Shown here: positions 1-64,000 of the stretch, piece by piece
Layout: the number at the start of each line of letters is the position of its first letter
How positions within the stretch are numbered: the stretch's first letter is position 1
Origin: Candidatus Buchananbacteria bacterium
GTDB taxonomy: Bacteria; Patescibacteriota; Patescibacteriia; 2-01-FULL-39-33; JBAYJR01
Length of the DNA: 64,000 nucleotides
Direction of reading: 5' to 3'
Assembly: GCA_041665005.1 (NCBI GenBank)
Contig: JBAYJR010000001.1
Location: forward strand, 4,727-68,726
Translations under genes and position numbers: made by a program
Notes under the pieces: generated by a model
What the model saw: the letters and a program-made list of their open reading frames with translations, nothing else
Told to the model about the DNA's origin: nothing
Databases searched by the model: none

Positions 1-2
1 AA

Positions 3-752
3 TTATTGCATCCGGGAGGCTTACAGCAAGTTGGCCAAGAGAAAGTTTTAAACAGTTTAATGGCCAAGCTTTATCAGTTGGTAACTAAAAAATTAATGGG
101 TAGTCCGGCGAAAGTAATTTTTCCTTCACAGTGGATTAAAGATTTGTTTGAGCAAAAAAAGTTTTTTCCCCAGTCAATTAAGTTAGTCTTACCCAATCCG
201 GTTAGCGCTGAATTATTAGCGGTTAAAACTAAGCGCGAGGCAAAAACGGTTAGCAGTTTAGAACTGTTTTACGCCGGGCAGATTGAAGCACACAAGGGGA
301 TTTTGTGGCTGGTGGAAGTTTTAAAAGATTTAAGTTTAGATTTTAGCTTAAAAATTGCCGGTCAGGGGACTAAAGTTCTGGCGTTACAAAAAATTATAGC
401 CCAAGATCCGCGGTTTATTTATTTAGGGTTGCAAAATCAATCACAAATTTTTCAAGCTTATCAGCAAGCTGATTTTACCATCGTGCCGTCATTAGTTTAT
501 GAAAGTTATTCTTTGGCAACGGCTGAATCGTTAATTTTGGGCACCCCGGTAATTGGCGTTAATTTGGGCGGAATCGCCGAACTGGTGTTAGACACCAGGA
601 ATGGTTTTTTGTATGTCCCAGGGTCAAAATTAAGCTTTGTAGGGGCCTTAGAAAAGGCCAAAATAGCCGACTGGTTGGCGTTGAGCCAGCAGGCTCAGGT
701 TTCGGTTAAAATGGTCAAAATTGAGGATTATGTAAAACAGGTTTTAAGTTAA
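3..752 (+). CDS. Glycosyltransferase family 1, C-terminal part; 5' end lies upstream of the window
   Basis: ORF is open to the window edge; GT1 C-terminal signature ESYSLATAESLILGTPVIGVNLGGIAELV; followed by hairpin terminator 791-832. Confidence 0.7.
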   Translation, partial: LLHPGGLQQVGQEKVLNSLMAKLYQLVTKKLMGSPAKVIFPSQWIKDLFEQKKFFPQSIKLVLPNPVSAELLAVKTKREAKTVSSLELFYAGQIEAHKGILWLVEVLKDLSLDFSLKIAGQGTKVLALQKIIAQDPRFIYLGLQNQSQIFQAYQQADFTIVPSLVYESYSLATAESLILGTPVIGVNLGGIAELVLDTRNGFLYVPGSKLSFVGALEKAKIADWLALSQQAQVSVKMVKIEDYVKQVLS

Positions 753-790
753 AATTCTAGCTGTTTTTTGGTTTATTATTTTATAAAAAG

Positions 791-832
791 AAAAACCCAC
801 GAAGTTTAAACTTCGTGGGTTTGTTGTTTTTT
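791..832. terminator. Bidirectional intrinsic terminator
   Basis: aaaaacccacgaag-tttaaa-cttcgtgggtttgttgtttttt. Confidence 0.7.
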
Positions 833-880
833 GTTTAAGCATTTTAGCATGGTGTGGTACTAAAAGCTTATTTTTTAAGT

Positions 881-1315
881 TTAGCTTTGGGGATTATCGT
901 AGTTTATTACGAGATAATTTTTCCCCAGTCCGGCGCGAATATAATAGTATAACGCGCGGACTTCAACTACCTTTTCTCCCTGTATGGTCAGGGAGTATTC
1001 GTTTTTGTTGCTGTTGTCAAGGATTCCTGTGGCTCCCCCTAGAGTATATAAACCTCGGGTTCGGGGAGGATTGTCTGCAAAGTTATCCTGAATACTCAAA
1101 CCGGAGATGTGTTTTTTTAAAACTTCTGGGACAGGTTTTTGTGGGTCAATGTCAGTATACCATCCCTTGCCCTGGCTAATGGCCGAGTTTCTTTCATTCC
1201 ATATGGAAATTTGGCCTCCGTTTCCGCTTTCAATTTTAAATTTGTCTTCGTGTGCGGTTTTGGTAACCGTTTTTTCATTGAGTATTCCTGGTTTCAAATA
1301 GACTCTTTCTGACAT
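881..1315 (-). CDS. Hypothetical protein (about 144 aa)
   Basis: ATG at 1315 (MSERVYL...) preceded by GGAGAAAAC RBS; the longer in-frame extension to 1432 lacks an RBS. Confidence 0.5.
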   Translation of the reverse strand: MSERVYLKPGILNEKTVTKTAHEDKFKIESGNGGQISIWNERNSAISQGKGWYTDIDPQKPVPEVLKKHISGLSIQDNFADNPPRTRGLYTLGGATGILDNSNKNEYSLTIQGEKVVEVRALYYYIRAGLGKNYLVINYDNPQS

Positions 1316-1552
1316 GTTTTCTCCTTTTTCGTCCCGGTTTGATTTGCACTCCAATTTTTTTGGAGTTGCAGGCCGTGGTACGATTGGAAATAGTTTTTGT
1401 AATGGACTATTGCTAACACACCTTAGCAACAAAATATCGTAGCATATTTATGGTTTTTTGTCAAGAGTATTAATTCGTTAGCCCAGGTTAAACCTTGACT
1501 TTTTTAATATTTTGTGCTAGGCTGTAGGAAAATAAACAGGGGGATTAGTCTG

Positions 1553-2047
1553 ATGGCAGAACTAAAAAGTTTTAAACAAAAGTTCGATGAGGCCGAACAG
1601 CAACGGCTTGAAAATAAAATTAATTTAGAAATTCAGCGAAACTTTAATCCAGCTGACGCTGAAAGTTTTTTTACTTTCTGGAGTTACCTTGAGGTGACAC
1701 AGAGAGCCGAAGAAAAAATATTAGTTGATTCGGAATATCTGTTGCGGTTAGTCATTTTTAGTTTAGTCGCAACAGTGGGCTTGTTTTTTTGTAGATTTGG
1801 TCAGTCGTTGGTGGCGGTGGCGGCGCTTTGGAGCTGGATCGCGACCGGAAAAAAACTTCTTCTGTTTGGTAAGAATTCAAAATATTTTTACCAAGCCAGG
1901 AAAACTTTGTTAGAGGTAATTGACAAAGATCCTGAACACAACAAGGCTATTATGCTAAAAGCTAGAAAGATTTTTTTAGAATATAAGGCAATCTGGCCAG
2001 AAGAGATTTTGTCAGAAGGCGATTTGCGAAGTAAAGCAGGAAAATAA
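1553..2047 (+). CDS. Hypothetical protein with a central hydrophobic segment
   Basis: ATG at 1553 (MAELKSF) preceded by GGGGGA; the track's upstream GTG start has no RBS. Confidence 0.45.
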   Translation: MAELKSFKQKFDEAEQQRLENKINLEIQRNFNPADAESFFTFWSYLEVTQRAEEKILVDSEYLLRLVIFSLVATVGLFFCRFGQSLVAVAALWSWIATGKKLLLFGKNSKYFYQARKTLLEVIDKDPEHNKAIMLKARKIFLEYKAIWPEEILSEGDLRSKAGK

Positions 2048-2179
2048 TTTCCTGCTTTTTTTATTAATTTAAAACAATTAAATTGAGGTGGATTTGATAT
2101 TGAAGTAGGCTATTTAGACTTGACAATTTGGGTTTATCGTGCTAGAGTAATTTGATAGTAAAAATTTTAGGAGGAATAT

Positions 2180-2707
2180 TTGATGAATATTCTATTTATT
2201 CCGGTTTGTGAAGCTAGTCCACCAGAAAATTTGGCGGGCACGGAAAATTTAAGGAGATTGAAAACCGGGTTGCGACTTTATCAATCCGGCGGATATGAGT
2301 TTATTTTACTCAGCGGTGGTGGTGGCACTATTGTTGAGTGGCCAAGTACACGTTTAATGCAGCGGTATTTGGTCAGGAATGGCGTGCCGAGCGATAAAAT
2401 TATTGTTGAGCAATGCTCGGTCACGACCTTTGAGAACGTAGAGTTTTCCTTACAAATTTTGCGGGAGGAATTTCCCGGTAAGGAAATTTGGCTGACGGTA
2501 GTCAGTCAATGGCAGCACACGTTACGGTTTTGGCTGACCTTGCGGGCTTATGAGGTTAAGTTCATAATTTGCCCCCAACCAAGCCAAGTGTCTGGTTGGC
2601 AAACTTTAGGAGAGTGGGCTTACCTGGTTTACACCTGGTATGATCCTACGGGGAGGAAATATTTCGCCAAATGGGGCGCCAAAAGGCGTCGCCAGAAGCG
2701 CCGGTAA
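2180..2707 (+). CDS. DUF218 (YdcF/SanA/ElyC-like) domain protein
   Basis: LLSGGGG motif and overall DUF218 pattern; RBS AGGAGG; sigma70-like promoter TTGACA-17-TAGAGT at 2120-2148. Confidence 0.55.
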   Translation: MMNILFIPVCEASPPENLAGTENLRRLKTGLRLYQSGGYEFILLSGGGGTIVEWPSTRLMQRYLVRNGVPSDKIIVEQCSVTTFENVEFSLQILREEFPGKEIWLTVVSQWQHTLRFWLTLRAYEVKFIICPQPSQVSGWQTLGEWAYLVYTWYDPTGRKYFAKWGAKRRRQKRR

Positions 2708-2793
2708 GAGTTAGGGCTAGTTATTAAAACTAGCCCTTTTATTTTTGGTGAAAATTTGGTAAACTAAAGAGGATTTAAAGCTAAATTTAATTT

Positions 2794-3834
2794 ATGGATT
2801 TTGGTACAATTTTATTAATTTTTTTAGTGCTAGCCGGTTTTGCAGCGGTAATTTTAGTGTTGAACAAAAAAAATACTCAGCCAGAAAACACGCAAGGTAT
2901 GACGATGTTGCAAAATCAGCTTAACGAATTGCATCGGGTGGTAGATAACAAATTAAGCGAATCGCATCGTAGCTTACAGCAACAGTTTGGCCAGAGTTTA
3001 AAAATTGTGCAAGATGTGACTGAGAAGTTAACTAAATTAGATGAAACCAACAAGCAAGTTATTTCTTTTGCCGATCAACTACAACAACTGCAAAATATTT
3101 TAAAAAATCCCAAACAACGGGGAGTCTTGGGTGAATATTATTTAGAAACCTTATTAAAAAATGTCCTGCCGCCCGGCAGTTATCAAATGCAGTATCCATT
3201 TAAGGACGGCACGATTGTAGATGCAATAGTTAGAGTAAAAGATAAAGTTATCCCGATTGATTCTAAATTTTCGTTGGAAAATTATAATCGTTTAGTGGAA
3301 GAACGTAACGAAACGGAACGGGCCAGGTTAGAAAAATCTTTTGTGAATGATTTAAAGTTGCGTATTACCGAAACGGCTAAATATATTCAGCCGTCGCAAG
3401 GCACCACGGACTTTGCTTTTATGTTTATTCCGCACGAAGCCATTTACTATGATTTGATTGTTAATAAAATTGGGGCGCTAAAAGATGAAGATACGGAAAA
3501 TTTAATTCAGCGCGCGGCCGGTAAATACAAAGTGATTATTGTTTCGCCCACCTCTTTTTTGGCTTATTTACAGACGGTACTGCAGGGTTTGCGGGCAATG
3601 CAAATTGAAGAATCAGCCAAAGAAATTCGCCAGCGGGTGGAACAATTAGGTAAGCACTTATTAAACTATGATGATTATTTTTCTAAATTAGGCACGCAGT
3701 TGGGCACCACGGTTAATACTTACAACGCCGCTTATAAGGAATTTATGAAAATTGAAAAAGACGTGGTAAAAATCGCCGGTGGCGAAACGCAGCTAGAAAT
3801 AAAGGTTTTGGACAAACCAAACATTGAGCCTTGA
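2794..3834 (+). CDS. rmuC: DNA recombination protein RmuC
   Basis: N-terminal TM, long coiled-coil region, C-terminal RmuC-like block FMFIPHEAIYYDL ... VSPTSFLAYL. Confidence 0.7.
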   Translation: MDFGTILLIFLVLAGFAAVILVLNKKNTQPENTQGMTMLQNQLNELHRVVDNKLSESHRSLQQQFGQSLKIVQDVTEKLTKLDETNKQVISFADQLQQLQNILKNPKQRGVLGEYYLETLLKNVLPPGSYQMQYPFKDGTIVDAIVRVKDKVIPIDSKFSLENYNRLVEERNETERARLEKSFVNDLKLRITETAKYIQPSQGTTDFAFMFIPHEAIYYDLIVNKIGALKDEDTENLIQRAAGKYKVIIVSPTSFLAYLQTVLQGLRAMQIEESAKEIRQRVEQLGKHLLNYDDYFSKLGTQLGTTVNTYNAAYKEFMKIEKDVVKIAGGETQLEIKVLDKPNIEP

Positions 3835-4142
3835 CAATTTTTTTAAAATAATTTACTATTAATTTAGTTAGCCTATTCCAGTTTTGGACAGGCCACAGAT
3901 AGCGTTGCTTTATAGTGACCCACTGTCTCAGCATGGAGTAATCCATGGAACTGGGTTTATTGAGTAAAATGGCATATAAAATAAGTGATCGAAGGCTAGA
4001 GAAATACTATATTGCTAAGCCCGAGATGTCGTATTTAAGGCCGGCCCTCTCACCAACCGTTTAGACGGTTGGTTTTATTTTTCAGAATAAAACACATAAT
4101 TTCTGCCATATTTAGATTTTTTATGGTAAAATAGAGGTAGTT

Positions 4143-7142
4143 ATGAATAGTAGTTTGCTAAAAGATTTAAATGCCGAACAGCAACAGGCTGTCACTTATG
4201 GTGACGGTCCTTTGTTATTGGTTTCGGGCGCCGGTACTGGTAAAACCACTGTAATTACTCGGCGGCTAGCTTATTTAATTTTGGTTAAGCACGTGCCAAC
4301 TACTGACATCTTAGCCCTGACTTTTACCGACAAGGCCGCCGCCGAAATGGAAGAGCGGGTGGACAAATTAATGCCTTACGGTTATTTGGATATTGCTATT
4401 GGTACTTTTCACGCTTGGTGCGAAAAGTTATTGCAAGATTATGGTTTGGAAATTGGCCTGCCAAATAATTTTAAGTTATTAAATACTACTGAGCAGTGGT
4501 TATTGGTGCGACAAAATTTAGCCAAGTTTAAATTAGATTATTATCGGCCGCTAGGTAATCCTATTCGGTTTATTCACGAACTAATTAAACATTTTTCTCG
4601 CTTGAAAGATGAAAACATTACGCCAGAGCAATATTTGGCCTATGCCGAAAATTTAAAGCTTAATGCCGATTCGGCGGATTTTATTAAAGAATTGATTGAC
4701 GACGAGACGCGCGCCAGTTTGACGGAGTCAGAATTAAAAGAATTATCAACGCAAGAAATTAAAAAAGTTGAGGAAGTGGCCAATGCTTACCACCTTTATC
4801 AGCAATTATTACTAGACAACCAGGCCTTGGATTTTGGCGATTTAATTACCTACAGCTTGCGCCTACTTAAAGCCCGGCCTAAGATTTTAGCTAAGTTAAG
4901 AAAGAAATATCAATATATTCTGGTGGACGAATTTCAGGATACTAATTTAGCGCAATATGATTTGATTAAGTTGTTGGCTACGCCGCGTAATAATCTGACG
5001 GTTTGTGGTGATGATGATCAATCAGTTTATAAATTTCGCGGGGCGGCGATTTCTAACGTTTTACATTTTATGGATGATTTTCCCGCCGCGACTAAGATTT
5101 TTTTAACCAAAAATTATCGTTCGGCGCAAAATATTTTAGATTTGGCTCATGCTTTTATTAAACAAAACGATCCTAATCGTTTGGAATATAAATTGGCTCA
5201 AGGAAAAGCTACACCTAAAAAATTGACCGCACAAATAAAAGCGGACGGCGAAATTTTACATTTACACGCGGCCACTGCCGAACAGGAAGTAAACGCGGTT
5301 TTGAGCAAAATCGCGGAATTAAAAATATCAGACCCCAGTTGTAATTGGAGCGATTTTGCCATTTTGGTGCGCGCCAATGATACTGCCAGTTTATTTATTT
5401 ATGCCTTGGAAAAAAATGAATTGCCTTACCAATTTGTGGCCTCACGGGGTTTATATAGTAAGCCAATTATTTTGGATATTTTAGCTTATTTAAAGTTGTT
5501 GGATAATTATCATGAAGGCCCGGCGCTGTATCGGGTGTTACGTTGGCCGCAGTTTAATTTATCCACGGCCGCCTTGATGAATTTAAGTTATTGGTCCCAG
5601 CGCAAAAGTCAGTCGCTGTATGAAACCTTAAAGCAGGCGGCCGCCGTACCGCAATTGCCCGAAGAAGAAATTGGTGAAGTTAATAAATTATTAGCCTTGA
5701 TTGAAAAACATTCGCAATTAACCAAAACCAAAGCGGTCAGCGAGGTGATTTTAACTTTTTTAGAGGATACAGGTTACCTAAAAGAATTAACCAGGCTTGA
5801 AAATGTTAAATCAGTGGAAGCGGCGGCTCAGTTAGAACAGTTTTATAAAAAAATTAGAGATTGGGAAAGTGCCGCGGCGGAAAAAACGGTGCACAATTTT
5901 TTACAGCTGATTGAGTTTGAATTAGAGGCGGGTGAAGCCGGCGCTTTAAAGCCGTCCACTCAAGCGGGACCGGAAGCGATTAAAGTAATGACCGTGCATG
6001 CCGCTAAAGGCTTGGAATTTAAATATGTCTTTATTGTTAGTTTGGTTGATCGACGGTTTCCGGCCAGTGAACGCAGTGAGGCAATTGAGATACCTAGTAG
6101 TTTGGTTAAGGAACAGTTACCGGTGGGCGATACTCATTTAGAAGAGGAACGGCGGTTATTCTATGTGGCGATGACTCGAGCTAAACAAGGTTTGTATTTA
6201 ACCAGTGCCCAAGATTATGGTGGCGCGCGGGCTAAAAAGTTGTCACGTTTTTTGAATGAATTAGAACCATTGGGATTAAAATTAGCTCCGGCCAAAGAAA
6301 CGGCCGTAGCAAACTTAGAAAATATTTCGGTCAGCGCCGAAGATTGGTCCGAGTTTGTCCCGCAAAAATTTTCTTTTACCCAATTAAAAGCCTTTGAGGC
6401 CTGTCCTTATCAGTATCGTTTTGCTCATTTGTTGCGAATTCCGGTTAAAGGTAAGGCGGTTTTTTCTTTTGGTAAAACCTTGCATAACACTTTGCAAAAG
6501 TTTTTTGTTTTGGTCCAAGAAAGATCCAGTGTGGTTCAGCCAAGTTTATTAGGGGAAAGCCAAGCGGTGGCCGGTAAAATAGTTACTCTGGAGGAATTGC
6601 AGGATTTATATGAACAAAGTTGGCAAGGGGATTGGTTTGAAAGTCCGGAACAAAAAGTTGAATATTTAGCCAAAGGTAGAAGTATTTTAAAAAATTTTTA
6701 TCAATCGCTGGGTGAAAAATTCCCAGTCCCGCTTTATTTGGAATATCCGTTCAATTTAAAAATTTCCGATGGCCAAGATTATACTATTAAAGGAGTAATT
6801 GATCGAGTAGATGAAGAGGCCGGTCAATTAGTGTTGATTGATTATAAAACTGGAACGGCCAAAAATCCTAGTAAATTAACCTTGGAAGACAAAGAACAGC
6901 TGTTAATTTATCAAATCGCGGCTGAAGAAATTTTTGACCGGCCCGTCCAGAAGCTGTATTATTACTATTTAGAAGGTGATCTTAAGGCGGAGTTCTTGGG
7001 CACGGCCAAAGAATTGGAGAAAGTAAAGAATAAAGTGATTAAAACGATTGAAGAAATTAGGCGAGGAAAATTTTTACCCACCCCCGGTCGAATTTGTAAG
7101 TTTTGTGATTTTAAAAACATCTGTGAATTTAGAGTTAATTAA
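4143..7142 (+). CDS. UvrD/PcrA-family ATP-dependent helicase fused to a C-terminal PD-(D/E)xK, Cas4/AddB-like nuclease domain
   Basis: Walker A GAGTGKT, DExQD-like VDEFQDTN, helicase motif VI-like VAMTRAK; C-terminus has IDRVDEE ... LIDYKTG and a Cys cluster (ACPY ... CKFCDFKNIC) typical of Cas4-like FeS nucleases. Confidence 0.85.
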   Translation: MNSSLLKDLNAEQQQAVTYGDGPLLLVSGAGTGKTTVITRRLAYLILVKHVPTTDILALTFTDKAAAEMEERVDKLMPYGYLDIAIGTFHAWCEKLLQDYGLEIGLPNNFKLLNTTEQWLLVRQNLAKFKLDYYRPLGNPIRFIHELIKHFSRLKDENITPEQYLAYAENLKLNADSADFIKELIDDETRASLTESELKELSTQEIKKVEEVANAYHLYQQLLLDNQALDFGDLITYSLRLLKARPKILAKLRKKYQYILVDEFQDTNLAQYDLIKLLATPRNNLTVCGDDDQSVYKFRGAAISNVLHFMDDFPAATKIFLTKNYRSAQNILDLAHAFIKQNDPNRLEYKLAQGKATPKKLTAQIKADGEILHLHAATAEQEVNAVLSKIAELKISDPSCNWSDFAILVRANDTASLFIYALEKNELPYQFVASRGLYSKPIILDILAYLKLLDNYHEGPALYRVLRWPQFNLSTAALMNLSYWSQRKSQSLYETLKQAAAVPQLPEEEIGEVNKLLALIEKHSQLTKTKAVSEVILTFLEDTGYLKELTRLENVKSVEAAAQLEQFYKKIRDWESAAAEKTVHNFLQLIEFELEAGEAGALKPSTQAGPEAIKVMTVHAAKGLEFKYVFIVSLVDRRFPASERSEAIEIPSSLVKEQLPVGDTHLEEERRLFYVAMTRAKQGLYLTSAQDYGGARAKKLSRFLNELEPLGLKLAPAKETAVANLENISVSAEDWSEFVPQKFSFTQLKAFEACPYQYRFAHLLRIPVKGKAVFSFGKTLHNTLQKFFVLVQERSSVVQPSLLGESQAVAGKIVTLEELQDLYEQSWQGDWFESPEQKVEYLAKGRSILKNFYQSLGEKFPVPLYLEYPFNLKISDGQDYTIKGVIDRVDEEAGQLVLIDYKTGTAKNPSKLTLEDKEQLLIYQIAAEEIFDRPVQKLYYYYLEGDLKAEFLGTAKELEKVKNKVIKTIEEIRRGKFLPTPGRICKFCDFKNICEFRVN

Positions 7143-7181
7143 AAAAACTTTTTAACTTTATACTTTTTACTTGATAACTAA

Positions 7182-7478
7182 ATGTCAATGCACCAGCTAA
7201 AAGATTTATTGCAACGCTCCGTTAATCGAGCGGGAATTTCTAAAGAAGTGGAAGCTTCTTTGATTTGTGAAAAATTTTTGGAAGTGGTTAAAGAAACGTT
7301 TGGCGCGGCTTGGCAAAAAAATTGTAAGCCGCTTTATGTTAAAAATAATACGATTACGGTGGCTTGTTTAAACAACGTCGTGGCCCAAGAAATAAAATTA
7401 CGGGAAAAAGTTTTGCTGGCTAGTTTAGAAAAAATTTTAAAAAAGAAAAGCGTAGAAAGGATTAGGTTTGTAATTTAG
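7182..7478 (+). CDS. DUF721 (DciA-like) small protein
   Basis: About 98 aa with the typical W..NCKPLYVKNNTITVACLNNVVAQEIKL pattern of the DUF721 family. Confidence 0.5.
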   Translation: MSMHQLKDLLQRSVNRAGISKEVEASLICEKFLEVVKETFGAAWQKNCKPLYVKNNTITVACLNNVVAQEIKLREKVLLASLEKILKKKSVERIRFVI

Positions 7479-7493
7479 TAAAGAAGTCAAAAA

Positions 7494-7583
7494 GTGTAAA
7501 GTGTAAAGTGTAAAGTGTAAAGTGTAAAGTGTAAAGTGTAAAGTGTAAAGTGTAAAGTGTAAAGTGTAAAGTGTAAAGTGTAA
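7494..7583. repeat. Perfect heptanucleotide microsatellite (GTGTAAA)x about 12.7
   Basis: Read directly in the sequence, immediately upstream of the four-helix-bundle gene. Confidence 0.95.
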
Positions 7584-7588
7584 AAGTA

Positions 7589-7933
7589 ATGAGGATTGAA
7601 AAATTTGAAGATATTTATGCCTGGCAAAAGGGGAGACAACTAGTAATTGAAGTTTATCGGTTAACGGAGGATAGTCGGGATTATTCTTTTAGAGATCAAT
7701 TAAGGCGGGCCAGTATTTCTGTTATGAACAATATTGCCGAAGGCTTTGAACGAAATACTAATCAGGAATTTAAACATTTTTTGTACATTGCCAAAGGCTC
7801 GTGTGGTGAGGTAAGATCGATGTTGTATTTGACTTTAGAGTTTAATTATTTTACCACTGAGCAGTTTAATAAAGTGTATAGTTTGTCAGTCGAAATTTCT
7901 AGGTTACTGGCTGGTTTAATAAAATCCTTATAG
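7589..7933 (+). CDS. Four-helix-bundle protein of the 23S rRNA intervening-sequence protein family (PF05635/TIGR02436-like)
   Basis: Hallmark block FRDQLRRASISVMNNIAEGFERNTNQEFKHFLYIAKGSCGEVRSMLYL. Confidence 0.85.
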   Translation: MRIEKFEDIYAWQKGRQLVIEVYRLTEDSRDYSFRDQLRRASISVMNNIAEGFERNTNQEFKHFLYIAKGSCGEVRSMLYLTLEFNYFTTEQFNKVYSLSVEISRLLAGLIKSL

Positions 7934-7935
7934 TT

Positions 7936-8004
7936 TTTACGCTCTTTACTTTTTACTTTCTATTTTTAACTATTTAATTTTTAATTTTTAATTTTTAAAT
8001 TTAT
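7936..8004. repeat. AT-rich imperfect tandem repeat (TTTTACT / TTTTTAA units)
   Basis: tttttacgctctttactttttactttctatttttaactatttaatttttaatttttaatttttaaatttat; loosely inverse-like to the upstream GTGTAAA repeat. Confidence 0.7.
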
Positions 8005-8163
8005 ATGCGTGATCATGCTCGGGGCAAGTCAAACAAAAAAGTAGTGGGTTATCGAACGCCGTCTCGCTTTAAAGTGGTGGGTCCGCAGGCCAATCAACGC
8101 GAACAAGGACATTTTAGTCGGCCAACCGAAGCCCAACGGAGCCGCGCTTTTAAGGCTAAATAA
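8005..8163 (+). CDS. Possible small, highly basic protein (52 aa; MRDHARGKSNKKVVGYRTPSRFKVVGPQANQREQGHFSRPTEAQRSRAFKAK)
   Basis: ORF shorter than the track cutoff, translated by hand; start context AAATTTATATG matches many genes in this window; higher GC than the flanks; ends at a shared hairpin terminator at 8162-8195. Confidence 0.3.
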   Translation: MRDHARGKSNKKVVGYRTPSRFKVVGPQANQREQGHFSRPTEAQRSRAFKAK

Positions 8164-8177
8164 AAAAACCGCAAATT

Positions 8178-8855
8178 TTAAAATTTGCGGTTAGTAGCTA
8201 AAGGTTTTTCGGTTAGTTTTTTTCTGTCGCTGATAATTTTATCCAGACCAACACACTGGATATTTTTTTGTTTCAACCAAGCTAGTAGGTCCGGCAAATA
8301 ATTCAAAGTTTCTGTTTGGTCGTGCAGTAAAATTATTGACGGCCAAGTCAGCTCGGCTAACTGGCTAGTAACACAAGCCAGGGCTTTTTCTGGTTTTTGC
8401 CAGTCGCGACTATCTACTTGCCAAGTAACTGTTTGATAGCCTAAGCGGTCAAGGGTTAGTTGGTTAGCCCCGTTATACCGACCAGCGGGCGGCCGGAAAT
8501 AAATTGGTTTGGTGCCAAAATATTCCTGGCAGAGTTTTTCGGTGGTGGTAATTTGACTAACTAATTGTTGGTCCGTTAGTTTGGTAATATTGGGGTGATC
8601 AAAAGTGTGGTTGCCGATCAGACAATTATTAGCTAATGCTTGTTGCAAAGCCGAATAATACTTAGGTAATTGTTCGCCGATAACAAAAAAGGTTACGGAA
8701 CAAGAATTTGCGGCCAAAGTTGAAACAATGGCCTGGGTATTAATTGTTGGCGCGTCATCAATTGTTATGGCTACTTCCGTTGGCCAGGCTAATAAAGCCT
8801 GGTTTGTTAATAAACTTAACCCCAAATAGAGCCCCAGTAGTGTTTTTTTGGTCAT
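8178..8855 (-). CDS. Polysaccharide deacetylase (NodB homology domain), secreted
   Basis: N-terminal signal peptide; TIDDAP and HTFDHP motifs of the NodB/CE4 family. Confidence 0.8.
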   Translation of the reverse strand: MTKKTLLGLYLGLSLLTNQALLAWPTEVAITIDDAPTINTQAIVSTLAANSCSVTFFVIGEQLPKYYSALQQALANNCLIGNHTFDHPNITKLTDQQLVSQITTTEKLCQEYFGTKPIYFRPPAGRYNGANQLTLDRLGYQTVTWQVDSRDWQKPEKALACVTSQLAELTWPSIILLHDQTETLNYLPDLLAWLKQKNIQCVGLDKIISDRKKLTEKPLATNRKF

Positions 8856-8983
8856 GATTTATCCCTCCTAAATAGTATTGAGCAGTTTAGCATATTCGGG
8901 GGTTTTAGCAAGGGGATGGAGTTTAAATATTGGTAATAAATAATTAATTTTGGCTTAAATAAGCCAATATATAAGAATGACAC

Positions 8984-9012
8984 TTGACAAGATTTTGAAT
9001 ATGTGATATACT
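8984..9012 (+). promoter_or_regulatory. Sigma70-like promoter, TTGACA-17-TGaTATACT (extended -10)
   Basis: TTGACA at 8984-8989, 17 nt spacer, TGATATACT at 9004-9012; no CDS follows, only a structured region. Confidence 0.5.
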
Positions 9013-9018
9013 GTAATA

Positions 9019-9225
9019 TTACGATAAGAAATCGTAATTAGCAGTTAAAATTGTTTTTTACAAAATTTAATCAAAATTCTCTGAGGAGAGAGTTTTTATT
9101 GTCATTGCGAGGCTGTTTGCCGTGGCGATCTTTAGCTAGTCTAAAGATTTGTTTCACCCCGTTTAAACGTGGCTTGCAATGACAAAATAAAAAACTCTCC
9201 ATTAGGTGAGTTTTTTTGTTTAATG
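9019..9225 (+). ncRNA. Candidate small RNA: 5' hairpin, then a long near-perfect stem of about 24 bp enclosing about 75 nt with internal hairpins, then a U-tract
   Basis: Hairpin attacgat-aagaa-atcgtaat at 9019-9040; arms GGAGAGAGTTTTTATTGTCATTGC (9076-9099) and GCAATGACAAAATAAAAAACTCTCC (9176-9201); inner hairpin atctttag-ctagt-ctaaagat; T7 tract at 9212-9218. Confidence 0.35.
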
Positions 9226-9440
9226 CTAGCCGCAGTGTTGTTGAGAATCAAGTTCTAAAACAGGGAGAAAAACACATTATGTTATATTAGAGCCCGAAAG
9301 TTTTTCATCAGGTATCCTCAATAACACCGTGGCCAGCCAGATTCATTAAACTGACCATTGGCTAATCGGCGACCAGACCCCAACCTGCCTATTGGTTTCC
9401 ATTTAAAGGCTGGAAAAACTTTGTTTTAAGTTTAAAAACT

Positions 9441-9520
9441 TAAAATGATAGCAGCCTCCTTCCTCTGAGGAGACAAGAATTTTTTCTTGGCTTCTCAGAG
9501 AAGGGACAAAAATTTGTTCC
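9441..9520 (+). repeat. Conserved 5' leader element, copy 1 (homologous to 10824-10895)
   Basis: cagcctccttcctctgaggagacaagaattttttcttggcttctcagagaagggacaaaaa aligns with cagccccccttttccaaggagacaaaaattatcttttggctttttagaaaagggataag; the small hairpin changes in a compensatory way (cttc/gaag versus ctttt/aaaag). Confidence 0.6.
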
Positions 9521-9547
9521 AGATTGATTTTTAGAAAGGAGAAAACT

Positions 9548-9721
9548 ATGTTTTCTTTTTGCTATTACGCGGTGTTAATCACCGCAATGTTCGCTCTTTT
9601 TTTTACGGCAGTATATAAAGGCTTAGTAAAAAAAGATTATCTCAAGTTTGGTATCTGTATGGGGTTGATGAATTTTTTCGGCCTCATCATCATGGTATCA
9701 AAGTGGATGCTAAACATATAG
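9548..9721 (+). CDS. Small hydrophobic membrane peptide (57 aa, two predicted TM helices)
   Basis: RBS AAAGGAG 8 nt before ATG at 9548 (MFSFCYYAVLITAMFALFF ...); the track's TTG start at 9524 is less likely. Confidence 0.5.
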   Translation: MFSFCYYAVLITAMFALFFTAVYKGLVKKDYLKFGICMGLMNFFGLIIMVSKWMLNI

Positions 9722-9735
9722 GTTTCTAAAGGTAT

Positions 9736-9770
9736 CCGAGAGAATACTAAGGTATAAATACCATCTCTCG
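9736..9770 (+). repeat. Conserved two-tier hairpin, copy 1 (CCGAGAGAAT-loop-ATCTCTCG), terminator-like
   Basis: Outer stem CGAGAGA/TCTCTCG, inner stem GGTA/TACC; copies 2 and 3 have the same architecture; followed by a T-rich tract. Confidence 0.6.
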
Positions 9771-10325
9771 TCTTCTTGAGGGTTGCAGAATATTTTCTGA
9801 AATTCTCCAGAAGCTTCCGCAGCCGCGGTTTGCGGACTGAGGAGGTTATTACACTATACATTAAAATTGAGGTTAGTCACTTTTGTGACGCTGACTGACT
9901 GGCGCTTTGTTCTTGGTCTTGGACTAAGGGTTTAGCGTTTAACCAGTTGGTGACTAAACCACCAAGGTCTTTGACCTTAAGAGGTTTGGTCTCGGCCAAG
10001 AGTTTTCTTGGCCGCCTCTACTTAAGGGTTGCAGATGATTATTTGAAACTCTCAAGTAGTTTTTTCACCAAGTAGGGTGGAAAAATAAAAAATAGACCTT
10101 TAAAATTTTGCAACTAAATTTTTGCTTAGGAGGCCAATTTTGACTGACGCTTCATTGGTGTAAAACTAAATGATGTCTAGGTTAAATTGGATTTGCCCAT
10201 AATTATTTGGGTCAGGAAGTTAAGTTTTAGAATAATATTACTATAATATTTTCTAGTTTTACTTAACTACAATCTTAAGCAAAAGTTTAGTTGCAAAAAT
10301 TATTTACTGTGAAGGAGGTGGAGAG

Positions 10326-10785
10326 CTTGAAGCTTGAAACCAGACCAAAACATTTTTTGGATTTTTTGCTATGGCCACTACTGCGAATTTTTTGGGAGCC
10401 ATTATCCCGGAAGAATTCCCACTGGTGGCACTGGTTAGACTATTACGGCAATGTTTTTTTGCCGTTAGAAATAAATCCGGTGCCGTCAAAAGAAATTCGT
10501 TATAGTTTTTGGCAGCGGTTTTACCTGACCAACTTCGGTTGGCGCAAAGTCGTCGTAGTTAAGCCAAAAGGCTACACGGGTGGCTATCGCCTGGGCTTTA
10601 TTTCCCAGACAGAGAAAAAGAAGCAGGTCTGCGCGGTCATTTTGTCAGGTCAGGCCGCGGCCTTAATCGGTGGCAGTAAAGTTCAGTTCTTTGCCATTGA
10701 TTATTATGGTAGGGAGATTCCCTTAGAATTGGTAGAGGTTACTTATAACAAAGCAACACTGCCAAAAGAAATCATTCTAGTTTAG
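10326..10785 (+). CDS. Hypothetical protein (about 153 aa from TTG; the track's ATG at 10291 gives 164 aa)
   Basis: A strong RBS, GAAGGAGGTGG, lies inside the track ORF 6 nt before TTG at 10326, which suggests the real start is the TTG. Confidence 0.4.
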
Positions 10786-10823
10786 TTAATGGGCTGGAAA
10801 TATTATTTAAGTTAAAATTTAAG

Positions 10824-10895
10824 TAATATCAGCCCCCCTTTTCCAAGGAGACAAAAATTATCTTTTGGCTTTTTAGAAAAGGGATAAGTAACATC
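10824..10895 (+). repeat. Conserved 5' leader element, copy 2
   Basis: See copy 1 at 9441-9520. Confidence 0.6.
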
Positions 10896-10924
10896 ATCCC
10901 TAATTGCTCATTGAGAGGTGAAAA

Positions 10925-11176
10925 ATGAAAAAAGAAGTTAAATTTTCATTATGTAAGACTTACTCCTTTTTAGGAGTGGTCTGGATTGGGATTATATTTT
11001 TAATAATCTGGGTGTTCGGTTTTGGGGAAACCAGATTGCCAATCAGTGTATCAACTATTTCCGACGGTACAGTTTTTATTATCTGTACCCTCGGGGCCAT
11101 CTATTTGGCCACTCTTTTTTTAGCAACAGCTTTGTTTTATTGCTTTAATCGCCAATGGCCCTGGCGGAAAAGTTAG
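10925..11176 (+). CDS. Small membrane protein (83 aa, two to three TM helices)
   Basis: RBS GAGAGGTG before the ATG; strongly hydrophobic; followed by conserved hairpin copy 2. Confidence 0.5.
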   Translation: MKKEVKFSLCKTYSFLGVVWIGIIFLIIWVFGFGETRLPISVSTISDGTVFIICTLGAIYLATLFLATALFYCFNRQWPWRKS

Positions 11177-11193
11177 GGTAAACAAAAGAGCAT

Positions 11194-11227
11194 CCGAGAG
11201 AATGCCTAGGTAAAATACCATCTCTCG
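11194..11227 (+). repeat. Conserved two-tier hairpin, copy 2
   Basis: ccgagagaatgcctaggtaaaataccatctctcg followed by ttttt. Confidence 0.6.
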
Positions 11228-11324
11228 TTTTTCCAAATTTATTATTAAAAAATAGTAAATTTAGAAAAATTCAGCACCAAATGGTGATGAATAAGTTATG
11301 CTTAAAAAGGAGATGGTTAATATG

Positions 11325-11549
11325 TTCGGAGGCATTAATGTTTTCCAGTCTAACACCTGTAAGGGTGTTTTGGTAAAATTGGCATATAAGTTAGTTTACA
11401 GAGGGCCATTTGCTGCGATGCCAACTTACCACACCGGAGTGTTTGTTCTTCCGGATGGAATTAATTTGGAACATGTCAATCTTAATCAGCACATACCCCA
11501 CAAGCCATACCAAAAGGTTGAGCTTGTGGAAGTATTAAGAGCTGACTGA
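11325..11549 (+). CDS. Small soluble hypothetical protein (about 75 aa)
   Basis: RBS AAGGAG 9 nt before ATG at 11325 (MFGGINVF ...); the track start at 11298 is less likely; followed by conserved hairpin copy 3. Confidence 0.4.
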   Translation, partial: FGGINVFQSNTCKGVLVKLAYKLVYRGPFAAMPTYHTGVFVLPDGINLEHVNLNQHIPHKPYQKVELVEVLRAD

Positions 11550-11566
11550 TTAGGCTATTAGTGTAT

Positions 11567-11601
11567 CTGAGAGAATACTAAGGTATAAATACCATCTCTC
11601 G
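11567..11601 (+). repeat. Conserved two-tier hairpin, copy 3
   Basis: ctgagagaatactaaggtataaataccatctctcg; the closing base pair changes C-G to U-G. Confidence 0.6.
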
Positions 11602-11690
11602 TTTTCCTAAGTTTTGCAGAATTGAAAAATTTAGGAAACTGGTTAAAGAAATTTGACCAGTAGAAATAAAATTTAAAGGAGGCAAGTAGA

Positions 11691-12068
11691 ATGAATAAAG
11701 AGACGAAAGAGATGTGCAAAACGGTAGTTATTTTTTTGTTACTTGTGGGGGTTGTGGTAGGTATTTTCGACCATTATATGTCGAAAACTTCTCAAGCGAA
11801 AAAAGAAGCCGAACTAAAGGCCCGGTGGGAGCATCAATACAACACAGACATGCAGGCCCGCGACCGGATTAAACCAGTCGCGAATGGCTGGGAGTATAAT
11901 GGTAAAATTGAAAACGATGAACAGCTTTCGGTTGCTTGGTCTGAAATTAACAAACAATTACACCAATCCCGGTTTGGTCTCACTCCAGATGAGGATCCGT
12001 TTGAACTGCGGCTCATTGTCCGCGTTAATCCAGCGGACATCATCTCTCCGGCGCCAAGACGTAAGTAG
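11691..12068 (+). CDS. Hypothetical protein with an N-terminal TM helix
   Basis: RBS AAGGAGG; intrinsic terminator at 12087-12116 (ggggttat-ttaa-tataacccc plus ttctttct). Confidence 0.5.
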   Translation: MNKETKEMCKTVVIFLLLVGVVVGIFDHYMSKTSQAKKEAELKARWEHQYNTDMQARDRIKPVANGWEYNGKIENDEQLSVAWSEINKQLHQSRFGLTPDEDPFELRLIVRVNPADIISPAPRRK

Positions 12069-12303
12069 CTTTGCCGGCTAGTCTTAGGGGTTATTTAATA
12101 TAACCCCTTCTTTCTAAGGGCACCACGATTGGTGATGCTTTGAGAAAGGAAAATATTTAAATAAAATATTTATTTAAGCTAGAGGTTAATCATGCTACGC
12201 GGAAGATTATGATGAAAAACTAAAAAAATAATTTTAAACCGAGTTTTTAGAAATAAAAATACCACTTTAGTTAGTTGTTCACAAGTTAACTCTTGACAAA
12301 GAC

Positions 12304-12332
12304 TTGAGAATAGCTAACTGCGGTGATATACT
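12304..12332 (+). promoter_or_regulatory. Sigma70-like promoter, TTGAGA-17-TGaTATACT; same extended -10 as the promoter at 8984
   Basis: TTGAGA at 12304-12309, extended -10 at 12324-12332; an upstream TTGACA at 12293 would give a 28 nt spacer and is rejected. Confidence 0.45.
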
Positions 12333-12339
12333 ACTGCGG

Positions 12340-12477
12340 TAGAGAAGACGCGATATTATTGGTTGGCTCAAAATCAACCTCGTCACGCCTAGCGTGACAA
12401 AATCTCTCTCCTCGGTAGATTTCTGACTAACCAATTTGCCCTTCTTGAACACCCCCGCTTCGGCTGGGGTGTTTTTA
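12340..12477 (+). ncRNA. Candidate small RNA (about 135 nt) ending in a strong intrinsic terminator
   Basis: Long-range pairing attggttgg / ccaaccaat-like, internal perfect hairpin gtcacgc-cta-gcgtgac, terminator cacccccgc-ttcg-gctggggtg plus TTTTTATT (12450-12477); no ORF; does not match SRP, tmRNA or RNase P motifs that I can recognise. Confidence 0.35.
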
Positions 12478-12539
12478 TTGCGCTAAAATTGTTATAATAA
12501 AGTTGTTTAGACAGTAACTAATTATCTTTAGTAAAATTT

Positions 12540-12920
12540 ATGTCTTTAAAAAGTTTATTAGCTACCTTGTGGGCCTGTACTTTGTTGTTGTGGTTAACTT
12601 GGAGCCTGGTCTTATTTAAGATTGATCCGATAGAAGGCGGATTTTTGGCAATTAGTTTTTTTTATAGCAGTTTAGTTTTAGCTTTATTGGGAACTTTTGT
12701 CCTAGCGGGTTATTATTTGCGACGTTATCGTCAGCCCGAAGCATTGCCTTACCGATTAGTGGTAATTTCTTTACGTCAGGGCTGGTGGTTTAGCTTGGTA
12801 GTGTTAATTACTTTAATTTTGCAAAGTCAAAATTGGTTAACTTGGTGGAATGTCGCGTTATTAATTTTAGCCCTAGGAATTTTGGAATTTTTCTTTATTT
12901 CTTTCAAGGGAGAAAATTAA
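12540..12920 (+). CDS. Hypothetical integral membrane protein (four TM helices)
   Basis: Hydrophobic profile; -10 TATAAT at about 12492. Confidence 0.5.
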   Translation: MSLKSLLATLWACTLLLWLTWSLVLFKIDPIEGGFLAISFFYSSLVLALLGTFVLAGYYLRRYRQPEALPYRLVVISLRQGWWFSLVVLITLILQSQNWLTWWNVALLILALGILEFFFISFKGEN

Positions 12921-13000
12921 ATTTTTGGCTTAATTGCTAAACTTGCTTTTGTTGGCCAAAGATAGTATAATAATCCTATTATTTAGGATTATTTATTTTA

Positions 13001-14065
13001 ATGAAAGATCAATTAACTAAGTTATTAGCTTTAGCCAAACAGGAAATTTCTCAAGCCAGTGATTTGGCGGCGATAACACAATTAGAAATTAAATATTTAG
13101 GACGCGCTCAGGGCGAGTTAACGGCGATTTTGCGTCAATTAAAAACTGTGGCTGAAGCGGATCGGCCAATGGTGGGCCAATTAGCTAATCAGGTTAAACT
13201 AGAATTAGAGCAGGCTTTGAATACTAAAAAACAGGAATTAACCACAGGCGACTTGGCTGGCAATTTAGCTAAAGATTGGTTGGATGTTACTAGTCCGGGT
13301 TTAACTAAGGCAGTTGGTCATTTACACCCCATTACCCAGGCAATTAATGAAATCGTAGAAATTATGGGGCAGTTGGGTTTTTATCGCGTGCGTTATCCCG
13401 AAGTAGAGTGGGATTATTATGCTTTTTCCAGTTTAAATATGCCGGCTGATCATCCCGCTCGCGATGAATGGGAAACTTTTTTTATTGATAAAGAACCGGT
13501 TGGTGAGCTGGGCCAACGGTTATTAACACCCCATACTTCTTCGGGTCAGGTGCGAGAAATGGAAAAGGGTCGGTTGCCAATTAGAATGTTAAATGTTGCT
13601 AAATGCTATCGGCGTCAGATGGATGTTTCGCATTTAGTAATGTTTCATCAATTTGAAGGTTTGTTGGTTGATAAAAATGTCAGCATCGCGGAAATTAAGG
13701 GTACGTTTGATTTTTTTGTCAAAAAGTTTTTTGGTCCCGATCGGACGATTCGTTTACGACCGCATCATTTTCGGTTTACCGAACCAAGTTTTGAAATTGA
13801 TGTATCTTGTGGTTTATGTGGCGGGACTGGCAAATTAAGCCAAGGCGAGGATTGCCGGGTTTGTAAAATGGGTTGGTTGGAATTAGGCGGCGCCGGCATG
13901 GTGCATCCGAATGTTTTAAAAGCGGGGAAAATTGACCCCAAAGTTTATCAGGGCTTTGCTTTTGGTTGGGGAGTGGAACGAACTTATATGATGAAGGCGG
14001 GAGTAAAATTAGATGACATCCGTTTAATTTATCAAAACGATTTAAGATTTTTAGAACAATTTTAA
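13001..14065 (+). CDS. pheS: Phenylalanine--tRNA ligase alpha subunit, with an inserted Cys4 zinc-ribbon
   Basis: Class II motifs FRFTEPSFEID ... GWGVERT; insertion SCGLCGGTGKLSQGEDCRVCKMG where E. coli PheS has a short loop. Confidence 0.95.
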   Translation: MKDQLTKLLALAKQEISQASDLAAITQLEIKYLGRAQGELTAILRQLKTVAEADRPMVGQLANQVKLELEQALNTKKQELTTGDLAGNLAKDWLDVTSPGLTKAVGHLHPITQAINEIVEIMGQLGFYRVRYPEVEWDYYAFSSLNMPADHPARDEWETFFIDKEPVGELGQRLLTPHTSSGQVREMEKGRLPIRMLNVAKCYRRQMDVSHLVMFHQFEGLLVDKNVSIAEIKGTFDFFVKKFFGPDRTIRLRPHHFRFTEPSFEIDVSCGLCGGTGKLSQGEDCRVCKMGWLELGGAGMVHPNVLKAGKIDPKVYQGFAFGWGVERTYMMKAGVKLDDIRLIYQNDLRFLEQF

Positions 14066-14066
14066 T

Positions 14067-16436
14067 ATGCACTTAATGGTTAGTTACAACTGGCTGAAAG
14101 AATATTTACGGACCAAAAAGACGGCCAAAGAATTTGCGGCCGAAATTTCTTTAAAAGGCCCGACGGTTGATCATATTATTGAAACTCAGGCGGGTTTTAG
14201 CGGAGTGGTGGTGGGTAAAATTTTAGAAATTAATCGGCACCCAGATGCGGATAAACTGCAAGTTACTAAAGTAGAAGTTGGCAAGGCGGGAGGAATTTTA
14301 ACCATTGTTTGTGGCGCGGCCAATATTGCGGTTGGTCAAAAGGTGCCCGTGGCGTTAATTGGTGCCATGTTGCCGGGAGAATTTAAGATTGCTAAACGGG
14401 AAATGCGTGGGGTGGTTTCTCAAGGCATGCTTTGTTCGGCTAAAGAATTACAGTTTGGCGAAGATCATTCGGGGATTTTAATTTTAGCAGAAGATTCTAT
14501 CGTGGGTTTACCGTTGGAAAAAGTTTTGCCGGTTAATGATGCGGTGTTGGATTTTGAAATTACCTCTAATCGTCCTGATGCGATGTCGGTAGTTGGTCTA
14601 GCCCGAGAGGCCAGCGCGATTTTAGCAGAAAAATTTTTATATCGTGAACCAAAAGTTGATTTAAAATTAACGACCAAGGCCTTACCCTTGCATTTAGAAA
14701 TTAAAGAACCACAACTTTGTCCACGTTATCAGGCGGTGGTTTTAAGCGGAGTCAGGGTGGCTCCTTCGCCGTTGTGGTTACAACAACGGCTAATTGCTTC
14801 CGGTTTACGGCCGATTAATAATTTAGTGGATATTACTAATTATGTTTTGTTGGAATACGGCCAGCCATTACACGTGTTTGATTATGATAAATTAGTTGGT
14901 CATAAAATTATCGTTAGACAGGCTAAGGCGGGGGAAAAAATCTTAGCGTTAGACGGTAAAACTTACGAGTTAAATGCGCCACAGTTGGTTATTGCGGATG
15001 AACAACAACCCGTGGCAGTGGCCGGGGTAATGGGAGGGGAATTAAGTTCGGCCCAAGTAACCACTAAACAGGTAGTAATTGAAGCGGCTAATTTTTCGGC
15101 AGTGTCGGTTAGGAAAACAGCTCGCGCCTTAAATTTACATTCCGAAGCCTCAGATTTATTTGAAAAAAGCTTAAGTCCTAGTGGCACTTACCCGGCTATT
15201 TTACGGGCAATTGAATTAATAATTAAGCTAGCGGACGGCCAAGTGGCTTCAGAAATTTTTGATCAAGGTAAAAAAATTGCAGCCCCGGAAGTGATTAAAT
15301 TATCCTTAGCGACGGTGGATAAATATTTGGGAGTAAAAATTTCGCCAATCCAAATTAAAAAGATTTTAGTTAGCCTGGGTTTTGTGGTTAGCGGTAATAG
15401 TAAAGAAATTTCGGTTACCGCTCCGGCTTGGCGGGCTGCTGAAATTGAAGGTGAACATGATTTAATTGAAGAAATCGCTCGGATTTATGGTTATCAAAAT
15501 TTGCCGACGCACACCCCTTTGGGCGAAGTACCGGCTTGGCCAGTGGAAATTAGTTTTTATTGGGAAAATATTATTAAAAATTGTTTGGCGGGTTTAGGCT
15601 TTTGGGAAATTTATAGTTATTCTTTGGTTAGTGAAAAAAGTCTTAAATCTTTGGGGTTAGCAACCACTGATTGTTTAGCAGTGGTCAATCCTTTAAGCTC
15701 CGAATATCAATATTTGCGTACTAGTTTACTGCCTAGTTTGTTAAAAGTGGTTGGTGATAATCAAGATAACTTTGCCTCGCAACATCTTTTTGAATTAGCT
15801 AATATTTATCAGCCTCAACTAAATGACTTACCGCAAGAGGAGTTAACTTTAGCCTTAGTGCAAACCGGCTTAGAGGCGGCTAAAACTTTTTTTGATCTAA
15901 AAGGCAGTTTAACGGTCTTGTTTGATAAATTGGGAGTGGTGGCGGAATATAAAAATTTTACGGGCGAAAATTTTTGGCATCCCGCTCGGAGTGCCGAAAT
16001 TTTGGTTGCCGGGGTAGTGGTTGGTAAATTAGGGGAAATTAGGCCCGAAGCTAAAGCTAATTATGATTTAAAACAACCAATCGTGGCGGCTCAGCTTAAC
16101 TTAACGGCGTTAATTAAGCTTGCGCGACTTTATAAAACTTATATTCCTTTGCCAAAATTTCCCGCCATGGTTTTAGATTTATCAGTAGTACTGGCCAAAC
16201 AAGTTAGTTGGCAAGAATTGGCCCAAACAGTCAAAGGAGTTAATAAGTTAATCCAGGCCGTGGAATTATTTGATGTTTATCAGGGGGCTAATATTCCCGA
16301 GGGTAAAAAGAGCGTAGCCTTTAGCGTGACTTATCGTCATCCTGAACGAACCTTAAAATCCGAAGAAGTGGATAATATTCAAACAGAGATAATTAAGTTG
16401 CTGCGGGAAAAGTTTAACGGAGAAATTAGGCAATAA
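14067..16436 (+). CDS. pheT: Phenylalanine--tRNA ligase beta subunit
   Basis: N-terminal tRNA-binding domain, B3/B4 and B5 domains and C-terminal FDX-ACB-like region recognisable; immediately follows pheS. Confidence 0.95.
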   Translation: MHLMVSYNWLKEYLRTKKTAKEFAAEISLKGPTVDHIIETQAGFSGVVVGKILEINRHPDADKLQVTKVEVGKAGGILTIVCGAANIAVGQKVPVALIGAMLPGEFKIAKREMRGVVSQGMLCSAKELQFGEDHSGILILAEDSIVGLPLEKVLPVNDAVLDFEITSNRPDAMSVVGLAREASAILAEKFLYREPKVDLKLTTKALPLHLEIKEPQLCPRYQAVVLSGVRVAPSPLWLQQRLIASGLRPINNLVDITNYVLLEYGQPLHVFDYDKLVGHKIIVRQAKAGEKILALDGKTYELNAPQLVIADEQQPVAVAGVMGGELSSAQVTTKQVVIEAANFSAVSVRKTARALNLHSEASDLFEKSLSPSGTYPAILRAIELIIKLADGQVASEIFDQGKKIAAPEVIKLSLATVDKYLGVKISPIQIKKILVSLGFVVSGNSKEISVTAPAWRAAEIEGEHDLIEEIARIYGYQNLPTHTPLGEVPAWPVEISFYWENIIKNCLAGLGFWEIYSYSLVSEKSLKSLGLATTDCLAVVNPLSSEYQYLRTSLLPSLLKVVGDNQDNFASQHLFELANIYQPQLNDLPQEELTLALVQTGLEAAKTFFDLKGSLTVLFDKLGVVAEYKNFTGENFWHPARSAEILVAGVVVGKLGEIRPEAKANYDLKQPIVAAQLNLTALIKLARLYKTYIPLPKFPAMVLDLSVVLAKQVSWQELAQTVKGVNKLIQAVELFDVYQGANIPEGKKSVAFSVTYRHPERTLKSEEVDNIQTEIIKLLREKFNGEIRQ

Positions 16437-16468
16437 TTTTAATAATTTTAAAAATTAAAACAAACTTT

Positions 16469-16768
16469 ATGTTAGGCACTTCACACGATCTATTGTTGGT
16501 AGTTATCGCTAGTTGTTTATTTTTATTCACCTTGTTTGTTTGTTGGGGGATGTTTTATCTAATTATGATTTTTCGGGATTTTAGTAAGATAACTTCCAGT
16601 TTTAGAAAAAAATTAGAATTAATTGATGGAATTTTAAAAGGTTTGAAGGAGAGATTAGAGAATACTTCCGCCTCTATGGGACTATTAGTAGAAGGGGTGT
16701 CAAAGATTGTTAAATATTTTCAGGAGAGAGCTGAAAAAAAAGAAACCAAGAAAAAAAGGAGTAAATAG
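16469..16768 (+). CDS. Hypothetical small membrane protein
   Basis: N-terminal TM helix, coiled C-terminus. Confidence 0.45.
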   Translation: MLGTSHDLLLVVIASCLFLFTLFVCWGMFYLIMIFRDFSKITSSFRKKLELIDGILKGLKERLENTSASMGLLVEGVSKIVKYFQERAEKKETKKKRSK

Positions 16769-16868
16769 CTTAGCTAAATTAATACCGATAATAAATAAGG
16801 ATCATATACCAATATTCCTTAGCTAAGGTCTGGTTTTTGATTGTGCAAAACAATATTTTTATTAATTT

Positions 16869-18050
16869 ATGTCTCAGCTCAAAGATAATTGCCAAGAACT
16901 TACCAACCTGCTTTTGGAACTTAAAAACCTTAAGTCGGAGTTTGATTTGGCTTATCAAGAAGCTTTGGTTAGTCGTGACCTGACTAAACTCAGGGGGTTA
17001 AAGATGCAAATTGAGAGCGAGGTAAGTAAATTAGAGGTTAAGGCCGATCCTTTTAATGTCGCCTTTGAAGTAGATTTGAGAAAAAAATTAGCTGAACAAA
17101 GTAATTTAGATTTTGTTGGTGCTTTCCATGAGGGCTGGGCTTTGGTTAAAAATGGTGTAGAATATTTTTATATAGATCGGACTGGCAAGGAAATTGGTCC
17201 GGTCATGTTTAGTCCTGTTAGGTATGATTATGCTCAAAATTTTTCAAACGGTTTGGCTTGGGTTGTAATAAGTGGAAAATATTTTTATATTGATTACACA
17301 GGCAAAGAAATTAGCGTTGAAAGATACGACGATGCTACTGACTTTAAGGAAGGCTTGGCGGGTGTTAAAAGAGGCAAAGAATGGTTTTTTATCAATCCTG
17401 CTGGTCAAGCAATTAATTTAGAAAGATATGATGATGTCGGCAACTTTTCTGAAGGCTTGGCTCGAGTTATAAAAAAACACACCCAGTGGTTTTATATTAA
17501 TCACGCTGGTCAAGAAATTAGCGCCGAAAGATACGATGGTGCTGAGGATTTTCATGAAGGCTTAGCTCGAGTTAGAAAAGATAACAAGTGGTTCTATATT
17601 AATCGAGTTGGTTCAGAATTAGTCTTGAAGGACTATGATTTTGTTGGTGATTTTGTTGGTGGCTTGGCCGTGGCCCGAAAGGATAAGAAATATTTATACA
17701 TTGATCACTCGGGTAAGGAAATTATTTCAGCCAAGTATAACGCGGCCGGTGGTTTTGTAGAAGGCTTGGCTTGGGTTAGGGAAGGCGAAAAATATTATTT
17801 TATTGATCGTACTGGTCAAGAAATTAGTGCCGAAAGATATGATCGTGTTGGCAACTTTTCGGAAGGCTTGGCTTTGGTTAGGGAAGACAATAAATATTAT
17901 TTTATTGATCGTGCTGGTCGAGCAATCAATCCCGAAAAATATGATTTTGCCGAAAATTTTTCAGAAGGCTTGGCTCGGGTTACAAAAGATGGCAAGTGGT
18001 TTTATATTGACCATGCCGGCCGCAAAATATTTGAGGGGGAATTGCCTTAA
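16869..18050 (+). CDS. Paralog A1: conserved N-terminal CxELT..LKxLKxEFDL module plus about nine WG-like beta-propeller repeats
   Basis: Repeats of the form [KE][WY]F[YF]I[DN]xxGxEIxxERYDxAxxFSEGLARV resemble the KWG / WG-containing repeat (PF14903); the N-terminal 60 aa are shared with A2, A3 and the B family. Confidence 0.6.
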   Translation: MSQLKDNCQELTNLLLELKNLKSEFDLAYQEALVSRDLTKLRGLKMQIESEVSKLEVKADPFNVAFEVDLRKKLAEQSNLDFVGAFHEGWALVKNGVEYFYIDRTGKEIGPVMFSPVRYDYAQNFSNGLAWVVISGKYFYIDYTGKEISVERYDDATDFKEGLAGVKRGKEWFFINPAGQAINLERYDDVGNFSEGLARVIKKHTQWFYINHAGQEISAERYDGAEDFHEGLARVRKDNKWFYINRVGSELVLKDYDFVGDFVGGLAVARKDKKYLYIDHSGKEIISAKYNAAGGFVEGLAWVREGEKYYFIDRTGQEISAERYDRVGNFSEGLALVREDNKYYFIDRAGRAINPEKYDFAENFSEGLARVTKDGKWFYIDHAGRKIFEGELP

Positions 18051-18053
18051 TCT

Positions 18054-19220
18054 ATGTCTAATCCGGGATACAATTGCCAAGAACTTACTAACCTACTTTC
18101 GGCACTAAAAAACCTTAAGTCTGATTTTAATCTGGCTTATCAAGAAATCTTGGTTAGCCATGATTTAAGTCTAGCTAGAGCGCTTAAAATAAAAGTTAAA
18201 GAAAAGGTTAATAGTTTAGAGGCAAGAACTAATCCTTTTAATATCGCCTTTGAAGTAGATTTGAGAAAAAACTTAGCTGAACAAAATAATTTAGATTTTG
18301 TTGGTGCTTTTCATGGGGGCTGGGCTAAGGTTAAAAAAGATGGAAAATATTTTTTTATTGATAAAACCGGCAAGGAGCTTAGTTCAGAAAGATATGAGAG
18401 TGTTGGTAATTTTTCGGAAGGCTTGGCTTGGGTAAGAGATTCCAGAGGGTCTATTTATATTGATCGGACGGGCCAAGAAATTAGTTTAAAAAGATATAAT
18501 GTAGCGGGTGATTTTCATGAAGGTTTAGCTAGGGTTTTTGATACTGGGGACCATTTTTTTATTAATCGTGCCGGTCAAGAAATTAGTTCCGAAAGGTATG
18601 ATTTAGCTAATAATTTTTCGGAAGGCTTTGCGGGCGTTAAACAAGCTGGAAAAATGTTTTTTGTTGACCATGCAGGTAAAAAGCTTAATTTTAAGGAAGA
18701 TTATAAAGAGGTTTGTGATTTTTCTGAAGGTTTAGCCCGAGTTTCTAAAGATAAGGTGATGTTTTTTATTGACTATACAGGTCAAAGAGGCGTCACAACG
18801 ACTTATGATAACGCTAGTAGTTTTGTTGGTGGCTTGGCTTGGGTTGAAAAAGATGGAGAAGTTTTTTATATTAATTATGCTGGTGAGAAAGTTATTTCAG
18901 TAAAATATGATTTTGCTGATGATTTTCACGAAGGTTTGGCCCGGGTAGAAAAAGATGGTAAGTGGTCTTTTATTGATCGCACCGGCCAAGAGATTAATGC
19001 TGAAAAATATGATTTTGCTTCTAATTTTTCAGAAGGTTTAGTCCGGGTTGTAAGAAATAAGGAGTGGTTTTATGTTGACCGTGCTGGTCAAGAAATTAGT
19101 GCCGAAAGATATGCCTTTGCCGAAAATTTTTCTGAAGGTTTGGCACGAGTCCAAGAACAAGAATATGGAGAATATTCTTATATCGACCATACTGGTCGTA
19201 AGATATTTGATGAGAAATAA
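18054..19220 (+). CDS. Paralog A2: same architecture as A1
   Basis: MSNPGYNCQELTNLLSALKNLKSDFNLAYQE ... followed by WG-like repeats; 3 nt gap from A1. Confidence 0.6.
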   Translation: MSNPGYNCQELTNLLSALKNLKSDFNLAYQEILVSHDLSLARALKIKVKEKVNSLEARTNPFNIAFEVDLRKNLAEQNNLDFVGAFHGGWAKVKKDGKYFFIDKTGKELSSERYESVGNFSEGLAWVRDSRGSIYIDRTGQEISLKRYNVAGDFHEGLARVFDTGDHFFINRAGQEISSERYDLANNFSEGFAGVKQAGKMFFVDHAGKKLNFKEDYKEVCDFSEGLARVSKDKVMFFIDYTGQRGVTTTYDNASSFVGGLAWVEKDGEVFYINYAGEKVISVKYDFADDFHEGLARVEKDGKWSFIDRTGQEINAEKYDFASNFSEGLVRVVRNKEWFYVDRAGQEISAERYAFAENFSEGLARVQEQEYGEYSYIDHTGRKIFDEK

Positions 19221-19229
19221 CTTTTATCT

Positions 19230-20390
19230 ATGCCCAATCCCAAACCCAACTGTCAGGAACTTACTAACTTACTTTTGGCACTAAAAAATCTTAAGCCTGA
19301 GTTTGATTTGGCCTATCAAGAAGCCTTAATTAGCCGCGATTTGACTAAACTTAGGGGATTAAAAATACAAATTGAGAGTAAGGTAAAAGAATTGGAGGCC
19401 AAGCTTGACCCTTATAACATTGAACTACGAAAGAAATTAGCCGAAGAAAATGACTTTGATTTTGTTGGTAATTTTCATGACGGCTGGGCAAAAGTCAAAC
19501 AGTGTGGAGAATGGTTTTATGTTGATTGCTCTGGGCAACGAATTAACTCGAAAGAATACGACATTGCCTGTGATTTTTCAGAAGGCTTGGCTTCGGTTTG
19601 TAAAGATCATCAATGGTTTTATATTGATTGTGCCGGCCAAGCAATTAATTTCGAAAAATATGATGTTGCCGATAATTTTTCGGAAGGCTTAGCTTGGGTT
19701 AGAAAACAGAATACCTTTTTTTATATTAATAAGATTGGTCAGGCAATTAATACTGAAACTTATAGCAACGTTAGCCGTTTTCGGGGAGGCTTGGCTCATG
19801 TGAAAAAAACTGGAAAAAATTTGCTTATTGAAGATTTGCTTATTGATAGAACCGGTAAAGAGATAAGTTTAGGAAAATATGATATGGTTGGTGATTTTTC
19901 GGAAGGCTTGGTAAGAGTTTATTGTAAAGATCAGGGATGGTTTTATGTTGACCGCATGGGTCAAGAAATTAGTGCCGAAAGATATGATGGTGCGGAGGAT
20001 TTTCATGAAGGCTTGGCTCAAGTTAAAAGACAGGGGCAGTGGTTTTACATTAACCAGTCTGGGCGAGCAGTTAATCAAGAAACATATGATTTTGCTTCTA
20101 ATTTTTCGGAAGGTCTGACCCGGGTTATGAAAAATAGAAAAATGTTCTATATTGATCACGAGGGTCAAACAGTTAATCAAGAAACATATGATGAGGCTAG
20201 AGATTTCTCGGAAGGCTTGGCTCCAGTTAGAAAAGATGATAAGTGGTTTTATATTGATCGCGCTTGCCAAGCAATTAATTCTGAAAAATATAATATTGCC
20301 TTAAATTTTTGTGGAGGATTGGCATTAGTTACAAAAGCCGGAGAACGGTTTTATATTGACCACACTGGTCGCAAAATATTTAAGGATTAA
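19230..20390 (+). CDS. Paralog A3: same architecture as A1
   Basis: MPNPKPNCQELTNLLLALKNLKPEFDLAYQE ... followed by WG-like repeats; 9 nt gap from A2. Confidence 0.6.
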   Translation: MPNPKPNCQELTNLLLALKNLKPEFDLAYQEALISRDLTKLRGLKIQIESKVKELEAKLDPYNIELRKKLAEENDFDFVGNFHDGWAKVKQCGEWFYVDCSGQRINSKEYDIACDFSEGLASVCKDHQWFYIDCAGQAINFEKYDVADNFSEGLAWVRKQNTFFYINKIGQAINTETYSNVSRFRGGLAHVKKTGKNLLIEDLLIDRTGKEISLGKYDMVGDFSEGLVRVYCKDQGWFYVDRMGQEISAERYDGAEDFHEGLAQVKRQGQWFYINQSGRAVNQETYDFASNFSEGLTRVMKNRKMFYIDHEGQTVNQETYDEARDFSEGLAPVRKDDKWFYIDRACQAINSEKYNIALNFCGGLALVTKAGERFYIDHTGRKIFKD

Positions 20391-20607
20391 TGATTTTATT
20401 CGTAGTTTAAAAACCCACTAGTTTAGCGGGTTTTTTAGTCTTTTTGGGACCGTTGACATAAGCTGATATTTAATTTTGAAATAACACTAAAATAGTTTAT
20501 AATATAGGCAGCTAAAATTAAAAACCAAAAGTCAAAAATCAAGATTGTTGGGGGCTACTAATTAGTATAATTTAACGTTTTGAGCTTTGACTTTTGATTT
20601 TTTTATT

Positions 20608-23600
20608 ATGTCATTTGTTCACCTACACACCCATTCGCATTATAGTTTGTTGGATGGTTTAAGCAAAATACCAGAATTAGTAAATCATGCCAAGGAATTG
20701 GGGATGCCGGCTTTGGCGTTAACGGACCATGGCGTAATGTATGGGGCGGTTGATTTTATGCAATCGGCGACTAAGGCGGGGATTAAGCCAATTATCGGCG
20801 TGGAGGCTTATGTTGCGCCTAATGGGCGGTTAAATAAGCGCCCTAAAATTGATGAACGGCCTTATCATTTGGTGTTATTAGCCAAAAATAATATTGGCTA
20901 TAAGAATTTGTTAAAATTAACCACAGCGGCACACTTAGAAGGTTTTTATTATAAACCGCGGATTGATTGGGAAATTTTAGAACAAAACCAGGAAGGTTTA
21001 ATCGCTTTAACCGCTTGTTTGCAAGGAGAGCTACCGCGAGCGATTTTAAATGATGATCCGAAGAAGGTTAAAGAATTAATTGAGCGTTTTCAAAAAATAT
21101 TTAAAGAAGATTTTTATTTGGAAGTTCAGCATCACCCTAGTTTGCCCAAGCAAAGGCAGGTTAATCAAGAAATTTTTAGTTTAGCTAAAGCCAATGGTAT
21201 TGGGGTAGTGGCCACCAACGACATTCATTACACCAAGGCTAGCGACGCCGAAGCCCAGGATATTTTGTTGTGCATCCAAACCAAAAAAGTTTTAACCGAT
21301 CCGGATCGTCTAAGTTATTTGGGTGAGGATTTTTCAATGCGTTCGCCCGAGCAAATGCAAAAAGATTTTAGCGATCATCCGGAAGTCATTAGTAATACTT
21401 TAAGAATCGCTGAACAATGCAATTGGCAGTTGGAATTTGGTAAAACCTTTTTGCCGCATTTTCCTTTACCGGCCGGAGTAACCCCAGAAAAATATCTGAG
21501 CGAGATGTGCTATAAAAATTTACCAACTAGATATCCGCAGGCGGTAACCGGCCCGGCGGCGACGGAAGTAAAAGAGCGTTTAGAATATGAATTAGGCATC
21601 GTGGGTAAAACTGGTTTTGCTTCATATTTTTTGATTGTACAAGATTTTATTAATTGGGCCAAAAACAATGGCGTGGTAGTTGGTCCGGGGCGTGGTTCCG
21701 CCGCCGGTTCGATCGTTGCTTTTTTAACTAATATTACTAATATTGATCCAATTAAGTATAATTTGCTGTTTGAAAGATTTTTAAATCCCGAACGTATTTC
21801 CATGCCGGATATTGATACTGATTTTGCCGATATTCGTCGAGATCAGGTATTACGGTATGTAGAACAAAAATATGGTAAAGATCACGTGGCGCAAATTATT
21901 ACTTTTGGGACGATGGCGGCTCGGGCGGTAATACGTGACGTGGGTCGAGCCATGAGCTTGCCTTATAGCTATTGCGATAAGGTGGCCAAGTTTATTCCGA
22001 TGATGACGCCGCTTAAAGAAGCCTTGGCAACCGTGCCGGAGCTAAAGGAGGTTTTAGCCACTGAGGATGGAAAAAAATTAATGGACATTGCTTTGCGCTT
22101 GGAAGGGGTAGCTAGACATTCCTCAGTTCATGCTTGTGGAGTAGTTATTACTAAAGAGCCACTAGTAGAATATTTGCCGCTACAATATTCACCCAGTGGT
22201 GATGAAGCAGTAATTACCCAATATTCTTTGCATCCGGTAGAGGATTTAGGTTTATTGAAAATGGATTTTTTAGGTTTAAAAAATTTAACAATCATTGAGC
22301 GCACTTTAGAAGTGGTAGAAAAAGTTCGGGGACAAAAAATTGATATTAATCAGTTGCCCTTGAATGATCAGGCCACTTTTAAATTATTACAAGAAGCAGA
22401 AACTACTGGAGTATTTCAGATAGAAAGTTCGGGGATGAAAAGATATTTAAAACAATTAAGGCCGACGGAATTGGAAGATATTATTGCCATGGTGGCTTTG
22501 TATCGTCCCGGTCCAATGGAATATATTCCTGATTATATTGAAGGTAAGCATGGCCGTAAGAAAATAGAATATTTAGATCTTAGATTAAAGCCAATTTTGG
22601 AAAAAACTTACGGTATTGTGGTTTATCAAGAGCAATTGATGCAAATTGCCCGTGATTTGGCCGGTTTTACTTTAGGTCAGGCAGATGTTTTGCGTAAGGC
22701 AGTTGGTAAAAAGAATTTAAAACTTTTGAAAGAGCAGGAAGAAAAAATGATTGCCGGCATGATTAAAAATAAAATTACCCAAAAAGTAGCGCAACAAATT
22801 TGGAATTTTATTTTGCCTTTTGCGGCTTATGGGTTTAATCGTTCTCACGCGGCTTGTTACGCAATGATTGCTTATCAGACCGCTTATTTGAAGGCACATT
22901 TTGCCCCAGAATTTATGTCTTCGTTATTAACTTCTGACCAAGGTGATATTGAGCGCGTAGCCGAAGTTGTTGAGGAATGCCGGCAAATGGGGATTGCGGT
23001 TTTACCGCCAGATATAAATGAAAGTTTTAAAACTTTTACGGTGGTGGCCGAAACACTAGAGACGGATCAGCCGCGGTTGCGTTTTGGTTTATTGGCGATT
23101 AAAAATATGGGAGAAAATATTGTCAGTGCGATTATTAGTGAACGCAAGGCCAATGGTGTTTATAAAAATTTAGAAGATTTATTGTCGCGGGTTAAAAATA
23201 AGGATTTAAATAAAAAATCTTTGGAGGCTTTAATTAAGTCTGGCAGTTTGGATAGCTTTGGTGAACGCAATCAATTGCTAAAAAATATTGAAAAAATGTT
23301 ACAGTTTACCAAGGAAGTAAATAATCACGAAGAAACTCAACAGGTTAGTTTGTTTAACGAGTTACCACAGGCTATGTTGGTTTCTTTGCGTTTAACCGCT
23401 TATCCGGAGGCCTCTAAGGCTGAAAAATTGGCCTGGGAGAAGGAGTTTTTGGGTTTATTTATCTCTGAACACCCTTTGAAGGATTATGAGGCAGTTTTAC
23501 AGGGCTTGACGGTTAACACTAATCAATTATTCTCAAAGGCGAGTCAGGTGGTTAAAATTGCCGGAATCGTTACGGCGGTTAAAAGAATCTTTACTAAAAA

Positions 23601-24177
23601 AGGGGAATTAATGTTGTTTGTTAAAATTGAAGACGCTAAAGGTAGCACGGAGGTTTTGGTTTTCCCTAAAGTTTTACAAAATAGTAATCGTGAAGTTTGG
23701 CAAGAAAATTTAGTGCTACTTGTTGAGGGTCGGGTGTCGGATAAGGACGGTGAAATGAAAATTTTGGCGGAACGAGTTTGTGTTTTAACTTTAGAACAAG
23801 CTCCCGCCTTGATTGCGGAGTTTATCAAAGCGGGTGGCAATCATAGTTATGGCAACGGTTATCAAAGGGGTTATCAAAATGGTTATCAAAAAAATTATAA
23901 TAATTTTTCCAGTCAAAAACTGGAACCAACTTTGGCTCCCTCGACTAGTCCAGAACCAGTCAAAGTTTTACCAGTGGCAATAAATTTAACGGAACCGATT
24001 TCGGCGGAAATATTAAAAGGTTTAAAGGAGCTTTTAACGGCGCAACCGGGTCAGCAACAAATTTATTTAATTATTAAACAACTAGATGGTAGTTTAAAAA
24101 AGATTAAGACGCAATACGTGGTTAAGTGGGATGAAGTTTTAAAACAACAGATTAAAAATTTGTTGGGGCGGACTTAG
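20608..24177 (+). CDS. dnaE: DNA polymerase III alpha subunit (DnaE1-type)
   Basis: PHP domain (HLHTHSHYSLLDG), polymerase core, OB fold; start taken as ATG at 20608 (MSFVHLHTHS) because the track start at 20587 overlaps the promoter-proximal inverted repeat; a Q/N/Y/G-rich insert sits near the C-terminus. Confidence 0.93.
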   Translation: MSFVHLHTHSHYSLLDGLSKIPELVNHAKELGMPALALTDHGVMYGAVDFMQSATKAGIKPIIGVEAYVAPNGRLNKRPKIDERPYHLVLLAKNNIGYKNLLKLTTAAHLEGFYYKPRIDWEILEQNQEGLIALTACLQGELPRAILNDDPKKVKELIERFQKIFKEDFYLEVQHHPSLPKQRQVNQEIFSLAKANGIGVVATNDIHYTKASDAEAQDILLCIQTKKVLTDPDRLSYLGEDFSMRSPEQMQKDFSDHPEVISNTLRIAEQCNWQLEFGKTFLPHFPLPAGVTPEKYLSEMCYKNLPTRYPQAVTGPAATEVKERLEYELGIVGKTGFASYFLIVQDFINWAKNNGVVVGPGRGSAAGSIVAFLTNITNIDPIKYNLLFERFLNPERISMPDIDTDFADIRRDQVLRYVEQKYGKDHVAQIITFGTMAARAVIRDVGRAMSLPYSYCDKVAKFIPMMTPLKEALATVPELKEVLATEDGKKLMDIALRLEGVARHSSVHACGVVITKEPLVEYLPLQYSPSGDEAVITQYSLHPVEDLGLLKMDFLGLKNLTIIERTLEVVEKVRGQKIDINQLPLNDQATFKLLQEAETTGVFQIESSGMKRYLKQLRPTELEDIIAMVALYRPGPMEYIPDYIEGKHGRKKIEYLDLRLKPILEKTYGIVVYQEQLMQIARDLAGFTLGQADVLRKAVGKKNLKLLKEQEEKMIAGMIKNKITQKVAQQIWNFILPFAAYGFNRSHAACYAMIAYQTAYLKAHFAPEFMSSLLTSDQGDIERVAEVVEECRQMGIAVLPPDINESFKTFTVVAETLETDQPRLRFGLLAIKNMGENIVSAIISERKANGVYKNLEDLLSRVKNKDLNKKSLEALIKSGSLDSFGERNQLLKNIEKMLQFTKEVNNHEETQQVSLFNELPQAMLVSLRLTAYPEASKAEKLAWEKEFLGLFISEHPLKDYEAVLQGLTVNTNQLFSKASQVVKIAGIVTAVKRIFTKKGELMLFVKIEDAKGSTEVLVFPKVLQNSNREVWQENLVLLVEGRVSDKDGEMKILAERVCVLTLEQAPALIAEFIKAGGNHSYGNGYQRGYQNGYQKNYNNFSSQKLEPTLAPSTSPEPVKVLPVAINLTEPISAEILKGLKELLTAQPGQQQIYLIIKQLDGSLKKIKTQYVVKWDEVLKQQIKNLLGRT

Positions 24178-24223
24178 GTTGGTTAAATATTGGCTTGGTG
24201 ATATAATATAAATAAGTAAAAAT

Positions 24224-25351
24224 ATGATTAAAAATTCAGAAATAAAAATTGGTTTATATCGGCGTTTGGCCATTAGTTTTATAAGCTTAACCGTTATTTT
24301 ATTGGTGGCGGTAATTTATTTTTCTTTAGCTAAAGCCGAAATTCAAATCGTGCCTTTGGCCCAGTCCAGTAATGTTGATTTTGTGATTAATATTCAAAAC
24401 CAAGCTAGCGGTGAGGAAACGTTAGCCGGTCAGCTGGTTGAGGCTAGCTTGGCCGCCGAAAAGGTCTTTCCTGTTATTGCTACCAAGGAAATTAAAACTA
24501 ACATTTTAGGGGAAGTGACGCTAACTAATACCACTAATAATCCGCAAACTTTAGTGGCGACTACTCGGCTATTAAGTCCGGATCAGGTCTTATTAAGATT
24601 AAATAAAAAAGTTTTGGTGCCCGCTAAGGGCCAAGTTAGTGTTGAGGTTTATGCAGATAAGCCGGAAGCTTTTAGTACTTTAGCACCGACCAAATTTACT
24701 ATTCCTGGCTTGCGCCAAGATTTGCAAAGCCAAATTTATGCCGAAAGTGCTAATCAGTTAACTTCGGGTTTTCGGCAAATAAAAATTTTAACGCAGGTAG
24801 AAATTGATCGGATTAGAGGAGAATATACCAAGGAATTAACTAAGCAAATAATTTCTCAATTAAATTCTAAAATTGGGGGACAACTAGCCGAAGACCAGGT
24901 TAAGGTAGAAATTAAGGATTTTTCGGTTAGCGATCCGGTTGAGACGGAGACTGATGAAACGACGGTTAAATTAGCCTTGCATGCGGTAGCAGTGACTTAT
25001 GATCAAAACAAGATGTTGGAATTAGCGCAGACTAAGTTATTAGGCTATTTGCCTCAGGCTAAGGAATTGGCGGGGTTATCGGGTAGCCAGTTGACAGTAG
25101 CAATTCAGGATTATGATTTAGCCAAGCAACAGGCCAAGCTTAGGGTGAGTTATCAGACCAATTTTTGGCTGCAACCGGGGTCGGGTATTTTGGATAAAAG
25201 TCAGTTAGTGGGCTTAAGCACGGAACAGGTTAAACAATATTTTACTCAATTTTCTGAGATTAAAGAGATTAAAATAAAATTATCGCCACCGTGGTCAACT
25301 TATTTGCCCAAAGAAGAAAGTAAGATTGAAATAAAAATTATTAGTCAGTAA
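24224..25351 (+). CDS. Hypothetical protein with an N-terminal TM anchor
   Basis: ORF with a hydrophobic N-terminus; no recognisable domain. Confidence 0.45.
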   Translation: MIKNSEIKIGLYRRLAISFISLTVILLVAVIYFSLAKAEIQIVPLAQSSNVDFVINIQNQASGEETLAGQLVEASLAAEKVFPVIATKEIKTNILGEVTLTNTTNNPQTLVATTRLLSPDQVLLRLNKKVLVPAKGQVSVEVYADKPEAFSTLAPTKFTIPGLRQDLQSQIYAESANQLTSGFRQIKILTQVEIDRIRGEYTKELTKQIISQLNSKIGGQLAEDQVKVEIKDFSVSDPVETETDETTVKLALHAVAVTYDQNKMLELAQTKLLGYLPQAKELAGLSGSQLTVAIQDYDLAKQQAKLRVSYQTNFWLQPGSGILDKSQLVGLSTEQVKQYFTQFSEIKEIKIKLSPPWSTYLPKEESKIEIKIISQ

Positions 25352-25354
25352 TTT

Positions 25355-25388
25355 TAAAAGCCGGCTGTTAAACAGTCGGCTTTATTAG
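25355..25388. terminator. Bidirectional intrinsic terminator
   Basis: aaaagccggctg-ttaaa-cagtcggcttta. Confidence 0.6.
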
Positions 25389-25718
25389 AGGCCAAATTTT
25401 ACTTGCCACGTCTTCGGGACTTTTATTTTCCCAGTTGGCTGAAATTACTTCGCAGTCAATTTTTTTAACCCAAGCGGTTAAACTTTCGTCGGCGGTGAAA
25501 ATATAAATTTTGCCTGAGAATATTTCTTTTAAAAAAGAAATATCTTTTTTTTCCGCCTCAACCGGTGCTACTAAGGCAACCAGTTTAATTTGATTGTCCT
25601 TAATAAGTTTTTCGGCCAGGAGAACCATTTTGGTCCAAAAGTACGGTTGGCCGGATGTTTGTTTTACCTCACTAAGCAGGCAAGTGTTAGTAAATTCGCC
25701 AAACAAATAAATTAGCAT
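25368..25718 (-). CDS. Hypothetical protein (116 aa)
   Basis: ORF only; shares the bidirectional terminator at 25355-25388. Confidence 0.4.
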   Translation of the reverse strand: MLIYLFGEFTNTCLLSEVKQTSGQPYFWTKMVLLAEKLIKDNQIKLVALVAPVEAEKKDISFLKEIFSGKIYIFTADESLTAWVKKIDCEVISANWENKSPEDVASKIWPLIKPTV

Positions 25719-25774
25719 ACAAAATCCTCCTTTAAATTTGAAAATACTTTAGCATAAATAGTTAGAGGCGTCAA

Positions 25775-25980
25775 TTGACTTATTTTGCGGCTTGCGGTAT
25801 ATTATTACTAGGCGATTGAGGGTTTTACCAAAACCTTTGTTTATTTAAGCATTTTGCGCCAAGCGCAGAACTAAGCCAAGTTTAATGAAGTGATCCGGCC
25901 TGACGGTCGTGATAAGCAGGGTGGAACCACCCCGACACAGTCGAGGGTCCCGGCAGACATTGTTTGGCCGGTTTTATTTT
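25775..25980 (+). promoter_or_regulatory. Promoter (TTGACT-17-TATATT) plus a T-box-like leader upstream of thrS
   Basis: T-box-like core AGCAGGGTGGAACCAC at 25915-25930; an ACC (Thr) triplet followed by A at 25827-25830 in the candidate Stem I; terminator ccggc-agacattgtttg-gccgg plus TTTTATTTT at 25950-25980. Confidence 0.5.
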
Positions 25981-26021
25981 GTGTAAAATATACTAAGTAT
26001 AATAAATAATTATAAAATTAT

Positions 26022-27782
26022 ATGACAACCGAAAAAATTGATTTGCAGATTAGGCGCCATTCTTGTGCGCATTTAATGGCTGCGGCTGTGCAAGTATTAT
26101 GGCCCGAAACTAAATTCGCGATTGGCCCGGCTATTGACGAGGGATTTTATTATGATTTTGATTTACCCCAGGCACTCTCACCCGAGGATTTAGTAAAAAT
26201 TGAAGCTAAAATGTCGGAGTTAAAAAAACAGGGCTTAGCTTTTGAACGCCAAGAATTAACCATTGATGAAGCGATTAAGCAAATGCGTCAAGCTGGTCAA
26301 ATTTACAAAGTGGAATTATTAGAAGAATTAAAAGTCGCTGGCGAAACTAAGGTTAGTTTTTATCAAACTGGGGAATTTGTTGATTTATGCCGAGGGCCAC
26401 ATTTGGCCAGCACTAAAGAAATTGGCAGTTTTAAACTATTGTCTTTAGCGGGAGCTTATTGGCGGGGCGATGAAAAAAATAAAATGTTAACCCGGATTTA
26501 TGGCACTTGTTTTGCTGCCAAAGAAGAATTAGCTGCTCACTTAAATAATTTAGAAGAAGCTAAAAAAAGGGATCATCGAGTAATTGGTAAAAATCTCAAC
26601 CTGTTTGTATTTTCTGATCTAGTGGGTAAGGGTTTGCCGCTATTAACCGAGAAAGGTTCAGTGATTAGGCGGGAGCTGGAGAGGTATATTGTTGATGAAG
26701 AGATTAAGCGCGGATATAAGCATGTTTATACCCCGGATATTGCTAAAGTAGATTTATATCGAAAGTCCGGTCATTATCCTTATTATAAAGACACAATGTA
26801 TCCGGTGATGAAGGTTGACGAAGAAGAATTGATTCTGCGGCCAATGACTTGTCCCCATCATTTTGAATTATATTTAAGCAAACCTAGAAGCTATAAGGAG
26901 TTGCCAGTCAGGTTTGCCGAGTTAGCCAAACAGTTTCGTTATGAAAAATCCGGTGAGTTAACGGGACTAATGAGAGTGCGATCTTTTTGTTTGGCTGATG
27001 CTCATATAGTTTGTCGAAAAGACCAAGCAGTGAGCGAGATTAACAGTGCTCTGAATTTAATTGAGGATGTAGCGACGGTCTTGGGATTAAAAAAGGGCGA
27101 GAATTATCGTTACCGACTCTCTCTGGGTGATAGAAAGGAAGAAAAAAAATATTATAAAGACGACGAGGCCTGGGATTCTGCCGAGGACATTTTACGTAAA
27201 GTTTTGACTACCCGTGAATCACCATTTTTTGAAGCAGTAGGTGAGGCGGCTTTTTATGGCCCCAAAATAGACATTCAGATGAAAAATTGGTCTGGGGGAG
27301 AAAATACTGCTTTTACTGTGCAGTACGACTTTGTTATGCCTAAGAGGTTTAAGCTAGTATATAATGATAGCGATGGGCAAGAGAAAGAAGCTATTGTGAT
27401 TCATCGTTCTTCGATTGGAGCCTTTGAGAGAGTTATGGCATTTTTGATTGAGCATTATGCTGGCGCTTTTCCGGTATGGTTATCGCCAGTGCAAGCGCAG
27501 ATTATTACGGTGTCGGACAAATTTAATGAGTATGGAGAAAAAGTTTTGGCGGAATTAAAAGAAGTTAGTATTCGAGCAGAATTAGATAGTGGTAATGACT
27601 CTTTGGGTAAAAAAATTCGTAATGCCGAGAAACAAAAAATTCCTTATGTTTTAGTAGTAGGCGAAAAAGAAGAAAAAGCGAAGTCAGTCGGGGTCCGGGC
27701 GCGTAGTCAGGGAGATTTGGGTGAAGTAAAATTGTCAGAGTTTATTAAAAAGATTATTAAGGAAGTAATCAAACGAACTTAA
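26022..27782 (+). CDS. thrS: Threonine--tRNA ligase, short form lacking the N-terminal TGS domain
   Basis: HxxxH in the second additional domain, class II motif 2 FRYEKSGELTGLMRVRSFCLADAH, C-terminal anticodon-binding domain. Confidence 0.9.
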   Translation: MTTEKIDLQIRRHSCAHLMAAAVQVLWPETKFAIGPAIDEGFYYDFDLPQALSPEDLVKIEAKMSELKKQGLAFERQELTIDEAIKQMRQAGQIYKVELLEELKVAGETKVSFYQTGEFVDLCRGPHLASTKEIGSFKLLSLAGAYWRGDEKNKMLTRIYGTCFAAKEELAAHLNNLEEAKKRDHRVIGKNLNLFVFSDLVGKGLPLLTEKGSVIRRELERYIVDEEIKRGYKHVYTPDIAKVDLYRKSGHYPYYKDTMYPVMKVDEEELILRPMTCPHHFELYLSKPRSYKELPVRFAELAKQFRYEKSGELTGLMRVRSFCLADAHIVCRKDQAVSEINSALNLIEDVATVLGLKKGENYRYRLSLGDRKEEKKYYKDDEAWDSAEDILRKVLTTRESPFFEAVGEAAFYGPKIDIQMKNWSGGENTAFTVQYDFVMPKRFKLVYNDSDGQEKEAIVIHRSSIGAFERVMAFLIEHYAGAFPVWLSPVQAQIITVSDKFNEYGEKVLAELKEVSIRAELDSGNDSLGKKIRNAEKQKIPYVLVVGEKEEKAKSVGVRARSQGDLGEVKLSEFIKKIIKEVIKRT

Positions 27783-28223
27783 ATGAAGATAAGAAATTGT
27801 TTGTTAGTTTTGTTGGTGATTTTAGTAGCGGGTTGTACGGTTGGTTTATCTAATAATTTGCCTTTGACTGGTGATACCAATAATCAAATAATTAATCGAC
27901 CAGCAAGTTCGACAAGTCTGTGGTGGGTGGCTTATACGCCGATGCAATGTCAAGAAACTCCGTGGCAAATTTGGTTTGAATCTGGCCAAGCGCCAAAATA
28001 TCTAACTGCTCCGACCGAGGAACAATTAGCGCAAGATTATTTAGTGCAAGTGCTAGCGGTGGCCGTAATAAAACTAGAAAAAGTTCGGCCAGAGGGGGTT
28101 AGTTTTTGCCAAGCCTGTTTTAGTTGTCCGCAAGGTTATTATTTGAATGTTCAAGTTAATAAAATTGATCGGCAAAAATTATTGAATAATGATTGGCAAG
28201 ATGCCATTAAAATTAAAGAATAA
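27783..28223 (+). CDS. Putative lipoprotein
   Basis: Signal peptide with lipobox-like LVAGC. Confidence 0.5.
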   Translation: MKIRNCLLVLLVILVAGCTVGLSNNLPLTGDTNNQIINRPASSTSLWWVAYTPMQCQETPWQIWFESGQAPKYLTAPTEEQLAQDYLVQVLAVAVIKLEKVRPEGVSFCQACFSCPQGYYLNVQVNKIDRQKLLNNDWQDAIKIKE

Positions 28224-28225
28224 TC

Positions 28226-29488
28226 ATGAAAAGATATTTTCTTTATATTTATGGTTGTCAGCTGAATTTAGCAGATGCTGAACGTTTAGCCCAAGTCTTA
28301 GAAGATTTGGGTTATGTTCGGGCGGCCAAAGTAGCTGAGGCAAATTTAGTAGTAATAGTGGCTTGTTCGGTTAGACAAAAGGCGGTGGATAAATTGTTTG
28401 GCTTAGCCAAAAATTTAAAAAAATTAAAATTAAAACCCCAAACCATTTTAACCGGTTGCGTAGCGCCTACTGATAAGTTAAAGTTTAAAAATAAATTTGA
28501 CTTAGTAATAGAGATTAAAGAATTAATAAATTTGCCACGATATTTAAAGAATAAATCAAAATCCAAGCGGCAACAGAATTATTTATCTTTGTTGCCCTTA
28601 TATCATTCAACTTTTCAAGCCTATATTCCAGTAATGACTGGTTGTAATAATTTTTGTGCTTATTGTATTGTGCCTTATGTTCGTGGTCGTGAATATAGCC
28701 GTCCGGCCGGAGAGGTTATTAAGGAAGTTGCTAAATTAATTAAGGCTGGCTATAAGGAGATCACACTAGTTGGACAAAATGTTAACTCTTACGCTTATCA
28801 AAAATATGATTTTCCTAAGTTGTTAAAAACCATTGATCAGTTGCCGGGTCAGTATTGGCTTCGTTTTTTAACCAGCCATCCTAAAGATTTATCTAAGGAG
28901 CTAATCGCGGTAATGAAGGCAGGTAGGCACTTGACGCCTTATTTGCATTTACCTTTGCAGGCTGGTGATGATCAAATTTTACGTAAGATGAATCGGGGCT
29001 ATACGGTCAAGCAGTATCTGGCGTTGATTAAACAAGTGCGTCAGGCGGTGCCGGGTTTGGCTATCACTACGGATATTATTGTCGGCTTTCCGACTGAAAC
29101 TAAAAAACAATTTGCGCAAACTAAAAAAGTTTTTAAGCAAATTGGTTATGATATGGCTTATCTATCGCAATATTCGCCCCGGCCAAGTACAGCCGCCGCG
29201 CGATTGGTTGATGATGTCGTACCTACCGAAAAGAAAAGACGGTGGCAAGAGTTAAATCAATTATTAAAGCAATCAAGCCTAAAAGCTAATCGTCGTTGGC
29301 TGGGCAAGGAGACAATGGTTTTAGTAGATCAGGTAAAAGCCGATAATAAGTTAGTAATTAATTTTGCTAAAACAATCGATTTAAAAAATGTTAAATTTAC
29401 AGCGGCTAAAAGCCATTTAGGGCAATTTGTTAAAGTTAAAATAGTAAAGATTAATGATTTTAATTTATTAGCCGAAGTAATTAGATAG
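28226..29488 (+). CDS. miaB: Radical-SAM methylthiotransferase, MiaB-like
   Basis: MTTase N domain, CNNFCAYC radical SAM motif, C-terminal TRAM; the adjacent miaA supports a MiaB assignment, but RimO or MtaB cannot be excluded. Confidence 0.75.
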   Translation: MKRYFLYIYGCQLNLADAERLAQVLEDLGYVRAAKVAEANLVVIVACSVRQKAVDKLFGLAKNLKKLKLKPQTILTGCVAPTDKLKFKNKFDLVIEIKELINLPRYLKNKSKSKRQQNYLSLLPLYHSTFQAYIPVMTGCNNFCAYCIVPYVRGREYSRPAGEVIKEVAKLIKAGYKEITLVGQNVNSYAYQKYDFPKLLKTIDQLPGQYWLRFLTSHPKDLSKELIAVMKAGRHLTPYLHLPLQAGDDQILRKMNRGYTVKQYLALIKQVRQAVPGLAITTDIIVGFPTETKKQFAQTKKVFKQIGYDMAYLSQYSPRPSTAAARLVDDVVPTEKKRRWQELNQLLKQSSLKANRRWLGKETMVLVDQVKADNKLVINFAKTIDLKNVKFTAAKSHLGQFVKVKIVKINDFNLLAEVIR

Positions 29489-29490
29489 TT

Positions 29491-30372
29491 ATGTCATTGC
29501 CAAAAGTTTTAGTAGTTTTAGGGCCAACCGCTTCGGGTAAAACCGAATTAGCTTTAAAACTGGCCAAAAAGTTTAATGGTGAATTACTAAATGCGGATTC
29601 ACGGCAGATTTATCGTGGCTTAAATATTGCTACCGCTAAAGTTAAAACTAAAGCGGTAAAAACCCATTTATTGAATCTGGTTAAGCCTAATCAGAATTTT
29701 TCGGTAGTAAAATATCAGCTAGCAGCCGATAAAAAAATCAAGCAGATCATTAAGCGAGGAAAGTTGCCAATTTTAGTTGGCGGAACTGGTTTGTATCTGG
29801 CGGCGGTAGTAGATAATTGGCAAATTCCAAAATTAAAAGTGGATTTAAATTTAAGAAAAAAAATAGCCAAGCTGACCGCTAGACAACTTTATCAAAAATT
29901 AAAAAGTCTAGACCCTATCTCGGCAAAAAATATTGGGCAACATAATCAGCGGCGACTAATTAGAGCGGTAGAGGTTTGTTTATTATCGGGTAGGCCCTTT
30001 AGTCAGTTACAGCAAAAAGGTCAACCAAAGTATCAGGTGTTGCAGTTAGGGTTAAAAATTTCGCGCCAGGAACTTTATCGTCGGATTAACGCCCGAGTAT
30101 TAAGAATGTTTAAACAGGGTTTGGTTGCTGAAACTAAAAAATTATTGAAAAAATATTCTGCGGCCTTACCGGCAATGTCTAGTATTGGTTATCGAGAAGT
30201 GGTTAAATTTTTACAAGGGGAAATAAAGCTAGTTGATTGTCAGGAATTGATTAAAATTAATACCCGCCATTATGCCAAGCGACAAATTACTTGGTTTAAG
30301 CGTGACCAGAGAATCAAGTGGGTTAAAAATTTTAAGGCGGCGCAAAAGCTAGTTAAAAAGTTTGTTGAATAA
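29491..30372 (+). CDS. miaA: tRNA dimethylallyltransferase
   Basis: P-loop GPTASGKT and DSRQIYRGLNIATAK motif. Confidence 0.9.
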   Translation: MSLPKVLVVLGPTASGKTELALKLAKKFNGELLNADSRQIYRGLNIATAKVKTKAVKTHLLNLVKPNQNFSVVKYQLAADKKIKQIIKRGKLPILVGGTGLYLAAVVDNWQIPKLKVDLNLRKKIAKLTARQLYQKLKSLDPISAKNIGQHNQRRLIRAVEVCLLSGRPFSQLQQKGQPKYQVLQLGLKISRQELYRRINARVLRMFKQGLVAETKKLLKKYSAALPAMSSIGYREVVKFLQGEIKLVDCQELIKINTRHYAKRQITWFKRDQRIKWVKNFKAAQKLVKKFVE

Positions 30373-30402
30373 AAAAATCGCCAAGCAGTTGGCGATTTTT
30401 TA
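30371..30402. terminator. Bidirectional intrinsic terminator
   Basis: aaaaaaatcgccaa-gcag-ttggcgatttttt. Confidence 0.7.
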
Positions 30403-30404
30403 GT

Positions 30405-30938
30405 CTAATGTTTTGGCGGCCAGGTAGTGGTCGGCATTAGTGGCGGCAAACCTCTAGTTTTTAAATTAGAGTTTTTGGCCGGTTGATCTAATCTAAAGTT
30501 TTCTTTAGCTAATTCATCGGCTCGGTCTTCTAGGTGTCTTTTGGTTAGTAAAGATTTTTTAACACCTTCTTTTCGCAGATAGTTGTCGACGGTAGTAGAA
30601 GAATCTTGGTGAGAACTGATTAGATTTTTTGTTTGTAAAATTTTTAAGATTTTTTTAGCTTGTTGACTGTTAATTTGTTTTTGACCGCTTAAAACAGCCC
30701 CTGCCTCAGAAATTTTAGCCTTAGCTAATTCAGTTGCGGCTTTATTTAGTAAGTTAGCGTTTAAAGCTGATTGTCCAGTTGGTCGATTTTTTTTAATTAG
30801 TTCGTTTAGGGTTATTTTTTTGGGCTGATTTTTTATAATATCGGCATTGGTAATGCGGTGGCGAAATCTTAAATAACCTTCAGTAATGGTTTTGTTGGTA
30901 GTATTTTTACGCGCCAAAGAGCCAAAAGTTATTGGCAT
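30405..30938 (-). CDS. Hypothetical low-complexity protein downstream of gatB
   Basis: ORF starts 8 nt after the gatB stop; K/N/T-rich. Confidence 0.45.
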   Translation of the reverse strand: MPITFGSLARKNTTNKTITEGYLRFRHRITNADIIKNQPKKITLNELIKKNRPTGQSALNANLLNKAATELAKAKISEAGAVLSGQKQINSQQAKKILKILQTKNLISSHQDSSTTVDNYLRKEGVKKSLLTKRHLEDRADELAKENFRLDQPAKNSNLKTRGLPPLMPTTTWPPKH

Positions 30939-30945
30939 AAAGCGT

Positions 30946-32493
30946 TTATTTAGTTAGTTGTTGCAAAAAAAGTTCTTCTAAGACTTGAGGATTAGCCTTG
31001 CCTTTGGTTTCTTTCATGGCGCAACCAAGTAAAAATTTAATGGCTACTAGTTTGCCATTTTTGTAATCATTAGTTGGCCCAGGATTAGCGGCGATTATTT
31101 TGTTTACGATTTCGGTTAATTCAGTGCTGTCTGAAACTTGGTTTAAATCTTGATCGGCTAAAATATGTTCGGGGTCAGCGCCGGTAGTAAACATTTTTTC
31201 TAAGATAGTTTGGGCCGCCGCGGAATTTATTTTATTTTGATAAATTAAAGTAATAAATTCTGCAAAATTTTCGGGAGTAATTTTGTTGGCCTGAACTTTA
31301 AGTTGTTTTTCGTTTAATAATTTAAAGAGTTTGTTAATTAACCAGTTACTTACTAATTTAGCCAATTTAGCCTTATTGGTTTCCCAAATTTCTTGTTGAC
31401 TACCACTAACAGTTTCTAAACTAGTTAACCAAGCTTGGAGTTCCGAAATAGTTTTTTCGGTGTAGGCTGAAAGGTGTTTATCATCCGTTAAAATGGCGGC
31501 TTCACTAGCATTAAAGCCATATTCTGCTTGAAAACGATAAAATTTATTTTCTGGCAATTCCGGTAAGGTGCTTTTTAGAGTAGAAATTTGTTGCTCGGTA
31601 ATTTTTAAAGGAGGTAAATCGGGTTCAGGAAAATAACGGTAATCGTGAGCCGCTTCTTTGGAACGTTGAGAAAAAGTAATTTGTTTAACATCATCCCAGC
31701 CACGAGTTTCTTGTTTTAACGGTTCGCCTTCATTGAGGGCCTTGGCTTGGCGGATTAATTCATATTCAATGGCTCTCTCTAGAGCTTTGAAAGAATTAAT
31801 ATTTTTTACTTCGGTTTTAGGATTTAATTCGTAGCCGGGTTGGGTAATAATTTTACCGTCTTTTACCTCAAATTGGCCAGCTTCTTGTAGGGAAATGTTG
31901 GCCTCGCAACGCATTTGACCTTGTTCCATATTGGCATCAGAAATCTCCAAGTATCTCAAAATCTTTTGAAATTCCTGGCAAAATTCTTTGGCATCAACGG
32001 CCGAAGTAATGACTGGCTCGGTAACTAATTCCATTAAAGGAGTGCTAGAGCGACTATAATCAGCTAGGCTATAATTAGTGTTTTGGGGATGTTTGAGGGT
32101 GCCAGTGTCTTCTTCTAGGTGTAAATGGTCAATGGTAATTGGCAGGCCATTTTTTAGTTTAATATAACCACCAAAGCCAATGGGGTCGGGCTGGGAGGTG
32201 ATTTGGTAGCCTTTGGGTAAATCGGGGTAAAAATAATTTTTGCGGCTAAATTTTGGTTCAGGATTGATGGTCTGATGCAAAGCTAGGGCAGTCAAAATAG
32301 TCCAGTCAACGGCCTGTTGGTTGATTACTGGTAGGGTTCCGGGATGCCCTAGGCAAATTTCACAAATTACCTTGTTGGGGGAATCTTGCAGTTCGTAGCC
32401 GTTAGCACAGCGACAAAACATTTTGCTGGCAGTTTTGAGCTCAGCATGGATTTCTAAGCCAATAATTGGCAGGTATTTCTTTTCTTTAGACAT
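30946..32493 (-). CDS. gatB: Asp-tRNA(Asn)/Glu-tRNA(Gln) amidotransferase subunit B
   Basis: LEIHAELKTASKMFCRC N-terminal signature and C-terminal GatB/YqeY domain. Confidence 0.95.
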   Translation of the reverse strand: MSKEKKYLPIIGLEIHAELKTASKMFCRCANGYELQDSPNKVICEICLGHPGTLPVINQQAVDWTILTALALHQTINPEPKFSRKNYFYPDLPKGYQITSQPDPIGFGGYIKLKNGLPITIDHLHLEEDTGTLKHPQNTNYSLADYSRSSTPLMELVTEPVITSAVDAKEFCQEFQKILRYLEISDANMEQGQMRCEANISLQEAGQFEVKDGKIITQPGYELNPKTEVKNINSFKALERAIEYELIRQAKALNEGEPLKQETRGWDDVKQITFSQRSKEAAHDYRYFPEPDLPPLKITEQQISTLKSTLPELPENKFYRFQAEYGFNASEAAILTDDKHLSAYTEKTISELQAWLTSLETVSGSQQEIWETNKAKLAKLVSNWLINKLFKLLNEKQLKVQANKITPENFAEFITLIYQNKINSAAAQTILEKMFTTGADPEHILADQDLNQVSDSTELTEIVNKIIAANPGPTNDYKNGKLVAIKFLLGCAMKETKGKANPQVLEELFLQQLTK

Positions 32494-32541
32494 AGTAAAA
32501 TATTGATTATTAACTTTTACATCTTAGCATATTTGATTAAT

Positions 32542-32575
32542 AAAAAAAAGGGGACTACTTGGTAGTCCCCGGGGG
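32542..32575 (-). terminator. Intrinsic terminator after tdk
   Basis: On the minus strand, ggggactac-caa-gtagtcccc followed by TTTTTTTT. Confidence 0.7.
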
Positions 32576-33259
32576 TTATTTTTTGATTCTTTTTTTTGGG
32601 GATTTCGGTACTTTTTGGTGAAGAGTACCATACTCCGGGATTGGTTTCTTTTGATTGTCTTCGGCTAGACAGTGGCATCTTACGCATCTGGCCTCATAGG
32701 TGTAGCCGTCCTTTTCCTTTTTGCCACCTACGATTATTGTTGGCTCTTTACGACTCGAGGGTTTGCCCCGGTTTAGTCGTTGCGTAAGCATATGACCTTC
32801 AATTTCGCATTTTTCACATTTGCCGGGAAGTTTTACCACTTCTTGGGCTGCTCCCAGCAAATTACCCATGGGTCCGAAGGCCTCCCGTTTAAAATTAGTA
32901 TCCAGTCCAGCGATAATGACCCGGATACCAGTTTTGGCTAAAGCCAGAACCACGTCCACTAGTTTGTTGGAAAAGAACTGTGCTTCATCTATTCCTACAA
33001 CTTTCGTTCCAAACTTAATCTTTTTTAAGATTCTTTGGGGACATTTAGCAGGAACTATTTCGGCCGGAAAACAAGATCCGTCCAAAGAAGCGATCTTGCC
33101 TCCTTTAATCCTGGTGTCTCGGTTTGGCTTGAAACATTGAACTTTTAAGCCGTTAGCTTTTTCCGCATCTAGTAAATCCCTGATTAAGTAACTGGTTTTA
33201 CCGGAAAACATGGATCCGGTATAAACCAATAATCCACCACGATTAGGATCTTTGTACAT
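32576..33259 (-). CDS. tdk: Thymidine kinase
   Basis: P-loop GSMFSGKT and Zn ribbon C..C ... CVRC. Confidence 0.9.
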   Translation of the reverse strand: MYKDPNRGGLLVYTGSMFSGKTSYLIRDLLDAEKANGLKVQCFKPNRDTRIKGGKIASLDGSCFPAEIVPAKCPQRILKKIKFGTKVVGIDEAQFFSNKLVDVVLALAKTGIRVIIAGLDTNFKREAFGPMGNLLGAAQEVVKLPGKCEKCEIEGHMLTQRLNRGKPSSRKEPTIIVGGKKEKDGYTYEARCVRCHCLAEDNQKKPIPEYGTLHQKVPKSPKKRIKK

Positions 33260-33370
33260 TTTTTCACCTCCTGTTGAAATAAAAAGCTTTAATATCTTAA
33301 CACAATCTAAAAATAAAGCAAATTAGAAGCAAATTGTAAAAGGTTAGTTAACAAAGTTAGTTTTTTTAAA

Positions 33371-34375
33371 TTAAATTAGGCTAGCACTCTCGCCATCAGG
33401 GGTTTCTATAAAGTCATCAAAAACCCCGGGAAATATTTTTTTAAATTCGCGTAAAACATCTAGCATTAAATAACGAATTTCCCATTGGGCATGCGAGTCG
33501 CAACGCATTTTAAAAATATGGCGCCACTCTTGCAGATTGGTAGAAATAACAATTTCCGAGCAACAAGCGTTAGGTAAAATAAATCGTGCATCCTCGTTAA
33601 TTTTAGAATTAGTTTGACCAGCCAGTTGGGCTTGTTTCAGGTCGGCCTGTAATTCTTGATAGGCCTGGTCAATATTTTTTATTTGCTCTTGGTATTTGGC
33701 GGTTAGGCCAGCCGCTTTAATCGCCGGCGGGGTAACAAAATAATTGTTTTTATAAATTCCTTGTTCGTCGCAGTATCTTTGAGACTCTTGAGAAATAGCC
33801 ATTAAGCGATGCCGCACTAATTGATGAGTTAGGGCTCGTGAACAGTCTTTAAATCTAACCATGGCCCACCAGTGCTTTTTTTGTTGTTCAAGGTTATAGG
33901 TCAGCTTAGGGTTTAATTCTAAAGCAAAATCTAGAGTCGGTTTAGCTAAAATTAAATCTTTAAAAAGTAAAGGGGCTAGGCCTGCTAGTTTTTCCCATAA
34001 AGCTCTAACTAATTCATCGGTCGGGGCGTTTCTAAATAAATCTCTAAACATCCGAGCGTTACCAGAAAGTAGCCATTGATCGGTGGTTAATTGTTCTAAG
34101 CCCAAAGCCAATAGAGGATTAGCGAGAATTAAATTTAGAATTGGTTCAGCTTTAAGATTTTTTAATAAAAAAACAAAATAGCTATGTTCAATTACCGATT
34201 CGTGGCCCCGTTTTAAAATGCCGTTAATAAACCCGCCCGCGGAATCCGTGGTAATTTTTTCGTAGGATTTGTAACAAGTCCGGCCAGCTAATTCTATTTT
34301 TTGAGCGATTTCCGGCGGAGTTTCGCCTTTGAGAGTTAATAAAATTTCAAATTGGCCAGTGGCTTTACTGGGCAT
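33371..34375 (-). CDS. thyX: Flavin-dependent thymidylate synthase ThyX, with an N-terminal extension
   Basis: ThyX motif RHRLMAISQESQRY (RHRxxxxxxSxRY). Confidence 0.7.
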   Translation of the reverse strand: MPSKATGQFEILLTLKGETPPEIAQKIELAGRTCYKSYEKITTDSAGGFINGILKRGHESVIEHSYFVFLLKNLKAEPILNLILANPLLALGLEQLTTDQWLLSGNARMFRDLFRNAPTDELVRALWEKLAGLAPLLFKDLILAKPTLDFALELNPKLTYNLEQQKKHWWAMVRFKDCSRALTHQLVRHRLMAISQESQRYCDEQGIYKNNYFVTPPAIKAAGLTAKYQEQIKNIDQAYQELQADLKQAQLAGQTNSKINEDARFILPNACCSEIVISTNLQEWRHIFKMRCDSHAQWEIRYLMLDVLREFKKIFPGVFDDFIETPDGESASLI

Positions 34376-34377
34376 AA

Positions 34378-35013
34378 TTATTTTTTTGGTTTGTAGTATT
34401 TTAAAATTTTATCAGTTACAACTGTTTCCACTTTTTTGGCTACCTCGGCAATGTTTTGTTGACCGTCAATTACGACCGAATAATCAAAGAATTTTTCGTT
34501 GAGCCATTGGTAGGCGCGCCAGACGCGAGAAAGTTTGTCGCGAGTTTCAAAGAGTTCAATAGAAAAGCGACTATCTTCCATTCGTTTAATGCAGTTTTCT
34601 GGTGACACTTTTAAAATAATGGTTAAATCTGGCATAATAAAACGTTCATTTAGGCTGAGCAACCAATCTTTTTCGGGGATCTCTAAAGAACCAAAAGCGA
34701 CGGTAGAAAATAAATAACGGTCGCAAATTACCCACACGCCACTTTGTAGTAGGGGAATAATTTCTTTTTCTAAATGATGAGCGCGGTCGGCGGCAAAGAG
34801 TAATTGTAAACATTCTTGAGAGCTTTTCCAGTCGTGGGTTAGTTGACCACGAATTAAACCACCAACAATGTTGTTGGTTGGTTCTTTGGCTAAAGCGGCT
34901 TTGATTTTTTGGCTTTTTAGCCAGGCCACTAGTTTTTCGGCTTGGGTAGAGGAGCCCGAACCGTCTAAGCCTTCAAAAACTATAAATTTTCCCGGATACT
35001 TGTTTTGACGCAT
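34378..35013 (-). CDS. tmk: Thymidylate kinase
   Basis: FIVFEGLDGSGSSTQ P-loop and DRY-like region. Confidence 0.85.
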   Translation of the reverse strand: MRQNKYPGKFIVFEGLDGSGSSTQAEKLVAWLKSQKIKAALAKEPTNNIVGGLIRGQLTHDWKSSQECLQLLFAADRAHHLEKEIIPLLQSGVWVICDRYLFSTVAFGSLEIPEKDWLLSLNERFIMPDLTIILKVSPENCIKRMEDSRFSIELFETRDKLSRVWRAYQWLNEKFFDYSVVIDGQQNIAEVAKKVETVVTDKILKYYKPKK

Positions 35014-35017
35014 AAAG

Positions 35018-35581
35018 TTAAAGATTAATTTTTTGATAAAGTTGATTAATTTTTTGTTGTAATTCTGCCAAACTGCCGTCGTTAGTTATGGTGAAGTCAG
35101 CTAAAGCCATGACGGAGTTTAATTGCTGTTGATTGGCTGAGCCGGTTCTTTCTTGGGCTTCTTGTTGGGCAAATTTAATAAAATCCACACTGTCTTCTAG
35201 GCGACCACGTTGTTTAATGCGTTGAAAGCGAGTTTGTTGATCAGCGTCAACGTTGATTAAAAAAAAGTTTTTAGATTTTTTTAAAGCGACAATTTCATCA
35301 GGATGACGCAGGCTAACAACTAACGCCCGGTTAATATTTTTTTCGTTAATTTGTTGCAAGATTTTTTCGGCTAAAATGCCGTGGCCAAAGTTTTTTCTTA
35401 GATCATTACCAATCATTATTAGGTTATCACGATTAGTTTCAAGTTGGCGAAAGCCGCATTCTTGGCGAATAATATCGGAGCAGGAAAAATAGGCAAAGCC
35501 TTGGTCTTTAAACCAATCCGCAACGGTGTCTTTGCCGCTACCCTGGGTGCCAGTTAGGCCGATGATTAATTGTTTAGGCAT
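35018..35581 (-). CDS. P-loop nucleotide kinase (dephospho-CoA kinase-like or dNMP kinase-like)
   Basis: GLTGTQGSGKDT resembles the CoaE P-loop GLTGGIGSGKST; the gene context is dTTP metabolism. Confidence 0.5.
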   Translation of the reverse strand: MPKQLIIGLTGTQGSGKDTVADWFKDQGFAYFSCSDIIRQECGFRQLETNRDNLIMIGNDLRKNFGHGILAEKILQQINEKNINRALVVSLRHPDEIVALKKSKNFFLINVDADQQTRFQRIKQRGRLEDSVDFIKFAQQEAQERTGSANQQQLNSVMALADFTITNDGSLAELQQKINQLYQKINL

Positions 35582-35582
35582 A

Positions 35583-36077
35583 TTACATGTCTGAATAAGT
35601 AGTTATTTGACTAGAAAGTAATTGAAACTCTACCCCGGCTTGTAAAAATATTTCTTTGCTGCGATTGCCAGTGTGATAATCTTGGGCACAAATTACTCTT
35701 TTAATACCGGAATTAATAATCATCTTGGCGCAGGTATAACAAGGGGTCATTTTACAATACATGGTAGCACCGTTGATGCTAACGCCAAATCTAGCCGCTT
35801 GGCAGATGGCATTTTGTTCGGCGTGGGTGGTTCTAATACAATGTTTTGATTGGGAACCGTCAATTTGGGTGACGGTATGCATTTCATGTCCTGCTTCATC
35901 ACAATGAGCCAAACCGGCCGGAGCGCCTACGTAACCGGTGCAAACAATCCTTTTATCTTTAACAATAGCAGCGCCGGCTCGGCCCCGATCGCAGGTGCCG
36001 CGACTGCCAACCAATTCGGCGATTTTCATAAAATATTCGTCCCAAGAGGGGCGATGGTGATTGAGGGAATTTTCCAT
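35583..36077 (-). CDS. dCMP deaminase (ComEB-type)
   Basis: HAEQNA ... PCYTCAKMI zinc-binding CDA fold; start taken at MENSLNHHRPSWDEYF; the track's TTG extension is unlikely. Confidence 0.85.
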   Translation of the reverse strand: MENSLNHHRPSWDEYFMKIAELVGSRGTCDRGRAGAAIVKDKRIVCTGYVGAPAGLAHCDEAGHEMHTVTQIDGSQSKHCIRTTHAEQNAICQAARFGVSINGATMYCKMTPCYTCAKMIINSGIKRVICAQDYHTGNRSKEIFLQAGVEFQLLSSQITTYSDM

Positions 36078-36243
36078 AAATTGAAAAGTTAAATAGTTTT
36101 CTGGCCTTATTTTAGCAAACAAAAAACTAAGGGGCAAATTTTTAGGAAATTATTTTAAATTAACTAATAAAATCAGGCTTTTTTGGTGATAATCAAAAAT
36201 TAAACCCCCAAGTTTTAGTTGGGGGTTTAATAGTCATCTTGAA

Positions 36244-36927
36244 TTATATTTGTACTCTAATTCCGGGGCCCATGGTAGAGCAGATAGAAATGTTTTTTAA
36301 GTAAACACCTTTGCTGGCGGCGGGTTTAACTTTTTTAACGGCCTCCACAAAAGTATTAAAATTGGCTAATAGATTTTCTGGAGCAAAAGAGGTCTTGCCA
36401 ATAATCTGGTGCACATTGCCGGTATCGTCATTTTTAAAGTCCGCGCGACCCTTGCTTAATTCTTCAACTACTTGTTTGATATTTTGGGTGACGGTTTCGT
36501 TCTTAGGATTAGGCATCAAACCGCGAGGTCCTAAAATTTTAGCCACCGTCGCTAAATCTTTCATCATTTCGGGAGTGGCTACCAAAACCTCAAAACTTAT
36601 TTTACCTTCTTTGATCTGTTGGATAATTTCAGCGCCGCCAACAATTTTGGCACCAGCTGCTTTGGCTTCGTTCAATTTATCCAGGTTACTAGAAACTACC
36701 GCGATTACTCGGCTTCGGCCTAAACCAAACGGTAAGGCGACTGTACCGCGCACTTGTTGATCGGATTTGGCGGCGTTAATTCCTAATTTAATATGCACCT
36801 CAACCGAAGCGTCAAACTTAATCGTAGAAGCCTGCTTAACTAAAGCCAAGGCCTCAGCCAGGGGATACAACTTTTTTGGCTCAATTAATTTGGCCACTTT
36901 TTGATAACGTTTACCATGTTTACTCAT
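36244..36927 (-). CDS. rplA: 50S ribosomal protein L1
   Basis: Recognised by sequence; hairpin terminator downstream at 36203-36230. Confidence 0.95.
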   Translation of the reverse strand: MSKHGKRYQKVAKLIEPKKLYPLAEALALVKQASTIKFDASVEVHIKLGINAAKSDQQVRGTVALPFGLGRSRVIAVVSSNLDKLNEAKAAGAKIVGGAEIIQQIKEGKISFEVLVATPEMMKDLATVAKILGPRGLMPNPKNETVTQNIKQVVEELSKGRADFKNDDTGNVHQIIGKTSFAPENLLANFNTFVEAVKKVKPAASKGVYLKNISICSTMGPGIRVQI

Positions 36928-37010
36928 ATTTTTTTGCCTTTCGTGGTCATAACGCTTGATTGACTAAATCAAACTGCCACAAAAATTAATAAATTTATTG
37001 TTTAATTATT

Positions 37011-37433
37011 TTAGACGACGGTTAAACCCATTTGTCTGGCTGTGCCTTCCACTAAACGACAGGCGGCGTCCAGGTCTTGGGTGTTTAAATCAGGCATTTT
37101 TTTCTGGGCGATTTCTCTAACCTGCGCTTTAGTTACTTTACCCACTTTTTCTTGTAAAGGTTTACCTGAGCCCTTGCTAATTCCGGCGGCTTTTTTTAAC
37201 ATTTCGGCCACGGGAGTAGTTTTTAGTTTAAAGGTGTAAGTACGATCTTCAAAAACGGTAATTTCTACCGGTGTGACTTCGTCCATACGTTCGCGGGTAG
37301 CGGCGTTAAATTTTTGACAGAATTCAGAAATATTTAAACCATGTTGACCTAAAGCAGGGCCAACCGGAGGAGCTGGAGTGGCTTTGCCACCAGCAATTTG
37401 TAACTTGATTATTGTTTTGACTTTTTTAGCCAT
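37011..37433 (-). CDS. rplK: 50S ribosomal protein L11
   Basis: Recognised by sequence. Confidence 0.95.
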
Positions 37434-37519
37434 ATAAATTTAAATTAGTTAGATAGTTAGCTAAGAAGTTTAGAAGCAGTAAATAAATTATTTACAAACT
37501 AATTAGCAAAATTGATTAG

Positions 37520-38065
37520 TTAAACTTTTTTGATTTGTAAGAAATCTAATTCTACCGGCGTTTCGCGACCGAATAAAGAAATTAAAACTTTAATCTTACC
37601 GCGGGTTTCGTCAAGCTCAGAAATTTTTCCTTCCATATTTTTGAAGGGCCCATCTACGATTCTAACTGGAGTGTTAATGGCCACATCAATTTGATATTTA
37701 GGTTCCTCCACACCCATGCGTCGTTGTAATTCTTTAACTTCGGCGTCAGAAATTGGGGTGGGGGTAGTGCCGGAACCGACAAAACCGGTAACATTTGGCG
37801 TATTGCGCACAACATACCAAGAATCATCAGTTACAATCATTTCTACCAAAACATAACCGGGAAATATTTTTTCTTCGGTAATTTTGCGTTTACCATTTTT
37901 GATACGAATCTTTTTTTCGGTCGGTACTAAAATATTAAAAATTTTATCTTCGACGTCCATTGATTCAATGCGTTGGTGCAAATTGCGTTCAACACTTTCC
38001 TCATAACCAGAATAGGTGTGCAAAACATACCAGCGACGACCTTGTTGTAAAACTTGTTTAGGCAT
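37520..38065 (-). CDS. nusG: Transcription termination/antitermination factor NusG
   Basis: NGN domain plus C-terminal KOW. Confidence 0.9.
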   Translation of the reverse strand: MPKQVLQQGRRWYVLHTYSGYEESVERNLHQRIESMDVEDKIFNILVPTEKKIRIKNGKRKITEEKIFPGYVLVEMIVTDDSWYVVRNTPNVTGFVGSGTTPTPISDAEVKELQRRMGVEEPKYQIDVAINTPVRIVDGPFKNMEGKISELDETRGKIKVLISLFGRETPVELDFLQIKKV

Positions 38066-38091
38066 ATTAGTTTAGTAAATTATTTTTTGTT

Positions 38092-38286
38092 TTATTTAAT
38101 AAAAAACTTTTCCATGCCAAAAATTAGAATATAATCAATTACGCCTAAAAATATGGCTACACCCAAAGAAATACCGATTACTAATAAGGAGTAGTTAATA
38201 GTTTGTTGGCGAGTAGGCCAAGTTACTTTTTTCATTTCTTGGTAGGATTCTTTGAGATAGTTTGAAATTTTGTTAAGCATGCTCAT
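38092..38286 (-). CDS. secE: Preprotein translocase subunit SecE
   Basis: 64 aa, single C-terminal TM helix, conserved position upstream of nusG. Confidence 0.85.
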   Translation of the reverse strand: MSMLNKISNYLKESYQEMKKVTWPTRQQTINYSLLVIGISLGVAIFLGVIDYILIFGMEKFFIK

Positions 38287-38475
38287 AGTTTTGTGGTTTT
38301 AAAAATCCCCTGGACGGGGAATTAAGTATTTACAATTACTGCTATAGTATAAACAATTATTTTAAAAATGTCAAATTAGGGGATGCATAATTTCTTAAAA
38401 TTTGCTATAATAGGTTATAGTTTAGTGTTTAAATTTGTTTTTTGGCTTGATTAAGCCAAGAAAGGGGGTGAGAAT

Positions 38476-38694
38476 ATGAAAGCAGCCCATATAATTGCTT
38501 TTATTCTAGTTATTATTGGAGCCCTAAATTGGTTGTTAGTCGGTTTGTTTAGTTGGGATTTGGTAGTTGCGATTTTTGGTTCCTGGCCGGTTATTGTTAA
38601 GATAATTTACGTTATCGTTGGTTTGGCGGCGATCTATGAAATTGCTATTCACAAGCAAAATTGCAAAGCTTGTGCTAGTAAAGTTCAAATGTAG
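38476..38694 (+). CDS. DUF378 small membrane protein
   Basis: AFILVIIGALNWLLVGLF pattern. Confidence 0.65.
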   Translation: MKAAHIIAFILVIIGALNWLLVGLFSWDLVVAIFGSWPVIVKIIYVIVGLAAIYEIAIHKQNCKACASKVQM

Positions 38695-38825
38695 GATTTT
38701 TTAGTCAATACTTAGAATTTTATAAATAATCTAGCCCTCTTAATTGGGGGCTAGATTTTATATTGACAATTATGATGATTTGCTATACAATGTTAGCTCT
38801 AGCAAATATTAGGAGGAGAAAAACG

Positions 38826-39047
38826 ATGAATAGAGCTTTAAACGATGATATCACGACTTTCCGGGCGATGCCACAAGAACCTTGCCATGATTGTAAAAAA
38901 CTTGGCTGTACGGTTTTTCATCGGGGGTCTATGAATCCCGATAACAAAGTGCATAAATTTTGTGGGGCGTGCTGGGAGTATCGTCAACAGCACTTCAGAA
39001 AATATGGAAGAGCTTTGGACTTAGGATTGGGTCTAACTAAAGTGTAA
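38826..39047 (+). CDS. Small Cys/His-rich protein (73 aa)
   Basis: RBS AGGAGG before ATG at 38826; CHDCKKLGC ... CGACWEY; promoter TTGACA-17-TACAAT at 38763; terminator at 39048-39083. Confidence 0.5.
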   Translation: MNRALNDDITTFRAMPQEPCHDCKKLGCTVFHRGSMNPDNKVHKFCGACWEYRQQHFRKYGRALDLGLGLTKV

Positions 39048-39262
39048 GGCGGTTTACCGGCTAAATAATTAGCCGGTTTTTTATTGAAAATTATTAAAAT
39101 TAGATTATTGACAAAAGGCGGTAGTCGTGATAATAATACGATAATGAAAGGAGAGGCTTAATCTAGCACTGTTAATTCCTAGGCGTTATGTCTGGGTGGT
39201 CTCAAAATTTTGAGATAACGATGGCTGTGTAGCTGTCAATTTAAAAATCAGGAGGTGCCGTT

Positions 39263-39634
39263 ATGGCATGGTCTACGATAAGACAAGGGCAGCGGCGTAA
39301 ATTTATAGCTAATTTCGCCATTGTCAAAGGTCCAGGAAAATATGATCTTGAACGTGGAATTATGGATGGTAAGGTTTTGCGTTTTACTGTTCACAAAAGA
39401 AGTCTTTCGATTATGGTTAGCGATCAAGAATTTATGGTTTATTTGGAGAATTTAGGGCCGCTAGATAGATCAAAAGATTCCTGGGAGATGTCCGGTATGG
39501 TTGTTGCTATCGATCGTGAAGAAAAATTTGGACAGGTGTTTGAAGGAAATTATTGCGTGTCTAAACATGAAGGAGTGATTCGTATTTTTTGCTCCGAGCC
39601 TTCAAAGCCTTTGAAGTCAAAAAATAAGTTGTAA
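39263..39634 (+). CDS. Hypothetical protein
   Basis: RBS CAGGAGG; promoter TTGACA at 39108; bidirectional terminator at 39633-39671. Confidence 0.5.
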   Translation: MAWSTIRQGQRRKFIANFAIVKGPGKYDLERGIMDGKVLRFTVHKRSLSIMVSDQEFMVYLENLGPLDRSKDSWEMSGMVVAIDREEKFGQVFEGNYCVSKHEGVIRIFCSEPSKPLKSKNKL

Positions 39635-39671
39635 AAACAAAATCCTCACAGAAACTGTGAGGATTTTTTTA
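39633..39671. terminator. Bidirectional intrinsic terminator between the 39263 gene and gyrB
   Basis: aaaaacaaaatcctcaca-gaaac-tgtgaggattttttt. Confidence 0.75.
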
Positions 39672-39688
39672 TTGAACAAAATAGCTGA

Positions 39689-41752
<2,064 letters not shown>

Positions 41753-41949
41753 TTAAATAGAATAATTATTGTTAAACTAAAAAATTGTTCTTAAAAATTA
41801 AGCCACAATTTAGGCAATTTTTTGCGGTTTTGAAACCGATATTTTCTAAGCTTATTTTAGCATATTTTTTGGCGGGTGTTAAGGGGATAATTCTGGCTTG
41901 CTTGGAGGTTTTTATGGTATAATGATTTTGTTAGTAATTTAACAAATTT

Positions 41950-42810
41950 ATGGATGGCAATAGTCAAGTGCCCACTTGGCGGATTAATTTAAGCTTTTGG
42001 TATTTGAATCATCGCGCCGGATTAAAAAAAATCTTGGTTTATTTTTTGATTGGTCTGGATAGTTGTATTTTGGTAGCTTTGGCAATTTTGTTGGTTGTTT
42101 TGGCAATTTCGGAAAGGAATTACTTGGAACAGATGTCTTTGTTAAGATATAATCTGGTTAATTATCAAGCTTATCACGTGGCTCATCAACCCAAGGTTTT
42201 GCAATGGGGCGCTGTGCAAGTTTTGGGAGGCAAAAACAGCAAATATGATTTAGTAGCCGAAGTTTATAATCCCAATGAGGAGTGGGAGGCTTATGTAACC
42301 TATCAATTTTTATCCGGTGGCAATTTGTTAACTAAAAAAACTGCTTTTGTTTTACCGCAAGAGCGTAAAAGTATTTTTAGTTTGGGTGAAAAAATTACCA
42401 ACGCCCCCGAAGTTTCTTTTCAAATGATTAAGGTGGAGTGGCACAGGCGCGCTCAGGCCAAAGTTTGGCAAGACGAAAGACTACGTTTTACAATTACTGA
42501 TTTGACGGTTAATCGAGAAAACTATGGTTCTGATTTGGTTTTAACGGGAGTAAAATTTAAAGTTACCAATAATTCCATTTTCAATTTTTGGCAAGTGGGG
42601 TTTATTGTTAAATATGGCACCGGTGGTAGTTTGTCGGCGATTAATTATGTGGCCACTCAAGAATTAGCCAGCGGGCAGACTAAAGAAATCCAAACCAGTT
42701 GGTTAGGCAGTTTGCCGGCCGGGTTGGCGGCAGAGGTTACAGCCGAGGTTGATATTTTTGATGAGTCGGTTTACTATCAAACCCTAGAACCAGCTGGAGA
42801 ATTGAAATAA
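41950..42810 (+). CDS. Hypothetical membrane-anchored protein
   Basis: TM helix near the N-terminus; terminator at 42823-42850. Confidence 0.45.
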   Translation: MDGNSQVPTWRINLSFWYLNHRAGLKKILVYFLIGLDSCILVALAILLVVLAISERNYLEQMSLLRYNLVNYQAYHVAHQPKVLQWGAVQVLGGKNSKYDLVAEVYNPNEEWEAYVTYQFLSGGNLLTKKTAFVLPQERKSIFSLGEKITNAPEVSFQMIKVEWHRRAQAKVWQDERLRFTITDLTVNRENYGSDLVLTGVKFKVTNNSIFNFWQVGFIVKYGTGGSLSAINYVATQELASGQTKEIQTSWLGSLPAGLAAEVTAEVDIFDESVYYQTLEPAGELK

Positions 42811-42913
42811 TAATAGCTTGAGAGCTAAACTGGCTGGCCGCCGGTTTTTTTATTGGTTAGAGTTATTGACAAATTAGGGATAATTTGTTAAAAATAAGAA
42901 AATTATAAAGGAG

Positions 42914-43408
42914 GTGACTTGCATGAAATCTTCAAATTATTGTTTCCAGCTGGGTTGTCCAAATTCCTCAACTGGCTCCAATGGGATTGAAATGAGCTCT
43001 AGGTATTTTGGTAAACCAAATTTAGAGGCCCGTCAGTCTAGTTTGACGGAGTTAATTCCGACTAGAGGGGAATTGGGTGAATCGGCCGCCAAGATTACTT
43101 ATCATTTTAAAAATCAAGAAGATCGGGAGAGGTTCATGAAGGAGTTCCAAGACAAACATAATCGTTTGTTGGCTTTTTATCAAGCATTTATTTTGGGTAC
43201 CCCAGTTGAACAGCTGGGACACGCTATAAATTGTTTGGTAGCAGTTGAAATTTCTTTTCCCTTTTGCTCCGATCTTTGTGCTCAGGAATTTTTTAAGGAG
43301 CTGGATTTGAAACAACAATTCAGTAGGGTTTATACTTTACACCAAAACTGGATTGATCGCATTGGTAAAAAGAATAATCCCGATAGGAGGGGGGATTTTG
43401 TGGGGTAG
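42914..43408 (+). CDS. Hypothetical protein
   Basis: RBS AAGGAGG; promoter TTGACA at 42867; terminator at 43425-43457. Confidence 0.5.
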   Translation: MTCMKSSNYCFQLGCPNSSTGSNGIEMSSRYFGKPNLEARQSSLTELIPTRGELGESAAKITYHFKNQEDRERFMKEFQDKHNRLLAFYQAFILGTPVEQLGHAINCLVAVEISFPFCSDLCAQEFFKELDLKQQFSRVYTLHQNWIDRIGKKNNPDRRGDFVG

Positions 43409-43520
43409 AATATTTTAACTATTAGCCGCTGGTAAATTAAAAACCAGCGGTTTTTTTATGTACCATTGACAAAAGTCAGGATTGTTGCTATTATTGGTTG
43501 ATAAAAAGGAGGATTTTTCT

Positions 43521-43763
43521 ATGAAATGTCCATGCTGTAACAAAGGGGAATTGGTCAAGGGCAGCACAACCAGTGCTTGTTCGGCTGATTTCGTTAATTG
43601 TTCGGTTTGTGGGTTTAGTGTCCACAAATCATTTTTGGCTGATCCAATTTCGGCAGCCAAAAGAGTCCAGGAGTATAAAGATTCCTTGACCAAAAAAATC
43701 GCTGCGGGCCAGGTGGCCCAGCAGAGGCTGGAAAGTATTGATACTTTTCAGATTGAAGAATAG
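43521..43763 (+). CDS. Small zinc-ribbon protein
   Basis: RBS AAGGAGG before ATG at 43521 (MKCPCCNKGE ... CSVCG); terminator at 43775-43805. Confidence 0.5.
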   Translation: MKCPCCNKGELVKGSTTSACSADFVNCSVCGFSVHKSFLADPISAAKRVQEYKDSLTKKIAAGQVAQQRLESIDTFQIEE

Positions 43764-43846
43764 AATCAAAAAATAGCCCAAGTTGAAAGATACTTGGGTT
43801 TTTTATTTGGTTATATTCTCTAAAATAATCCTTTATTTTGGGGGTC

Positions 43847-43876
43847 TTGACAGGTTTTGGCTAGATGGTTTATAAT
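43847..43876 (+). promoter_or_regulatory. hrcA promoter, TTGACA-18-TATAAT
   Basis: Consensus hexamers read directly in the sequence. Confidence 0.6.
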
Positions 43877-43880
43877 GACA

Positions 43881-43907
43881 TTAGCACTCTAAAGCTTTGA
43901 GTGCTAA
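43881..43907 (+). promoter_or_regulatory. CIRCE operator (HrcA binding site), perfect consensus
   Basis: TTAGCACTC-taaagcttt-GAGTGCTAA. Confidence 0.9.
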
Positions 43908-43934
43908 TTAGTAAAACCCTTGAATTTAAAGGAT

Positions 43935-44642
43935 ATGGAAGCAAGATTGCAAAATTTATTACGTTATATTATTAAAGAATACATTGCCACGGCCGAGCCA
44001 GTTGGTTCGCAAGTTATGGTTAAAAAGTATTTTAAAGAATTAAGTCCGGCGACGATTCGTAATGATATGGCGGAGCTAGAAAGCCAGGCATTGATTTTTC
44101 AGCCTCATATTTCGGCTGGCCGGTTGCCGACCGAAGATGGCTGGCAGTATTATTTAAAAAATTTGGTCGCTAATAAAGAAGTGACGGCGGAGGTAAAGAA
44201 AGATTTAAAGCAGTTGCTGGCCAGGGTTAAATCCGAAAAAGAAGTTGGTTTAAAAGATTTAGCCAAGCATTTAGCGGAAGTTAGTCAAAATGCTATTTTA
44301 GTTGGTTTCGGTCCGCACGACGTTTATTATACTGGTTTGGCCAATTTATTTTCTCAGCCAGAATTTAGCCGTCAAGAGGTGGTTTATAATGTTTCTATGG
44401 TGATTGACCATTTTGATGATACGATGAGTAAGGTGTTTGGTCGAGTTGCTAGTCAAGTACAGATTTTAGCTGGACAAGAAAATCCTTTTAGTGAAGCCTG
44501 CGGGATGATTTTGGGTCGCTATCAATTAGTTGGCCAGTCAGCCGGTGTATTGGGAGTTTTAGGCCCAGTTAGAATGGATTATGATCGTAATTTAGCTTTA
44601 ATCAAATTTGTTTTGCAAAATTTAAATCCTGAGATTAATTAA
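43935..44642 (+). CDS. hrcA: Heat-inducible transcription repressor HrcA, short form (about 236-240 aa)
   Basis: N-terminal wHTH LLRYIIKEYIATAEPVGSQ; CIRCE immediately upstream; an alternative TTG start at 43920. Confidence 0.75.
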   Translation: MEARLQNLLRYIIKEYIATAEPVGSQVMVKKYFKELSPATIRNDMAELESQALIFQPHISAGRLPTEDGWQYYLKNLVANKEVTAEVKKDLKQLLARVKSEKEVGLKDLAKHLAEVSQNAILVGFGPHDVYYTGLANLFSQPEFSRQEVVYNVSMVIDHFDDTMSKVFGRVASQVQILAGQENPFSEACGMILGRYQLVGQSAGVLGVLGPVRMDYDRNLALIKFVLQNLNPEIN

Positions 44643-44645
44643 TTT

Positions 44646-45182
44646 ATGAATTTAAACGATTCCACCACTGATCAATTGGATGATTCAGAACAAATTTCTG
44701 ATCAGGCTGATTTAGTTAGCCAGTTGGCGCAATTAAAACAAGACTTGGCTTTAGCGCAAAAGCAAGCTGACGAACATTTGGCTGGTTGGCAACGGGCGCG
44801 AGCGGATTATGCTAATTTAAAAAAAGAAACAGAAAAAAGACAAGGAGAAATGATTCAGTTTGCTAATGCTTCTTTACTGGCGCAATTATTGCCGGTTTAC
44901 GATAATTTGAAAGTAGCCTGGCAACATTTGCCCGAAGAAAGAAAGGGTGATGAATGGGTGAAAGGGCTAGAGCAAATTAAAAACCAGTTTAAAGATTTTT
45001 TTGCTAAATTAGGCATTACCGAAATTAAGACTTTGGGTGAGCCGTTTAATCCCGAATTTCATGAGGCGGTAGCGATGGAAGAAAAGCCGGGAGTTAGTCA
45101 ACAGATTATTGAAGAGTTAAAACCGGGATATTTATTACATAATCAGGTGTTGGTTCCGGCTAAAGTAAAAATTATAAAGTAA
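44646..45182 (+). CDS. grpE: Nucleotide exchange factor GrpE
   Basis: Coiled-coil N-terminus and GrpE C-terminal domain. Confidence 0.9.
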   Translation: MNLNDSTTDQLDDSEQISDQADLVSQLAQLKQDLALAQKQADEHLAGWQRARADYANLKKETEKRQGEMIQFANASLLAQLLPVYDNLKVAWQHLPEERKGDEWVKGLEQIKNQFKDFFAKLGITEIKTLGEPFNPEFHEAVAMEEKPGVSQQIIEELKPGYLLHNQVLVPAKVKIIK

Positions 45183-45228
45183 GCGCTTTTGCAAATTTGC
45201 AAAAGTTTAATAAATAATTAACAAAAAT

Positions 45229-45654
45229 ATGGCAATTGTTAGATGGACTCCGTCAATTGAGCCCTGGGACGAAATTGACAAAGCCTGGGACAATATGTTG
45301 ACTTGGCCTCGTTTGGAGGCTTTTGTGCCCGCTGTTAATGTTTATCAAACTAAAGATTGTGTGATGGTAGAAACCGCCTTAGCCGGTATTAATCCGGATA
45401 AAGTGGATATTGCGATTGAGAATGGTATTTTGACTATTAAAGGGCAGCAAGAAAAAAAGAGTGAAGTGGAAGAAAAAAATTATTATCGCAAAGAAATTAG
45501 AACCGGTAGTTTTCACCGAACGATTGCTTTGCCTACTTCCGTAATTGGTGAAAAGGCAGAAGCGGTATTTGATAAAGGTTTATTGACCATTAAAATTCCT
45601 AAGGCAGTTGAAGCAAAGCTTAAAAGTATCAAGATTAAGGTTAATAAAAAATAA
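45229..45654 (+). CDS. Hsp20 / alpha-crystallin small heat-shock protein
   Basis: ACD domain pattern. Confidence 0.85.
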   Translation: MAIVRWTPSIEPWDEIDKAWDNMLTWPRLEAFVPAVNVYQTKDCVMVETALAGINPDKVDIAIENGILTIKGQQEKKSEVEEKNYYRKEIRTGSFHRTIALPTSVIGEKAEAVFDKGLLTIKIPKAVEAKLKSIKIKVNKK

Positions 45655-45683
45655 AAAGCCGCCCCGGCTAGAATAACCGGGGC
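45653..45683 (-). terminator. Intrinsic terminator on the minus strand
   Basis: gccccgg-ttattctag-ccggggc followed by ggcTTTTT when read on the minus strand. Confidence 0.6.
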
Positions 45684-45725
45684 AGTTGAAATGGGTAGAA
45701 AAAATTTTTTGTCTATCCGTTACAG

Positions 45726-46076
45726 CTAAACTAGTTTTTTGGGATTAAGTAAGTCAAGACACAGCATGTCCTTTTCAAAACGTACAAGATATTTTTTTAG
45801 CTGCTGAATAGTGTTGTTAATTTTAGTTTGAGTCTTTGGATCCTTATTTTCGGCGGATTCTTGTAGATAACTAATGATTAAGTCCTTGCTTTCTTTTGCT
45901 GGCTTGCTCATTAAAAAAAGTTTTTCTTCATAAGCGAGGGGGCGCCTGATATCACCTAAAGCAGTGTTGTTTTCTTCAGAGATTTCGCCAAAAGTTTGCA
46001 AAAAATAAGAGCCGAGCTCGTATAGGCCGGTTTCCTTTAAAGCGCTAGCATATTCAATATTTGAGGGTTTTTTCAT
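45726..46076 (-). CDS. Hypothetical protein
   Basis: ORF only. Confidence 0.4.
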   Translation of the reverse strand: MKKPSNIEYASALKETGLYELGSYFLQTFGEISEENNTALGDIRRPLAYEEKLFLMSKPAKESKDLIISYLQESAENKDPKTQTKINNTIQQLKKYLVRFEKDMLCLDLLNPKKLV

Positions 46077-46196
46077 AAGTTTGTTGGTTAATTATTACTA
46101 GTTTAAAGTGTAGCGCTTTTATTTCAGTTAGTCAAAATATTGTTCTTTAAAAAAGCACTGAACAAATTTGTCCAGTGCTGAGTCAAAAACGGTTTT

Positions 46197-46505
46197 TTAC
46201 ACCCGAGCCGGCAAGTTGATCTTTTGGTAAATAAGATCAATTAGCTTCGACCAAGTGACATGGCTCCAAAATATTTCTTGATCTGAGGAATCTAGCTTAA
46301 TTTCAAAAATCAGCTCAATATCATCCTGTAGTTCTATTAGGGCTAATGAGTCTAAACCCAAATCAATTAGGGTAGTCTCTGGTAAAATTTGGCGCTGGTC
46401 AATAGGATTGTTTTTGAAAAGTTCGTCCTGTTTGGGGAGTTTGTCGGTCAGTAATCTAATTAGTTCTTTTTCGATTTCTTGTTTTGTAGAATAGGTCATA
46501 ATCAT
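46197..46505 (-). CDS. Acyl-carrier-protein-like (PP-binding) small protein
   Basis: IDLGLDSLALIEL phosphopantetheine-attachment motif. Confidence 0.6.
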   Translation of the reverse strand: MIMTYSTKQEIEKELIRLLTDKLPKQDELFKNNPIDQRQILPETTLIDLGLDSLALIELQDDIELIFEIKLDSSDQEIFWSHVTWSKLIDLIYQKINLPARV

Positions 46506-46797
46506 ACCTCCTTTTGCTTTGTTTTAAAGCTTAGTCCTAATTTAAAAATTTGTCAAAATTAAATAAGCAACTAATTTAATAATAAATTAAAAAATAATTA
46601 AGAAAATTTATGAGTAAAATTATTGGTACCCCATACCTTTTTCGAAGAGAGTACTATTAAGAGGTGTCTTGGTTCCTCGGAATCGGCTTCGCCTTACTAT
46701 TACTAAAGAGTTGGCCGATTTTGAAAAAAGGTACGGGGCGAGCGAAAATTTATAGAGGCAAAGTTAATAATATTAAATAATAATAAACTAAAAGACT

Positions 46798-48738
46798 ATG
46801 AGTAAAATAATTGGGATTGATTTGGGAACCACCAATTCCGCAGTGGCGGTAATTGAAGGTGGAGTGCCAAAAATTTTAGAAAATGCGGAAGGCGCGCGTA
46901 CTACGCCGTCGGTGGTGGCAATTTCTAAAACTGGCGAACGTTTAGTTGGTCAATTAGCTAAACGTCAAGCGGTGGTTAATCCGGAAAACACTCTTTATTC
47001 CATTAAGCGTTTAATTGGTCGGCGTTGGGAAGACCCCGAAGTGCAACGTGACTTAAAAGTAGCGCCTTATAAAATTGTACAATCCGGAGTGGGAGTTAAA
47101 ATTTTAATGAACGGCAAAGAATATACACCGCAAGAAGTTTCGGCGATGATTTTGCAAAAGATTAAGGCGGATGCGGAAAGTCGTTTGGGTGATAAAGTGA
47201 CCGAAGCCGTAATTACGGTGCCGGCTTATTTTGATGATGCGCAACGTCAGGCCACTAAAGAAGCAGGAGAAATTGCCGGCTTAACTGTCAAACGGATTAT
47301 TAACGAACCAACCGCCGCCGCTTTGGCTTATGGTTTTGATAAGAAAAAAGATCAACAAATTGCCGTTTATGATTTGGGTGGTGGAACTTTTGATATTTCT
47401 ATTTTAAATGTTACGGCCGACACCGTGGAAGTGCAGGCGACTAATGGTGATACTCATTTAGGTGGCGATGATTTTGATCAAAAATTGATTAATTGGATAA
47501 TTGAAACATTCCGTAAAGAAACCGGCATAAATTTGGCCAGTGATCCTTTGGCTTTGCAGCGCGTTAAAGAAGCGGCCGAAAAAGCCAAGATTGAATTGTC
47601 CACAGCGATGGAAACAGAAATTAATCAGCCGTTCATTACCACTGACGCCACGGGGCCAAAACATTTGTTGATTAAATTATCACGAGCCAAGTTAGAAGAA
47701 TTGGTTGGTGAATTAGTGCAAGCTACTTTGGAGCCAGTTAAAAAGGCTTTAAATGATGCTGGTTTAAAAGTTTCAGATATTGATGAAGTAGTAATGGTTG
47801 GCGGTATGACTAGAATGCCTTTGGTGATGCAAACAGTAGAAAAGTTTTTTAGCAAGAAACCAAATATTTCGGTTAATCCGGATGAAGTAGTCGCCTTAGG
47901 GGCCGCGGTACAAGCCGGGGTTTTGCAAGGCGAAGTACGTGATGTTTTATTGTTGGATGTTACGCCGTTAACTCTGGGAATTGAAACTTTGGGTGGCGTG
48001 GCTACGCCGTTGATTGAAAGAAACACCACTATTCCTACTTCCAAGGCTCAAGTATTTTCTACGGCGGCTGATAATCAAACTTCAGTAGAGATCCATATTT
48101 TGCAAGGTGAACGGCCAATGGCTGGTGATAACAAAACTTTAGGTCGCTTTATTTTGGATGGCATTCCGCCAGCGCCTCGGGGTATGCCACAAGTAGAAGT
48201 AGCTTTTGATTTGGATGCCAACGGCATTTTGAATGTCAAAGCCAAAGATAAGGCCACTAACAAAGAACAGCATATCACCATTACGGCTTCTACCGGTTTG
48301 TCAAAAGAGGAAGTGGAAAAAATGAAAAAGGATGCGGAATTACACGCCGAAGAAGATAAGACTAAAAAAGAATTAATTGAGCAGAAAAATTTAGCGGAAA
48401 ATTTAATTTTTACGGCAGAAAAAGCTTTAAAAGACGCAGGCGATAAAGTAACGCCGGAATTACGTAAAGAGGTAATGGATAAAATTGAAGATTTAAAGAA
48501 AGTAAAAGATGGTTCTGATAAAGAATTGATTAAAACCAATTTTCAAGGTTTGTCCGAAACTTTGCAAAAAATTGGTCAAGCAATGTATGCTCAGAGTCAG
48601 CAACCAGGCGCTACCTCGGCCGGCCAAGCCGATCAACAGGCTGGTGGTGAACCCGGTGGTCAAACCGAACAGCCAGCCGGTAATGATCAGGCCAAAACTG
48701 GTACGGTTGAAGGGGAATACGAAGAAGTAAAAAAGTAA
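46798..48738 (+). CDS. dnaK: Chaperone DnaK (Hsp70)
   Basis: [10 protein letters not shown] and DLGGGTFD motifs among others. Confidence 0.98.
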
Positions 48739-48788
48739 TTATTAACTCAGTAGAGGCGGGTTTTGACCCGCCTCTTGGGTTGTAAAAT

Positions 48789-49340
48789 ATGAAAAAAGAT
48801 ATTGTTAAGGCCGCCAAAGAATATATGAAGCGGCAGACGAAAAAAAATCGGGCGCCAGCCTGGGCTTTGACAAAAATAGCCGTTAGCAAGGCCAAAGAGT
48901 TATTTAAGTGCTATGCGGTTGATAAAAAGGTGGTTTTGACGGCTTTGTATTTAGCTCATTTACAGTTTGGTGAACAATTAAGGCAACAAAAAAATCATGA
49001 TTTTAAAAGTGCCAAATTAGCGGCTAACTTTTTAGAAAAGTTTTTGGTTGATAAAAGTTTTAAAGCTAAAGTATTAAATGCCATTAAGGCCCATCATAAT
49101 AAAATTAAAACTAGATCTTTGGAGGCTGAAGTTGTAAAGAATGCTGAAGCTTTTAAGTTTTTAACTTTGGCCGGGGTTAAGATTATGTATCAGGAGGCAC
49201 TAAGGCGCGGGTATGGTACAAAAGAAGCAAAAGATTACGCTTTGTTAAAGATGAGACAAAAATACCAATTAGTTACCTTGCCTTGTTGTAAAAAAGAAGC
49301 CTTTAAAAATCGTCAATTAATAATTAAATTTTTTAAATAA
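48789..49340 (+). CDS. Hypothetical protein
   Basis: ORF between dnaK and dnaJ; no confident domain. Confidence 0.45.
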   Translation: MKKDIVKAAKEYMKRQTKKNRAPAWALTKIAVSKAKELFKCYAVDKKVVLTALYLAHLQFGEQLRQQKNHDFKSAKLAANFLEKFLVDKSFKAKVLNAIKAHHNKIKTRSLEAEVVKNAEAFKFLTLAGVKIMYQEALRRGYGTKEAKDYALLKMRQKYQLVTLPCCKKEAFKNRQLIIKFFK

Positions 49341-49346
49341 ATTTTT

Positions 49347-49640
49347 ATGACACAACCAAATCAACCAAACCAAGAAATAAAAATTCAAGACGCTTTAGCG
49401 GGTGCGGAATATGCTAATGCGATGCAGATTAGCCACAATAAAGAGGAATTTTATCTGAATTTTTTTAACATTGCTCCACCAACTGGCCGAGTTTGTGCTA
49501 AAATAATTACTAACCCCGGTCATCTTAAACGGATGATCGCCGCTTTGCAAGATAATTTAAAAAAATACGAAGCACAATTTGGGGTGGTAACCGAAGCGGA
49601 ATCTTCTTTAGACAAGGAAATTGGGTTTAAAACGAGTTAA
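49347..49640 (+). CDS. DUF3467 family protein
   Basis: ANAMQISHNKEEFYLNFF pattern. Confidence 0.55.
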   Translation: MTQPNQPNQEIKIQDALAGAEYANAMQISHNKEEFYLNFFNIAPPTGRVCAKIITNPGHLKRMIAALQDNLKKYEAQFGVVTEAESSLDKEIGFKTS

Positions 49641-49714
49641 TTCAAAATTGAAAATTCAAAAGGCAAAATTTAGGTTGTCATTTTAATTTTTGATTTTTAC
49701 CTTTTACTTTTACT

Positions 49715-50848
49715 ATGTCCCGTGATTATTACGAAGTTTTGGGTGTTACCAAAAACGCCACTCAAGACGAAGTCAAAAAAGCTTTTCACAAGCTAGCCCA
49801 TCAACACCACCCGGATAAAAAAGGTGGTAATGAGGCCAAGTTTAAAGAAATCAACGAAGCTTACCAAGTTTTGAGTAATGTTTCAAAACGCCAACAATAT
49901 GATCAGTTCGGCGCTAATTTTGGTAGTGGTAACCAAGGTGGTTCCGGTGGTGGCGGTTTTTCCTGGCAAGATTTTTCGCGCGCCCAGCAACAGTCAGGTG
50001 GTTTTGGCGGTGGCAATCCTTTTGGTGATGGGGCGCAATTTGATTTTGGAGACTTGGGTGACGTTTTTTCCGATTTTTTTGGTTTTAGCAATCAGGGTGG
50101 CGGTCGCGGTAAAAAACAAACACCCAAAGGTCGGGACATGCAAGTGCAAATTAGTTTGCCGTTTATTGAAGCGGTTTTTGGCGTGGAAAAAACTTTTGAT
50201 TTACCAAAAAATGTTAATTGTGAGCATTGCGCGGGTAGTGGCGCGGAGCCGGGTAGCAAAGTAAAAACTTGCCCGACTTGTGGCGGCCAAGGCCGAGTGG
50301 GTAGGATTCAACGGACAATTTTAGGCAATTTTCAGGCTTATGCGGTTTGTGATGCTTGTCAGGGCGAAGGTGTACAAATTGAAAAAAAATGTGTCCAGTG
50401 CCATGGAGTGGGAGTGGTTAGAGAAACTAAAAAAATTAAGGTTAAAATTCCGGCGGGAATTTCTACAGGACAATCCATTCATTTGCCACACGAAGGGGAA
50501 GCGGTGGGTAAAAAAGGCCAGCCGGGGGATTTGTATATTTTAGTACAAGTGGAAGCGGATCCGAGATTTAACCGTCAGGGAGATGATATTTATTCAAAAA
50601 TTAATTTAAATATTATTCAGGCGACTTTGGGCGATAAAATAGAAATAGAGACCGTTGATGGTCCGATTAAATTAACTATTCCCGAAGGCACGCAAGCTGG
50701 CACTATTTTTCGTTTGGCGGGTAAGGGGGTGCCAAAATTAAAAAGGTTTGGCCGCGGGGATCATTTAGTGGAAACGGTAGTTAAAGTGCCCAAGCATTTA
50801 AATCGTCGGCAACGCGAGCTACTTGAAGAATTTAAAAAAGTGGAGTAA
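49715..50848 (+). CDS. dnaJ: Chaperone DnaJ
   Basis: J domain with HPD, G/F region, four CxxCxGxG repeats. Confidence 0.95.
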   Translation: MSRDYYEVLGVTKNATQDEVKKAFHKLAHQHHPDKKGGNEAKFKEINEAYQVLSNVSKRQQYDQFGANFGSGNQGGSGGGGFSWQDFSRAQQQSGGFGGGNPFGDGAQFDFGDLGDVFSDFFGFSNQGGGRGKKQTPKGRDMQVQISLPFIEAVFGVEKTFDLPKNVNCEHCAGSGAEPGSKVKTCPTCGGQGRVGRIQRTILGNFQAYAVCDACQGEGVQIEKKCVQCHGVGVVRETKKIKVKIPAGISTGQSIHLPHEGEAVGKKGQPGDLYILVQVEADPRFNRQGDDIYSKINLNIIQATLGDKIEIETVDGPIKLTIPEGTQAGTIFRLAGKGVPKLKRFGRGDHLVETVVKVPKHLNRRQRELLEEFKKVE

Positions 50849-50878
50849 ATTTTTTATTTTTTTATATTATTAAACTTT

Positions 50879-51736
50879 ATGAGTATTAATAGTGAGTTGA
50901 TTAAAAGATTTGCACTTTTTGCTATAGCGCCAGTTTTGCTAGTATTATTTCCAATCATAGTTACTTTCTATATTTTTAATTTTCCCGTGATGCTTTTGGA
51001 GGAGACCTCAGGTCTTTTAAGGGTTAATACAAAACAATTAGAGTTTGTAAAAAATGATTTTTTATCTAAAGGTAATATCTTAAATGTTTTATCAAAGAGT
51101 AATATTGTAAGTGAATCTATGCCCTACAATCTTTATGTTTACGTTAGTAAATCTGGAATAGCTAGTGTTCACGACGGTAGCGTTGTTGAATGCGGTTATG
51201 ATGGTGTAACTACTACCCCAGTATACTCAAAAGAAAAAATACTTTCAAGGAATATTAGAATTAAGGATATTGATAAAGTCGCTGAAAAAATTTGGTGTTC
51301 TAGTACTTATACTTGTCGTTCAATGTTTTGTGATTGGGGGGGTGTGCAAAATCTACCCTCGGCATCCTCTAGTAATTATTTTTCACTATCAACATCAACA
51401 TATCAAATATATTTGAACGCGAGTTCTACGGGTCGTCTCGCTGAATTATTCGGGTCAGTGACATCCTCTTCGGATCATTTTTTTTGGTCGACATCAACAT
51501 ATCAAATAGATTTGAATGCGAGTTCTACGAGTTGGTGGAGTGGGCGTGATAATTATAAAACTATTTCTGACAATAACAAGCAAAAAATAAAAGTTATACT
51601 TAGACCATCTTCTTTATTTGCATGGGTGCTAGTTTATTTATTGAGCGTGTTAATAAATTTGGCTATTTTGAAGTTAATCAAGGAAGTAACTTACATAATC
51701 AAGATTGGTATTGTTAAATACATAATAAAAGAGTAA
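50879..51736 (+). CDS. Hypothetical membrane protein with internal STSTYQI(Y/D)LNASST repeats; visibly lower GC than the flanks
   Basis: N- and C-terminal TM helices; the repeat appears twice; codon composition is AT-skewed relative to the neighbours. Confidence 0.45.
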   Translation: MSINSELIKRFALFAIAPVLLVLFPIIVTFYIFNFPVMLLEETSGLLRVNTKQLEFVKNDFLSKGNILNVLSKSNIVSESMPYNLYVYVSKSGIASVHDGSVVECGYDGVTTTPVYSKEKILSRNIRIKDIDKVAEKIWCSSTYTCRSMFCDWGGVQNLPSASSSNYFSLSTSTYQIYLNASSTGRLAELFGSVTSSSDHFFWSTSTYQIDLNASSTSWWSGRDNYKTISDNNKQKIKVILRPSSLFAWVLVYLLSVLINLAILKLIKEVTYIIKIGIVKYIIKE

Positions 51737-51752
51737 TATTTATTTTAATTTT

Positions 51753-51824
51753 GCCGCCATCGTCTAGTGGTTAGGACGCTAGGTTCTCATCCTGGTAACA
51801 GGGGTTCGATTCCCCTTGGCGGTA
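51753..51824 (+). tRNA. tRNA-Glu (anticodon CUC)
   Basis: Manual cloverleaf: acceptor GCCGCCA/TGGCGGT, D-arm GTCT/GGAC, anticodon stem CTAGG/CCTGG with loop TTCTCAT, T-arm AGGGG-TTCGATT-CCCCT, discriminator A; no encoded CCA. Confidence 0.85.
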
Positions 51825-51907
51825 CAATATATTTATAGTGTTAAGAGGTATAATCTGTTTATTGGTTAAATAAATTAAAAATCATGTGCATCAAAGGAGG
51901 TGCGATT

Positions 51908-52117
51908 ATGAGTGCTGTCACAGTTAACGGTGTAATAGTTCGGTATTTTGATCCGTCAAACGGTAAGGATGCTAGGGATTGTTATAACCCCAATTGTAAC
52001 ACAAATGATCCCTTAGTTGACTATTTAATGGTGGGAAGATTGATGATAGAAACTTGTGAAAGGCATCAAACTGGCTTAGCGGAAGCTAAGAAAGTTCTTG
52101 AGGCCGCTCAAAAATAA
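51908..52117 (+). CDS. Small hypothetical protein (about 70 aa)
   Basis: RBS AAAGGAGG before the ATG; terminator at 52134-52172. Confidence 0.45.
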   Translation: MSAVTVNGVIVRYFDPSNGKDARDCYNPNCNTNDPLVDYLMVGRLMIETCERHQTGLAEAKKVLEAAQK

Positions 52118-52244
52118 ACTAAACAAAAACCATCAGCGGAAGGCATTAAAGTCTTCCGCTTTTTTATTTTTTAAAAAATCTGCTATAATGTTTAGGCACC
52201 TCAAAACTTGGGGCGCAATTTTTTACTCTTAAAAACAAAATCAC

Positions 52245-52598
52245 ATGCCGGAATTAAATGAAATTTTTTTGCGGATGCAAGAAAACAAACGTCAACAAAA
52301 AGACATTCGTAAATCTTTTAAAGATGCTTTGGCCAGTTCGCCCGCTTATCACGAAGTTACGGAACAGTATAAAGTAATTAAAGAAAAGAAAAAAACTTTA
52401 GAAAACCAAGTCTGGCAGGATTTTTCGCGGGAGTTGGAGGATTTAGACAAATTTCGTCAAGATTTAAAATCCGATGAGTTAATTTTAAGTGATTTGGCGG
52501 TTAATAAAATTTTGAAAGGCGAGCAATTAAAAATTACGGATCAGTATAATCATAATTACGAGCCGATTATTGCCGTTAAGTTTAAAAAAATTGATTAG
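52245..52598 (+). CDS. Hypothetical protein
   Basis: ORF; -10 TATAAT at 52183. Confidence 0.45.
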   Translation: MPELNEIFLRMQENKRQQKDIRKSFKDALASSPAYHEVTEQYKVIKEKKKTLENQVWQDFSRELEDLDKFRQDLKSDELILSDLAVNKILKGEQLKITDQYNHNYEPIIAVKFKKID

Positions 52599-52702
52599 GC
52601 TAGTTAGGATGCAAGAATGATAGTTGCGGGTAAAGTATTGACAAAAGCTGAAAAATGGTGTATAAACAAAATACATAAGTTTATTCAAAGGAGGTTCGTC
52701 TA

Positions 52703-53089
52703 ATGGGTGAAAAAGTGTATCAATGGTTTATTGTAATAGCTTCGCCTGAGGTTAATAATTCCTTGGCAGCTTATTTCGCCAGCAAGGGAGAAATGGTTGA
52801 GCGGGAAAATTATGAACTTTACATTCCTAAAGAGGATCGTAAGGTTCAGGCTTGGGAAGTCGAATACCCAACGGTCGGCTTGTTACTGAAAAACAAGACC
52901 TTCCAATTAGATCGAGATTATAAGATATATAATCGGTGTGGCCGTAACGGTCAAGTGCGAAAGTGGTTGTTTGCCAAAAAGCGAACCACCGTCGCGGTTA
53001 AAAATAAATTGGCGGCTATGCGCCAGCCAAAAAAACCGCTATCCTGTGGGAGTAATCCCACTAGAGTAGCAGCGGTCTTCTCTAAATAA
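52703..53089 (+). CDS. Hypothetical protein
   Basis: RBS AAAGGAGG; promoter TTGACA at 52637; terminator at 53102-53133. Confidence 0.5.
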   Translation: MGEKVYQWFIVIASPEVNNSLAAYFASKGEMVERENYELYIPKEDRKVQAWEVEYPTVGLLLKNKTFQLDRDYKIYNRCGRNGQVRKWLFAKKRTTVAVKNKLAAMRQPKKPLSCGSNPTRVAAVFSK

Positions 53090-53205
53090 TCGTATTTTTT
53101 TAAGCAACCAATAATTGGTTGCTTTTTTTTGGGGGTAATTTTTGTCACAACCAGGGGATTGTGCTAAACTGAAACAGTCGCCAGATAAAAATATCATTTG
53201 AGTTT

Positions 53206-54480
53206 ATGGTTAAGGCAGTTAAAAAATTTAACTTAGTAATTATTGGCGGTGGCGCCAGTGGTTTAGTGGCAGCAATTGCCGCTAAACGTCGCCAACCGGA
53301 TTTAACCGTAGCAGTGCTAGAGCGGACTTTTGCTTTGGGTCGCAAGGTGTTAATTACCGGCGCGGGACGTTGCAATTTGGCTAATGTTAAGCTTGCTCAA
53401 AATCCCGAGCGTTATTATCAGGGTGAGACTACGGTAATTAAATCAGTGTTTGAGCAATTTGGTTATACTCAGTTGATAAATTTTTTTGCGGAGTTGGGGA
53501 TTGAAACTTATCAAGAAGTTAAAAATAATAGCGGTAAAATTTATCCGGTGACTGATTCAGCTAAAACAATTGTAGAATTATTAGTTGATGAAGCTAAGCG
53601 GTTAGGCGTTAAATTTTTATTACAAACGGAAGTTAAAAAGCTTAAAAAAACTGGTTTACAATTTAGTCTATTAACAACCACGCCAGAAGGAAAAGAGGAA
53701 ATAATAGCCGAGCAAGTAATTTTAGCCGCCGGCGGTAAAACCTATCCGGCCTTAGGGGCTAATGGCTCGGGTTATGATTTGGCGCAAAGTTTGGGGCACC
53801 AGATAGTGCCGGTTACTTGCGCTGGTGTGCCAGTGGTGGCAAAAAATTCTTTATCGCAATTATTGCAAAAAACTAAAGTTAATTTAGCCGTAACCTGCTT
53901 AATTGCTGGTCAGCCCGTGGCGCAAACTATTAATGATGTAATGTTTACGGATTACGGTTTGTCCGGCACGGCAATTTTAGAAATCAGTCGGCCCATTGCG
54001 AAAGCCTTACAGCAAAATTCTCAAAGCAAAATTATTATTGTTTTAAATTTTTTTCCGGAGCAAACCGTAGCTCAAGTTAAAACTAAATTATTTACCCGGT
54101 GGCAAAAGCGTCCCGAACAAACTTTAGAGAAAAGCTTATTGGGTTTTTGGCCGCCTAAAGTGCCAGTGGCTTTGTTAAAAGTTTTAAAAATTGAACCAAA
54201 TTTATTAGTTAAAGATTTGAGTCAGGCACAAACAAAATGGTTAATAGACAATTTGACTGCTTATGAAATAAAAGTAAGTGGCATTCGCGGTTGGCAGGAG
54301 GCCGAATTTAGCGTGGGTGGCGTGCCGGCCGCCGAAGTTAAGGTTAAAACTTTGGAATCAATTAAAGTGCCCGGTTTATATTTGGCGGGTGAAATTTTGG
54401 ATGTTGATGGTCCGTTAGGCGGTTATAATTTAGCTTGGGCTTGGGCCTCGGGTTACGTGGCTGGGCAATTACAAAAATAA
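53206..54480 (+). CDS. HI0933/BaiN-like NAD(FAD)-utilising flavoprotein
   Basis: LVIIGGGASGLVAA dinucleotide-binding motif and overall HI0933-like pattern. Confidence 0.75.
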   Translation: MVKAVKKFNLVIIGGGASGLVAAIAAKRRQPDLTVAVLERTFALGRKVLITGAGRCNLANVKLAQNPERYYQGETTVIKSVFEQFGYTQLINFFAELGIETYQEVKNNSGKIYPVTDSAKTIVELLVDEAKRLGVKFLLQTEVKKLKKTGLQFSLLTTTPEGKEEIIAEQVILAAGGKTYPALGANGSGYDLAQSLGHQIVPVTCAGVPVVAKNSLSQLLQKTKVNLAVTCLIAGQPVAQTINDVMFTDYGLSGTAILEISRPIAKALQQNSQSKIIIVLNFFPEQTVAQVKTKLFTRWQKRPEQTLEKSLLGFWPPKVPVALLKVLKIEPNLLVKDLSQAQTKWLIDNLTAYEIKVSGIRGWQEAEFSVGGVPAAEVKVKTLESIKVPGLYLAGEILDVDGPLGGYNLAWAWASGYVAGQLQK

Positions 54481-54494
54481 TTTTAATTTTTATT

Positions 54495-55070
54495 ATGTCT
54501 AAAGAAATCGTGTTTGATATTGAAACTCGGGATATCTTCTCGGCGGAAAAGAAAAATCCGTCAGATTTGCGTTTGTCGGTAGTGGTAATTTATCGGTATG
54601 AAACTAATACCTATGAACATTTTTTTGAATCAGAATTAGCTAAACTTTGGCCGTTGTTGGAACACAGCGAGCGGTTGATTGGTTATAATATTAACCATTT
54701 TGATTTGCCGGTTTTGCAAAATTCTTATTCGGGTCAATTAAGTCGTTTGCCGGCCTTAGATTTATTTGAAGAAGTGCAAAAAGCGGCCGGCTTTCGCTTG
54801 AAGCTGGAATCATTAGCGCAGGCTACTTTGGGCTATGGTAAAAGTGGTTCTGGTTTAGATGCAGTTAAATATTTTGCAGAAGGGAAGTTAAAAGAATTAG
54901 TCAAATATTGCACGGACGATGTTAAAGTAACCAAAGAATTGTATGAATATGGTTTAAAGAATAAAGAAGTTTTTTACCAAGATTTTTTTAGTAAAAATAA
55001 AATTAAAGTGCCAGTTGATTTTACGACTAAAGATTTAAAATCCTCAGTTAATTTAAGTTTACCTTTTTAG
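54495..55070 (+). CDS. RNase H-like 3'-5' exonuclease (YprB/DnaQ-like)
   Basis: FDIET acidic motif, NINHFDLPVL, C-terminal CTDDV...ELYEY; the track start at 54435 overlaps the upstream gene, so ATG at 54495 is preferred. Confidence 0.5.
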   Translation: MSKEIVFDIETRDIFSAEKKNPSDLRLSVVVIYRYETNTYEHFFESELAKLWPLLEHSERLIGYNINHFDLPVLQNSYSGQLSRLPALDLFEEVQKAAGFRLKLESLAQATLGYGKSGSGLDAVKYFAEGKLKELVKYCTDDVKVTKELYEYGLKNKEVFYQDFFSKNKIKVPVDFTTKDLKSSVNLSLPF

Positions 55071-55096
55071 CTGTTGAAAGCTTAGTTAAGGCCTAA

Positions 55097-55125
55097 TTGG
55101 ACTAACAGTTTAGTCCAATTTTTTG
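55097..55125 (+). terminator. Intrinsic terminator
   Basis: ttggactaa-cagt-ttagtccaa plus TTTTTTG. Confidence 0.7.
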
Positions 55126-55143
55126 TTTTATTATTTACGTATT

Positions 55144-55207
55144 TTTTGTCATTCCGGCCTACGAGCCGGAATCTAGCCCCTTTGTCATTCCTGGCTTGAC
55201 CAGGAAT
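55144..55207. repeat. Two tandem 36 nt repeats, each TTTGTCATTCC followed by a palindromic hairpin (CCGGC...GCCGG and CCTGG...CCAGG)
   Basis: tttgtcattccggcctacgagccggaat / tttgtcattcctggcttgaccaggaat; the stems are kept by compensatory changes. Confidence 0.7.
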
Positions 55208-55567
55208 CCGGATTAATTAATTTTGTCACTATTACTCCAGAAGTGATTACTTCTCAGCAGAACATTCTCCTTATTATTTCTTGTTCTTTTGGCAGCAAAA
55301 GAACCAAAACTGCTGGGTGACAAATTCACTAGTTGCTACTTAGGATATGTAGTGAATTAATCCTTGACGTTCAATTGTCACCCAGACCCAGGGTGGTTCT
55401 GCCCGCGTTAAATATAAATAATAATAAAAACACCCAATAGAACTTAGATTGGTTGTCGGACTAAGGATGGTTATCTGGGGTTTAGGTCGGTTGTAAAAAG
55501 TATGGGTTTTTGTTAAGATAGACAAAGCTTAACTGCTAAACATCAGTCAAATTTTTATAGTATTTAT

Positions 55568-56635
55568 ATGCCCCAACTTTGCCCCGAACTCACTACCAAA
55601 CTAGCCCCCCTCAAACAACTCAAACAAGAGTTTGATTTGGAATTAACCAAAGCTCAGAGTTTAAGTCCTAATAAACCAGAGGATTTAGTTTTGGTTAGGG
55701 AGGCTAAGATTAAATTAGAACAAGCCTCTCAAGCTTTTCAAGATCTCCAAAACGAACTCTGGTTAGAAACCCCCGAACTAACCCCAGAAAACCTTAAAGC
55801 CCAGTATGAAGCCCAAGTAGACATTCTCCGTAAAAACAACCTCCTAAAAACCCTCTCCACTGGCGAATTAGGTATTGAAGCAATTGATAAGCGGGAATAC
55901 CCCATACCAACTCTAGAACAAATAGAGTTTTTTATCTTAAAAAATAAAGAATTTTTGAAAACCAAAATTCCACAAGGCTTTGTTAAACTAATTATTGTTC
56001 CCTTTGGCTTGCCAATTAGTTCCCTAATAGAGGCTTATAGCAAGGCCTTAATCGAATGCCACAAACAAGGCTGTTTATATGATGCCCAATTCCTACATTT
56101 TGAGTTTAATGCAAAACCTATCCATGATTATACCGGATGGGTCAAAGCCGAAGCCACAGGAGAGCTAGTATATTTCCCCAAAGAATACTCAAAAACTACT
56201 CATCAAGGTAAAACTAAGCAAGAACTTTTACCTACTCAAGCTTGGCAAATTCTAATGCTTGAAGACTCGCCCGATATTCCAGATAAAGGCAAGGGCAAAA
56301 CCGTTAATGGTCGTCAGCAACCAGAAGCTAACCAATCACCCAATGACTATCTTAAACAACTCCAAACCAACCTTCAGTATAAAGGCGAACAAGGCTTAAC
56401 CCCAGAATCCTGGCTAGTTTATGGTTTAGATTATTTAAAAGAAGGACGCCAAATAATTGATAGCCGGCAAGATTACTATAGAGGCTGTATTATGGTTAAT
56501 AGTTATTTTAAAGAAACTGGTTATGTGCCGACAGCCTACCCTGGCCATGGCGATATGTCGGTCACTTTGGATCGGAAGAGCCCGAACGATTCCTGGACTA
56601 TCGGTGCCACCCGCTTTGCAGTAAGTATTCTTTAA
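55568..56635 (+). CDS. Paralog B1: conserved N-terminal MPQLCPELTTKL ... EFDLELTK module plus an unknown C-terminal domain of about 300 aa
   Basis: N-terminus homologous to A1-A3; C-terminal domain shared with B3 and B4 at high nucleotide identity. Confidence 0.6.
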   Translation: MPQLCPELTTKLAPLKQLKQEFDLELTKAQSLSPNKPEDLVLVREAKIKLEQASQAFQDLQNELWLETPELTPENLKAQYEAQVDILRKNNLLKTLSTGELGIEAIDKREYPIPTLEQIEFFILKNKEFLKTKIPQGFVKLIIVPFGLPISSLIEAYSKALIECHKQGCLYDAQFLHFEFNAKPIHDYTGWVKAEATGELVYFPKEYSKTTHQGKTKQELLPTQAWQILMLEDSPDIPDKGKGKTVNGRQQPEANQSPNDYLKQLQTNLQYKGEQGLTPESWLVYGLDYLKEGRQIIDSRQDYYRGCIMVNSYFKETGYVPTAYPGHGDMSVTLDRKSPNDSWTIGATRFAVSIL

Positions 56636-56645
56636 ATAAATTTGT

Positions 56646-57833
56646 ATGCCCCAACTTTGCCCCGAACTTACAACCAAGCTAGCCTCCCTCAAACAACTCA
56701 AAGCAGAGTTTGATTTGGAATTAACCAAAATTAAAAATTTAGATTCTAAAAAATCAGATGATTTAGTTTTGGTTAGGCAAATAAAAAATCAATTGGAGTC
56801 GACCTTGAAAAGTATCCAAGAAATTATGGTAACAGTTGATTGGAAAGATTTTTATTACAGAGAACTAACTTCTGTAGAAAACAAAAATAATTATCATGAA
56901 GAGCAGGTTCTTGAAGGAAACGGTAATGGAGTGTTAGCTTTGCAGGTTTTACATGGTGGACTACGGTTGGTTTCTGGTGGCGGCGATGGTACTATTAAGC
57001 TTTGGGAGTGGGAGCTAAATCTTCCTAGTCGGTATAAAGAGAAGCAAACTTTTTCGGAGCGTTACTCAGTTTCAGCCCTGCAGGTTTTACCTGATGGTAA
57101 TATTGTTTCGGCCGCTAGTAATGGGACTATGAAGATTTGGGATCGGAATATTTATGGTTTGGTTGAAACTTCGCAGATTATTAGAGAACATATGCAGGGT
57201 TATGTACAAACACTTAAGGTTTTTCCTAGTGGTCGAATTGTTGCCGGGATTAGTAATGGTGGTATTGAAATTTGGGATAAAGACAGTCAGGGTCAATATT
57301 ATCAGGCCCAGGGTATTGCCGGGTCGGGAGGTCATGTGCTGACCTTGCAAACTTTACCGGACGGTCAGATCTTTTTTAGCAATGGTAAAATCAATATTTT
57401 GCATCAGGACAGTTGGAATCAGTATGATAGATTACAAGAAATTGATAACCAAGATCTCTTCACTCTGGTTTTGCAAGTCTTGCCCGATGGTCGGATCGTT
57501 TCGGGCACTCTGCAAGGCGACATTCAAATATGGGATCAAGATGCCAAAGGTAAATACCAATTAACTCAATCTTTTTTTGGTCACAGAAATTCTGTACGAG
57601 ATTTGCAAGTCTTGCCCGATGGTCGGATTGTTTCTGGTGGCGGGGATTACACGGTTAAAATTTGGGAACAAGACCAAGCGGGTATTTATCGTAACATTGA
57701 AACACTTTCTAGTGCTAAGGTTACCAATGACCACGGATCGGTCTATACTTTGCAGGTTTTGGCTGATGGTCGGATTTTTGCGGGTTATGGTAATAATAAT
57801 GTTATAATCTGGGATGGTGATAAGGTAAAATAA
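56646..57833 (+). CDS. Paralog B2: same N-terminal module fused to a WD40-type beta-propeller
   Basis: Repeats GDGTIKLWEW, SNGTMKIWD, GGIEIWDKD, GDIQIWDQD, GGDYTVKIWEQD and LQVLPDGRIVSG. Confidence 0.65.
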   Translation: MPQLCPELTTKLASLKQLKAEFDLELTKIKNLDSKKSDDLVLVRQIKNQLESTLKSIQEIMVTVDWKDFYYRELTSVENKNNYHEEQVLEGNGNGVLALQVLHGGLRLVSGGGDGTIKLWEWELNLPSRYKEKQTFSERYSVSALQVLPDGNIVSAASNGTMKIWDRNIYGLVETSQIIREHMQGYVQTLKVFPSGRIVAGISNGGIEIWDKDSQGQYYQAQGIAGSGGHVLTLQTLPDGQIFFSNGKINILHQDSWNQYDRLQEIDNQDLFTLVLQVLPDGRIVSGTLQGDIQIWDQDAKGKYQLTQSFFGHRNSVRDLQVLPDGRIVSGGGDYTVKIWEQDQAGIYRNIETLSSAKVTNDHGSVYTLQVLADGRIFAGYGNNNVIIWDGDKVK

Positions 57834-57843
57834 ATAAATTTAT

Positions 57844-58926
57844 ATGCCCAGACTTTGTCCCAAACTTACAACTAAACTAGAATCCACCAAAGCGCTTAAA
57901 AAAGAGTTTGATTTGGAATTTACTAAAATTAGAAATCTAAACTCTAAAAAATCCGAGGATCTTATTTTCATCAGAGACATTAAATCCAACCTGAACCAAA
58001 CCCTCCAAGACCTCCAAAACCAACTCTGGCTAGAAACCCCCGAATTAACCCGAGAAAACCTTAAAGCCCAATATGAATTTCAGAAAAACCTTCTTATTAA
58101 GGCTGGCTTAGCAAAACCTCTCTCCACTGGTGAATTAGGTATTGAAGCAATCGATAACAAAGAATACCCCATACCCACCCTAGAACAGATTGAAGAAATG
58201 ATGCTAGAAAAACGTAAGTTATTAGAAACCAAAATCCCACAAGGCTTTGTTAAGTTAGTTCTTGTTCCTTTCGGCTTGCCAATTAGCTCCCTAATAGAGG
58301 CTTATGACAAGGCCCTAACGGAATATCATCAGCGAGGTGAGCTCCTAGACACCCAAAATAAACCTTTGGGGCTTGATAAAGAGATTGGTAAAAAGTTTAT
58401 TTATGATAATGGTGCTAAATATTATATCCAAGCCGAAGCCACGGGAGATTTAGTATATTTCCCTCAAGAATACTCCAAAATTACTCATCAAGGTAAAACC
58501 AAAAAACAACTCCTAGCCACCCAAGCCTGGCAAGTCCTACTACTTGAAGACTTGCCCGACCTTCCAGATCAAGGTCAAGGTAAAATCATAGCTAAACGCC
58601 AGCAACCAGAAGCTAACCAAATACCCAAGAAGTATCTTAGACAACTCCAGACCGACCCTCAGTATAAAGGTGAACAAGGTTTAACTCCAGAATCCTGGCT
58701 AGTTTATGGCTTAAGTCACTTAGTGCAAAGTAAACAAATGATTGAGAGCGGGGAAAGAGAATATGGTTATAGGGGTTGTTATTTACTTGATAGTTGTTTT
58801 AAAAAATCTGGTGACGTGCTGTACGCCTATTTATATCGTAGCGATGCGCGGGTCAGCTTGGTTCGGAGTGCTCCGGATAGTCACAATACCTACGGTGCCG
58901 GTCGGTTTTCGGTGAGTATTTCTTGA
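57844..58926 (+). CDS. Paralog B3: same architecture as B1
   Basis: MPRLCPKLTTKL ... then ETPELTRENLKAQYE ... GFVKLVLVPFGLPISSLIEAY. Confidence 0.6.
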   Translation: MPRLCPKLTTKLESTKALKKEFDLEFTKIRNLNSKKSEDLIFIRDIKSNLNQTLQDLQNQLWLETPELTRENLKAQYEFQKNLLIKAGLAKPLSTGELGIEAIDNKEYPIPTLEQIEEMMLEKRKLLETKIPQGFVKLVLVPFGLPISSLIEAYDKALTEYHQRGELLDTQNKPLGLDKEIGKKFIYDNGAKYYIQAEATGDLVYFPQEYSKITHQGKTKKQLLATQAWQVLLLEDLPDLPDQGQGKIIAKRQQPEANQIPKKYLRQLQTDPQYKGEQGLTPESWLVYGLSHLVQSKQMIESGEREYGYRGCYLLDSCFKKSGDVLYAYLYRSDARVSLVRSAPDSHNTYGAGRFSVSIS

Positions 58927-58959
58927 TCTTTGTTTTTAGTTAATAATTAGTTCCAGCTA

Positions 58960-58989
58960 TTGACAATAATTAATTTGCTTGCTATAATA
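58960..58989 (+). promoter_or_regulatory. Promoter TTGACA-18-TATAAT
   Basis: Consensus hexamers; followed immediately by a hairpin plus T-tract in the 5' UTR. Confidence 0.55.
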
Positions 58990-59000
58990 TTTTCACTTTA

Positions 59001-59024
59001 AAAGCCTGTAGGCTTTTTTATTTT
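59001..59024 (+). terminator. Leader hairpin plus U-tract (attenuator-like) between the promoter and the RBS of the small peptide gene
   Basis: aaagcc-tgta-ggcttt followed by tttatttt. Confidence 0.5.
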
Positions 59025-59042
59025 ACCAAGGAGGTAAACAAA

Positions 59043-59183
59043 TTGATTAAAAACAATCAAACAACAGGGGATGGTAAGCAGGATAAGGCAAACAGCTGTC
59101 AGAGGCATTTTGAGTACCAAATGCCCGATGGCAGTATTATCTGCTATCATTGTGGGGAAGCCTTAATAAAGGCTAAACCCTAA
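59043..59183 (+). CDS. Small Cys/His peptide (46 aa; LIKNNQTTGDGKQDKANSCQRHFEYQMPDGSIICYHCGEALIKAKP)
   Basis: Strong RBS AAGGAGG 8 nt before TTG; below the track size cutoff; terminator at 59198-59228. Confidence 0.4.
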   Translation: MIKNNQTTGDGKQDKANSCQRHFEYQMPDGSIICYHCGEALIKAKP

Positions 59184-59294
59184 ATTTTCCCCGAATCACC
59201 GGCGTTAATATTTAATGCCGGTTTTTTATTTGACAAAGAGTCTTGGCCAATGTTATACTAAATATGATAAATCATACTAATCATATTAAACCAT

Positions 59295-59576
59295 ATGAAC
59301 AAAAAAATCAGCGGACACCTTGATGCCCAGTGCTATGGTGTGACCACCTTGGGCGAGCGGGGACAAATTGTTATTCCTAACGAATTGCGCCAAGCTTTGC
59401 GTTTGCGAAGTGGTGATAAACTGCTAGTATTTAGTCGTTTTGATAAACTAATTGCTTTGGTTAAAGCCACAGAGTTGGAAAGTTTTTTAAATTATATGAT
59501 GAAAAAGTTTGGCCCAAAAATCATCCCAGCCCAGTATCGTTCGCATTTAGCCAAGGCTAAAACTAAGAAAAAATAA
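59295..59576 (+). CDS. AbrB/MazE/SpoVT-family DNA-binding protein
   Basis: Swapped-hairpin motif VTTLGERGQIVIPNELRQALRLRSGDKLLVF; promoter TTGACA-18-TATACT at 59232. Confidence 0.65.
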   Translation: MNKKISGHLDAQCYGVTTLGERGQIVIPNELRQALRLRSGDKLLVFSRFDKLIALVKATELESFLNYMMKKFGPKIIPAQYRSHLAKAKTKKK

Positions 59577-59639
59577 CTGGCCAAATTGGGCTAAAAGTGC
59601 TATAGTAATTAAATAATATTATAATTTTTAATAAAATTT

Positions 59640-61217
59640 ATGAGTATGGTAAAAGTGTTTAAAAACAAATGGTTTTGGGTTGGCGCGGTAATTGTTATAT
59701 TGATTATCGGCTATTTTTGGTTAGCCGCCGGCAAGAGCACAGTAGTATATACTACGGAGCCGGTTAAACGAGCTAATATTATTCAAACCGTAACGGCTAC
59801 TGGCGAAGTACAAAGCGCTACGGAAATTAATTTAAATTTTAAAAATTCTGGTTGGTTGGCTAGATTAAATGTCAAAGTGGGTGACAAAGTTAAAGCCGGA
59901 CAAGAATTAGCGCAGTTACAAAATGGTTCGTTAGTGGCTTCGGTAATGGCGGCGCAAGCTAATTTGACTAAAGTTTTGGCCGGTACAGCCGCCGAAGATA
60001 TTAAAATTTACGAACAAAGCGTGGCCAAAGAACAAGCGGCTTTGGATACTTTATTGAGTAAGCGTGATCAGGATTTAGTCACCTCTCGTAACAAAGTATT
60101 AGACGCTTTAAATAATGCCAATTTTGCGGCGGCCGTGGCCTTGAATACGGTTTATAAAGATTTAATTGATACTAATAATATCAGCAATTTAAATGTTATG
60201 CAGACTAGTTTGTATAACAATATTTCGCCTGGTTACAGTTTAGCCAATAGCAAATTAATTTCGGCCAAAAATTTTTATACCACGGCGGCTAGCACTAGAA
60301 ATGATTTAGATATTATTGCGGCAGTTAACGCTACCAAGGAAGCCTTAAATCAGTTGACAATTTTATTAAGTAATTCTTTTGAAGTGGCCGATTCAATCAT
60401 TCTTAATAGTACTTATACCCAAAGCAAAAAGGATACCATCAAAACCGAAATTACTACCGAACAAGGTAATACTAATGCTAATCTAACGGCGGTAGAAACG
60501 GCTCGGGCGACTTTGGTTAACGGTGCGGCTTCGTATGAAAGTCAAATTAAAACGCAACAGGCAGCCTTGGCTTATGCCCAGGCTCAGTTGGCTCAAAAAC
60601 AAGCTCCGGCTAAGCAATACGATGTGGATTATTATCGTGCGCAGTTGCTACAAGCGCAGGCTAATTTAGGAGATACGATTATTCGGGCGCCGATTGATGG
60701 GGTAATCACCAAAAAGAATTACGAGGTAGGTGATCAAGTTTCACAAACCAACCCGGTGTTAGTTATGATGGGTAATAGCAACTTAGAAATTGAAGTTAAC
60801 ATTCCAGAATCGGACGTGGCTAAATTAAAAGTTGGTCAATCGGTGGATATTACTTTGGATGCATTTGGGGAAGATATTCCTTTTAAAGGCCAGGTGACTT
60901 TTATCGATCCGGCCGCTACCAAAATTTCGGACGTGGTTTATTATAAAACCAAAGTTACTTTAGATGACAATAAAGAGGCGATTAAACCGGGTATGACGGC
61001 TAATTTAACAATTACTACGGCTAATCGCGAAAATGTTTTGGTTACCTTGCAACGTGCGGTAATTAGTAAAGATGGTCAAAAAACGGTACAGGTCTTAGTG
61101 GCCGGTCAGCCGGTAGAAAAGCCAGTTGAATTGGGTTTGTGGGGTGATGAAGGTTTGGTGGAAGTATTAAGCGGTTTAACTGAGGGGGAACAAGTAGTTA
61201 CCTTTACTAAAAAATAA
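59640..61217 (+). CDS. HlyD/MacA-family membrane fusion protein (periplasmic adaptor)
   Basis: N-terminal TM helix, long coiled coil, barrel-sandwich block IIRAPIDGVITKKNYEVGDQV. Confidence 0.8.
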   Translation: MSMVKVFKNKWFWVGAVIVILIIGYFWLAAGKSTVVYTTEPVKRANIIQTVTATGEVQSATEINLNFKNSGWLARLNVKVGDKVKAGQELAQLQNGSLVASVMAAQANLTKVLAGTAAEDIKIYEQSVAKEQAALDTLLSKRDQDLVTSRNKVLDALNNANFAAAVALNTVYKDLIDTNNISNLNVMQTSLYNNISPGYSLANSKLISAKNFYTTAASTRNDLDIIAAVNATKEALNQLTILLSNSFEVADSIILNSTYTQSKKDTIKTEITTEQGNTNANLTAVETARATLVNGAASYESQIKTQQAALAYAQAQLAQKQAPAKQYDVDYYRAQLLQAQANLGDTIIRAPIDGVITKKNYEVGDQVSQTNPVLVMMGNSNLEIEVNIPESDVAKLKVGQSVDITLDAFGEDIPFKGQVTFIDPAATKISDVVYYKTKVTLDDNKEAIKPGMTANLTITTANRENVLVTLQRAVISKDGQKTVQVLVAGQPVEKPVELGLWGDEGLVEVLSGLTEGEQVVTFTKK

Positions 61218-61226
61218 ATTGGTTTT

Positions 61227-61952
61227 ATGGATAAGCAAACAATCATAAAAATAGTTGATTTGTGTAAGGATTATGTTAATGAGGGAGTGGTTACCGATGT
61301 TTTACACGGCATTACTTTTGAAATTAAAGCTGGTGAATTTGTGGCGATTATGGGGCCGTCGGGTTCTGGTAAATCTACTTTAATGCATATTTTAGGATTT
61401 CTAGATTCGCCGACTACCGGTGAATATTATTTTGATGGTGATGACGTAAAAAAATTAACGGATGAAGAAATGGCTAAGGTGAGAAATCAGAAAATTGGGT
61501 TTATTTTTCAACAGTTTAATTTGTTACCCAAAACCTCGGTTTACGACAATGTTAAATTGCCGCTGCTATATGGCAAGTATACTGATATTGATGGACGAGT
61601 CAAAAAGGCGATTACGGCCGTTGGTTTGGAACATCGGTTAAATTATTTATCCAACCAATTATCGGGCGGAGAAAAACAGCGAGTAGCCATTGCTCGATCT
61701 TTAGTGACTGATCCCAAAGTAATTTTTGCGGATGAACCGACAGGCAACCTTGACTCTAAATCCGGCAAACAGATTATGAATATTTTAAACCAGTTAAACG
61801 AAGAGGGCCACACTATCATTTTGGTAACGCACGAAACTTATACCGCCGAACATGCTAAGCGTATTTTAAAAATTAAAGACGGTTTGATGGTGGAAGACAG
61901 ATTAGTAGATGAACAAACGAGAAAAAATGCTTTGGCGGGTATTTTGAAATAG
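61227..61952 (+). CDS. ABC transporter ATP-binding protein (MacB/LolD/FtsE-like)
   Basis: Walker [10 protein letters not shown], signature [15 protein letters not shown], Walker [12 protein letters not shown]. Confidence 0.9.
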
Positions 61953-61966
61953 TAATAATTGTTTTT

Positions 61967-63211
61967 ATGGATCTTATTGGTAATCTTAATTTATCTTATA
62001 AAAATTTAACGGTAAATAAAACCCGGACTTTACTGACCATGTTGGGCTTGATTATTGGTATTTCTTCGGTGATTATTATTATGTCGGTCGGGGCCGGAGC
62101 CCAGAGCTTGGTTTTGAACCAGGTTAAAAGTGTGGGTACTAATTTAATTGGCGTGTTACCGGGGGCTTCTGACGAAAATGGTCCACCGGCGACGGCTTTT
62201 GGTTCGGTAATTACGACTTTAAAATATGATGACGCGGTTGCTTTGGCCAAAAAAAGTAATGTGCCTTATGCGGTGGCGGTGGCGCCTTATGTTAAGGGTA
62301 CGGGCACGGTTACTTGGCAGTCGCATTCGTTAGACACTAATTTTAGTGGTACCTCGGCTAGTTATATAGAAGTTGAAGAGGGGGCTAAAGTAATTAGTGG
62401 TCGATTTTTTAATCTTGATGAAGAAAAAAATTTAGCGCGGGTAGCGGTGTTGGGCAGTGAAGTGCGGGATAAATTATTTGAACAAAACGATCCCATTGAT
62501 CAACAAATTAAAATTAAAAATGAAACTTTTAAAGTAATTGGCGTGATGGAGCCACGAGGCGTTTCGGGTTTTCAAAATCAAGATGACCAGATTTTTATTC
62601 CGGTTTCTACCGCGCAGAAATTATTGTTAGGCATAAATTATTTAGGTTTTATTCGGGTGCGGGTAGATAGTGTTGACAACATTCCGCAAACCATTGAAGA
62701 TGTTAAGGCCACTTTGCGTTACCAACATAACATTAAAAAAGCTAAAGACGATGATTTTAGTGTGCGGAGCGCCACGCAAATGTTGGATGTTTTTGGCACC
62801 GTAACCAGTGCTTTGAGTTTATTTTTAACGGCGGTAGCAGCTATTTCTTTGTTGGTTGGCGGAATTGGGATTATGAATATTATGTTAGTAGCGGTAACCG
62901 AACGGATTCGCGAAATTGGCTTGCGCAAAGCTGTAGGAGCAACTCGGCGTGATTTATTGGAGCAGTTTTTAATTGAAACGGTAATTATTACTTCTTTTGC
63001 CGGTTTGCTAGGTTTAATTTTAGGCATAGTCTTTTCTTTTTTAGTGGCAATGGTTGCGCAATATTTAGGTTATGCTTGGGATTTTGTAGTGCCGGTCTGG
63101 TCAATTATTTTATCTTTTGGTATTGCAGTAATTATTGGTTTTTTATTTGGGTTATACCCAGCCTATCAAGCGGCCAAATTAGATCCGGTAGTCGCATTGC
63201 GTAAAGAGTAG
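61967..63211 (+). CDS. ABC transporter permease (FtsX/MacB-type)
   Basis: N-terminal TM helix, large periplasmic domain, C-terminal FtsX domain with three TM helices. Confidence 0.8.
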   Translation: MDLIGNLNLSYKNLTVNKTRTLLTMLGLIIGISSVIIIMSVGAGAQSLVLNQVKSVGTNLIGVLPGASDENGPPATAFGSVITTLKYDDAVALAKKSNVPYAVAVAPYVKGTGTVTWQSHSLDTNFSGTSASYIEVEEGAKVISGRFFNLDEEKNLARVAVLGSEVRDKLFEQNDPIDQQIKIKNETFKVIGVMEPRGVSGFQNQDDQIFIPVSTAQKLLLGINYLGFIRVRVDSVDNIPQTIEDVKATLRYQHNIKKAKDDDFSVRSATQMLDVFGTVTSALSLFLTAVAAISLLVGGIGIMNIMLVAVTERIREIGLRKAVGATRRDLLEQFLIETVIITSFAGLLGLILGIVFSFLVAMVAQYLGYAWDFVVPVWSIILSFGIAVIIGFLFGLYPAYQAAKLDPVVALRKE

Positions 63212-63231
63212 ATTATTTTTAATAAATTTAT

Positions 63232-64000
63232 ATGCCCAGACTTTGTCCCAAACTTACAACTAAACTAGAATCCCTCAAAAAACTCAAACAAGAGTTTGAT
63301 TTGGAATTGACTAAAGTTAAAAACCCAGACTCCAAAAAGTCCAATGATCTTATTTTCATCAGAGATATTAAAGCAAAACTAAACCAAACCCTTCAAGACC
63401 TCCAAACTGAACTCTGGCTAAAAACCCCCGAACTAACTAAAGAAAATCTTGAAGCCCAATATGAATTCCAGAAGAACCTTCTTCTAAACTCAGGCCTGCT
63501 AAAAACCCTTTCTACTGGTGAATTAGGTATTAAAGCAATTGATAAGCAGGAATATCCCATACCTACCTTAGAGCAGGTTGAAGAAAATATTATAGATAAA
63601 AGAGAGTTGCTTGAAGCTAAGGTTAATCAAGGCTTTGTTAAACTAGTTCTTGTCCCCTTTGGTTTGCCAGTCAGCTCTTTAATAGATGCTTACGACAAGG
63701 CCCTGATGGAACACTATCAACAAGGTGAGTTATTGGACGCCCAAAATAAATTATTAAATATTTATAAAAGGCCTGATGATGAGGAGTTTATTAGTGATCA
63801 TACTGGATACCCCGAAGCCGAAGCTAAAGGGGATTTAGTATATTTTCCCAAAAAATTCTCTGCTAATCATCAAGGTAAAACCAAGCAAGAACTTTTACCC
63901 ACCCAAGCCTGGCAAGTTCTATTACTTGAAGACTTGCCGGATCTTCCAGATAGAGATCAAGGCAAAACCAAGGCTGGTCGCCAGCAACCGGAAGCTTGCC
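63232..64000 (+). CDS. Paralog B4: same architecture as B1/B3, 3' end beyond the window
   Basis: MPRLCPKLTTKLESLKKLKQEFDLELTK ...; about 85% nucleotide identity to B3 over the aligned stretches; ORF is open to the window end. Confidence 0.6.
   Translation, partial: MPRLCPKLTTKLESLKKLKQEFDLELTKVKNPDSKKSNDLIFIRDIKAKLNQTLQDLQTELWLKTPELTKENLEAQYEFQKNLLLNSGLLKTLSTGELGIKAIDKQEYPIPTLEQVEENIIDKRELLEAKVNQGFVKLVLVPFGLPVSSLIDAYDKALMEHYQQGELLDAQNKLLNIYKRPDDEEFISDHTGYPEAEAKGDLVYFPKKFSANHQGKTKQELLPTQAWQVLLLEDLPDLPDRDQGKTKAGRQQPEAC

Follow-up and report, generated by a model that had tools for sequence, protein, structure and literature searches.

The segment 7491-8002 of the 64,000-nt stretch of DNA analysed here (the window) is probably a compact, promoterless and horizontally spreading selfish cassette of the intervening sequence (IVS) type that lies outside rRNA; elements of this type are known from rRNA, and the present one sits in an ordinary operon. 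The cassette is composed of a purine-rich left arm, a gene of the S23p/PF05635 family and a pyrimidine-rich right arm built of reverse-complement units, with the start and stop codons of the gene abutting the arms. A heptamer array and an AT-rich repeat, which a preliminary description of this DNA had treated as separate oddities, are instead the left and right arms of one inverted-repeat bracket around the gene, and this bracket is found family-wide, in many bacterial phyla.

Layout of the cassette and its neighbourhood

The cassette occupies the intercistronic spacer between dciA (7182-7478, plus strand; PF05258, E 2e-11), which lies directly upstream in the same orientation, and the gene of a small basic protein (8005-8163, plus strand). 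Its cargo is a plus-strand gene for a four-helix-bundle protein of 114 aa (7589-7933). The flanking gene on the downstream side encodes a polysaccharide deacetylase (8178-8855, minus strand), and a terminator scan located a perfect 11-bp hairpin (8167-8192; -13.2 kcal/mol, z -3.7) between this gene and the convergent small ORF, which qualifies as a minus-strand terminator; the identities first given to dciA and the deacetylase gene both hold. The sole Rfam match at the gathering score in the 64-kb window is a tRNA, and the cassette is IVS-like without being an rRNA IVS, since it is located between dciA and the small protein gene. Neither the four-helix-bundle protein nor the small-ORF protein matches any of the PADLOC defence-system models, and neither gene has a paralog within the 64-kb window.

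On its sequence, the cargo gene can be firmly assigned to the 23S rRNA IVS protein (S23p) family, as had been proposed. Its product matches PF05635 (E 4e-35; 120.6 bits vs. a cut-off of 33.8) and TIGR02436 (116.1 bits vs. a cut-off of 24), and an S23p motif of the type QLRRAxxSIxxNIAEG is found in its translation as QLRRASISVMNNIAEG. PDB homologs are 2GSC (XCC0516; E 4e-13) and 2RLD (E 9e-7), each deposited with five chains, and a statement in PMC4990558 that cites Lin 2006 describes a homopentameric toroid. With a pI of 7.8 the protein of the window is close to neutral, its ORF lacks a Shine-Dalgarno sequence, and no homolog was found in the phage collection searched. Codon differences within the family (301 synonymous vs. 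172 non-synonymous) point to purifying selection.

The left arm (7491-7587, plus strand), an (AAAGTGT)x13.4 array, ends 1-4 nt before the ATG. TRF reports it at 7491-7584 with period 7, 13.4 copies, 100% matches and a score of 188, an end that stops 4 nt short of the ATG at 7589, and 13 copies are counted in the GTGTAAA register from 7494, in agreement with the perfect array abutting the gene that had been noted earlier. This array is unique of its kind in the 64 kb, far beyond chance, and with 14 AAAGT cores it is the longest among 68 left arms (median 4). It is located between the dciA stop codon and the ATG, and the heptamer tract carries no plus-strand promoter-like site, only periodic minus-strand promoter-like matches. 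Locus L001 is identical to the window at the array, these two full assemblies being possibly built from shared reads, and the contig of L002 ends within the array.

The right arm (7934-8002, plus strand) is a degenerate period-7 array whose ACTTTNN register runs over its whole length; the TRF call within it (7945-8002, period 7, 8.3 copies, 81% matches) corresponds to the AT-rich repeat reported directly downstream of the gene. Its units are TTTTTAC, GCTCTTT, ACTTTTT, ACTTTCT, ATTTTTA, ACTATTT and AATTTTT, the last of these three times, and TACTTTTTACTTTCTA is common to this arm and the right arm of L013. Complementarity to the left arm is achieved chiefly by G.U pairs, with mismatches, and pairing in the window is weak. 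The arm duplex has an energy of -40.7 kcal/mol in the sense and -14.5 kcal/mol in the antisense strand, with shuffles at -25.7 +/- 7.1. In the MFE fold of 7479-8004 a left-arm/right-arm stem closes the cassette, and the fold energy of the whole cassette is unremarkable (z -1.6).

AAAGT arrays are not dispersed in the 64-kb window, where the only others are one orphan next to the cassette and one cluster at 49037-49072, which was dismissed as a chance occurrence inside a CDS with irregular spacing. The orphan (7146-7176, plus strand; TRF period 7-8 and 14) is an ACTTT-type short-period array in the helicase-dciA spacer, made of the units ACTTTTTA, ACTTTAT, ACTTTTT and ACTTGATA, with three ACTTT cores in the motif census. 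It resembles a right arm without a partner left arm, has TACTTTTTACTT in common with the cassette's right arm and shows no structure of its own by fold analysis.

Presence and absence of the cassette beside dciA

The cassette is a presence/absence polymorphism at this site, because the relatives L003 and L092 carry dciA and then the small ORF without the four-helix-bundle gene. The order in both is helicase-dciA-small ORF, and the distance from dciA to the small ORF is 82 and 114 bp, respectively, vs. 526 bp in the window. The dciA-small ORF spacer, part of the interval for which the preliminary description had recommended a comparison of relatives, holds the complete cassette in the window, only a gene-less AAAGT/ACTTT hairpin in L003 (fold z -4.1) and neither cassette nor hairpin in L092. 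Helicase-dciA synteny is kept in these two loci and in L004, the only, and distant, locus returned by a genome scan with DciA (33% identity), in which dciA is present and both the cassette and the small ORF are missing. The whole unit had been viewed as an inserted module; this is correct for the four-helix-bundle gene and the repeats, and not for the small ORF.

The latter is a separate, conserved resident neighbour of dciA that is under purifying selection and lies outside the cassette. It encodes, as originally described, a basic protein of 52 aa (pI 11.8, 14 K+R) with the start context AAATTTATATG. Its homologs directly follow dciA in L003 and L092, and its first 23 codons show 12 synonymous vs. 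2 non-synonymous differences, including a TCA to AGC change that preserves Ser, while the other frames of the region are full of stops. The protein has no match among Pfam, NCBIfam, PADLOC, PHROG or PDB profiles, an exhaustive HMMER search yielded only three further small homologs, and the AlphaFold model (pLDDT 59, pTM 0.13) led to no fold assignment. The GC-richer segment that had been noticed after the repeat (8000-8150; GC 0.49-0.57 vs. 0.38 in the window) is plain coding sequence, neither a template of a diversity-generating retroelement (DGR) nor a structured RNA; a structured RNA in 8005-8163 was ruled out by the fold (z +1.5) and the absence of an Rfam match.

The inverted bracket in homologous and divergent loci

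The family comparison covered 80 homologous metagenome loci, none of which is in an rRNA context, with arm counts made on subsets of 68, 71 and 76. AAAGT-core units are enriched ~16-fold upstream of the gene (4.77 per 120 nt vs. a background of 0.30) and the reverse-complement ACTTT units ~17-fold downstream (3.72 vs. 0.22). An AAAGT-core array is found ahead of the ATG in 61 of 71 loci, and both sides carry at least three cores in 49 of the 71. When an AAAGT array is followed by an adjacent ACTTT array, the pair most often encloses 300-480 nt (57/72) or forms a gene-less hairpin (8/72); the reverse order, ACTTT and then AAAGT at close range, was never found in the motif census. Arms have four units as both mode and median, and when the two arms of a locus are aligned the median number of matched pairs is 28. 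In 20 loci, the right arm begins 6 nt before the stop codon, within conserved KTL codons (AAA-ACT-TTA). The left arm is purine-rich on the sense strand in 65 of 76 loci (p 2e-12), as well as in seven of the first eight divergent examples.

Pairing between the arms is strong in the family as a whole. Within a locus, the base adjacent to the core covaries from one arm to the other (C/C 17, T/T 21, few off-diagonal), and arms pair better with their own partner than with the arms of other loci (-40.1 vs. -33.3 kcal/mol, p 3e-6). Arm mismatches in the family bear no sense-strand wobble signature (71 G.U-compatible vs. 77 antisense-compatible transitions, and 229 transversions) and there is no difference in duplex energy between sense and antisense (p 0.10), so that selection on complementarity at the RNA level is not demonstrable. 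The sequence of the AAAGT core is conserved across phyla, a conservation that a stem alone would not require.

The variation in length between strains that had been anticipated for the heptamer array is seen within the family, where arrays of near-identical strains differ by 64 nt of units (L014 vs. L032) or by one 9-nt unit (L018 vs. L019), as well as in Coxiella (PMC4990558). Solo, gene-less hairpins are present beside full cassettes in L006, L010, L018, L072, L088 and L089 and fold strongly (z -3.7 to -7.6). Cassettes sit co-directionally inside host operons: the upstream neighbour has the same orientation in 59 of 60 cases (p 2e-7) and the downstream neighbour in 58 of 63 (p 2e-4), vs. 74% in the control. 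On a practical level, short-read assemblies break at the arrays, many of the contigs with homologs being ~1 kb long and ending in repeats, and gene callers can mis-call ORFs within them.

Beyond the AAAGT subfamily, 13 of 18 divergent members have inverted arrays of their own, mostly 7-nt, units. In Azospirillum (lipoferum, L100), a family member with the same architecture resides in a true 23S rRNA IVS (Rfam LSU model, 2139 bits), which bears out the link to intervening sequences made in the preliminary description. Heptamers of the GGGAATC type and, inverted, of the ATTCCC type flank Xanthomonas XCC0516, which lies between accB and accC and whose left arm contains the start codon used in the PDB construct. 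In Nostoc ATCC 53789 the units differ from copy to copy (GGGAAAA in one, GTCAGRA in another), and the gene is found at alternative insertion positions in a homologous Nostoc operon. A 62%-identical homolog is located in a Segatella DGR, with the bAvd gene on one side and the reverse transcriptase on the other. Exceptions are L105, whose arrays are direct and not inverted, and L110, which has no arrays; L110 is also, with L103 and L111, not co-oriented with its neighbours.

Origin, role and significance of the cassette

The ORF-containing IVSs of 23S rRNA (Coxiella burnetii helix 45, Leptospira, Azospirillum lipoferum) carry an ORF of the same family as that of the window. In both settings the ORF is sense to the host transcript, has no strong Shine-Dalgarno sequence and is surrounded by terminal inverted repeats, which in Coxiella form a 28-bp stem that is cut by RNase III (PMC4990558), a length equal to the family median of matched pairs. 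Both also have tandem heptamers of strain-variable number that abut the ATG, with GACAGAT units in Coxiella, where two or three directly precede the S23p ATG within that stem (PMC4990558), and GGACRGA units in Azospirillum. The window copy differs from these IVSs in being placed in the spacer of a protein-coding operon rather than in an rRNA helix, in the units of its family, which are 7- or 9-mers with an AAAGT core, and in its arms, of which the left has grown to 13-14 perfect units and the right has drifted. In addition, the ORF of the window family is intact and under purifying selection, whereas that of Coxiella is degenerating, and RNase III excision is established for rRNA IVSs only (PMC4990558).

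The cassette would be transcribed by read-through from dciA and, by analogy with rRNA IVSs, its arms would pair in the transcript to form a long stem, typically of ~28 bp, that loops out the ORF. In rRNA IVSs, RNase III cuts that stem. In the window, the A/purine-rich left arm may double as a translation leader for the ORF. The perfect 13-unit left arm is likely a recent slippage expansion, and the window copy would be asymmetric because its right arm has drifted. The role of the arms may lie in an RNase III stem, in heptads to which a protein binds, or in both.

Binding of the cassette's own pentamer to the arms as heptad "iterons", on dsDNA, ssDNA or RNA, is a possibility to which we give clearly less credence than to the cassette itself; recognition of the arrays by the protein, and not a stem in the RNA, would then be decisive, be it for autoregulation, maintenance or movement. 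This possibility is compatible with the identity of the cassette and differs only in the role given to the arms. The AAAGT core, and even the whole units AAAGTTTGT and AAAGTTCAT, are kept from CPR bacteria to Segatella, with proteins 60-68% identical, and units differ between protein subfamilies and, as seen in Nostoc, between copies in one genome. Since their mismatches are devoid of wobble asymmetry, the arms behave as one double-stranded motif, inverted. The five chains of 2GSC and 2RLD and the toroid mentioned above are consistent with a pentameric binder, and there is a precedent for short contiguous sites in the ribbon-helix-helix ParB/omega dimers, each of which reads one contiguous 7-bp unit, direct or inverted, with at least four units needed (PMC9499535), to be compared with the modal arm of four contiguous units here. 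The likeness to pSM19035 parS is an analogy only, a ribbon-helix-helix dimer being set against a four-helix-bundle pentamer whose binding is a candidate property. Against this possibility, no non-DGR member of the family is known to bind nucleic acid, the window protein is near-neutral, and the purine-rich arm is the upstream one on the sense strand, a polarity that a model of symmetric dsDNA sites does not predict; in rRNA IVSs, experiments have established that RNase III processes the equivalent stem (PMC4990558).

That the arrays are pre-existing host hairpins of the REP/MITE or terminator type, into whose loop the gene inserted with the arms as target site, is unlikely, even though L003 has its gene-less hairpin at exactly the site of the window and solo hairpins accompany cassettes in six other loci. 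Gene-less two-arm hairpins in intergenic spacers are indeed reminiscent of MITE/REP sequences, and their relation to the cassette resembles that of a MITE to its autonomous element; the arms, however, are short tandem units and not a unique palindrome, and no transposase or RAYT-type enzyme is associated with them. Also in favour of host hairpins, 186 GGGAATC arrays, including 70 convergent pairs, are reported for Xanthomonas campestris (PMC4692102), whereas XCC0516 is flanked by just one such pair; its flanks are exactly the published GGGAATC-type repeats. Like the cassette arms, such heptamer tandem repeats (Xanthomonas GGGAATC, Nostoc GGGGAYT/cyanobacterial STRR, Beggiatoaceae TAACTGA) are intergenic 7-nt units that often end beside a start codon, often form convergent (inverted) pairs and vary in length among close relatives. 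They differ in that the arrays far outnumber the genes in those genomes, whereas the window array is tied to a single cassette, and in that they are treated as stand-alone G-quadruplex formers or translational regulators (PMC4692102, PMC4679880), neither paper mentioning S23p or four-helix-bundle genes. An origin as host hairpins is further contradicted by AAAGT arms that go with the gene across unrelated contexts and phyla, by the lack of scattered AAAGT arrays in the 64-kb window and by L092, which has no hairpin at the site. Arms and ORF are physically one unit, because the first right-arm unit lies within conserved C-terminal codons and the Xanthomonas start codon is inside the left arm.

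Two further readings fare worse. A contingency (phase-variation) microsatellite switching the four-helix-bundle gene or the small ORF is very improbable: the tract is 100% perfect over 13.4 copies of a unit with a length not divisible by 3, near-identical strains of the family differ in copy number, as do Coxiella strains (PMC4990558), and translational regulation was proposed for TAACTGA heptamers stopping 1 nt short of start codons (MacGregor 2015; PMC4679880), but the tract lies outside the coding region and outside any predicted plus-strand promoter spacer, typical arms have only four units, and an on/off switch needs no inverted partner array after the gene, which is a family-wide feature. 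The two full assemblies of the locus, possibly made from the same reads, are moreover equal in length. As to a DGR remnant, with an Avd-like gene followed by a ~150-nt template repeat, PF05635 is related to the DGR Avd proteins, bAvd shares the four-helix-bundle fold, the pentameric assembly and the Pfam family or clan and is likewise encoded by a small co-directional gene in an operon, the Segatella homolog is inside a DGR, and the GC-richer segment is about the size of a template repeat. This reading is effectively refuted, as the window has no reverse transcriptase, no template/variable repeat pair and no similarity at the level of an Avd, and the GC-rich segment is coding sequence under constraint. 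Thus, tblastn for a DGR reverse transcriptase gave nothing below E 1 in the 64-kb window; a variable repeat is missing, since 8005-8163 has no second copy in the window, where 7931-8200 returned nothing beyond short chance matches; similarity to Avd is marginal (E 0.1 for PHROG Avd, E 0.11 in blastp against Segatella bAvd); and the Segatella homolog is an additional, inserted gene next to a separate, genuine bAvd.

In the open-access literature we found no paper on inverted arrays around non-rRNA members of the family, or linking such arrays to heptamer repeats. To our knowledge, neither a function nor a mechanism of mobility has been assigned to the ORFs of rRNA intervening sequences since about 1990. 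Genes annotated "four helix bundle protein" number in the tens of thousands and are scattered in operons (including cas, accBC, par and DGRs), and heptamer tandem repeats are over-represented in bacteria, without explanation.

It is a tentative and rather speculative proposal that the heptamer-repeat excess (Xanthomonas GGGAATC, and possibly cyanobacterial STRR and other heptamer families) stems from S23p/PF05635 cassettes together with derivatives that have lost the gene, and that the pentamer binds the heptads specific to its own element, on DNA or RNA. If true, rRNA IVSs, operon-embedded four-helix-bundle genes and heptamer microsatellites would be one class of self-recognising selfish cassettes. 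The structural rule drawn from the window locus, namely a promoterless gene, inverted element-specific arrays (mostly of 7 nt), a purine-rich arm upstream, co-directional insertion and gene-less hairpin derivatives, appears to connect the ORFs of rRNA IVSs, the scattered four-helix-bundle genes and the heptamer repeats. It yields hypotheses on RNase III processing, pentamer-heptad binding and arm-length slippage that are testable in the tractable Xanthomonas (XCC0516), Nostoc and Segatella.

The dciA site in the window and in its relatives

The window is part of a Candidatus Buchananbacteria genome (CPR/Patescibacteria; GC 38%) and carries, on the forward strand, a UvrD/PD-(D/E)XK helicase-nuclease gene (4143-7142), dciA (7182-7478), a 100% perfect (AAAGTGT)x13.4 array (7491-7584), a gene for a four-helix-bundle protein of 114 aa (PF05635/TIGR02436; 7589-7933), an AT-rich period-7 array (7945-8002, in a 7-nt register that runs from 7934) and an ORF for a basic protein of 52 aa (8005-8163). 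A perfect hairpin (8167-8192) and, on the reverse strand, a polysaccharide deacetylase gene (8178-8855) follow. GC content reaches 0.49-0.57 within 8000-8150, and the perfect heptamer array is the sole one of its kind in the 64 kb. All features listed in the preliminary description are present; it had also proposed that arrays, four-helix-bundle gene and small ORF form a single inserted module.

Homologs of the small ORF are scarce (one by word-indexed search, three small ones by exhaustive HMMER), and two of them sit in loci syntenic with the window, L003 and L092, the DciA proteins of all three being 74-79% identical. The gene order is helicase, dciA and small ORF in L003, and the same preceded by RmuC in L092. 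The spacer between dciA and the small ORF measures 526 bp in the window, where it holds the full cassette (arrays and four-helix-bundle gene, 7491-8002), versus 82 bp in L003 and 114 bp in L092. Almost all of the L003 spacer is a gene-less AAAGT/ACTTT hairpin, (AAAGTTYRT)x3 then (CTTTnnnA)x4 (fold z -4.1), and the L092 spacer has no AAAGT or ACTTT motif. A more distant relative, L004, has helicase and dciA without cassette or small ORF. The cassette is therefore an indel; the proposed module holds for arrays plus four-helix-bundle gene but not for the small ORF, which lies outside it and follows dciA in L003 and L092 without any cassette.

Codon changes show the small ORF to be a real gene: its first 23 codons have 12 synonymous and 2 non-synonymous differences between the window and L003, among them a TCA/AGC serine switch. 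The remaining two pairwise comparisons are similar, and alternative frames are full of stops. Its GC richness is coding content (Arg, Gly and Pro codons). A search for a family, PDB match or confident fold assignment for the 52-aa protein returned none.

Other tandem arrays occur around these genes. The helicase-dciA spacer of the window contains an orphan ACTTT-type period-7/8 array (7146-7176) without a partner left arm, which shares TACTTTTTACTT with the right array of the cassette; it could pair with (AAAGTGT)n across dciA or be the remnant of an earlier cassette. The same spacer in L003 (287-345) holds a distinct gene-less inverted array, (GTAAGCN)x3-4 then (GCTTAC)x3 (z -3.7), which suggests several families of tandem-unit hairpins in CPR intergenic spacers. 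Both dciA-flanking spacers of L092 (3471-3595 and 3887-4000) have AT-rich period-8 arrays of the AATTTTNA type, together with a GC hairpin (TCCCGAAGGGATCCCTTTGGGA); AT-rich short-period arrays seem to be a general trait of intergenic DNA in these genomes. Elsewhere in the window, the long non-coding stretch past the deacetylase gene gives sub-threshold Rfam Phe_leader matches on both strands (9083-9288; 28 and 26 bits, gathering score 55), probably by chance, with pheS about 4 kb further on (13001-14065), and three tandem paralogous genes (16869-20390; 393, 388 and 386 aa) consist of 102-nt (34-aa) repeats with 70-81% identity (TRF).

Inverted arrays around the four-helix-bundle gene

Eighty metagenomic loci were fetched by protein similarity alone (57-66% identity to the window protein). 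Nearly all have an AAAGT-core short-period array just 5' of the ATG and an array of the reverse-complementary core, ACTTT, after or overlapping the stop codon. The upstream flank has 4.77 AAAGT per 120 nt (background 0.30) and the downstream flank 3.72 ACTTT (background 0.22), cores in the wrong orientation stay near background, and 49 of 71 loci have at least three cores on each side. Within a locus, the core-adjacent base of one arm covaries with that of the other (C/C in 17, T/T in 21, few off-diagonal), and pairing is better between the arms of one locus than between arms of different loci (p 3e-6). Unit length is bimodal, with 110 cases of 7 nt, 121 of 9 nt and only 30 of 8 nt; arms most often have four units, and the median number of matched pairs between them is 28. 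The right arm typically starts 6 nt before the stop codon, so that the codons AAA-ACT-TTA of the conserved C-terminal KTL constitute its first unit. On the sense strand, the purine-rich arm is the upstream one (65 of 76 loci, p 2e-12). In the 443 kb scanned, 72 adjacent array pairs run AAAGT-then-ACTTT, 57 of them enclosing 300-480 nt and 8 being solo hairpins, and the opposite order was never found at close range.

Arms vary between near-identical copies: the left arms of L014 and L032 (CDS 98% identical, flanks near-identical) differ by 64 nt of units, and L018 and L019, whose CDS are identical, by a single 9-nt unit. The protein itself is under purifying selection: codons in pairs 75-99.5% identical show 301 synonymous versus 172 non-synonymous differences.

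Since this bracket is common to homologous loci, the microsatellite of the window is a left arm, and its AT-rich repeat is the right arm. The left arm is the longest of the 68 compared (14 cores, median 4). The right arm keeps its 7-nt register from 7934 to 8002 while its units drift from ACTTTNN to AATTTTT, and it has TACTTTTTACTTTCTA in common with the right arm of L013, the sole relative with GTGTAAA-unit arms like those of the window. Pairing between the window arms occurs on the sense strand only, via G.U pairs (-40.7 kcal/mol, versus -14.5 for antisense and -25.7 +/- 7.1 for shuffles). In the minimum-free-energy fold of 7479-8004, a left-arm/right-arm stem closes the cassette, the total energy being unremarkable (z -1.6). 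The window locus is an asymmetric, previously undescribed copy of a known element type.

Operon insertion and heptamers across the family

In the set of 80 loci, the gene next upstream points the same way as the four-helix-bundle gene in 59 of 60 cases, as does the one next downstream in 58 of 63; the rate for the remaining adjacent gene pairs of these loci is 74% (p 2e-7 and 2e-4, respectively). The left arm usually starts a few bases from the upstream stop codon, and none of the 80 loci lies in an rRNA context. Close homologs (60-68% identical) are found in many CPR lineages and in Bacteroidales. In Segatella hominis (L085-L088, ~2600-5050), the cassette sits inside a diversity-generating retroelement (DGR), with a genuine bAvd accessory gene on one side and the reverse transcriptase on the other; it has AAAGT/ACTTT arms as elsewhere, the left one overlapping the avd end, and is followed ~100 nt downstream by a solo AAAGT/ACTTT hairpin, in the region where the DGR template repeat is expected. 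In L014 (2700-2880), the ORF just 5' of the cassette encodes the C-terminal half of another four-helix-bundle protein (…GANYRAACRGRSSAEFIAKLGIVIEEADES…), seemingly truncated by the left arm, which may reflect the nesting of one family member in another.

Among 18 divergent family members on plasmids (29-47% identity to the window protein), 13 likewise have clear inverted arrays, each with its own units, almost all of 7 nt. Left and right units are GGGAAAA and CCCTTTTC in Nostoc (L094), (ACAGGTG)x15 and CTGTCAC in Anabaena (L095), GGTTYAA and TRAACCT in Riemerella (L096), GGGTGTR and YACACCC in Calothrix and Nostoc punctiforme (L097, L104), AGGAGAT and ATCTCCT in Picosynechococcus (L098), GGGAACA and TGTTCCC in Nostoc edaphicum (L102), and GTCAGGA and TCCTGAC in Aulosira and Nostoc (L107-L109). 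In 7 of the first 8 examples, the sense strand again has its purine-rich arm upstream. These genes lie in operon interiors, such as cas6-X-cas4, cas10-X-cmr3 or parA-like-X-parB; exceptions in orientation are three cyanobacterial copies that do not point the same way as the adjacent genes. In homologous Nostoc plasmid operons, the gene follows a 288-nt ORF in L094 (GGGAAAA units) and precedes it in L108 and L109 (GTCAGRA units); the different spacers and units indicate independent insertions. L100 (Azospirillum) is a true intervening sequence (IVS) of 23S rRNA (Rfam LSU model, 2139 bits) with inverted GGACRGA heptamers. An exception to the inverted rule is L105 (Pseudanabaena galeata plasmid, 760-1400), in which the gene lies between cas6 and cas4 with direct arrays, (AAAGCTA)x15 upstream and (AAAGCCA)x10 downstream; L099 and L111 have the downstream arm only, and L110 has no arrays.

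Heptamer repeats have been reported elsewhere. In the Coxiella IVS, RNase III cuts a terminal-inverted-repeat stem of 28 bp, and 2-3 GACAGAT heptamers stand right before the S23p ATG, in numbers that vary by strain (PMC4990558). For Xanthomonas campestris, Rehm et al. listed 186 GGGAATC arrays without known function, 70 of which form convergent pairs, and these heptamers have been studied as G-quadruplex formers (PMC4692102); MacGregor described TAACTGA heptamers, mostly ending 1 nt before start codons (PMC4679880). As neither of these two papers mentions the four-helix-bundle family, the chromosomal context of homologs of XCC0516, the Xanthomonas member with a solved structure (2GSC), was fetched. 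They lie between accB and accC, co-directionally (L112-L116, 1424-1872), with GGGAATC GGGAGTG GAGAATC GGGAATC on the left and inverted ATTCCC-core heptamers on the right, which identifies the published Xanthomonas repeats as cassette arms at that locus. The operon thus split, accB-accC, is among the most conserved two-gene operons of bacteria. XCC0516 was a structural-genomics target, and the start codon of its PDB construct apparently lies inside the left array.

A probable IVS-type element outside rRNA

The best-supported reading of the cassette is that of an IVS-type selfish element outside rRNA. The element would owe its transcription to read-through from dciA; its arms could pair so that the ORF is looped out in the manner of rRNA IVSs, whose stem is cut by RNase III, and the purine-rich left arm may serve as leader for an ORF lacking a Shine-Dalgarno sequence. 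The polarity of the purine-rich arm with respect to the gene argues for a strand-specific role of at least the left arm in transcription or translation. Two observations speak against a purely RNA-level role: the arms lack a sense-strand wobble signature (71 transitions compatible with G.U and 77 with antisense pairing, with 229 transversions; no difference between sense and antisense duplex energies, p 0.10), and the AAAGT core is kept as sequence across phyla. Both observations would also fit a protein that, as a toroidal pentamer, reads its own heptad arrays, a proposal compatible with an IVS-type cassette; the solved homologs 2GSC and 2RLD hold five chains each, and proteins reading at least four contiguous 7-bp units in either orientation offer a precedent (PMC9499535). 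We consider this proposal rather unlikely.

Three other readings failed specific tests: a DGR, in searches of the window for a second copy and a reverse transcriptase and in comparisons with Avd; simple phase variation, in a promoter/terminator scan; and a structured RNA in the GC-richer segment, which folds no more strongly than shuffled sequence (z +1.5).

For the IVS-type element, the general rule comprises inverted arrays of element-specific, mostly 7-nt units with the purine-rich arm upstream, co-directional insertion into operons, gene-less derivatives and a connection with the heptamer repeats that are over-represented in bacteria. It appears not to have been described in the searchable literature, and it opens the old question of the role of the IVS ORF to experiment.

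Follow-up and report, generated by a model that had tools for sequence, protein, structure and literature searches.

A promoter-driven small-RNA candidate in a Candidatus Buchananbacteria genome is probably a gene-less pair of Ssn-type DNA hairpin repeats

A 64-kb stretch of DNA (the window) from a Candidatus Buchananbacteria (Patescibacteria) MAG holds an inverted repeat that is probably a gene-less, head-to-head pair of an Ssn-type DNA hairpin unit, without a purpose-built RNA gene. The preliminary description had read this region as a promoter-driven structured small RNA (candidate 1, Table 1). Part of that reading stands, as a promoter and a plausible terminator are present; the structure between them, on the other hand, is that of a dispersed DNA repeat pair. 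Four things are shown here: the identity of the repeat, the wide distribution of its family, the association of that family with SsnA homologues and the strand symmetry of the fold.

Table 1. Coordinates of the features discussed, as positions of the window (strand "." applies to both strands of the inverted repeat).
Feature	Position	Strand	Details
Sigma70-type promoter (probable)	8984-9012	+	TTGACA 8984-8989, 17 nt, TATACT 9007-9012, TG 9004-9005
5'-terminal hairpin	9018-9038	+	ATTACGAT-AAGAA-ATCGTAAT; 8 bp, -5.7 kcal/mol
Hairpin a.b	9073-9096	+	AAAAUUCUCU-GAGG-AGAGAGUUUU; -9.2 kcal/mol
Long stem, whole inverted repeat	9088-9199	.	arms 9088-9111 and 9173-9199
27-codon frame, probably spurious	9099-9182	+	TTG...TGA; MSLRGCLPWRSLASLKICFTPFKRGLQ
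5' unit copy	9100-9131	+	TGTCATTGCGAG-GCTGTTTGC-CGTGGCGATCT; R1 match 9098-9131, E = 5.8e-5
Central perfect hairpin	9128-9148	+	ATCTTTAG-CTAGT-CTAAAGAT; junction of the two units' ...AATCT ends
3' unit copy, degenerate	9141-9187	-	TTTTGTCATTGCAAG-CCACG...-AAACAAATCT; R1 match 9169-9187, E = 6.8e-3
Intrinsic-terminator-like hairpin	9189-9217	+	AAAAAACUCUCC-AUUA-GGUGAGU7; -10.1 kcal/mol
Second candidate (candidate 2)	12304-12478	+	promoter TTGAGA-17-TATACT 12304-12332, ~140-nt RNA, terminator 12453-12476

The structural elements of the preliminary description, namely the 5' hairpin, a stem of ~24 bp and a perfect inner hairpin, were all recovered, the long stem with bulges and one G.U pair, enclosing ~61 nt. 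Judged from their letters, the long stem and the inner hairpin are two head-to-head copies of a DNA repeat unit of 30-45 nt, TGTCATTGCGAG-(variable)-CG(W)RGCAATCT, whose family consensus ends in GCAATCT on the 3' side. The pair, 84 nt in length, is the single one in 64 kb and is partly decayed; other inverted pairs share the geometry of 9128-9148, for example at locus L164 (GCAATCTCATGAGATTGC). A sequence-only model, R1, built on 29 copies that all come from viral contigs, matched the window solely at the two arms, and gave no match against 1.01 Mb from 100 unrelated loci. The pattern by which copies were selected included the 5' GTC and the AATC block. GAG and, correctly spaced from it, CGTGGCGATCT lie outside that pattern; by our own arithmetic, the probability of meeting them by chance is ~1e-6. 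The nearest single copy to the 5' unit, among the matches listed, lies at 12284-12331 of L115.

The GTC tag is seen as TGTC-ATTGC at 9100-9108 and, on the minus strand, at 9185-9177; GTC occurs in every aligned copy, although it belonged to the selection pattern. The family consensus ATTGC...GCAAT-C is likewise present, with GCGAT (one G.T pair) in the 5' unit of the window and a degenerate 3' unit. Pairing across the palindrome is supported by covariation, ATTCT...AGAAT-C in L270 and ATTCCCGC...GCGGGAAT-C in L203 and L269. The 5-bp hairpin of the unit itself is thermodynamically weak, no stabler than shuffles, and the variable loop insert ranges from 4 to >30 nt and is often itself a hairpin.

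In a viral contig collection, at least 120 stretches of viral or prophage sequence contain the unit. Among 125 loci, with a GC content of 34-68% and 1-20 cores each, there are 30 convergent pairs (64-207 nt, mostly 64-113 nt), and the highest density is 19-20 cores in 13.7 kb. In some genomes the unit is multi-copy and intergenic. Hosts assigned by exact protein look-up comprise Dehalococcoidia, Mucilaginibacter, Flavobacterium arcticum, Rickettsia hoogstraalii and Smithella, and span at least five phyla. Scatter of the MITE or REP type, which the preliminary description had set against an RNA gene, is seen for the family in other genomes; in this one, the 64 kb covered contain one pair. Searches of plasmid DNA with the core and with a typical pair returned nothing meaningful. 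Viral contigs yielded nothing beyond chance matches when searched with the 16-mer of the cassette 3' hairpin, with SD plus unit or with candidate 2, and literature searches with the raw sequence, or with peptides translated from the GCGAG repeat unit, gave nothing. A related string, GTCATTCCCGC, was a lead to the Ssn paper (PMC11893778). A tie between the repeat and a nearby 23S-rRNA-IVP (four-helix-bundle) gene was considered and rejected: the first repeat-rich loci are devoid of IVP genes, and no units adjoin the window's own IVP gene.

In Neisseria, SsnA is an ssDNA nuclease that cuts the NTS/dRS3 hairpin repeats; the upstream GTC governs cleavage and unit orientation, and the C after the palindrome is key for binding (Chenal 2025, Nat Commun, PMC11893778). 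The partner proteins of Ssn-related repeats described there belong to CDD cd10448 and cut the unit as ssDNA (PMC11893778). In a Buchananbacteria relative (L263), the DciA-pheS interval contains two units, 9155-9207 (+) and 9522-9575 (-), E ~1e-8 each, which flank a small single-domain GIY-YIG gene; four units are present in 21 kb of this locus. In relatives where this interval is without the GIY-YIG gene (L265, L267, L085), units are absent too. Compared with the 94-aa SsnA orthologue of N. gonorrhoeae, whose gene is embedded among canonical NTS repeats, the L263 protein has 46.6% identity (tblastn E = 2e-19). It is also 66.7% identical to a Planktothrix GIY-YIG protein, the gene of which is flanked by TGTCATTCTGAG...AGAATCTC units that are doubly compensatory, ATTCT/AGAAT replacing ATTGC/GCAAT. 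In a second case, L233, a unit adjoins a GIY-YIG gene; a related-loci search with the L233 protein alone recovered only itself. For the L263 and L233 proteins, Pfam reports only PF01541 GIY-YIG, and the nearest solved structure to the GIY-YIG protein is a UPF0213 protein (E = 0.007). Canonical SRM/NTS matches are 14-fold enriched on unit-bearing contigs (3.3 versus 0.23 per 100 kb). The unit family is associated with SsnA homologues, and, by analogy with Neisseria, the unit may be recognized by an Ssn-type nuclease in this organism.

The unit shares with NTS/dRS3 and SRM repeats the frame GTC-ATT...AAT-C, down to the GTC tag in front of the palindrome and the C behind it, the arrangement of inverted units around a small GIY-YIG gene (in L263, with a protein 47% identical to the Neisseria orthologue), the company of canonical NTS-type units on the same contigs, and a multi-copy intergenic distribution in some genomes. 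By contrast, its stem is ATTGC/GCAAT instead of the Neisseria-type ATTCCCGCG/CGCGGGAAT, it has a variable loop insert and a weak hairpin of its own, and the host belongs to the Patescibacteria, a name absent from the main text of PMC11893778. Here, moreover, there is one decayed pair, and no GIY-YIG nuclease gene was found within the 64-kb window. These last points count against the repeat reading, in which Ssn activity in this organism would be extrapolated from Neisseria, as do the weak 5-bp hairpin and the degenerate 3' unit. The published SRM pattern, HGTCWYN(0-2)YYVSBRHN(0-5)WNVSBRGN(0-2)RNCYNB, an operational search string derived from 29 genomes (PMC11893778), has 0 matches in the window, the unit having G-C where Y-Y is required after GTCAT(T). 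Since the pattern is an operational search string, this mismatch weakens the statement that the unit is an SRM as published, but not the statement that it works like one.

The fold of candidate 1 is strong on both strands. The RNA of 9014-9225 folds at -62.9 kcal/mol (z = -5.5), a value that none of 200 shuffles reached. The antisense RNA is equally well folded (z = -6.5), and the ssDNA folds of the inverted repeat are -24.9 (+) and -24.1 (-) kcal/mol (z = -6.8 and -6.6). This strand symmetry argues against selection at the RNA level. The predicted ground state is without the full 24-bp stem, the outer 10 bp of which compete with hairpins 9073-9096 and 9189-9218: the two-hairpin arrangement is at -52.6 kcal/mol versus -42.8 for the full stem (~10 better), leaving a 13-bp core stem (-33.3 kcal/mol alone). 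In the Rfam scan proposed by the preliminary description, candidate 1 has no family match at gathering score, the sole match in the whole window being a tRNA at 51753. In E-value mode, 8800-10400 and 12250-12560 yielded nothing relevant, the best matches being to Phe_leader (26-28 bits versus a gathering score of 55, E = 0.04-0.1, terminator-driven), and seven repeat-rich loci with typical repeat copies gave no family match.

The promoter of candidate 1 is probably real. As the preliminary description had it, it is sigma70-like with an extended -10; it scores 11/12 with TG, is the top-scoring site within 8000-13500, and has a predicted transcription start at ~9019-9021. Promoter-like sites of at least 11/12 are enriched ~5-fold in the window (9 observed versus 1.7 expected), and the remaining ones lie upstream of genes. 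At the other end, the U7 tract described earlier is the T7 at 9211-9217, preceded by the hairpin CTCTCC-ATTA-GGTGAG at 9195-9210. This terminator, which we consider plausible, is bidirectional in form, with an A-run upstream, and its 5' arm coincides in part with the outer 3' arm of the long stem; one U.U mismatch in its stem accounts for its absence from the terminator scan listing. Other strong promoters of the window drive promoter-to-terminator cassettes, such as the real small-gene cassettes at 58960-59228 (TTG start, leader hairpin, terminator) and 43466-43800, which makes a short transcript plausible, and a ~200-nt transcript of candidate 1 may well exist. The rank of the promoter among the window's nine best, and the promoter-5' hairpin-terminator layout shared with real cassettes, weigh against the repeat reading.

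The extended -10 does recur at candidate 2, as had been reported: GTGATATACT has exactly two exact copies in the window, in candidate 1 and at 12323-12332. It is weak evidence for the co-regulation that had been suggested from it, because TGnTATACT differs little from the extended -10 consensus in general, and TG with TATACT is also found in a third promoter, 59230-59259.

These signals give some room to the reading of candidate 1 as a genuine sRNA of ~200 nt, running from the promoter to U7, with the repeat pair co-opted as a stabilising stem, although we consider this unlikely. The strong promoter, the hairpin at the 5' end, the plausible terminator and the shared GTGATATACT speak for it. 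So does a link to candidate 2, whose RNA (12339-12478, fold z = -6.0) has an unpaired CU-rich loop, AAAAUCUCUCUCCUC, at 12399-12413 and is 72% conserved in L083/L084, where one hairpin is fully compensatory and AAATCTCTCTCCTC does not vary. The SD-like GAGGAGAGAG of hairpin a.b (9083-9092), if exposed, would be the target of, or a sponge for, candidate 2 by pairing with CUCUCUCCUC. The complement is perfect over 10 nt; 9083-9092 and, as complement, 12404-12413 are the only exact copies of GAGGAGAGAG in the window (128 kb of strand), where we estimate that ~0.02-0.05 such matches would be expected between two RNAs of this size. On the candidate-2 side, the complementary stretch is unpaired in the predicted fold and invariant in the relative L083, a match of SD-like loop to conserved unpaired loop that also counts against the repeat reading. 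Yet GAGGAGAGAG is paired within hairpin a.b in the minimum-energy fold, the complementarity consists of low-complexity GA/CU sequence, and the unrestricted duplex energy is marginal, with 5-11 of 300 simulations as good; such unrestricted energies correspond to unrealistic full-length duplexes and were set aside. The complementarity is therefore only suggestive, and the structural signal, being strand-symmetric, is accounted for by the DNA repeat. In metagenome contigs, a collection that includes neither the source contig nor L084, the candidate-2 pattern had 23 chance matches.

Candidate 1 might instead act in cis on the small-membrane-protein genes downstream of it (57 aa, 9549-9722, onward), as their 5' leader or attenuator, read-through being set by the long stem as anti-terminator versus hairpin a.b plus terminator; we hold this to be improbable. 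Mutually exclusive pairings are indeed available, as 9087-9097 can pair with 9073-9082 or 9189-9199, and 9189-9200 with 9087-9097 or 9205-9217, the 3' arm of hairpin a.b doubling as the outer 5' arm of the long stem. In addition, the + strand from 9013 to 10078 is free of promoter sites of at least 9/12, and the 57-aa gene has a related motif, CTCTGAGGAGA, in its own 5' hairpin. However, the terminator state is ~10 kcal/mol better, with no ligand- or protein-binding (sensor) element evident, and there is no riboswitch, T-box or leader family beyond the weak Phe_leader match, well below gathering score. The extended -10-like TGTTATATT at 9280-9288 could serve the 57-aa gene alone, and the putative anti-terminator is the repeat pair itself. 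Compared with promoter-to-terminator sRNA genes and attenuators in general, candidate 1 is alike in its strong promoter, 5' hairpin, Rho-independent-type terminator, alternative pairings and possible seed/target complementarity with a neighbouring sRNA, and unlike them in having no family match and a strand-symmetric structure explained by a DNA repeat.

Two more elaborate schemes, even taken jointly, appear very doubtful to us. In the first, the repeat pair would act as a stable ~200-nt RNA whose SD-like GAGGAGAGAG is targeted by candidate 2 or serves as a decoy for it; the two would form a two-RNA circuit controlling the intervening small-membrane-protein cassettes of a CPR bacterium. In the second, at the DNA level, transcription would expose repeat ssDNA to Ssn nuclease and create a programmed recombination hotspot at the edge of the variable cluster.

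Least probable of all is a small protein-coding cassette or its wreck, comprising the promoter, an 80-nt leader, the SD GAGGAG, TTG 9099, 27 codons and the terminator. Such a cassette would either yield a micro-protein or be what is left of a former small gene that the repeat pair entered and destroyed. The region is not strictly free of open reading frames, as had been claimed, since GAGGAG (9083-9088) is followed after 10 nt, an acceptable spacing, by TTG 9099, 27 codons and TGA 9180-9182. The terminator lies 7 nt past this TGA, and the layout is like those of 58960-59228 and 43466-43800. Nevertheless, the frame is probably spurious, since the repeat consensus (T-TTG-TCATTGC ... GCAA-TGA-CAA) supplies its start codon, its stop codon and every codon between them, 'SLRG' being the translation of TCATTGCGAGG, common to every unit, and an in-frame stop is a one-in-three chance. 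An 'ORF' of equal length is read on the minus strand (9071-9202), as usually happens when a palindrome is translated, and the 27-aa peptide is without a hydrophobic segment. A type I toxin was rejected, as this peptide is not hydrophobic.

We conclude that a dedicated sRNA function of candidate 1 is unsupported, and we infer that it has no dedicated RNA function. In the repeat reading that we favour, units would flank a single-domain Ssn-family GIY-YIG nuclease as unit-gene-unit and, as ssDNA, would be bound and cut by their nuclease; both steps are established for Neisseria and extended here by analogy. Units would also persist as MITE-like solo pairs. The window would then hold one partly decayed pair in the lineage-specific, variable dciA-pheS interval, where a related genome has the full unit-GIY-YIG-unit module. 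Since it has a probably functional promoter on one side and an intrinsic-terminator-like hairpin on the other, the pair is likely copied into a ~200-nt RNA with a 13-bp stem (24 bp at most). No orthologue of the whole of candidate 1 was recovered from the loci covered. Regarding the surroundings, more distant relatives are without the whole insertion, and the contig of the closest one (L083/L084) stops 140 nt upstream of the 167-aa gene, short of the candidate-1 site. The adjacent deacetylase is at most 37% identical to its relatives among the matches listed in genome contigs, and a search of 5.8 billion proteins at E <= 1e-30 recovered no homologue of it. For the 152-aa neighbour, only two homologues were recovered; they are distant, and the context of each is unrelated.

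Other known repeat systems offer partial parallels. REP/REPIN elements and their RAYT transposases have reportedly been described by Bertels and Rainey and by Nunvar et al. REPs are short palindromic units with a conserved 5' tag GTAG, found alone or paired in inverted doublets that fold into long hairpins, dispersed between genes and linked to a single-copy enzyme gene that they flank (an IS200/IS605-type Y1 transposase). The present family is alike in its tagged palindromic units, inverted doublets, intergenic dispersal and flanked enzyme gene, whereas its enzyme is a GIY-YIG nuclease, its tag (T/C)GTC, and its sequence is conserved across phyla. MITEs with expression signals, for instance the Correia elements of Neisseria, are gene-less intergenic inverted repeats that can sit beside promoters and terminators and, when transcribed, give a long RNA stem. 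The pair described here is likewise a gene-less intergenic inverted repeat near a promoter and a terminator, but these lie outside the repeat, and neither a target-site duplication nor a terminal repeat of the transposase type was recognized in the pair.

These results bear on how such regions are read. A strong fold z-score and a promoter are insufficient to call an sRNA, because palindromic DNA repeats give an equal signal on both strands; the antisense fold and dispersal in other genomes are a quick way to tell repeat from sRNA. They also widen the Ssn nuclease/repeat system, both to a class of units, GTCATTGCGAG...GCAATC with a variable loop, missed by the published pattern, and to Patescibacteria and many phage or prophage contigs. 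Gene-less inverted pairs look like MITE derivatives of the unit-nuclease-unit module, in agreement with the idea that Ssn modules behave like mobile elements (PMC11893778), and the dciA-pheS interval appears as an insertion hotspot in Buchananbacteria.

The features that the preliminary description assigned to candidate 1, the structured-RNA candidate at 8984-9225, were all confirmed in the sequence (see table). Promoter sites scoring at least 11/12 occur 9 times in the window, against 1.7 expected; the others stand ahead of genes, several bracketing cassettes of a small ORF and a terminator, and consensus-type promoters are in use in this genome. Its typical one-gene promoter-to-terminator layout is shown by two cassettes (43466-43800 and 58960-59228), each closed by a strong terminator, in which a near-perfect consensus promoter (scoring 11/12 in the former, 12/12 in the latter, and with TG in either case) drives a very small Cys-containing ORF; the latter also has a TTG start and a terminator-like hairpin in its leader. 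Since the promoter and terminator of candidate 1 are credible, we estimate a better-than-even chance that a ~200-nt RNA is made. Its predicted fold (-62.9 kcal/mol, z = -5.5) is far better than those of shuffles. The long stem is present, but a hairpin at 9073-9096 and the terminator both draw on bases of its outer 10 bp; because these two hairpins plus a 13-bp inner stem reach about -52.6 kcal/mol and the full stem -42.8, the minimum-energy fold has the terminator formed. The region had also been described as ORF-free, yet it holds a 27-codon frame, from TTG 9099 to TGA 9182, behind an SD-like GAGGAG.

Positions of candidate 1, candidate 2, repeat matches and neighbouring features
Feature	Position	Strand	Details
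Polysaccharide deacetylase gene	8178-8855	-	Upstream flank, diverges from candidate 1
Promoter, candidate 1	8984-9012		TTGACA-17-TATACT with TG; 11 of 12
5' hairpin	9018-9038
Long inverted repeat	9088-9111 and 9173-9199		Two arms
R1 match 1	9098-9131	+	E = 5.8e-5
Inner perfect hairpin	9128-9148
R1 match 2	9169-9187	-	E = 6.8e-3
T7 tract	9211-9217		Behind hairpin CTCTCC-ATTA-GGTGAG
Cassette hairpins	9436-9509 + 10814-10887; 9729-9791, 11187-11240 + 11560-11622; 9771-9816, 10017-10062 + 11603-11638
57-aa gene	9549-9722		No Pfam family; downstream of candidate 1
152-aa gene	10327-10785		No Pfam family
Small genes (83, 83, 125 aa)			No Pfam family; after 152-aa gene, ahead of candidate 2
Candidate 2	12304-12478		Promoter with GTGATATACT, long irregular hairpin, terminator
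126-aa membrane protein, then pheS/pheT			Downstream of candidate 2

Folded as ssDNA, the inverted repeat of candidate 1 reaches -24.9 kcal/mol on the plus and -24.1 on the minus strand (z = -6.8 and -6.6), and the antisense RNA has z = -6.5; the fold is thus symmetric between strands. Neither candidate 1 nor typical copies of its repeat unit matched any Rfam family. Orthologue searches were constrained, as the adjoining genes are orphans and the nearest relative's contig ends too early: no orthologue of the whole candidate was recovered, more distant relatives lack the insertion, and scans of public collections were uninformative. The metagenome contig collection missed both the source contig and the compared locus L084 for a pattern present in both, and its negatives call for caution. 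On this evidence, the structure reflects a DNA repeat and not selection for RNA shape.

Scanning viral contigs with both stem arms yielded 12 loci, 7 of which match candidate 1 beyond the arms: in them TTGTCATTGC is followed by GAG, and a CG(W)RGCAATCT block lies further in. As the arms served to find the copies, only these remaining blocks are independent evidence; by our own arithmetic, chance would bring all of them together with a probability of the order of 1e-6. The arm is multi-copy at such loci (14 and 19 cores in 12-14 kb). R1, a sequence-only model built from 29 of these viral-contig copies, matched the 64-kb window at exactly two places, both arms of candidate 1, and had no match in 1.01 Mb of unrelated loci. 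A second viral-contig scan gave at least 120 stretches. The 125 unit-bearing loci listed span 34 to 68% GC, and exact protein look-ups placed some of the contigs in Dehalococcoidia, Mucilaginibacter, Flavobacterium arcticum, Rickettsia hoogstraalii and Smithella. Across these 125 loci we found 30 convergent inverted pairs of 64-207 nt, mostly 64-113 nt; that of candidate 1 measures 84 nt, its 3' unit noticeably decayed. At its centre the ...AATCT ends of both units meet, as in other pairs, and this junction is the perfect hairpin. Given the R1 matches, the copies and this junction geometry, a single inverted pair of a dispersed repeat accounts for the long stem, the hairpins inside it and the 27-codon frame alike.

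On some contigs the unit adjoins TGTCATTCCCGC...GCGGGAATCC units, a string that led us to recognise the Ssn system of Chenal et al. 2025 (PMC11893778). There, SsnA, a 94-aa single-domain GIY-YIG nuclease, binds and cuts the Neisseria NTS (CGTCATTCCCGCGMAVGCGGGAATCYRG), a hairpin repeat containing dRS3, only as ssDNA; cleavage depends on the three bases ahead of the palindrome and binding on the C that directly follows it, and Ssn-related motifs (SRM) occur on the flanks of SsnA homologues across bacteria (PMC11893778). The candidate 1 unit shares the GTC-ATT...AAT-C frame, but its pair is not matched by the published SRM pattern, which has no match in the 64-kb window, 36, for the most part canonical NTS-like, in the unit-bearing contigs (1.08 Mb) and 2 in control loci (0.88 Mb). 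Decisive for the kind of repeat is L263, a Buchananbacteria relative from the same sample, in which a GIY-YIG gene (called at 87 aa, or 97 aa if begun at the upstream ATG) lies in the same DciA-pheS interval, bracketed by units in inverted orientation (E ~1e-8 each side). Relatives without this gene at the interval have no units. Judging by its similarity, the protein is a putative Ssn-type nuclease homologue: it shares 46.6% identity (E = 2e-19) with an N. gonorrhoeae protein of 94 aa whose gene sits within an array of canonical NTS repeats, and 66.7% with one from Planktothrix that has TGTCATTCTGAGTGAAACGAAGAATCTC units on its flanks. The stems of those units and of a copy of the candidate 1 family differ by two compensatory exchanges. 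A second inverted pair in L263 (7204-7262, plus; 7591-7630, minus) brackets dciA itself, not a nuclease gene, echoing the NTS-gene-NTS arrangement reported for Neisseria. The PLSDB records of the gonococcal locus (NZ_CP119140.1 and NZ_CP119142.1, 2.17 Mb) are filed as plasmids and are evidently chromosomes.

The window belongs to a metagenome-assembled genome of Candidatus Buchananbacteria (Patescibacteria/CPR); its PheS is 100% identical to a protein listed under that name at NCBI. The window DNA (38% GC) is also present in ENA ERZ27249449, and 968 nt of it in a Logan contig. Relatives with 63-65% identical PheS have the order UvrD-like helicase, DciA, (Memo/AMMECR1), a 131-139-aa gene and pheS; the DciA-pheS interval is therefore variable, and the ~5.5 kb with candidate 1 fills it in a lineage-specific way. 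The helicase carries an intein (Hint/Intein_splicing) in L263 and in L267, another compared locus, and none in the window. A 23S-rRNA-IVP (four-helix-bundle) gene lies between pheS and pheT in L263 (11074-11454) and after dciA in the window (7589-7933), directly downstream of a perfect tandem array of ~16 AAAGTGT heptamers (7477-7591); it appears mobile within the neighbourhood. The small genes between candidates 1 and 2 are arranged as repeated cassettes, with a conserved long hairpin in the 5' leaders (found twice, with compensatory changes), GTATCCGAGAGAATACTAAGGTATAAATACCATCTCTCG as a conserved hairpin on the 3' side directly after the stop codon in three cases, and a third hairpin type with UGCAGAA in the loop. 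The same intergenic stretch has a further long stem just ahead of the 152-aa gene: an inverted repeat of 29 nt, 90% complementary (10103-10131/10273-10301), with 141 nt between its arms that include a TATAAT-type promoter-like site. Elsewhere, three tandem paralogous genes consist of 102-nt (34-aa) repeats (16869-20390), and duplicated segments, with repeats of 44-66 nt that end in ...TGGGA, form a block at ~55.5-64 kb (55500-64000).

Candidate 2 is a better sRNA candidate than candidate 1. It is 72% identical to its counterparts in the related loci L083/L084, whose PheS is 71% identical; one hairpin is swapped for a wholly different complementary pair (GTCACGC/GCGTGAC versus GCCTCA/TGAGGC), and AAATCTCTCTCCTC, in an unpaired loop, is invariant. 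Despite matching no Rfam family, it looks like a real conserved sRNA. Its CU-rich, anti-SD-like unpaired loop (AAAAUCUCUCUCCUC) is perfectly complementary over 10 nt to GAGGAGAGAG of candidate 1, the only exact copies of this match in the window (~0.02-0.05 expected by chance, our estimate). This complementarity is suggestive, but GAGGAGAGAG resembles an SD, has low complexity and, in the predicted fold, is taken up by the base pairs of hairpin 9073-9096. Both candidates do share GTGATATACT, but as the proposed sign of co-regulation it is weak, since it differs little from the generic extended -10 consensus and TG with TATACT also occurs at a third window promoter. The preliminary interpretation is borne out in part. 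That candidate 1 is a true sRNA or sponge partnered with candidate 2 is unlikely, its structure being explained by the dispersed DNA repeat pair. A leader or attenuator for the downstream small-protein genes is a slimmer prospect still. A micro-ORF or wrecked small-gene cassette is the least probable, the 27-codon frame itself following from the repeat pair. Together these rivals hold about a quarter of the probability.

We conclude that candidate 1 is most likely an inverted pair of Ssn-related hairpin-repeat units that carries no gene and has partly decayed. It occupies a variable interval and lies between the promoter and terminator of a cassette from which it is probably transcribed. It would add a new sequence variant, and a new phylum, to a kind of element described only recently.

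Follow-up and report, generated by a model that had tools for sequence, protein, structure and literature searches.

Are the hairpins that recur around a run of small genes on a Candidatus Buchananbacteria (Patescibacteria) chromosome signs of duplicated gene cassettes, parts of toxin loci, or expression signals shared by unrelated genes? The question is raised by a plus-strand region of about 3.7 kb, in which an array extends from about 9408 to 12150 of the 64-kb stretch of DNA analysed here (the window). The original prediction read the region as duplicated expression cassettes. The layout is indeed cassette-like: six units, one of them apparently decayed, all point the same way on the plus strand, and their order is an A/C hairpin, 41-52 nt with a strong Shine-Dalgarno sequence (SD), an open reading frame (ORF), 15-18 nt, and then either hairpin B or an ordinary terminator hairpin (Table 1). 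The 41-52 nt spacing between A/C hairpin and start codon holds for four of the five genes, and the first hairpin begins 15, 18, 18 and 17 nt past the stop codons of p57, p83, p75 and p125, respectively. Besides the three small genes originally described, the array contains a 152-aa gene of a conserved Patescibacteria family, overlooked although it lies among them, and a 125-aa gene whose unit had also been left out.

Table 1. Features of the array in window coordinates (TM, transmembrane).
Feature	Start	End	Strand	Description
Module A1	9408	9547	+	AT-rich stretch, three-segment hairpin, short second hairpin and SD AAGGAG; ends at the p57 ATG
p57	9548	9721	+	57 aa; two TM-like segments; SD AAGGAG; stop TAG
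Hairpin B1	9737	9770	+	two tiers: 7-bp outer CGAGAGA/TCTCTCG, inner GGTA/TACC
Hairpin C1	9770	9814	+	A/C class, 18 bp; abuts B1; contains GGTTGCAGAAT
Orphan SD	9839	9846	+	strong SD GAGGAGG about 25 nt past C1; no start codon or ORF behind it
Hairpin C2	10018	10059	+	A/C class, 17 bp; T run after it; no B copy before it
Inverted repeat	10103	10301	+	29-nt inverted repeat, 90% complementary, around 141 nt; ends just upstream of the p152 SD
p152	10327	10785	+	152 aa; soluble; SD AAGGAGGT; TTG start; stop TAG
Module A2	10792	10924	+	A1 homologue; from 7 nt past the p152 stop to the p83 ATG
p83	10925	11176	+	83 aa; two TM-like segments; SD GAGGTGA; stop TAG
Hairpin B2	11195	11227	+	follows p83
Hairpin C2'	11227	11270	+	19 bp, AT-rich, with A/C-class architecture; no TTGCAGAAT; matches the model weakly (E = 0.03)
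p75	11322	11549	+	75 aa; soluble, no TM segment; SD AAGGAG; stop TGA
Hairpin B3	11568	11601	+	follows p75
Hairpin C3	11603	11638	+	A/C class, 15 bp; differs from C1 and C2 by many compensatory changes
p125	11691	12068	+	125 aa; one N-terminal TM segment; SD AAGGAGG; stop TAG
Hairpin T4	12086	12108	+	terminator-like, 9 bp and T-rich tail; sits in B's slot past p125
Hairpin C4	12108	12150	+	A/C-class architecture, 17 bp; weak matches to the C (E = 0.05) and A (E = 0.09) models

What the units share is confined to their non-coding modules, so that only the flanks, and not the ORFs, bear out the idea of duplication. Copies of a module are 70-97% identical and the ORFs that they frame are unrelated. 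Pairwise comparison gave z = 11.8 for A1 and A2 (70% identity over 140 and 133 nt), 11.7 for B1C1 and B3C3 and 8.9 for B1 and B2, and no homology was found among the ORFs or in the DNA immediately beyond the module edges (z -2.5 to 1.3). The homologous leaders previously noted upstream of two of the genes are therefore real, and each runs up to its ATG, well beyond the roughly 70 nt first assigned to it. Three copies of B, two strong copies of A, and three strong and two weaker copies of C all fall inside 9.4-12.2 kb; searching the 64-kb window with the B, A and C models and filters off gave no significant match outside that interval. Individually, the elements fold at z -2.3 to -3.5.

The A and C hairpins form one class of seven copies, each a three-segment hairpin of 15-21 bp broken by 1x1 mismatches. 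The models built on A and on C match each other's hairpins, and the three-segment architecture is common to both; the hairpin of A1 has a stem of 21 bp (9457-9506, -29 kcal/mol) and that of A2 one of 19 bp (10836-10883). We compared the seven by their individual folds, as MAFFT with RNAalifold misaligned the arms and gave no consensus. Compensatory changes had been claimed for the two-tier hairpin B, where none of 11 pairs is changed on both sides; they are found here instead. Hairpin C has 7 of 18 pairs changed on both sides with 96% of positions paired, and 0 of 500 shuffles did as well. Module A has 3 of 19 pairs changed on both sides with 97% paired, in a comparison of two sequences whose covariation was matched by 62 of 500 shuffles. 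The covariation statistics are weak, because each element has 2-3 copies in one organism and the two samples assembled (Logan and ENA) are 100% identical over the locus and represent one genotype.

Strand asymmetry was also seen in this class. Five of the seven A/C hairpins are more stable on the plus strand by 3-5 kcal/mol and the other two are about equal, and G-U pairs number 14 on the plus strand versus 6 on the minus strand, which favours a sense-strand RNA structure. The motif TTGCAGAAT, originally pointed out as a further repeat, is present exactly at 9783 and 11614 on the plus strand, in both cases as part of hairpin C; by itself, with one mismatch allowed, it is not above chance (31 found, 25 expected), and it has meaning only within that hairpin. 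In a scan for sigma-70-like promoters, neither the two A modules nor the C hairpins contained a site, and only poorly spaced hexamers can be picked out there by eye. The stop codons between A and the ORFs led us to reject a coding role for A, as a leader peptide or RiPP-type leader. At gathering thresholds tRNA was the only Rfam match. With the limit relaxed to E <= 5 in the interval 8800-12600, B was free of matches, and over the A/C hairpins there was a single chance one, to mir-5615 at A1 (E 3.7; 18.9 bits, the gathering score being 82). Phe_leader matches elsewhere in that interval (26-28 bits, gathering score 55) depend largely on one terminator-like hairpin that both overlap.

That the same two-tier hairpin stands past each of the three small genes was correctly recognized from the start. 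The B pattern occurs three times in the window and not at all in shuffles (0 expected), and covariance model R1 scores B1-B3 at 70-77 bits, with the next match in the 64-kb window at 12 bits. B3 and B1, which lie beside unrelated genes, share 39 of 40 positions, and conservation covers the loops as well as the stems. One C-G to U-G wobble occurs in the stem, and the remaining four differences between B2 and B1 are all at unpaired positions (12 of the 34 core positions are unpaired; p about 0.01). The stem of 7 bp with four G-C pairs encloses about 20 nt, and the tails read UCUUCUU, UUUUUCC and UUUUCCU; a terminator scan called T4 and did not call B. Given the long enclosed span, tails of only 4-5 U and the lack of a call, B is not a textbook intrinsic terminator. 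Its U-rich 3' flank is at the same time the 5' arm of the A/C hairpin that follows. B lies in frame with all three upstream ORFs, which has a chance of 1 in 9; stop-codon recoding stimulated by B was rejected, as readthrough would add 10-11 residues in two of the genes and would stop after 3 codons in p75. A K-turn was dismissed as well, the tandem G-A motif being absent on inspection. In the Logan assembly, contigs break inside B1 and B3.

The genes themselves carry atypical translation signals. The strong SDs first reported for the three small ORFs were confirmed, and extend to all five island genes, compared with 8 of 53 neighbours (hypergeometric p about 3e-4). Four of the five end in TAG and one in TGA, none in TAA, which accounts for 79% of stop codons outside the island (p = 0.004 for four or more TAG), and their codon scores range from -0.20 to 0.28, below the mean of 0.46. 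This suggests that the array was acquired from outside or is evolving under a different regime. The lowest score belongs to p57 (-0.20), which does no better than one alternative frame, and its coding status is weakly supported. The predicted TM content holds for p57 and for p75; p83 has two TM-like segments where two to three had been proposed. A single-sequence AlphaFold2 model of p75 is mostly beta (pLDDT 68). NCBI lists p125 as MFA6427930.1, a hypothetical protein of a Candidatus Buchananbacteria metagenome-assembled genome; p57, p83 and p75, unlike p125, have no NCBI accession. Between C1 and C2, the orphan SD may be the trace of a decayed unit. The inverted-repeat region upstream of p152 folds at z = -6.7.

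We then looked for relatives of the proteins and of the elements. Among 5.8 billion proteins p83 found only itself, and p75 likewise found only itself in the protein database; p57 and p125 each form a single-member cluster at 90% identity by exact look-up. In contrast to these, p152 belongs to a conserved, uncharacterised family with 134 clusters at 50% identity. No family in Pfam, NCBIfam, PHROGs or PADLOC matched the small proteins at a meaningful score, the p152 profile found nothing in the viral collection, and its family HMM detected no p152-like pseudogene upstream of A1. When all island proteins were compared by tblastn with 80 PheS-anchored related loci, only p126 was conserved; its synteny with PheS is kept in about 40 of the 80 related genomes, in which the island genes have no counterpart beside PheS. 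The elements were used as covariance-model seeds, as had been proposed, and models R1-R3 gave no significant match over 1.39 Mb of related loci, where blastn with the non-coding segments returned AT-rich noise only. Neither the hairpin B pattern nor the leader A pattern matched the viral collection, and blastn and tblastn against phages and plasmids matched neither the elements nor the small ORFs. In the JGI metagenomes, an incomplete collection from which the organism's own JGI contig was not returned, the B pattern gave one chance match within an unrelated ORF. Since nothing similar was found elsewhere in the data searched, we treat the array for now as a local, lineage-specific oddity in which each small gene is a unit framed by repeated folded RNA elements, and claim no general principle.

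Our preferred reading, to which we assign a probability of roughly 45%, is that the elements are sense-strand mRNA structures that turn every ORF into a modular unit while also offering homology for shuffling. They probably act as portable expression signals. The A/C hairpin upstream of the start codon would be an intercistronic processing site or a 5' stabiliser, its stem length fitting an RNase III-type substrate, and hairpin B past the stop codon would be a terminator, an attenuator or a hairpin protecting the 3' end, a position that the ordinary terminator hairpin would take over after p125. Framed by A/C and B, unrelated ORFs could each become self-contained expression units. Because the modules are alike while the ORFs are not, the modules probably also serve as homology patches that allow units to be copied, exchanged or lost. 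The analysis itself shows the repeats with their structures and covariation, the constant spacing, the limits of homology, the unusual gene signals and the lack of relatives in the data searched; function at the RNA level, processing or termination, and recombination between modules we infer.

The promoter-early stem-loops (PeSLs) of T4-like phages are an experimentally supported precedent for this logic of module-flanked genes: in them, too, a stem-loop is combined with an AT-rich stretch and an SD, the genes that they flank are small database orphans of a plastic (hyperplastic) region, and homology is confined to the modules, which can serve as shuffling linkers (PMC2839356, PMC4122927). The array differs in lying on a Patescibacteria chromosome rather than in a phage, in having two element classes (A/C at the 5' and B at the 3' end), in being known from a single genotype and in sharing no sequence similarity with PeSL modules. 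PeSL modules carry a strong sigma-70-like promoter, and with none detected in A or C this defining component is missing; the array may instead be one operon driven from a promoter-like site upstream of it (8984-9012). A further parallel comes from phage T7, whose early region has RNase III sites, intercistronic hairpins of a polycistronic mRNA. There, too, hairpins that resemble one another, irregular and about 20 bp long, separate successive small genes of the same strand and are more stable in the sense orientation. Their sequences are unrelated to those of the array, where the A/C hairpins may by analogy be cleaved.

Local duplication followed by drift, with the hairpins as plain terminators or UTR structures carried along and playing no part in shuffling, is a serious alternative that we nevertheless consider unlikely. 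It would sit well with elements confined to a single lineage, with a hairpin B devoid of double changes, with the small comparison behind module A and its chance-matched covariation, and with an unrelated ordinary terminator hairpin in B's slot past p125. Yet a duplicated unit would bring its ORF with it, and here similarity ends sharply at the module edges, the ORFs differ even in class (membrane versus soluble), the pairing of C survives seven double changes that no shuffle equalled, and B1 and B3 remain nearly identical next to unrelated genes. The original prediction had associated ordinary intergenic drift with elements absent from related genomes and small ORFs without homologues; both were found, the latter for p83 and p75, and drift is still argued against by the covariation together with the sharp homology boundaries. 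A type I toxin-antitoxin arrangement, with p57 and p83 as membrane toxins controlled by leader A and an antisense or trans-acting small RNA, strikes us as distinctly improbable. Such loci (hok/sok, ldr/rdl, zor/orz, tisB/istR) encode hydrophobic peptides that have one TM helix and are in most cases shorter than 60 aa. The array resembles them in its small hydrophobic ORFs, long structured 5' leaders and tandem copies, and two small-RNA-like units on the sense strand, each with a promoter and a terminator, flank it (about 9020-9222 and 12339-12478); the two are 79% complementary to each other along 24 nt. However, p57 and p83 have two hydrophobic segments each instead of one, p83 exceeds the typical toxin size, the SD lies outside the A hairpin, no known toxin family was matched and no antisense RNA unit was identified. 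The same A/C and B elements also flank proteins that are not hydrophobic or have a single TM segment, including soluble p75, p125 and the conserved p152. Promoter-like sites do not exceed chance (13 here, 8.7 +/- 3.0 for shuffled sequence), and every minus-strand site is weak, scoring 9 of 12. The toxin idea thus gained no positive support.

Cassettes acting at the DNA level, in which the hairpins would be recombination sites (attC-like, other site-specific or HUH-type) and the ORFs mobile, we regard as very improbable. The likeness to integrons is that co-oriented, mostly orphan small ORFs, p83 and p75 among them, each end in a conserved imperfect palindrome; the loops of B are conserved like its stems, as in a protein-binding site, and the gene signals look foreign. 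But a regular-expression search of both strands over 8856-12540 gave no R''/R' pair (RYYYAAC...GTTRRRY) 40-130 nt apart, the gene tables hold no integrase, transposase or relaxase domain (window about 4.9-21 kb), B is 34 nt long against 57-141 nt for attC, no relatives were found in the plasmid, phage and viral collections, and the G-U asymmetry of A/C points to an RNA role. The array finds support neither as an integron nor as a type I toxin-antitoxin locus. The least probable reading weighed is that of selfish dispersed repeats (REP, BOX or MITE type) piled up in one intergenic-rich region. BOX and REP/BIME elements are scattered over whole genomes, with copy numbers in the tens to hundreds; like them, the elements here are modular, palindromic, intergenic and stably folding composites of a few hairpin modules, which can affect the stability of neighbouring mRNA, and the inverted repeat upstream of p152 is MITE-like. 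Unlike them, all copies cluster within a single 3.7-kb island, with fixed spacing to start and stop codons; the remaining 60 kb of the window has none, and none was found in the 1.39 Mb from related genomes.

The mRNA-structure reading that we prefer leaves room for a bolder one, which we hold to be improbable: an undescribed integrase-free cassette system in Patescibacteria, in which orphan small genes are gained, lost and reordered between A/C modules at the 5' and B modules at the 3' side. If so, the modules would provide expression signals as well, and PeSL shuffling in phages, or the attC logic of integrons, would have its equivalent on a chromosome. In Patescibacteria, whose genomes are tiny and densely packed, knowledge of regulatory RNAs and of the ways in which new genes are acquired is very sparse. 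Such elements would give a handle on mRNA processing and termination in these bacteria and on the shuffling of orphan genes, among them genes for small membrane proteins of possible importance to a life attached to host cells.

Among the neighbouring genes (window about 4.9-21 kb, from the gene tables) are those for an AddA-like helicase, DciA, a 23S_rRNA_IVP protein, a deacetylase, PheS/PheT and DnaE. The 23S_rRNA_IVP (Avd-like) gene, 1.6 kb upstream, led us to consider a diversity-generating retroelement, which was rejected: the differences between A1 and A2 are mostly transitions and not adenine-specific, no repeat of the template/variable type was seen, and the gene tables contain no reverse transcriptase. 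The two flanking small-RNA candidates were also screened for RNA duplexes with the gene leaders; the screens returned duplexes over the whole length, and the only pairing that stood out was that of the candidates with each other (sRNA1-sRNA2, z = -2.9).

The repeats of the array are genuine: they are structured and non-random and border unrelated, mostly orphan small genes. The original prediction holds insofar as these repeats exist, and needs both correction and extension. An independent gene caller also predicted its three ORFs (p57, p83 and p75, named by length in amino acids like the other genes of the island); a strong SD is present at each, and two TM-like segments were found in both p57 and p83 and none in p75. 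The first 3’ hairpin begins 15, 18, 18 and 17 nt after the stop codon, and the start codons of p57, p83, p75 and p125 lie 41-52 nt behind their upstream hairpins. Unit 2 is read as a decayed unit. The inverted repeat of unit 3 (90% complementary, fold z = -6.7), directly upstream of the p152 SD, could be a long-range 5’ UTR stem or a MITE-like insertion.

Layout of the array. A and C are three-segment hairpins upstream of the genes; B is the two-tier hairpin that follows them.
Unit	5’ hairpin	Gene or other content	3’ hairpin
1	A1 (leader from 9408)	p57	B1, stem 9737-9770
2	C1, 9770-9814	orphan SD GAGGAGG, 9839-9846, without ORF	none
3	C2, 10018-10059, then 29-nt inverted repeat enclosing 141 nt, 10103-10301	p152, 10327-10785	none
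4	A2 (leader from 10792)	p83	B2, stem 11195-11227
5	C2’, 11227-11270	p75	B3, stem 11568-11601
6	C3, 11603-11638	p125	T4, ordinary terminator hairpin, 12086-12108
Array end	C4, 12108-12150	about 390 nt, then p126	–

Hairpin B occurs in exactly three copies, and shuffles gave 0 matches. A covariance model built from these copies scored them at 70-77 bits; the next best match in the 64-kb window scored 12 bits. Compensatory changes between the copies had been claimed, wrongly, as 0 of the 11 pairs is altered on both sides. One pair varies, from C-G to U-G, and the other four differences all fall in B2 at unpaired positions; by our arithmetic this would arise by chance with a probability of about 0.01, which is modest evidence that the stems are conserved. 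B1 and B3 are identical at 39 of 40 positions, B1 following a two-TM peptide and B3 a soluble protein. B has no clear preference for the + or - strand, and the U-rich tail behind each copy doubles as the 5’ arm of the following A or C hairpin.

The two leaders are homologous, as had been proposed (70% identity, z = 11.8), and are longer than noted, running from GGCTGGAAA up to the start codons. In hairpin A, which is 97% paired, 3 of the 19 pairs are altered on both sides; 62 of 500 shuffles equalled this, two sequences being a weak control. The reported TTGCAGAAT repeat is not enriched by itself and recurs as part of a third repeated hairpin, C, which shows strong covariation (7 of its 18 pairs altered on both sides, 96% of cells paired, none of 500 shuffles matching this). 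Its strong copies are C1, C2 and C3; with filters off, the C model detected two weaker ones, C2’ directly after B2 (E = 0.03) and C4 after the p125 terminator (E = 0.05). At E of about 0.25, the A model also recognises C members and the C model A members. In individual folds, each of the seven A/C elements consists of three stems, outer (5-8 bp), middle (6-7 bp) and inner (2-6 bp), set apart by 1x1 mismatches and totalling 15-21 bp, with the exception that the middle and inner stems of C2’ are fused (12 bp); because they share this architecture, A and C were handled as one class. The + strand is the more stable by 3-5 kcal/mol in five of the seven hairpins, the other two being about equal. The distribution of G-U pairs, 14 on + and 6 on -, favours RNA structure on the sense strand.

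The island genes are atypical. All five have a strong SD, versus 8 of 53 genes elsewhere in the window (hypergeometric p of about 3e-4, our arithmetic); they end in TAG (four) or TGA (one) and never TAA, whereas outside there are 42 TAA, 9 TAG and 2 TGA; and their codon scores per codon range from -0.20 to 0.28 against an in-frame mean of 0.46, the clearly real p152 reaching just 0.07. SD usage, stop codons and codon scores together fit genes of foreign origin or genes under an expression regime of their own. The GC content does not set the island apart, and p57 has the weakest coding evidence of the island ORFs. Window-wide, an SD occurs at only about 8-10 of 53 ORFs of at least 100 aa, upstream regions are mostly AT-rich, and TAA makes up 79% of stops; the five island genes are the exception to SD scarcity and TAA preference alike.

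No relatives of p83 or p75 were found among 5.8 billion proteins, the island proteins had no match in Pfam, NCBIfam, PHROGs or PADLOC, and no phage counterparts were found. p125 corresponds to NCBI MFA6427930.1, which is listed as hypothetical and comes from a Candidatus Buchananbacteria MAG. p152 is a member of an uncharacterised family of ~150-aa proteins (134 clusters at 50% identity; related loci L084-L089) with nearly invariant K-x-S-H-W-W-H-W and N-F-G-W motifs; its AlphaFold2 model is a confident beta-sandwich, with no close PDB match and no Pfam family.

The array lies between housekeeping genes: those for an AddA-like helicase-nuclease, DciA, a 23S_rRNA_IVP protein and a polysaccharide deacetylase on its upstream side, and p126, PheS, PheT and DnaE on its downstream side. 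There are no mobility genes among these neighbours. The window is matched by an 80.7-kb ENA metagenome contig and by short Logan contigs from SRR6484324, whose breaks fall within B1 and B3, and exact-protein look-ups returned the same genotype only, in two samples. PheS is at most 65% identical to that of the nearest species-level genomes, which are Patescibacteria, mostly Buchananbacteria-like. The p126-PheS synteny is kept in about 40 related genomes, and island genes are close to PheS in 0 of 80 related loci. The elements were not found in 1.39 Mb of related DNA by exact patterns or by covariance models R1-R3 of the repeats (R1 being B), and are absent from phage, plasmid and viral collections. 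A JGI metagenome scan gave one chance match and also missed the organism’s own JGI contig, and is hence a limited negative.

The original prediction held that elements absent from related genomes and small ORFs without homologues, as found here for p83 and p75, would reduce the finding to ordinary drift. We do not accept this, given the covariation, the constant spacing and the abrupt ends of the homology. Similarity is restricted to the modules (A1/A2, z = 11.8; B1C1/B3C3, z = 11.7; B1/B2, z = 8.9) and is at background (z -2.5 to 1.3) in the ORFs, in the 60 nt before B and in the 100 nt before A. Plain duplication and drift therefore appears unlikely, since duplication of whole units fails to explain module-only similarity and near-identical B1 and B3 beside unlike genes. 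We tentatively favour, at a probability of about 45%, A/C and B as cis-acting mRNA elements. B would act at the 3’ end as a terminator, attenuator or exonuclease barrier, and A/C, as an intercistronic or 5’ hairpin, would be a processing site or stabiliser; together they would turn each ORF into a modular expression unit, and the sequence identity of the modules would supply homology for duplication or exchange of units.

The type I toxin-antitoxin interpretation draws on the small hydrophobic ORFs and the structured leader; positive evidence beyond these is nil, leaving it unsupported and improbable. A DNA-level cassette system is quite improbable, as attC core sites were looked for on both strands of the island and an integrase in the gene tables for about window 4.9-21 kb, and both are absent; dispersed selfish repeats, with zero copies outside the island within 64 kb, are the least probable reading. 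For the favoured cis-acting elements, the nearest precedent is the PeSL (promoter-early stem-loop) motif, known from T4-like phages. These conserved composite elements of ~100 bp span stop codon to ATG and border orphan genes of hyperplastic regions; recombination between PeSLs has been demonstrated (PMC2839356, PMC4122927). The likeness would be functional only, because a promoter scan placed no sigma-70-like promoter in A or C, the array sits in a bacterial chromosome, and its recombination is a prediction. The most fitting description of the array is a variant of modular regulatory cassettes that is restricted to its lineage, known from one genome and of predicted function.

Upstream of the array, the + strand has a single near-consensus promoter (8984-9012, TTGACA-17-TATACT with TG, 11/12). 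Behind it lies ~200 nt of highly structured sequence (z = -6.6) that ends in a terminator at ~9190-9221, just before the array. This region, 8984-9222, may be a small RNA, or a leader/attenuator for the whole array; it has no credible Rfam match, the overlaps being sub-threshold Phe_leader (26-28 bits versus 55). A hairpin inside it, UUCUCUGAGGAGAGAG, resembles the base of hairpin A. A second candidate small RNA lies between the array and p126 (12304-12480); its promoter-like site occupies 12304-12332 (TTGAGA-17-TATACT with TG) and its terminator 12453-12478. A 24-nt segment of it, 12399-12422, shows 79% complementarity to 9074-9097 of the first candidate, and related genomes yielded nothing similar upstream of p126.

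Other repeats occur in the window. A (GTGTAAA)n tandem heptanucleotide repeat of ~14 copies (7477-7591) reaches the ATG (7589) of the 23S_rRNA_IVP-family gene and could allow slippage-based phase variation of its expression. Three tandem paralogues at 16869-20390 (393, 388 and 386 aa), with no Pfam match on record, consist nearly entirely of 102-nt (34-aa) repeats in which the motif F-x-E-G-L-A recurs. A paralogous gene cluster at 55560-64000 shares segments of 150-300 nt, 70-84% identical, and has internal repeats of ~130-390 nt whose ends carry ...WD-like motifs. At 51363-51532, within the 3’ end of an annotated 285-aa gene (50879-51736), a 71-nt segment is duplicated in tandem, the copies being 80% identical and spaced 99 nt apart; the window’s only tRNA gene, tRNA-Glu (51753-51825), follows ~220 nt downstream.
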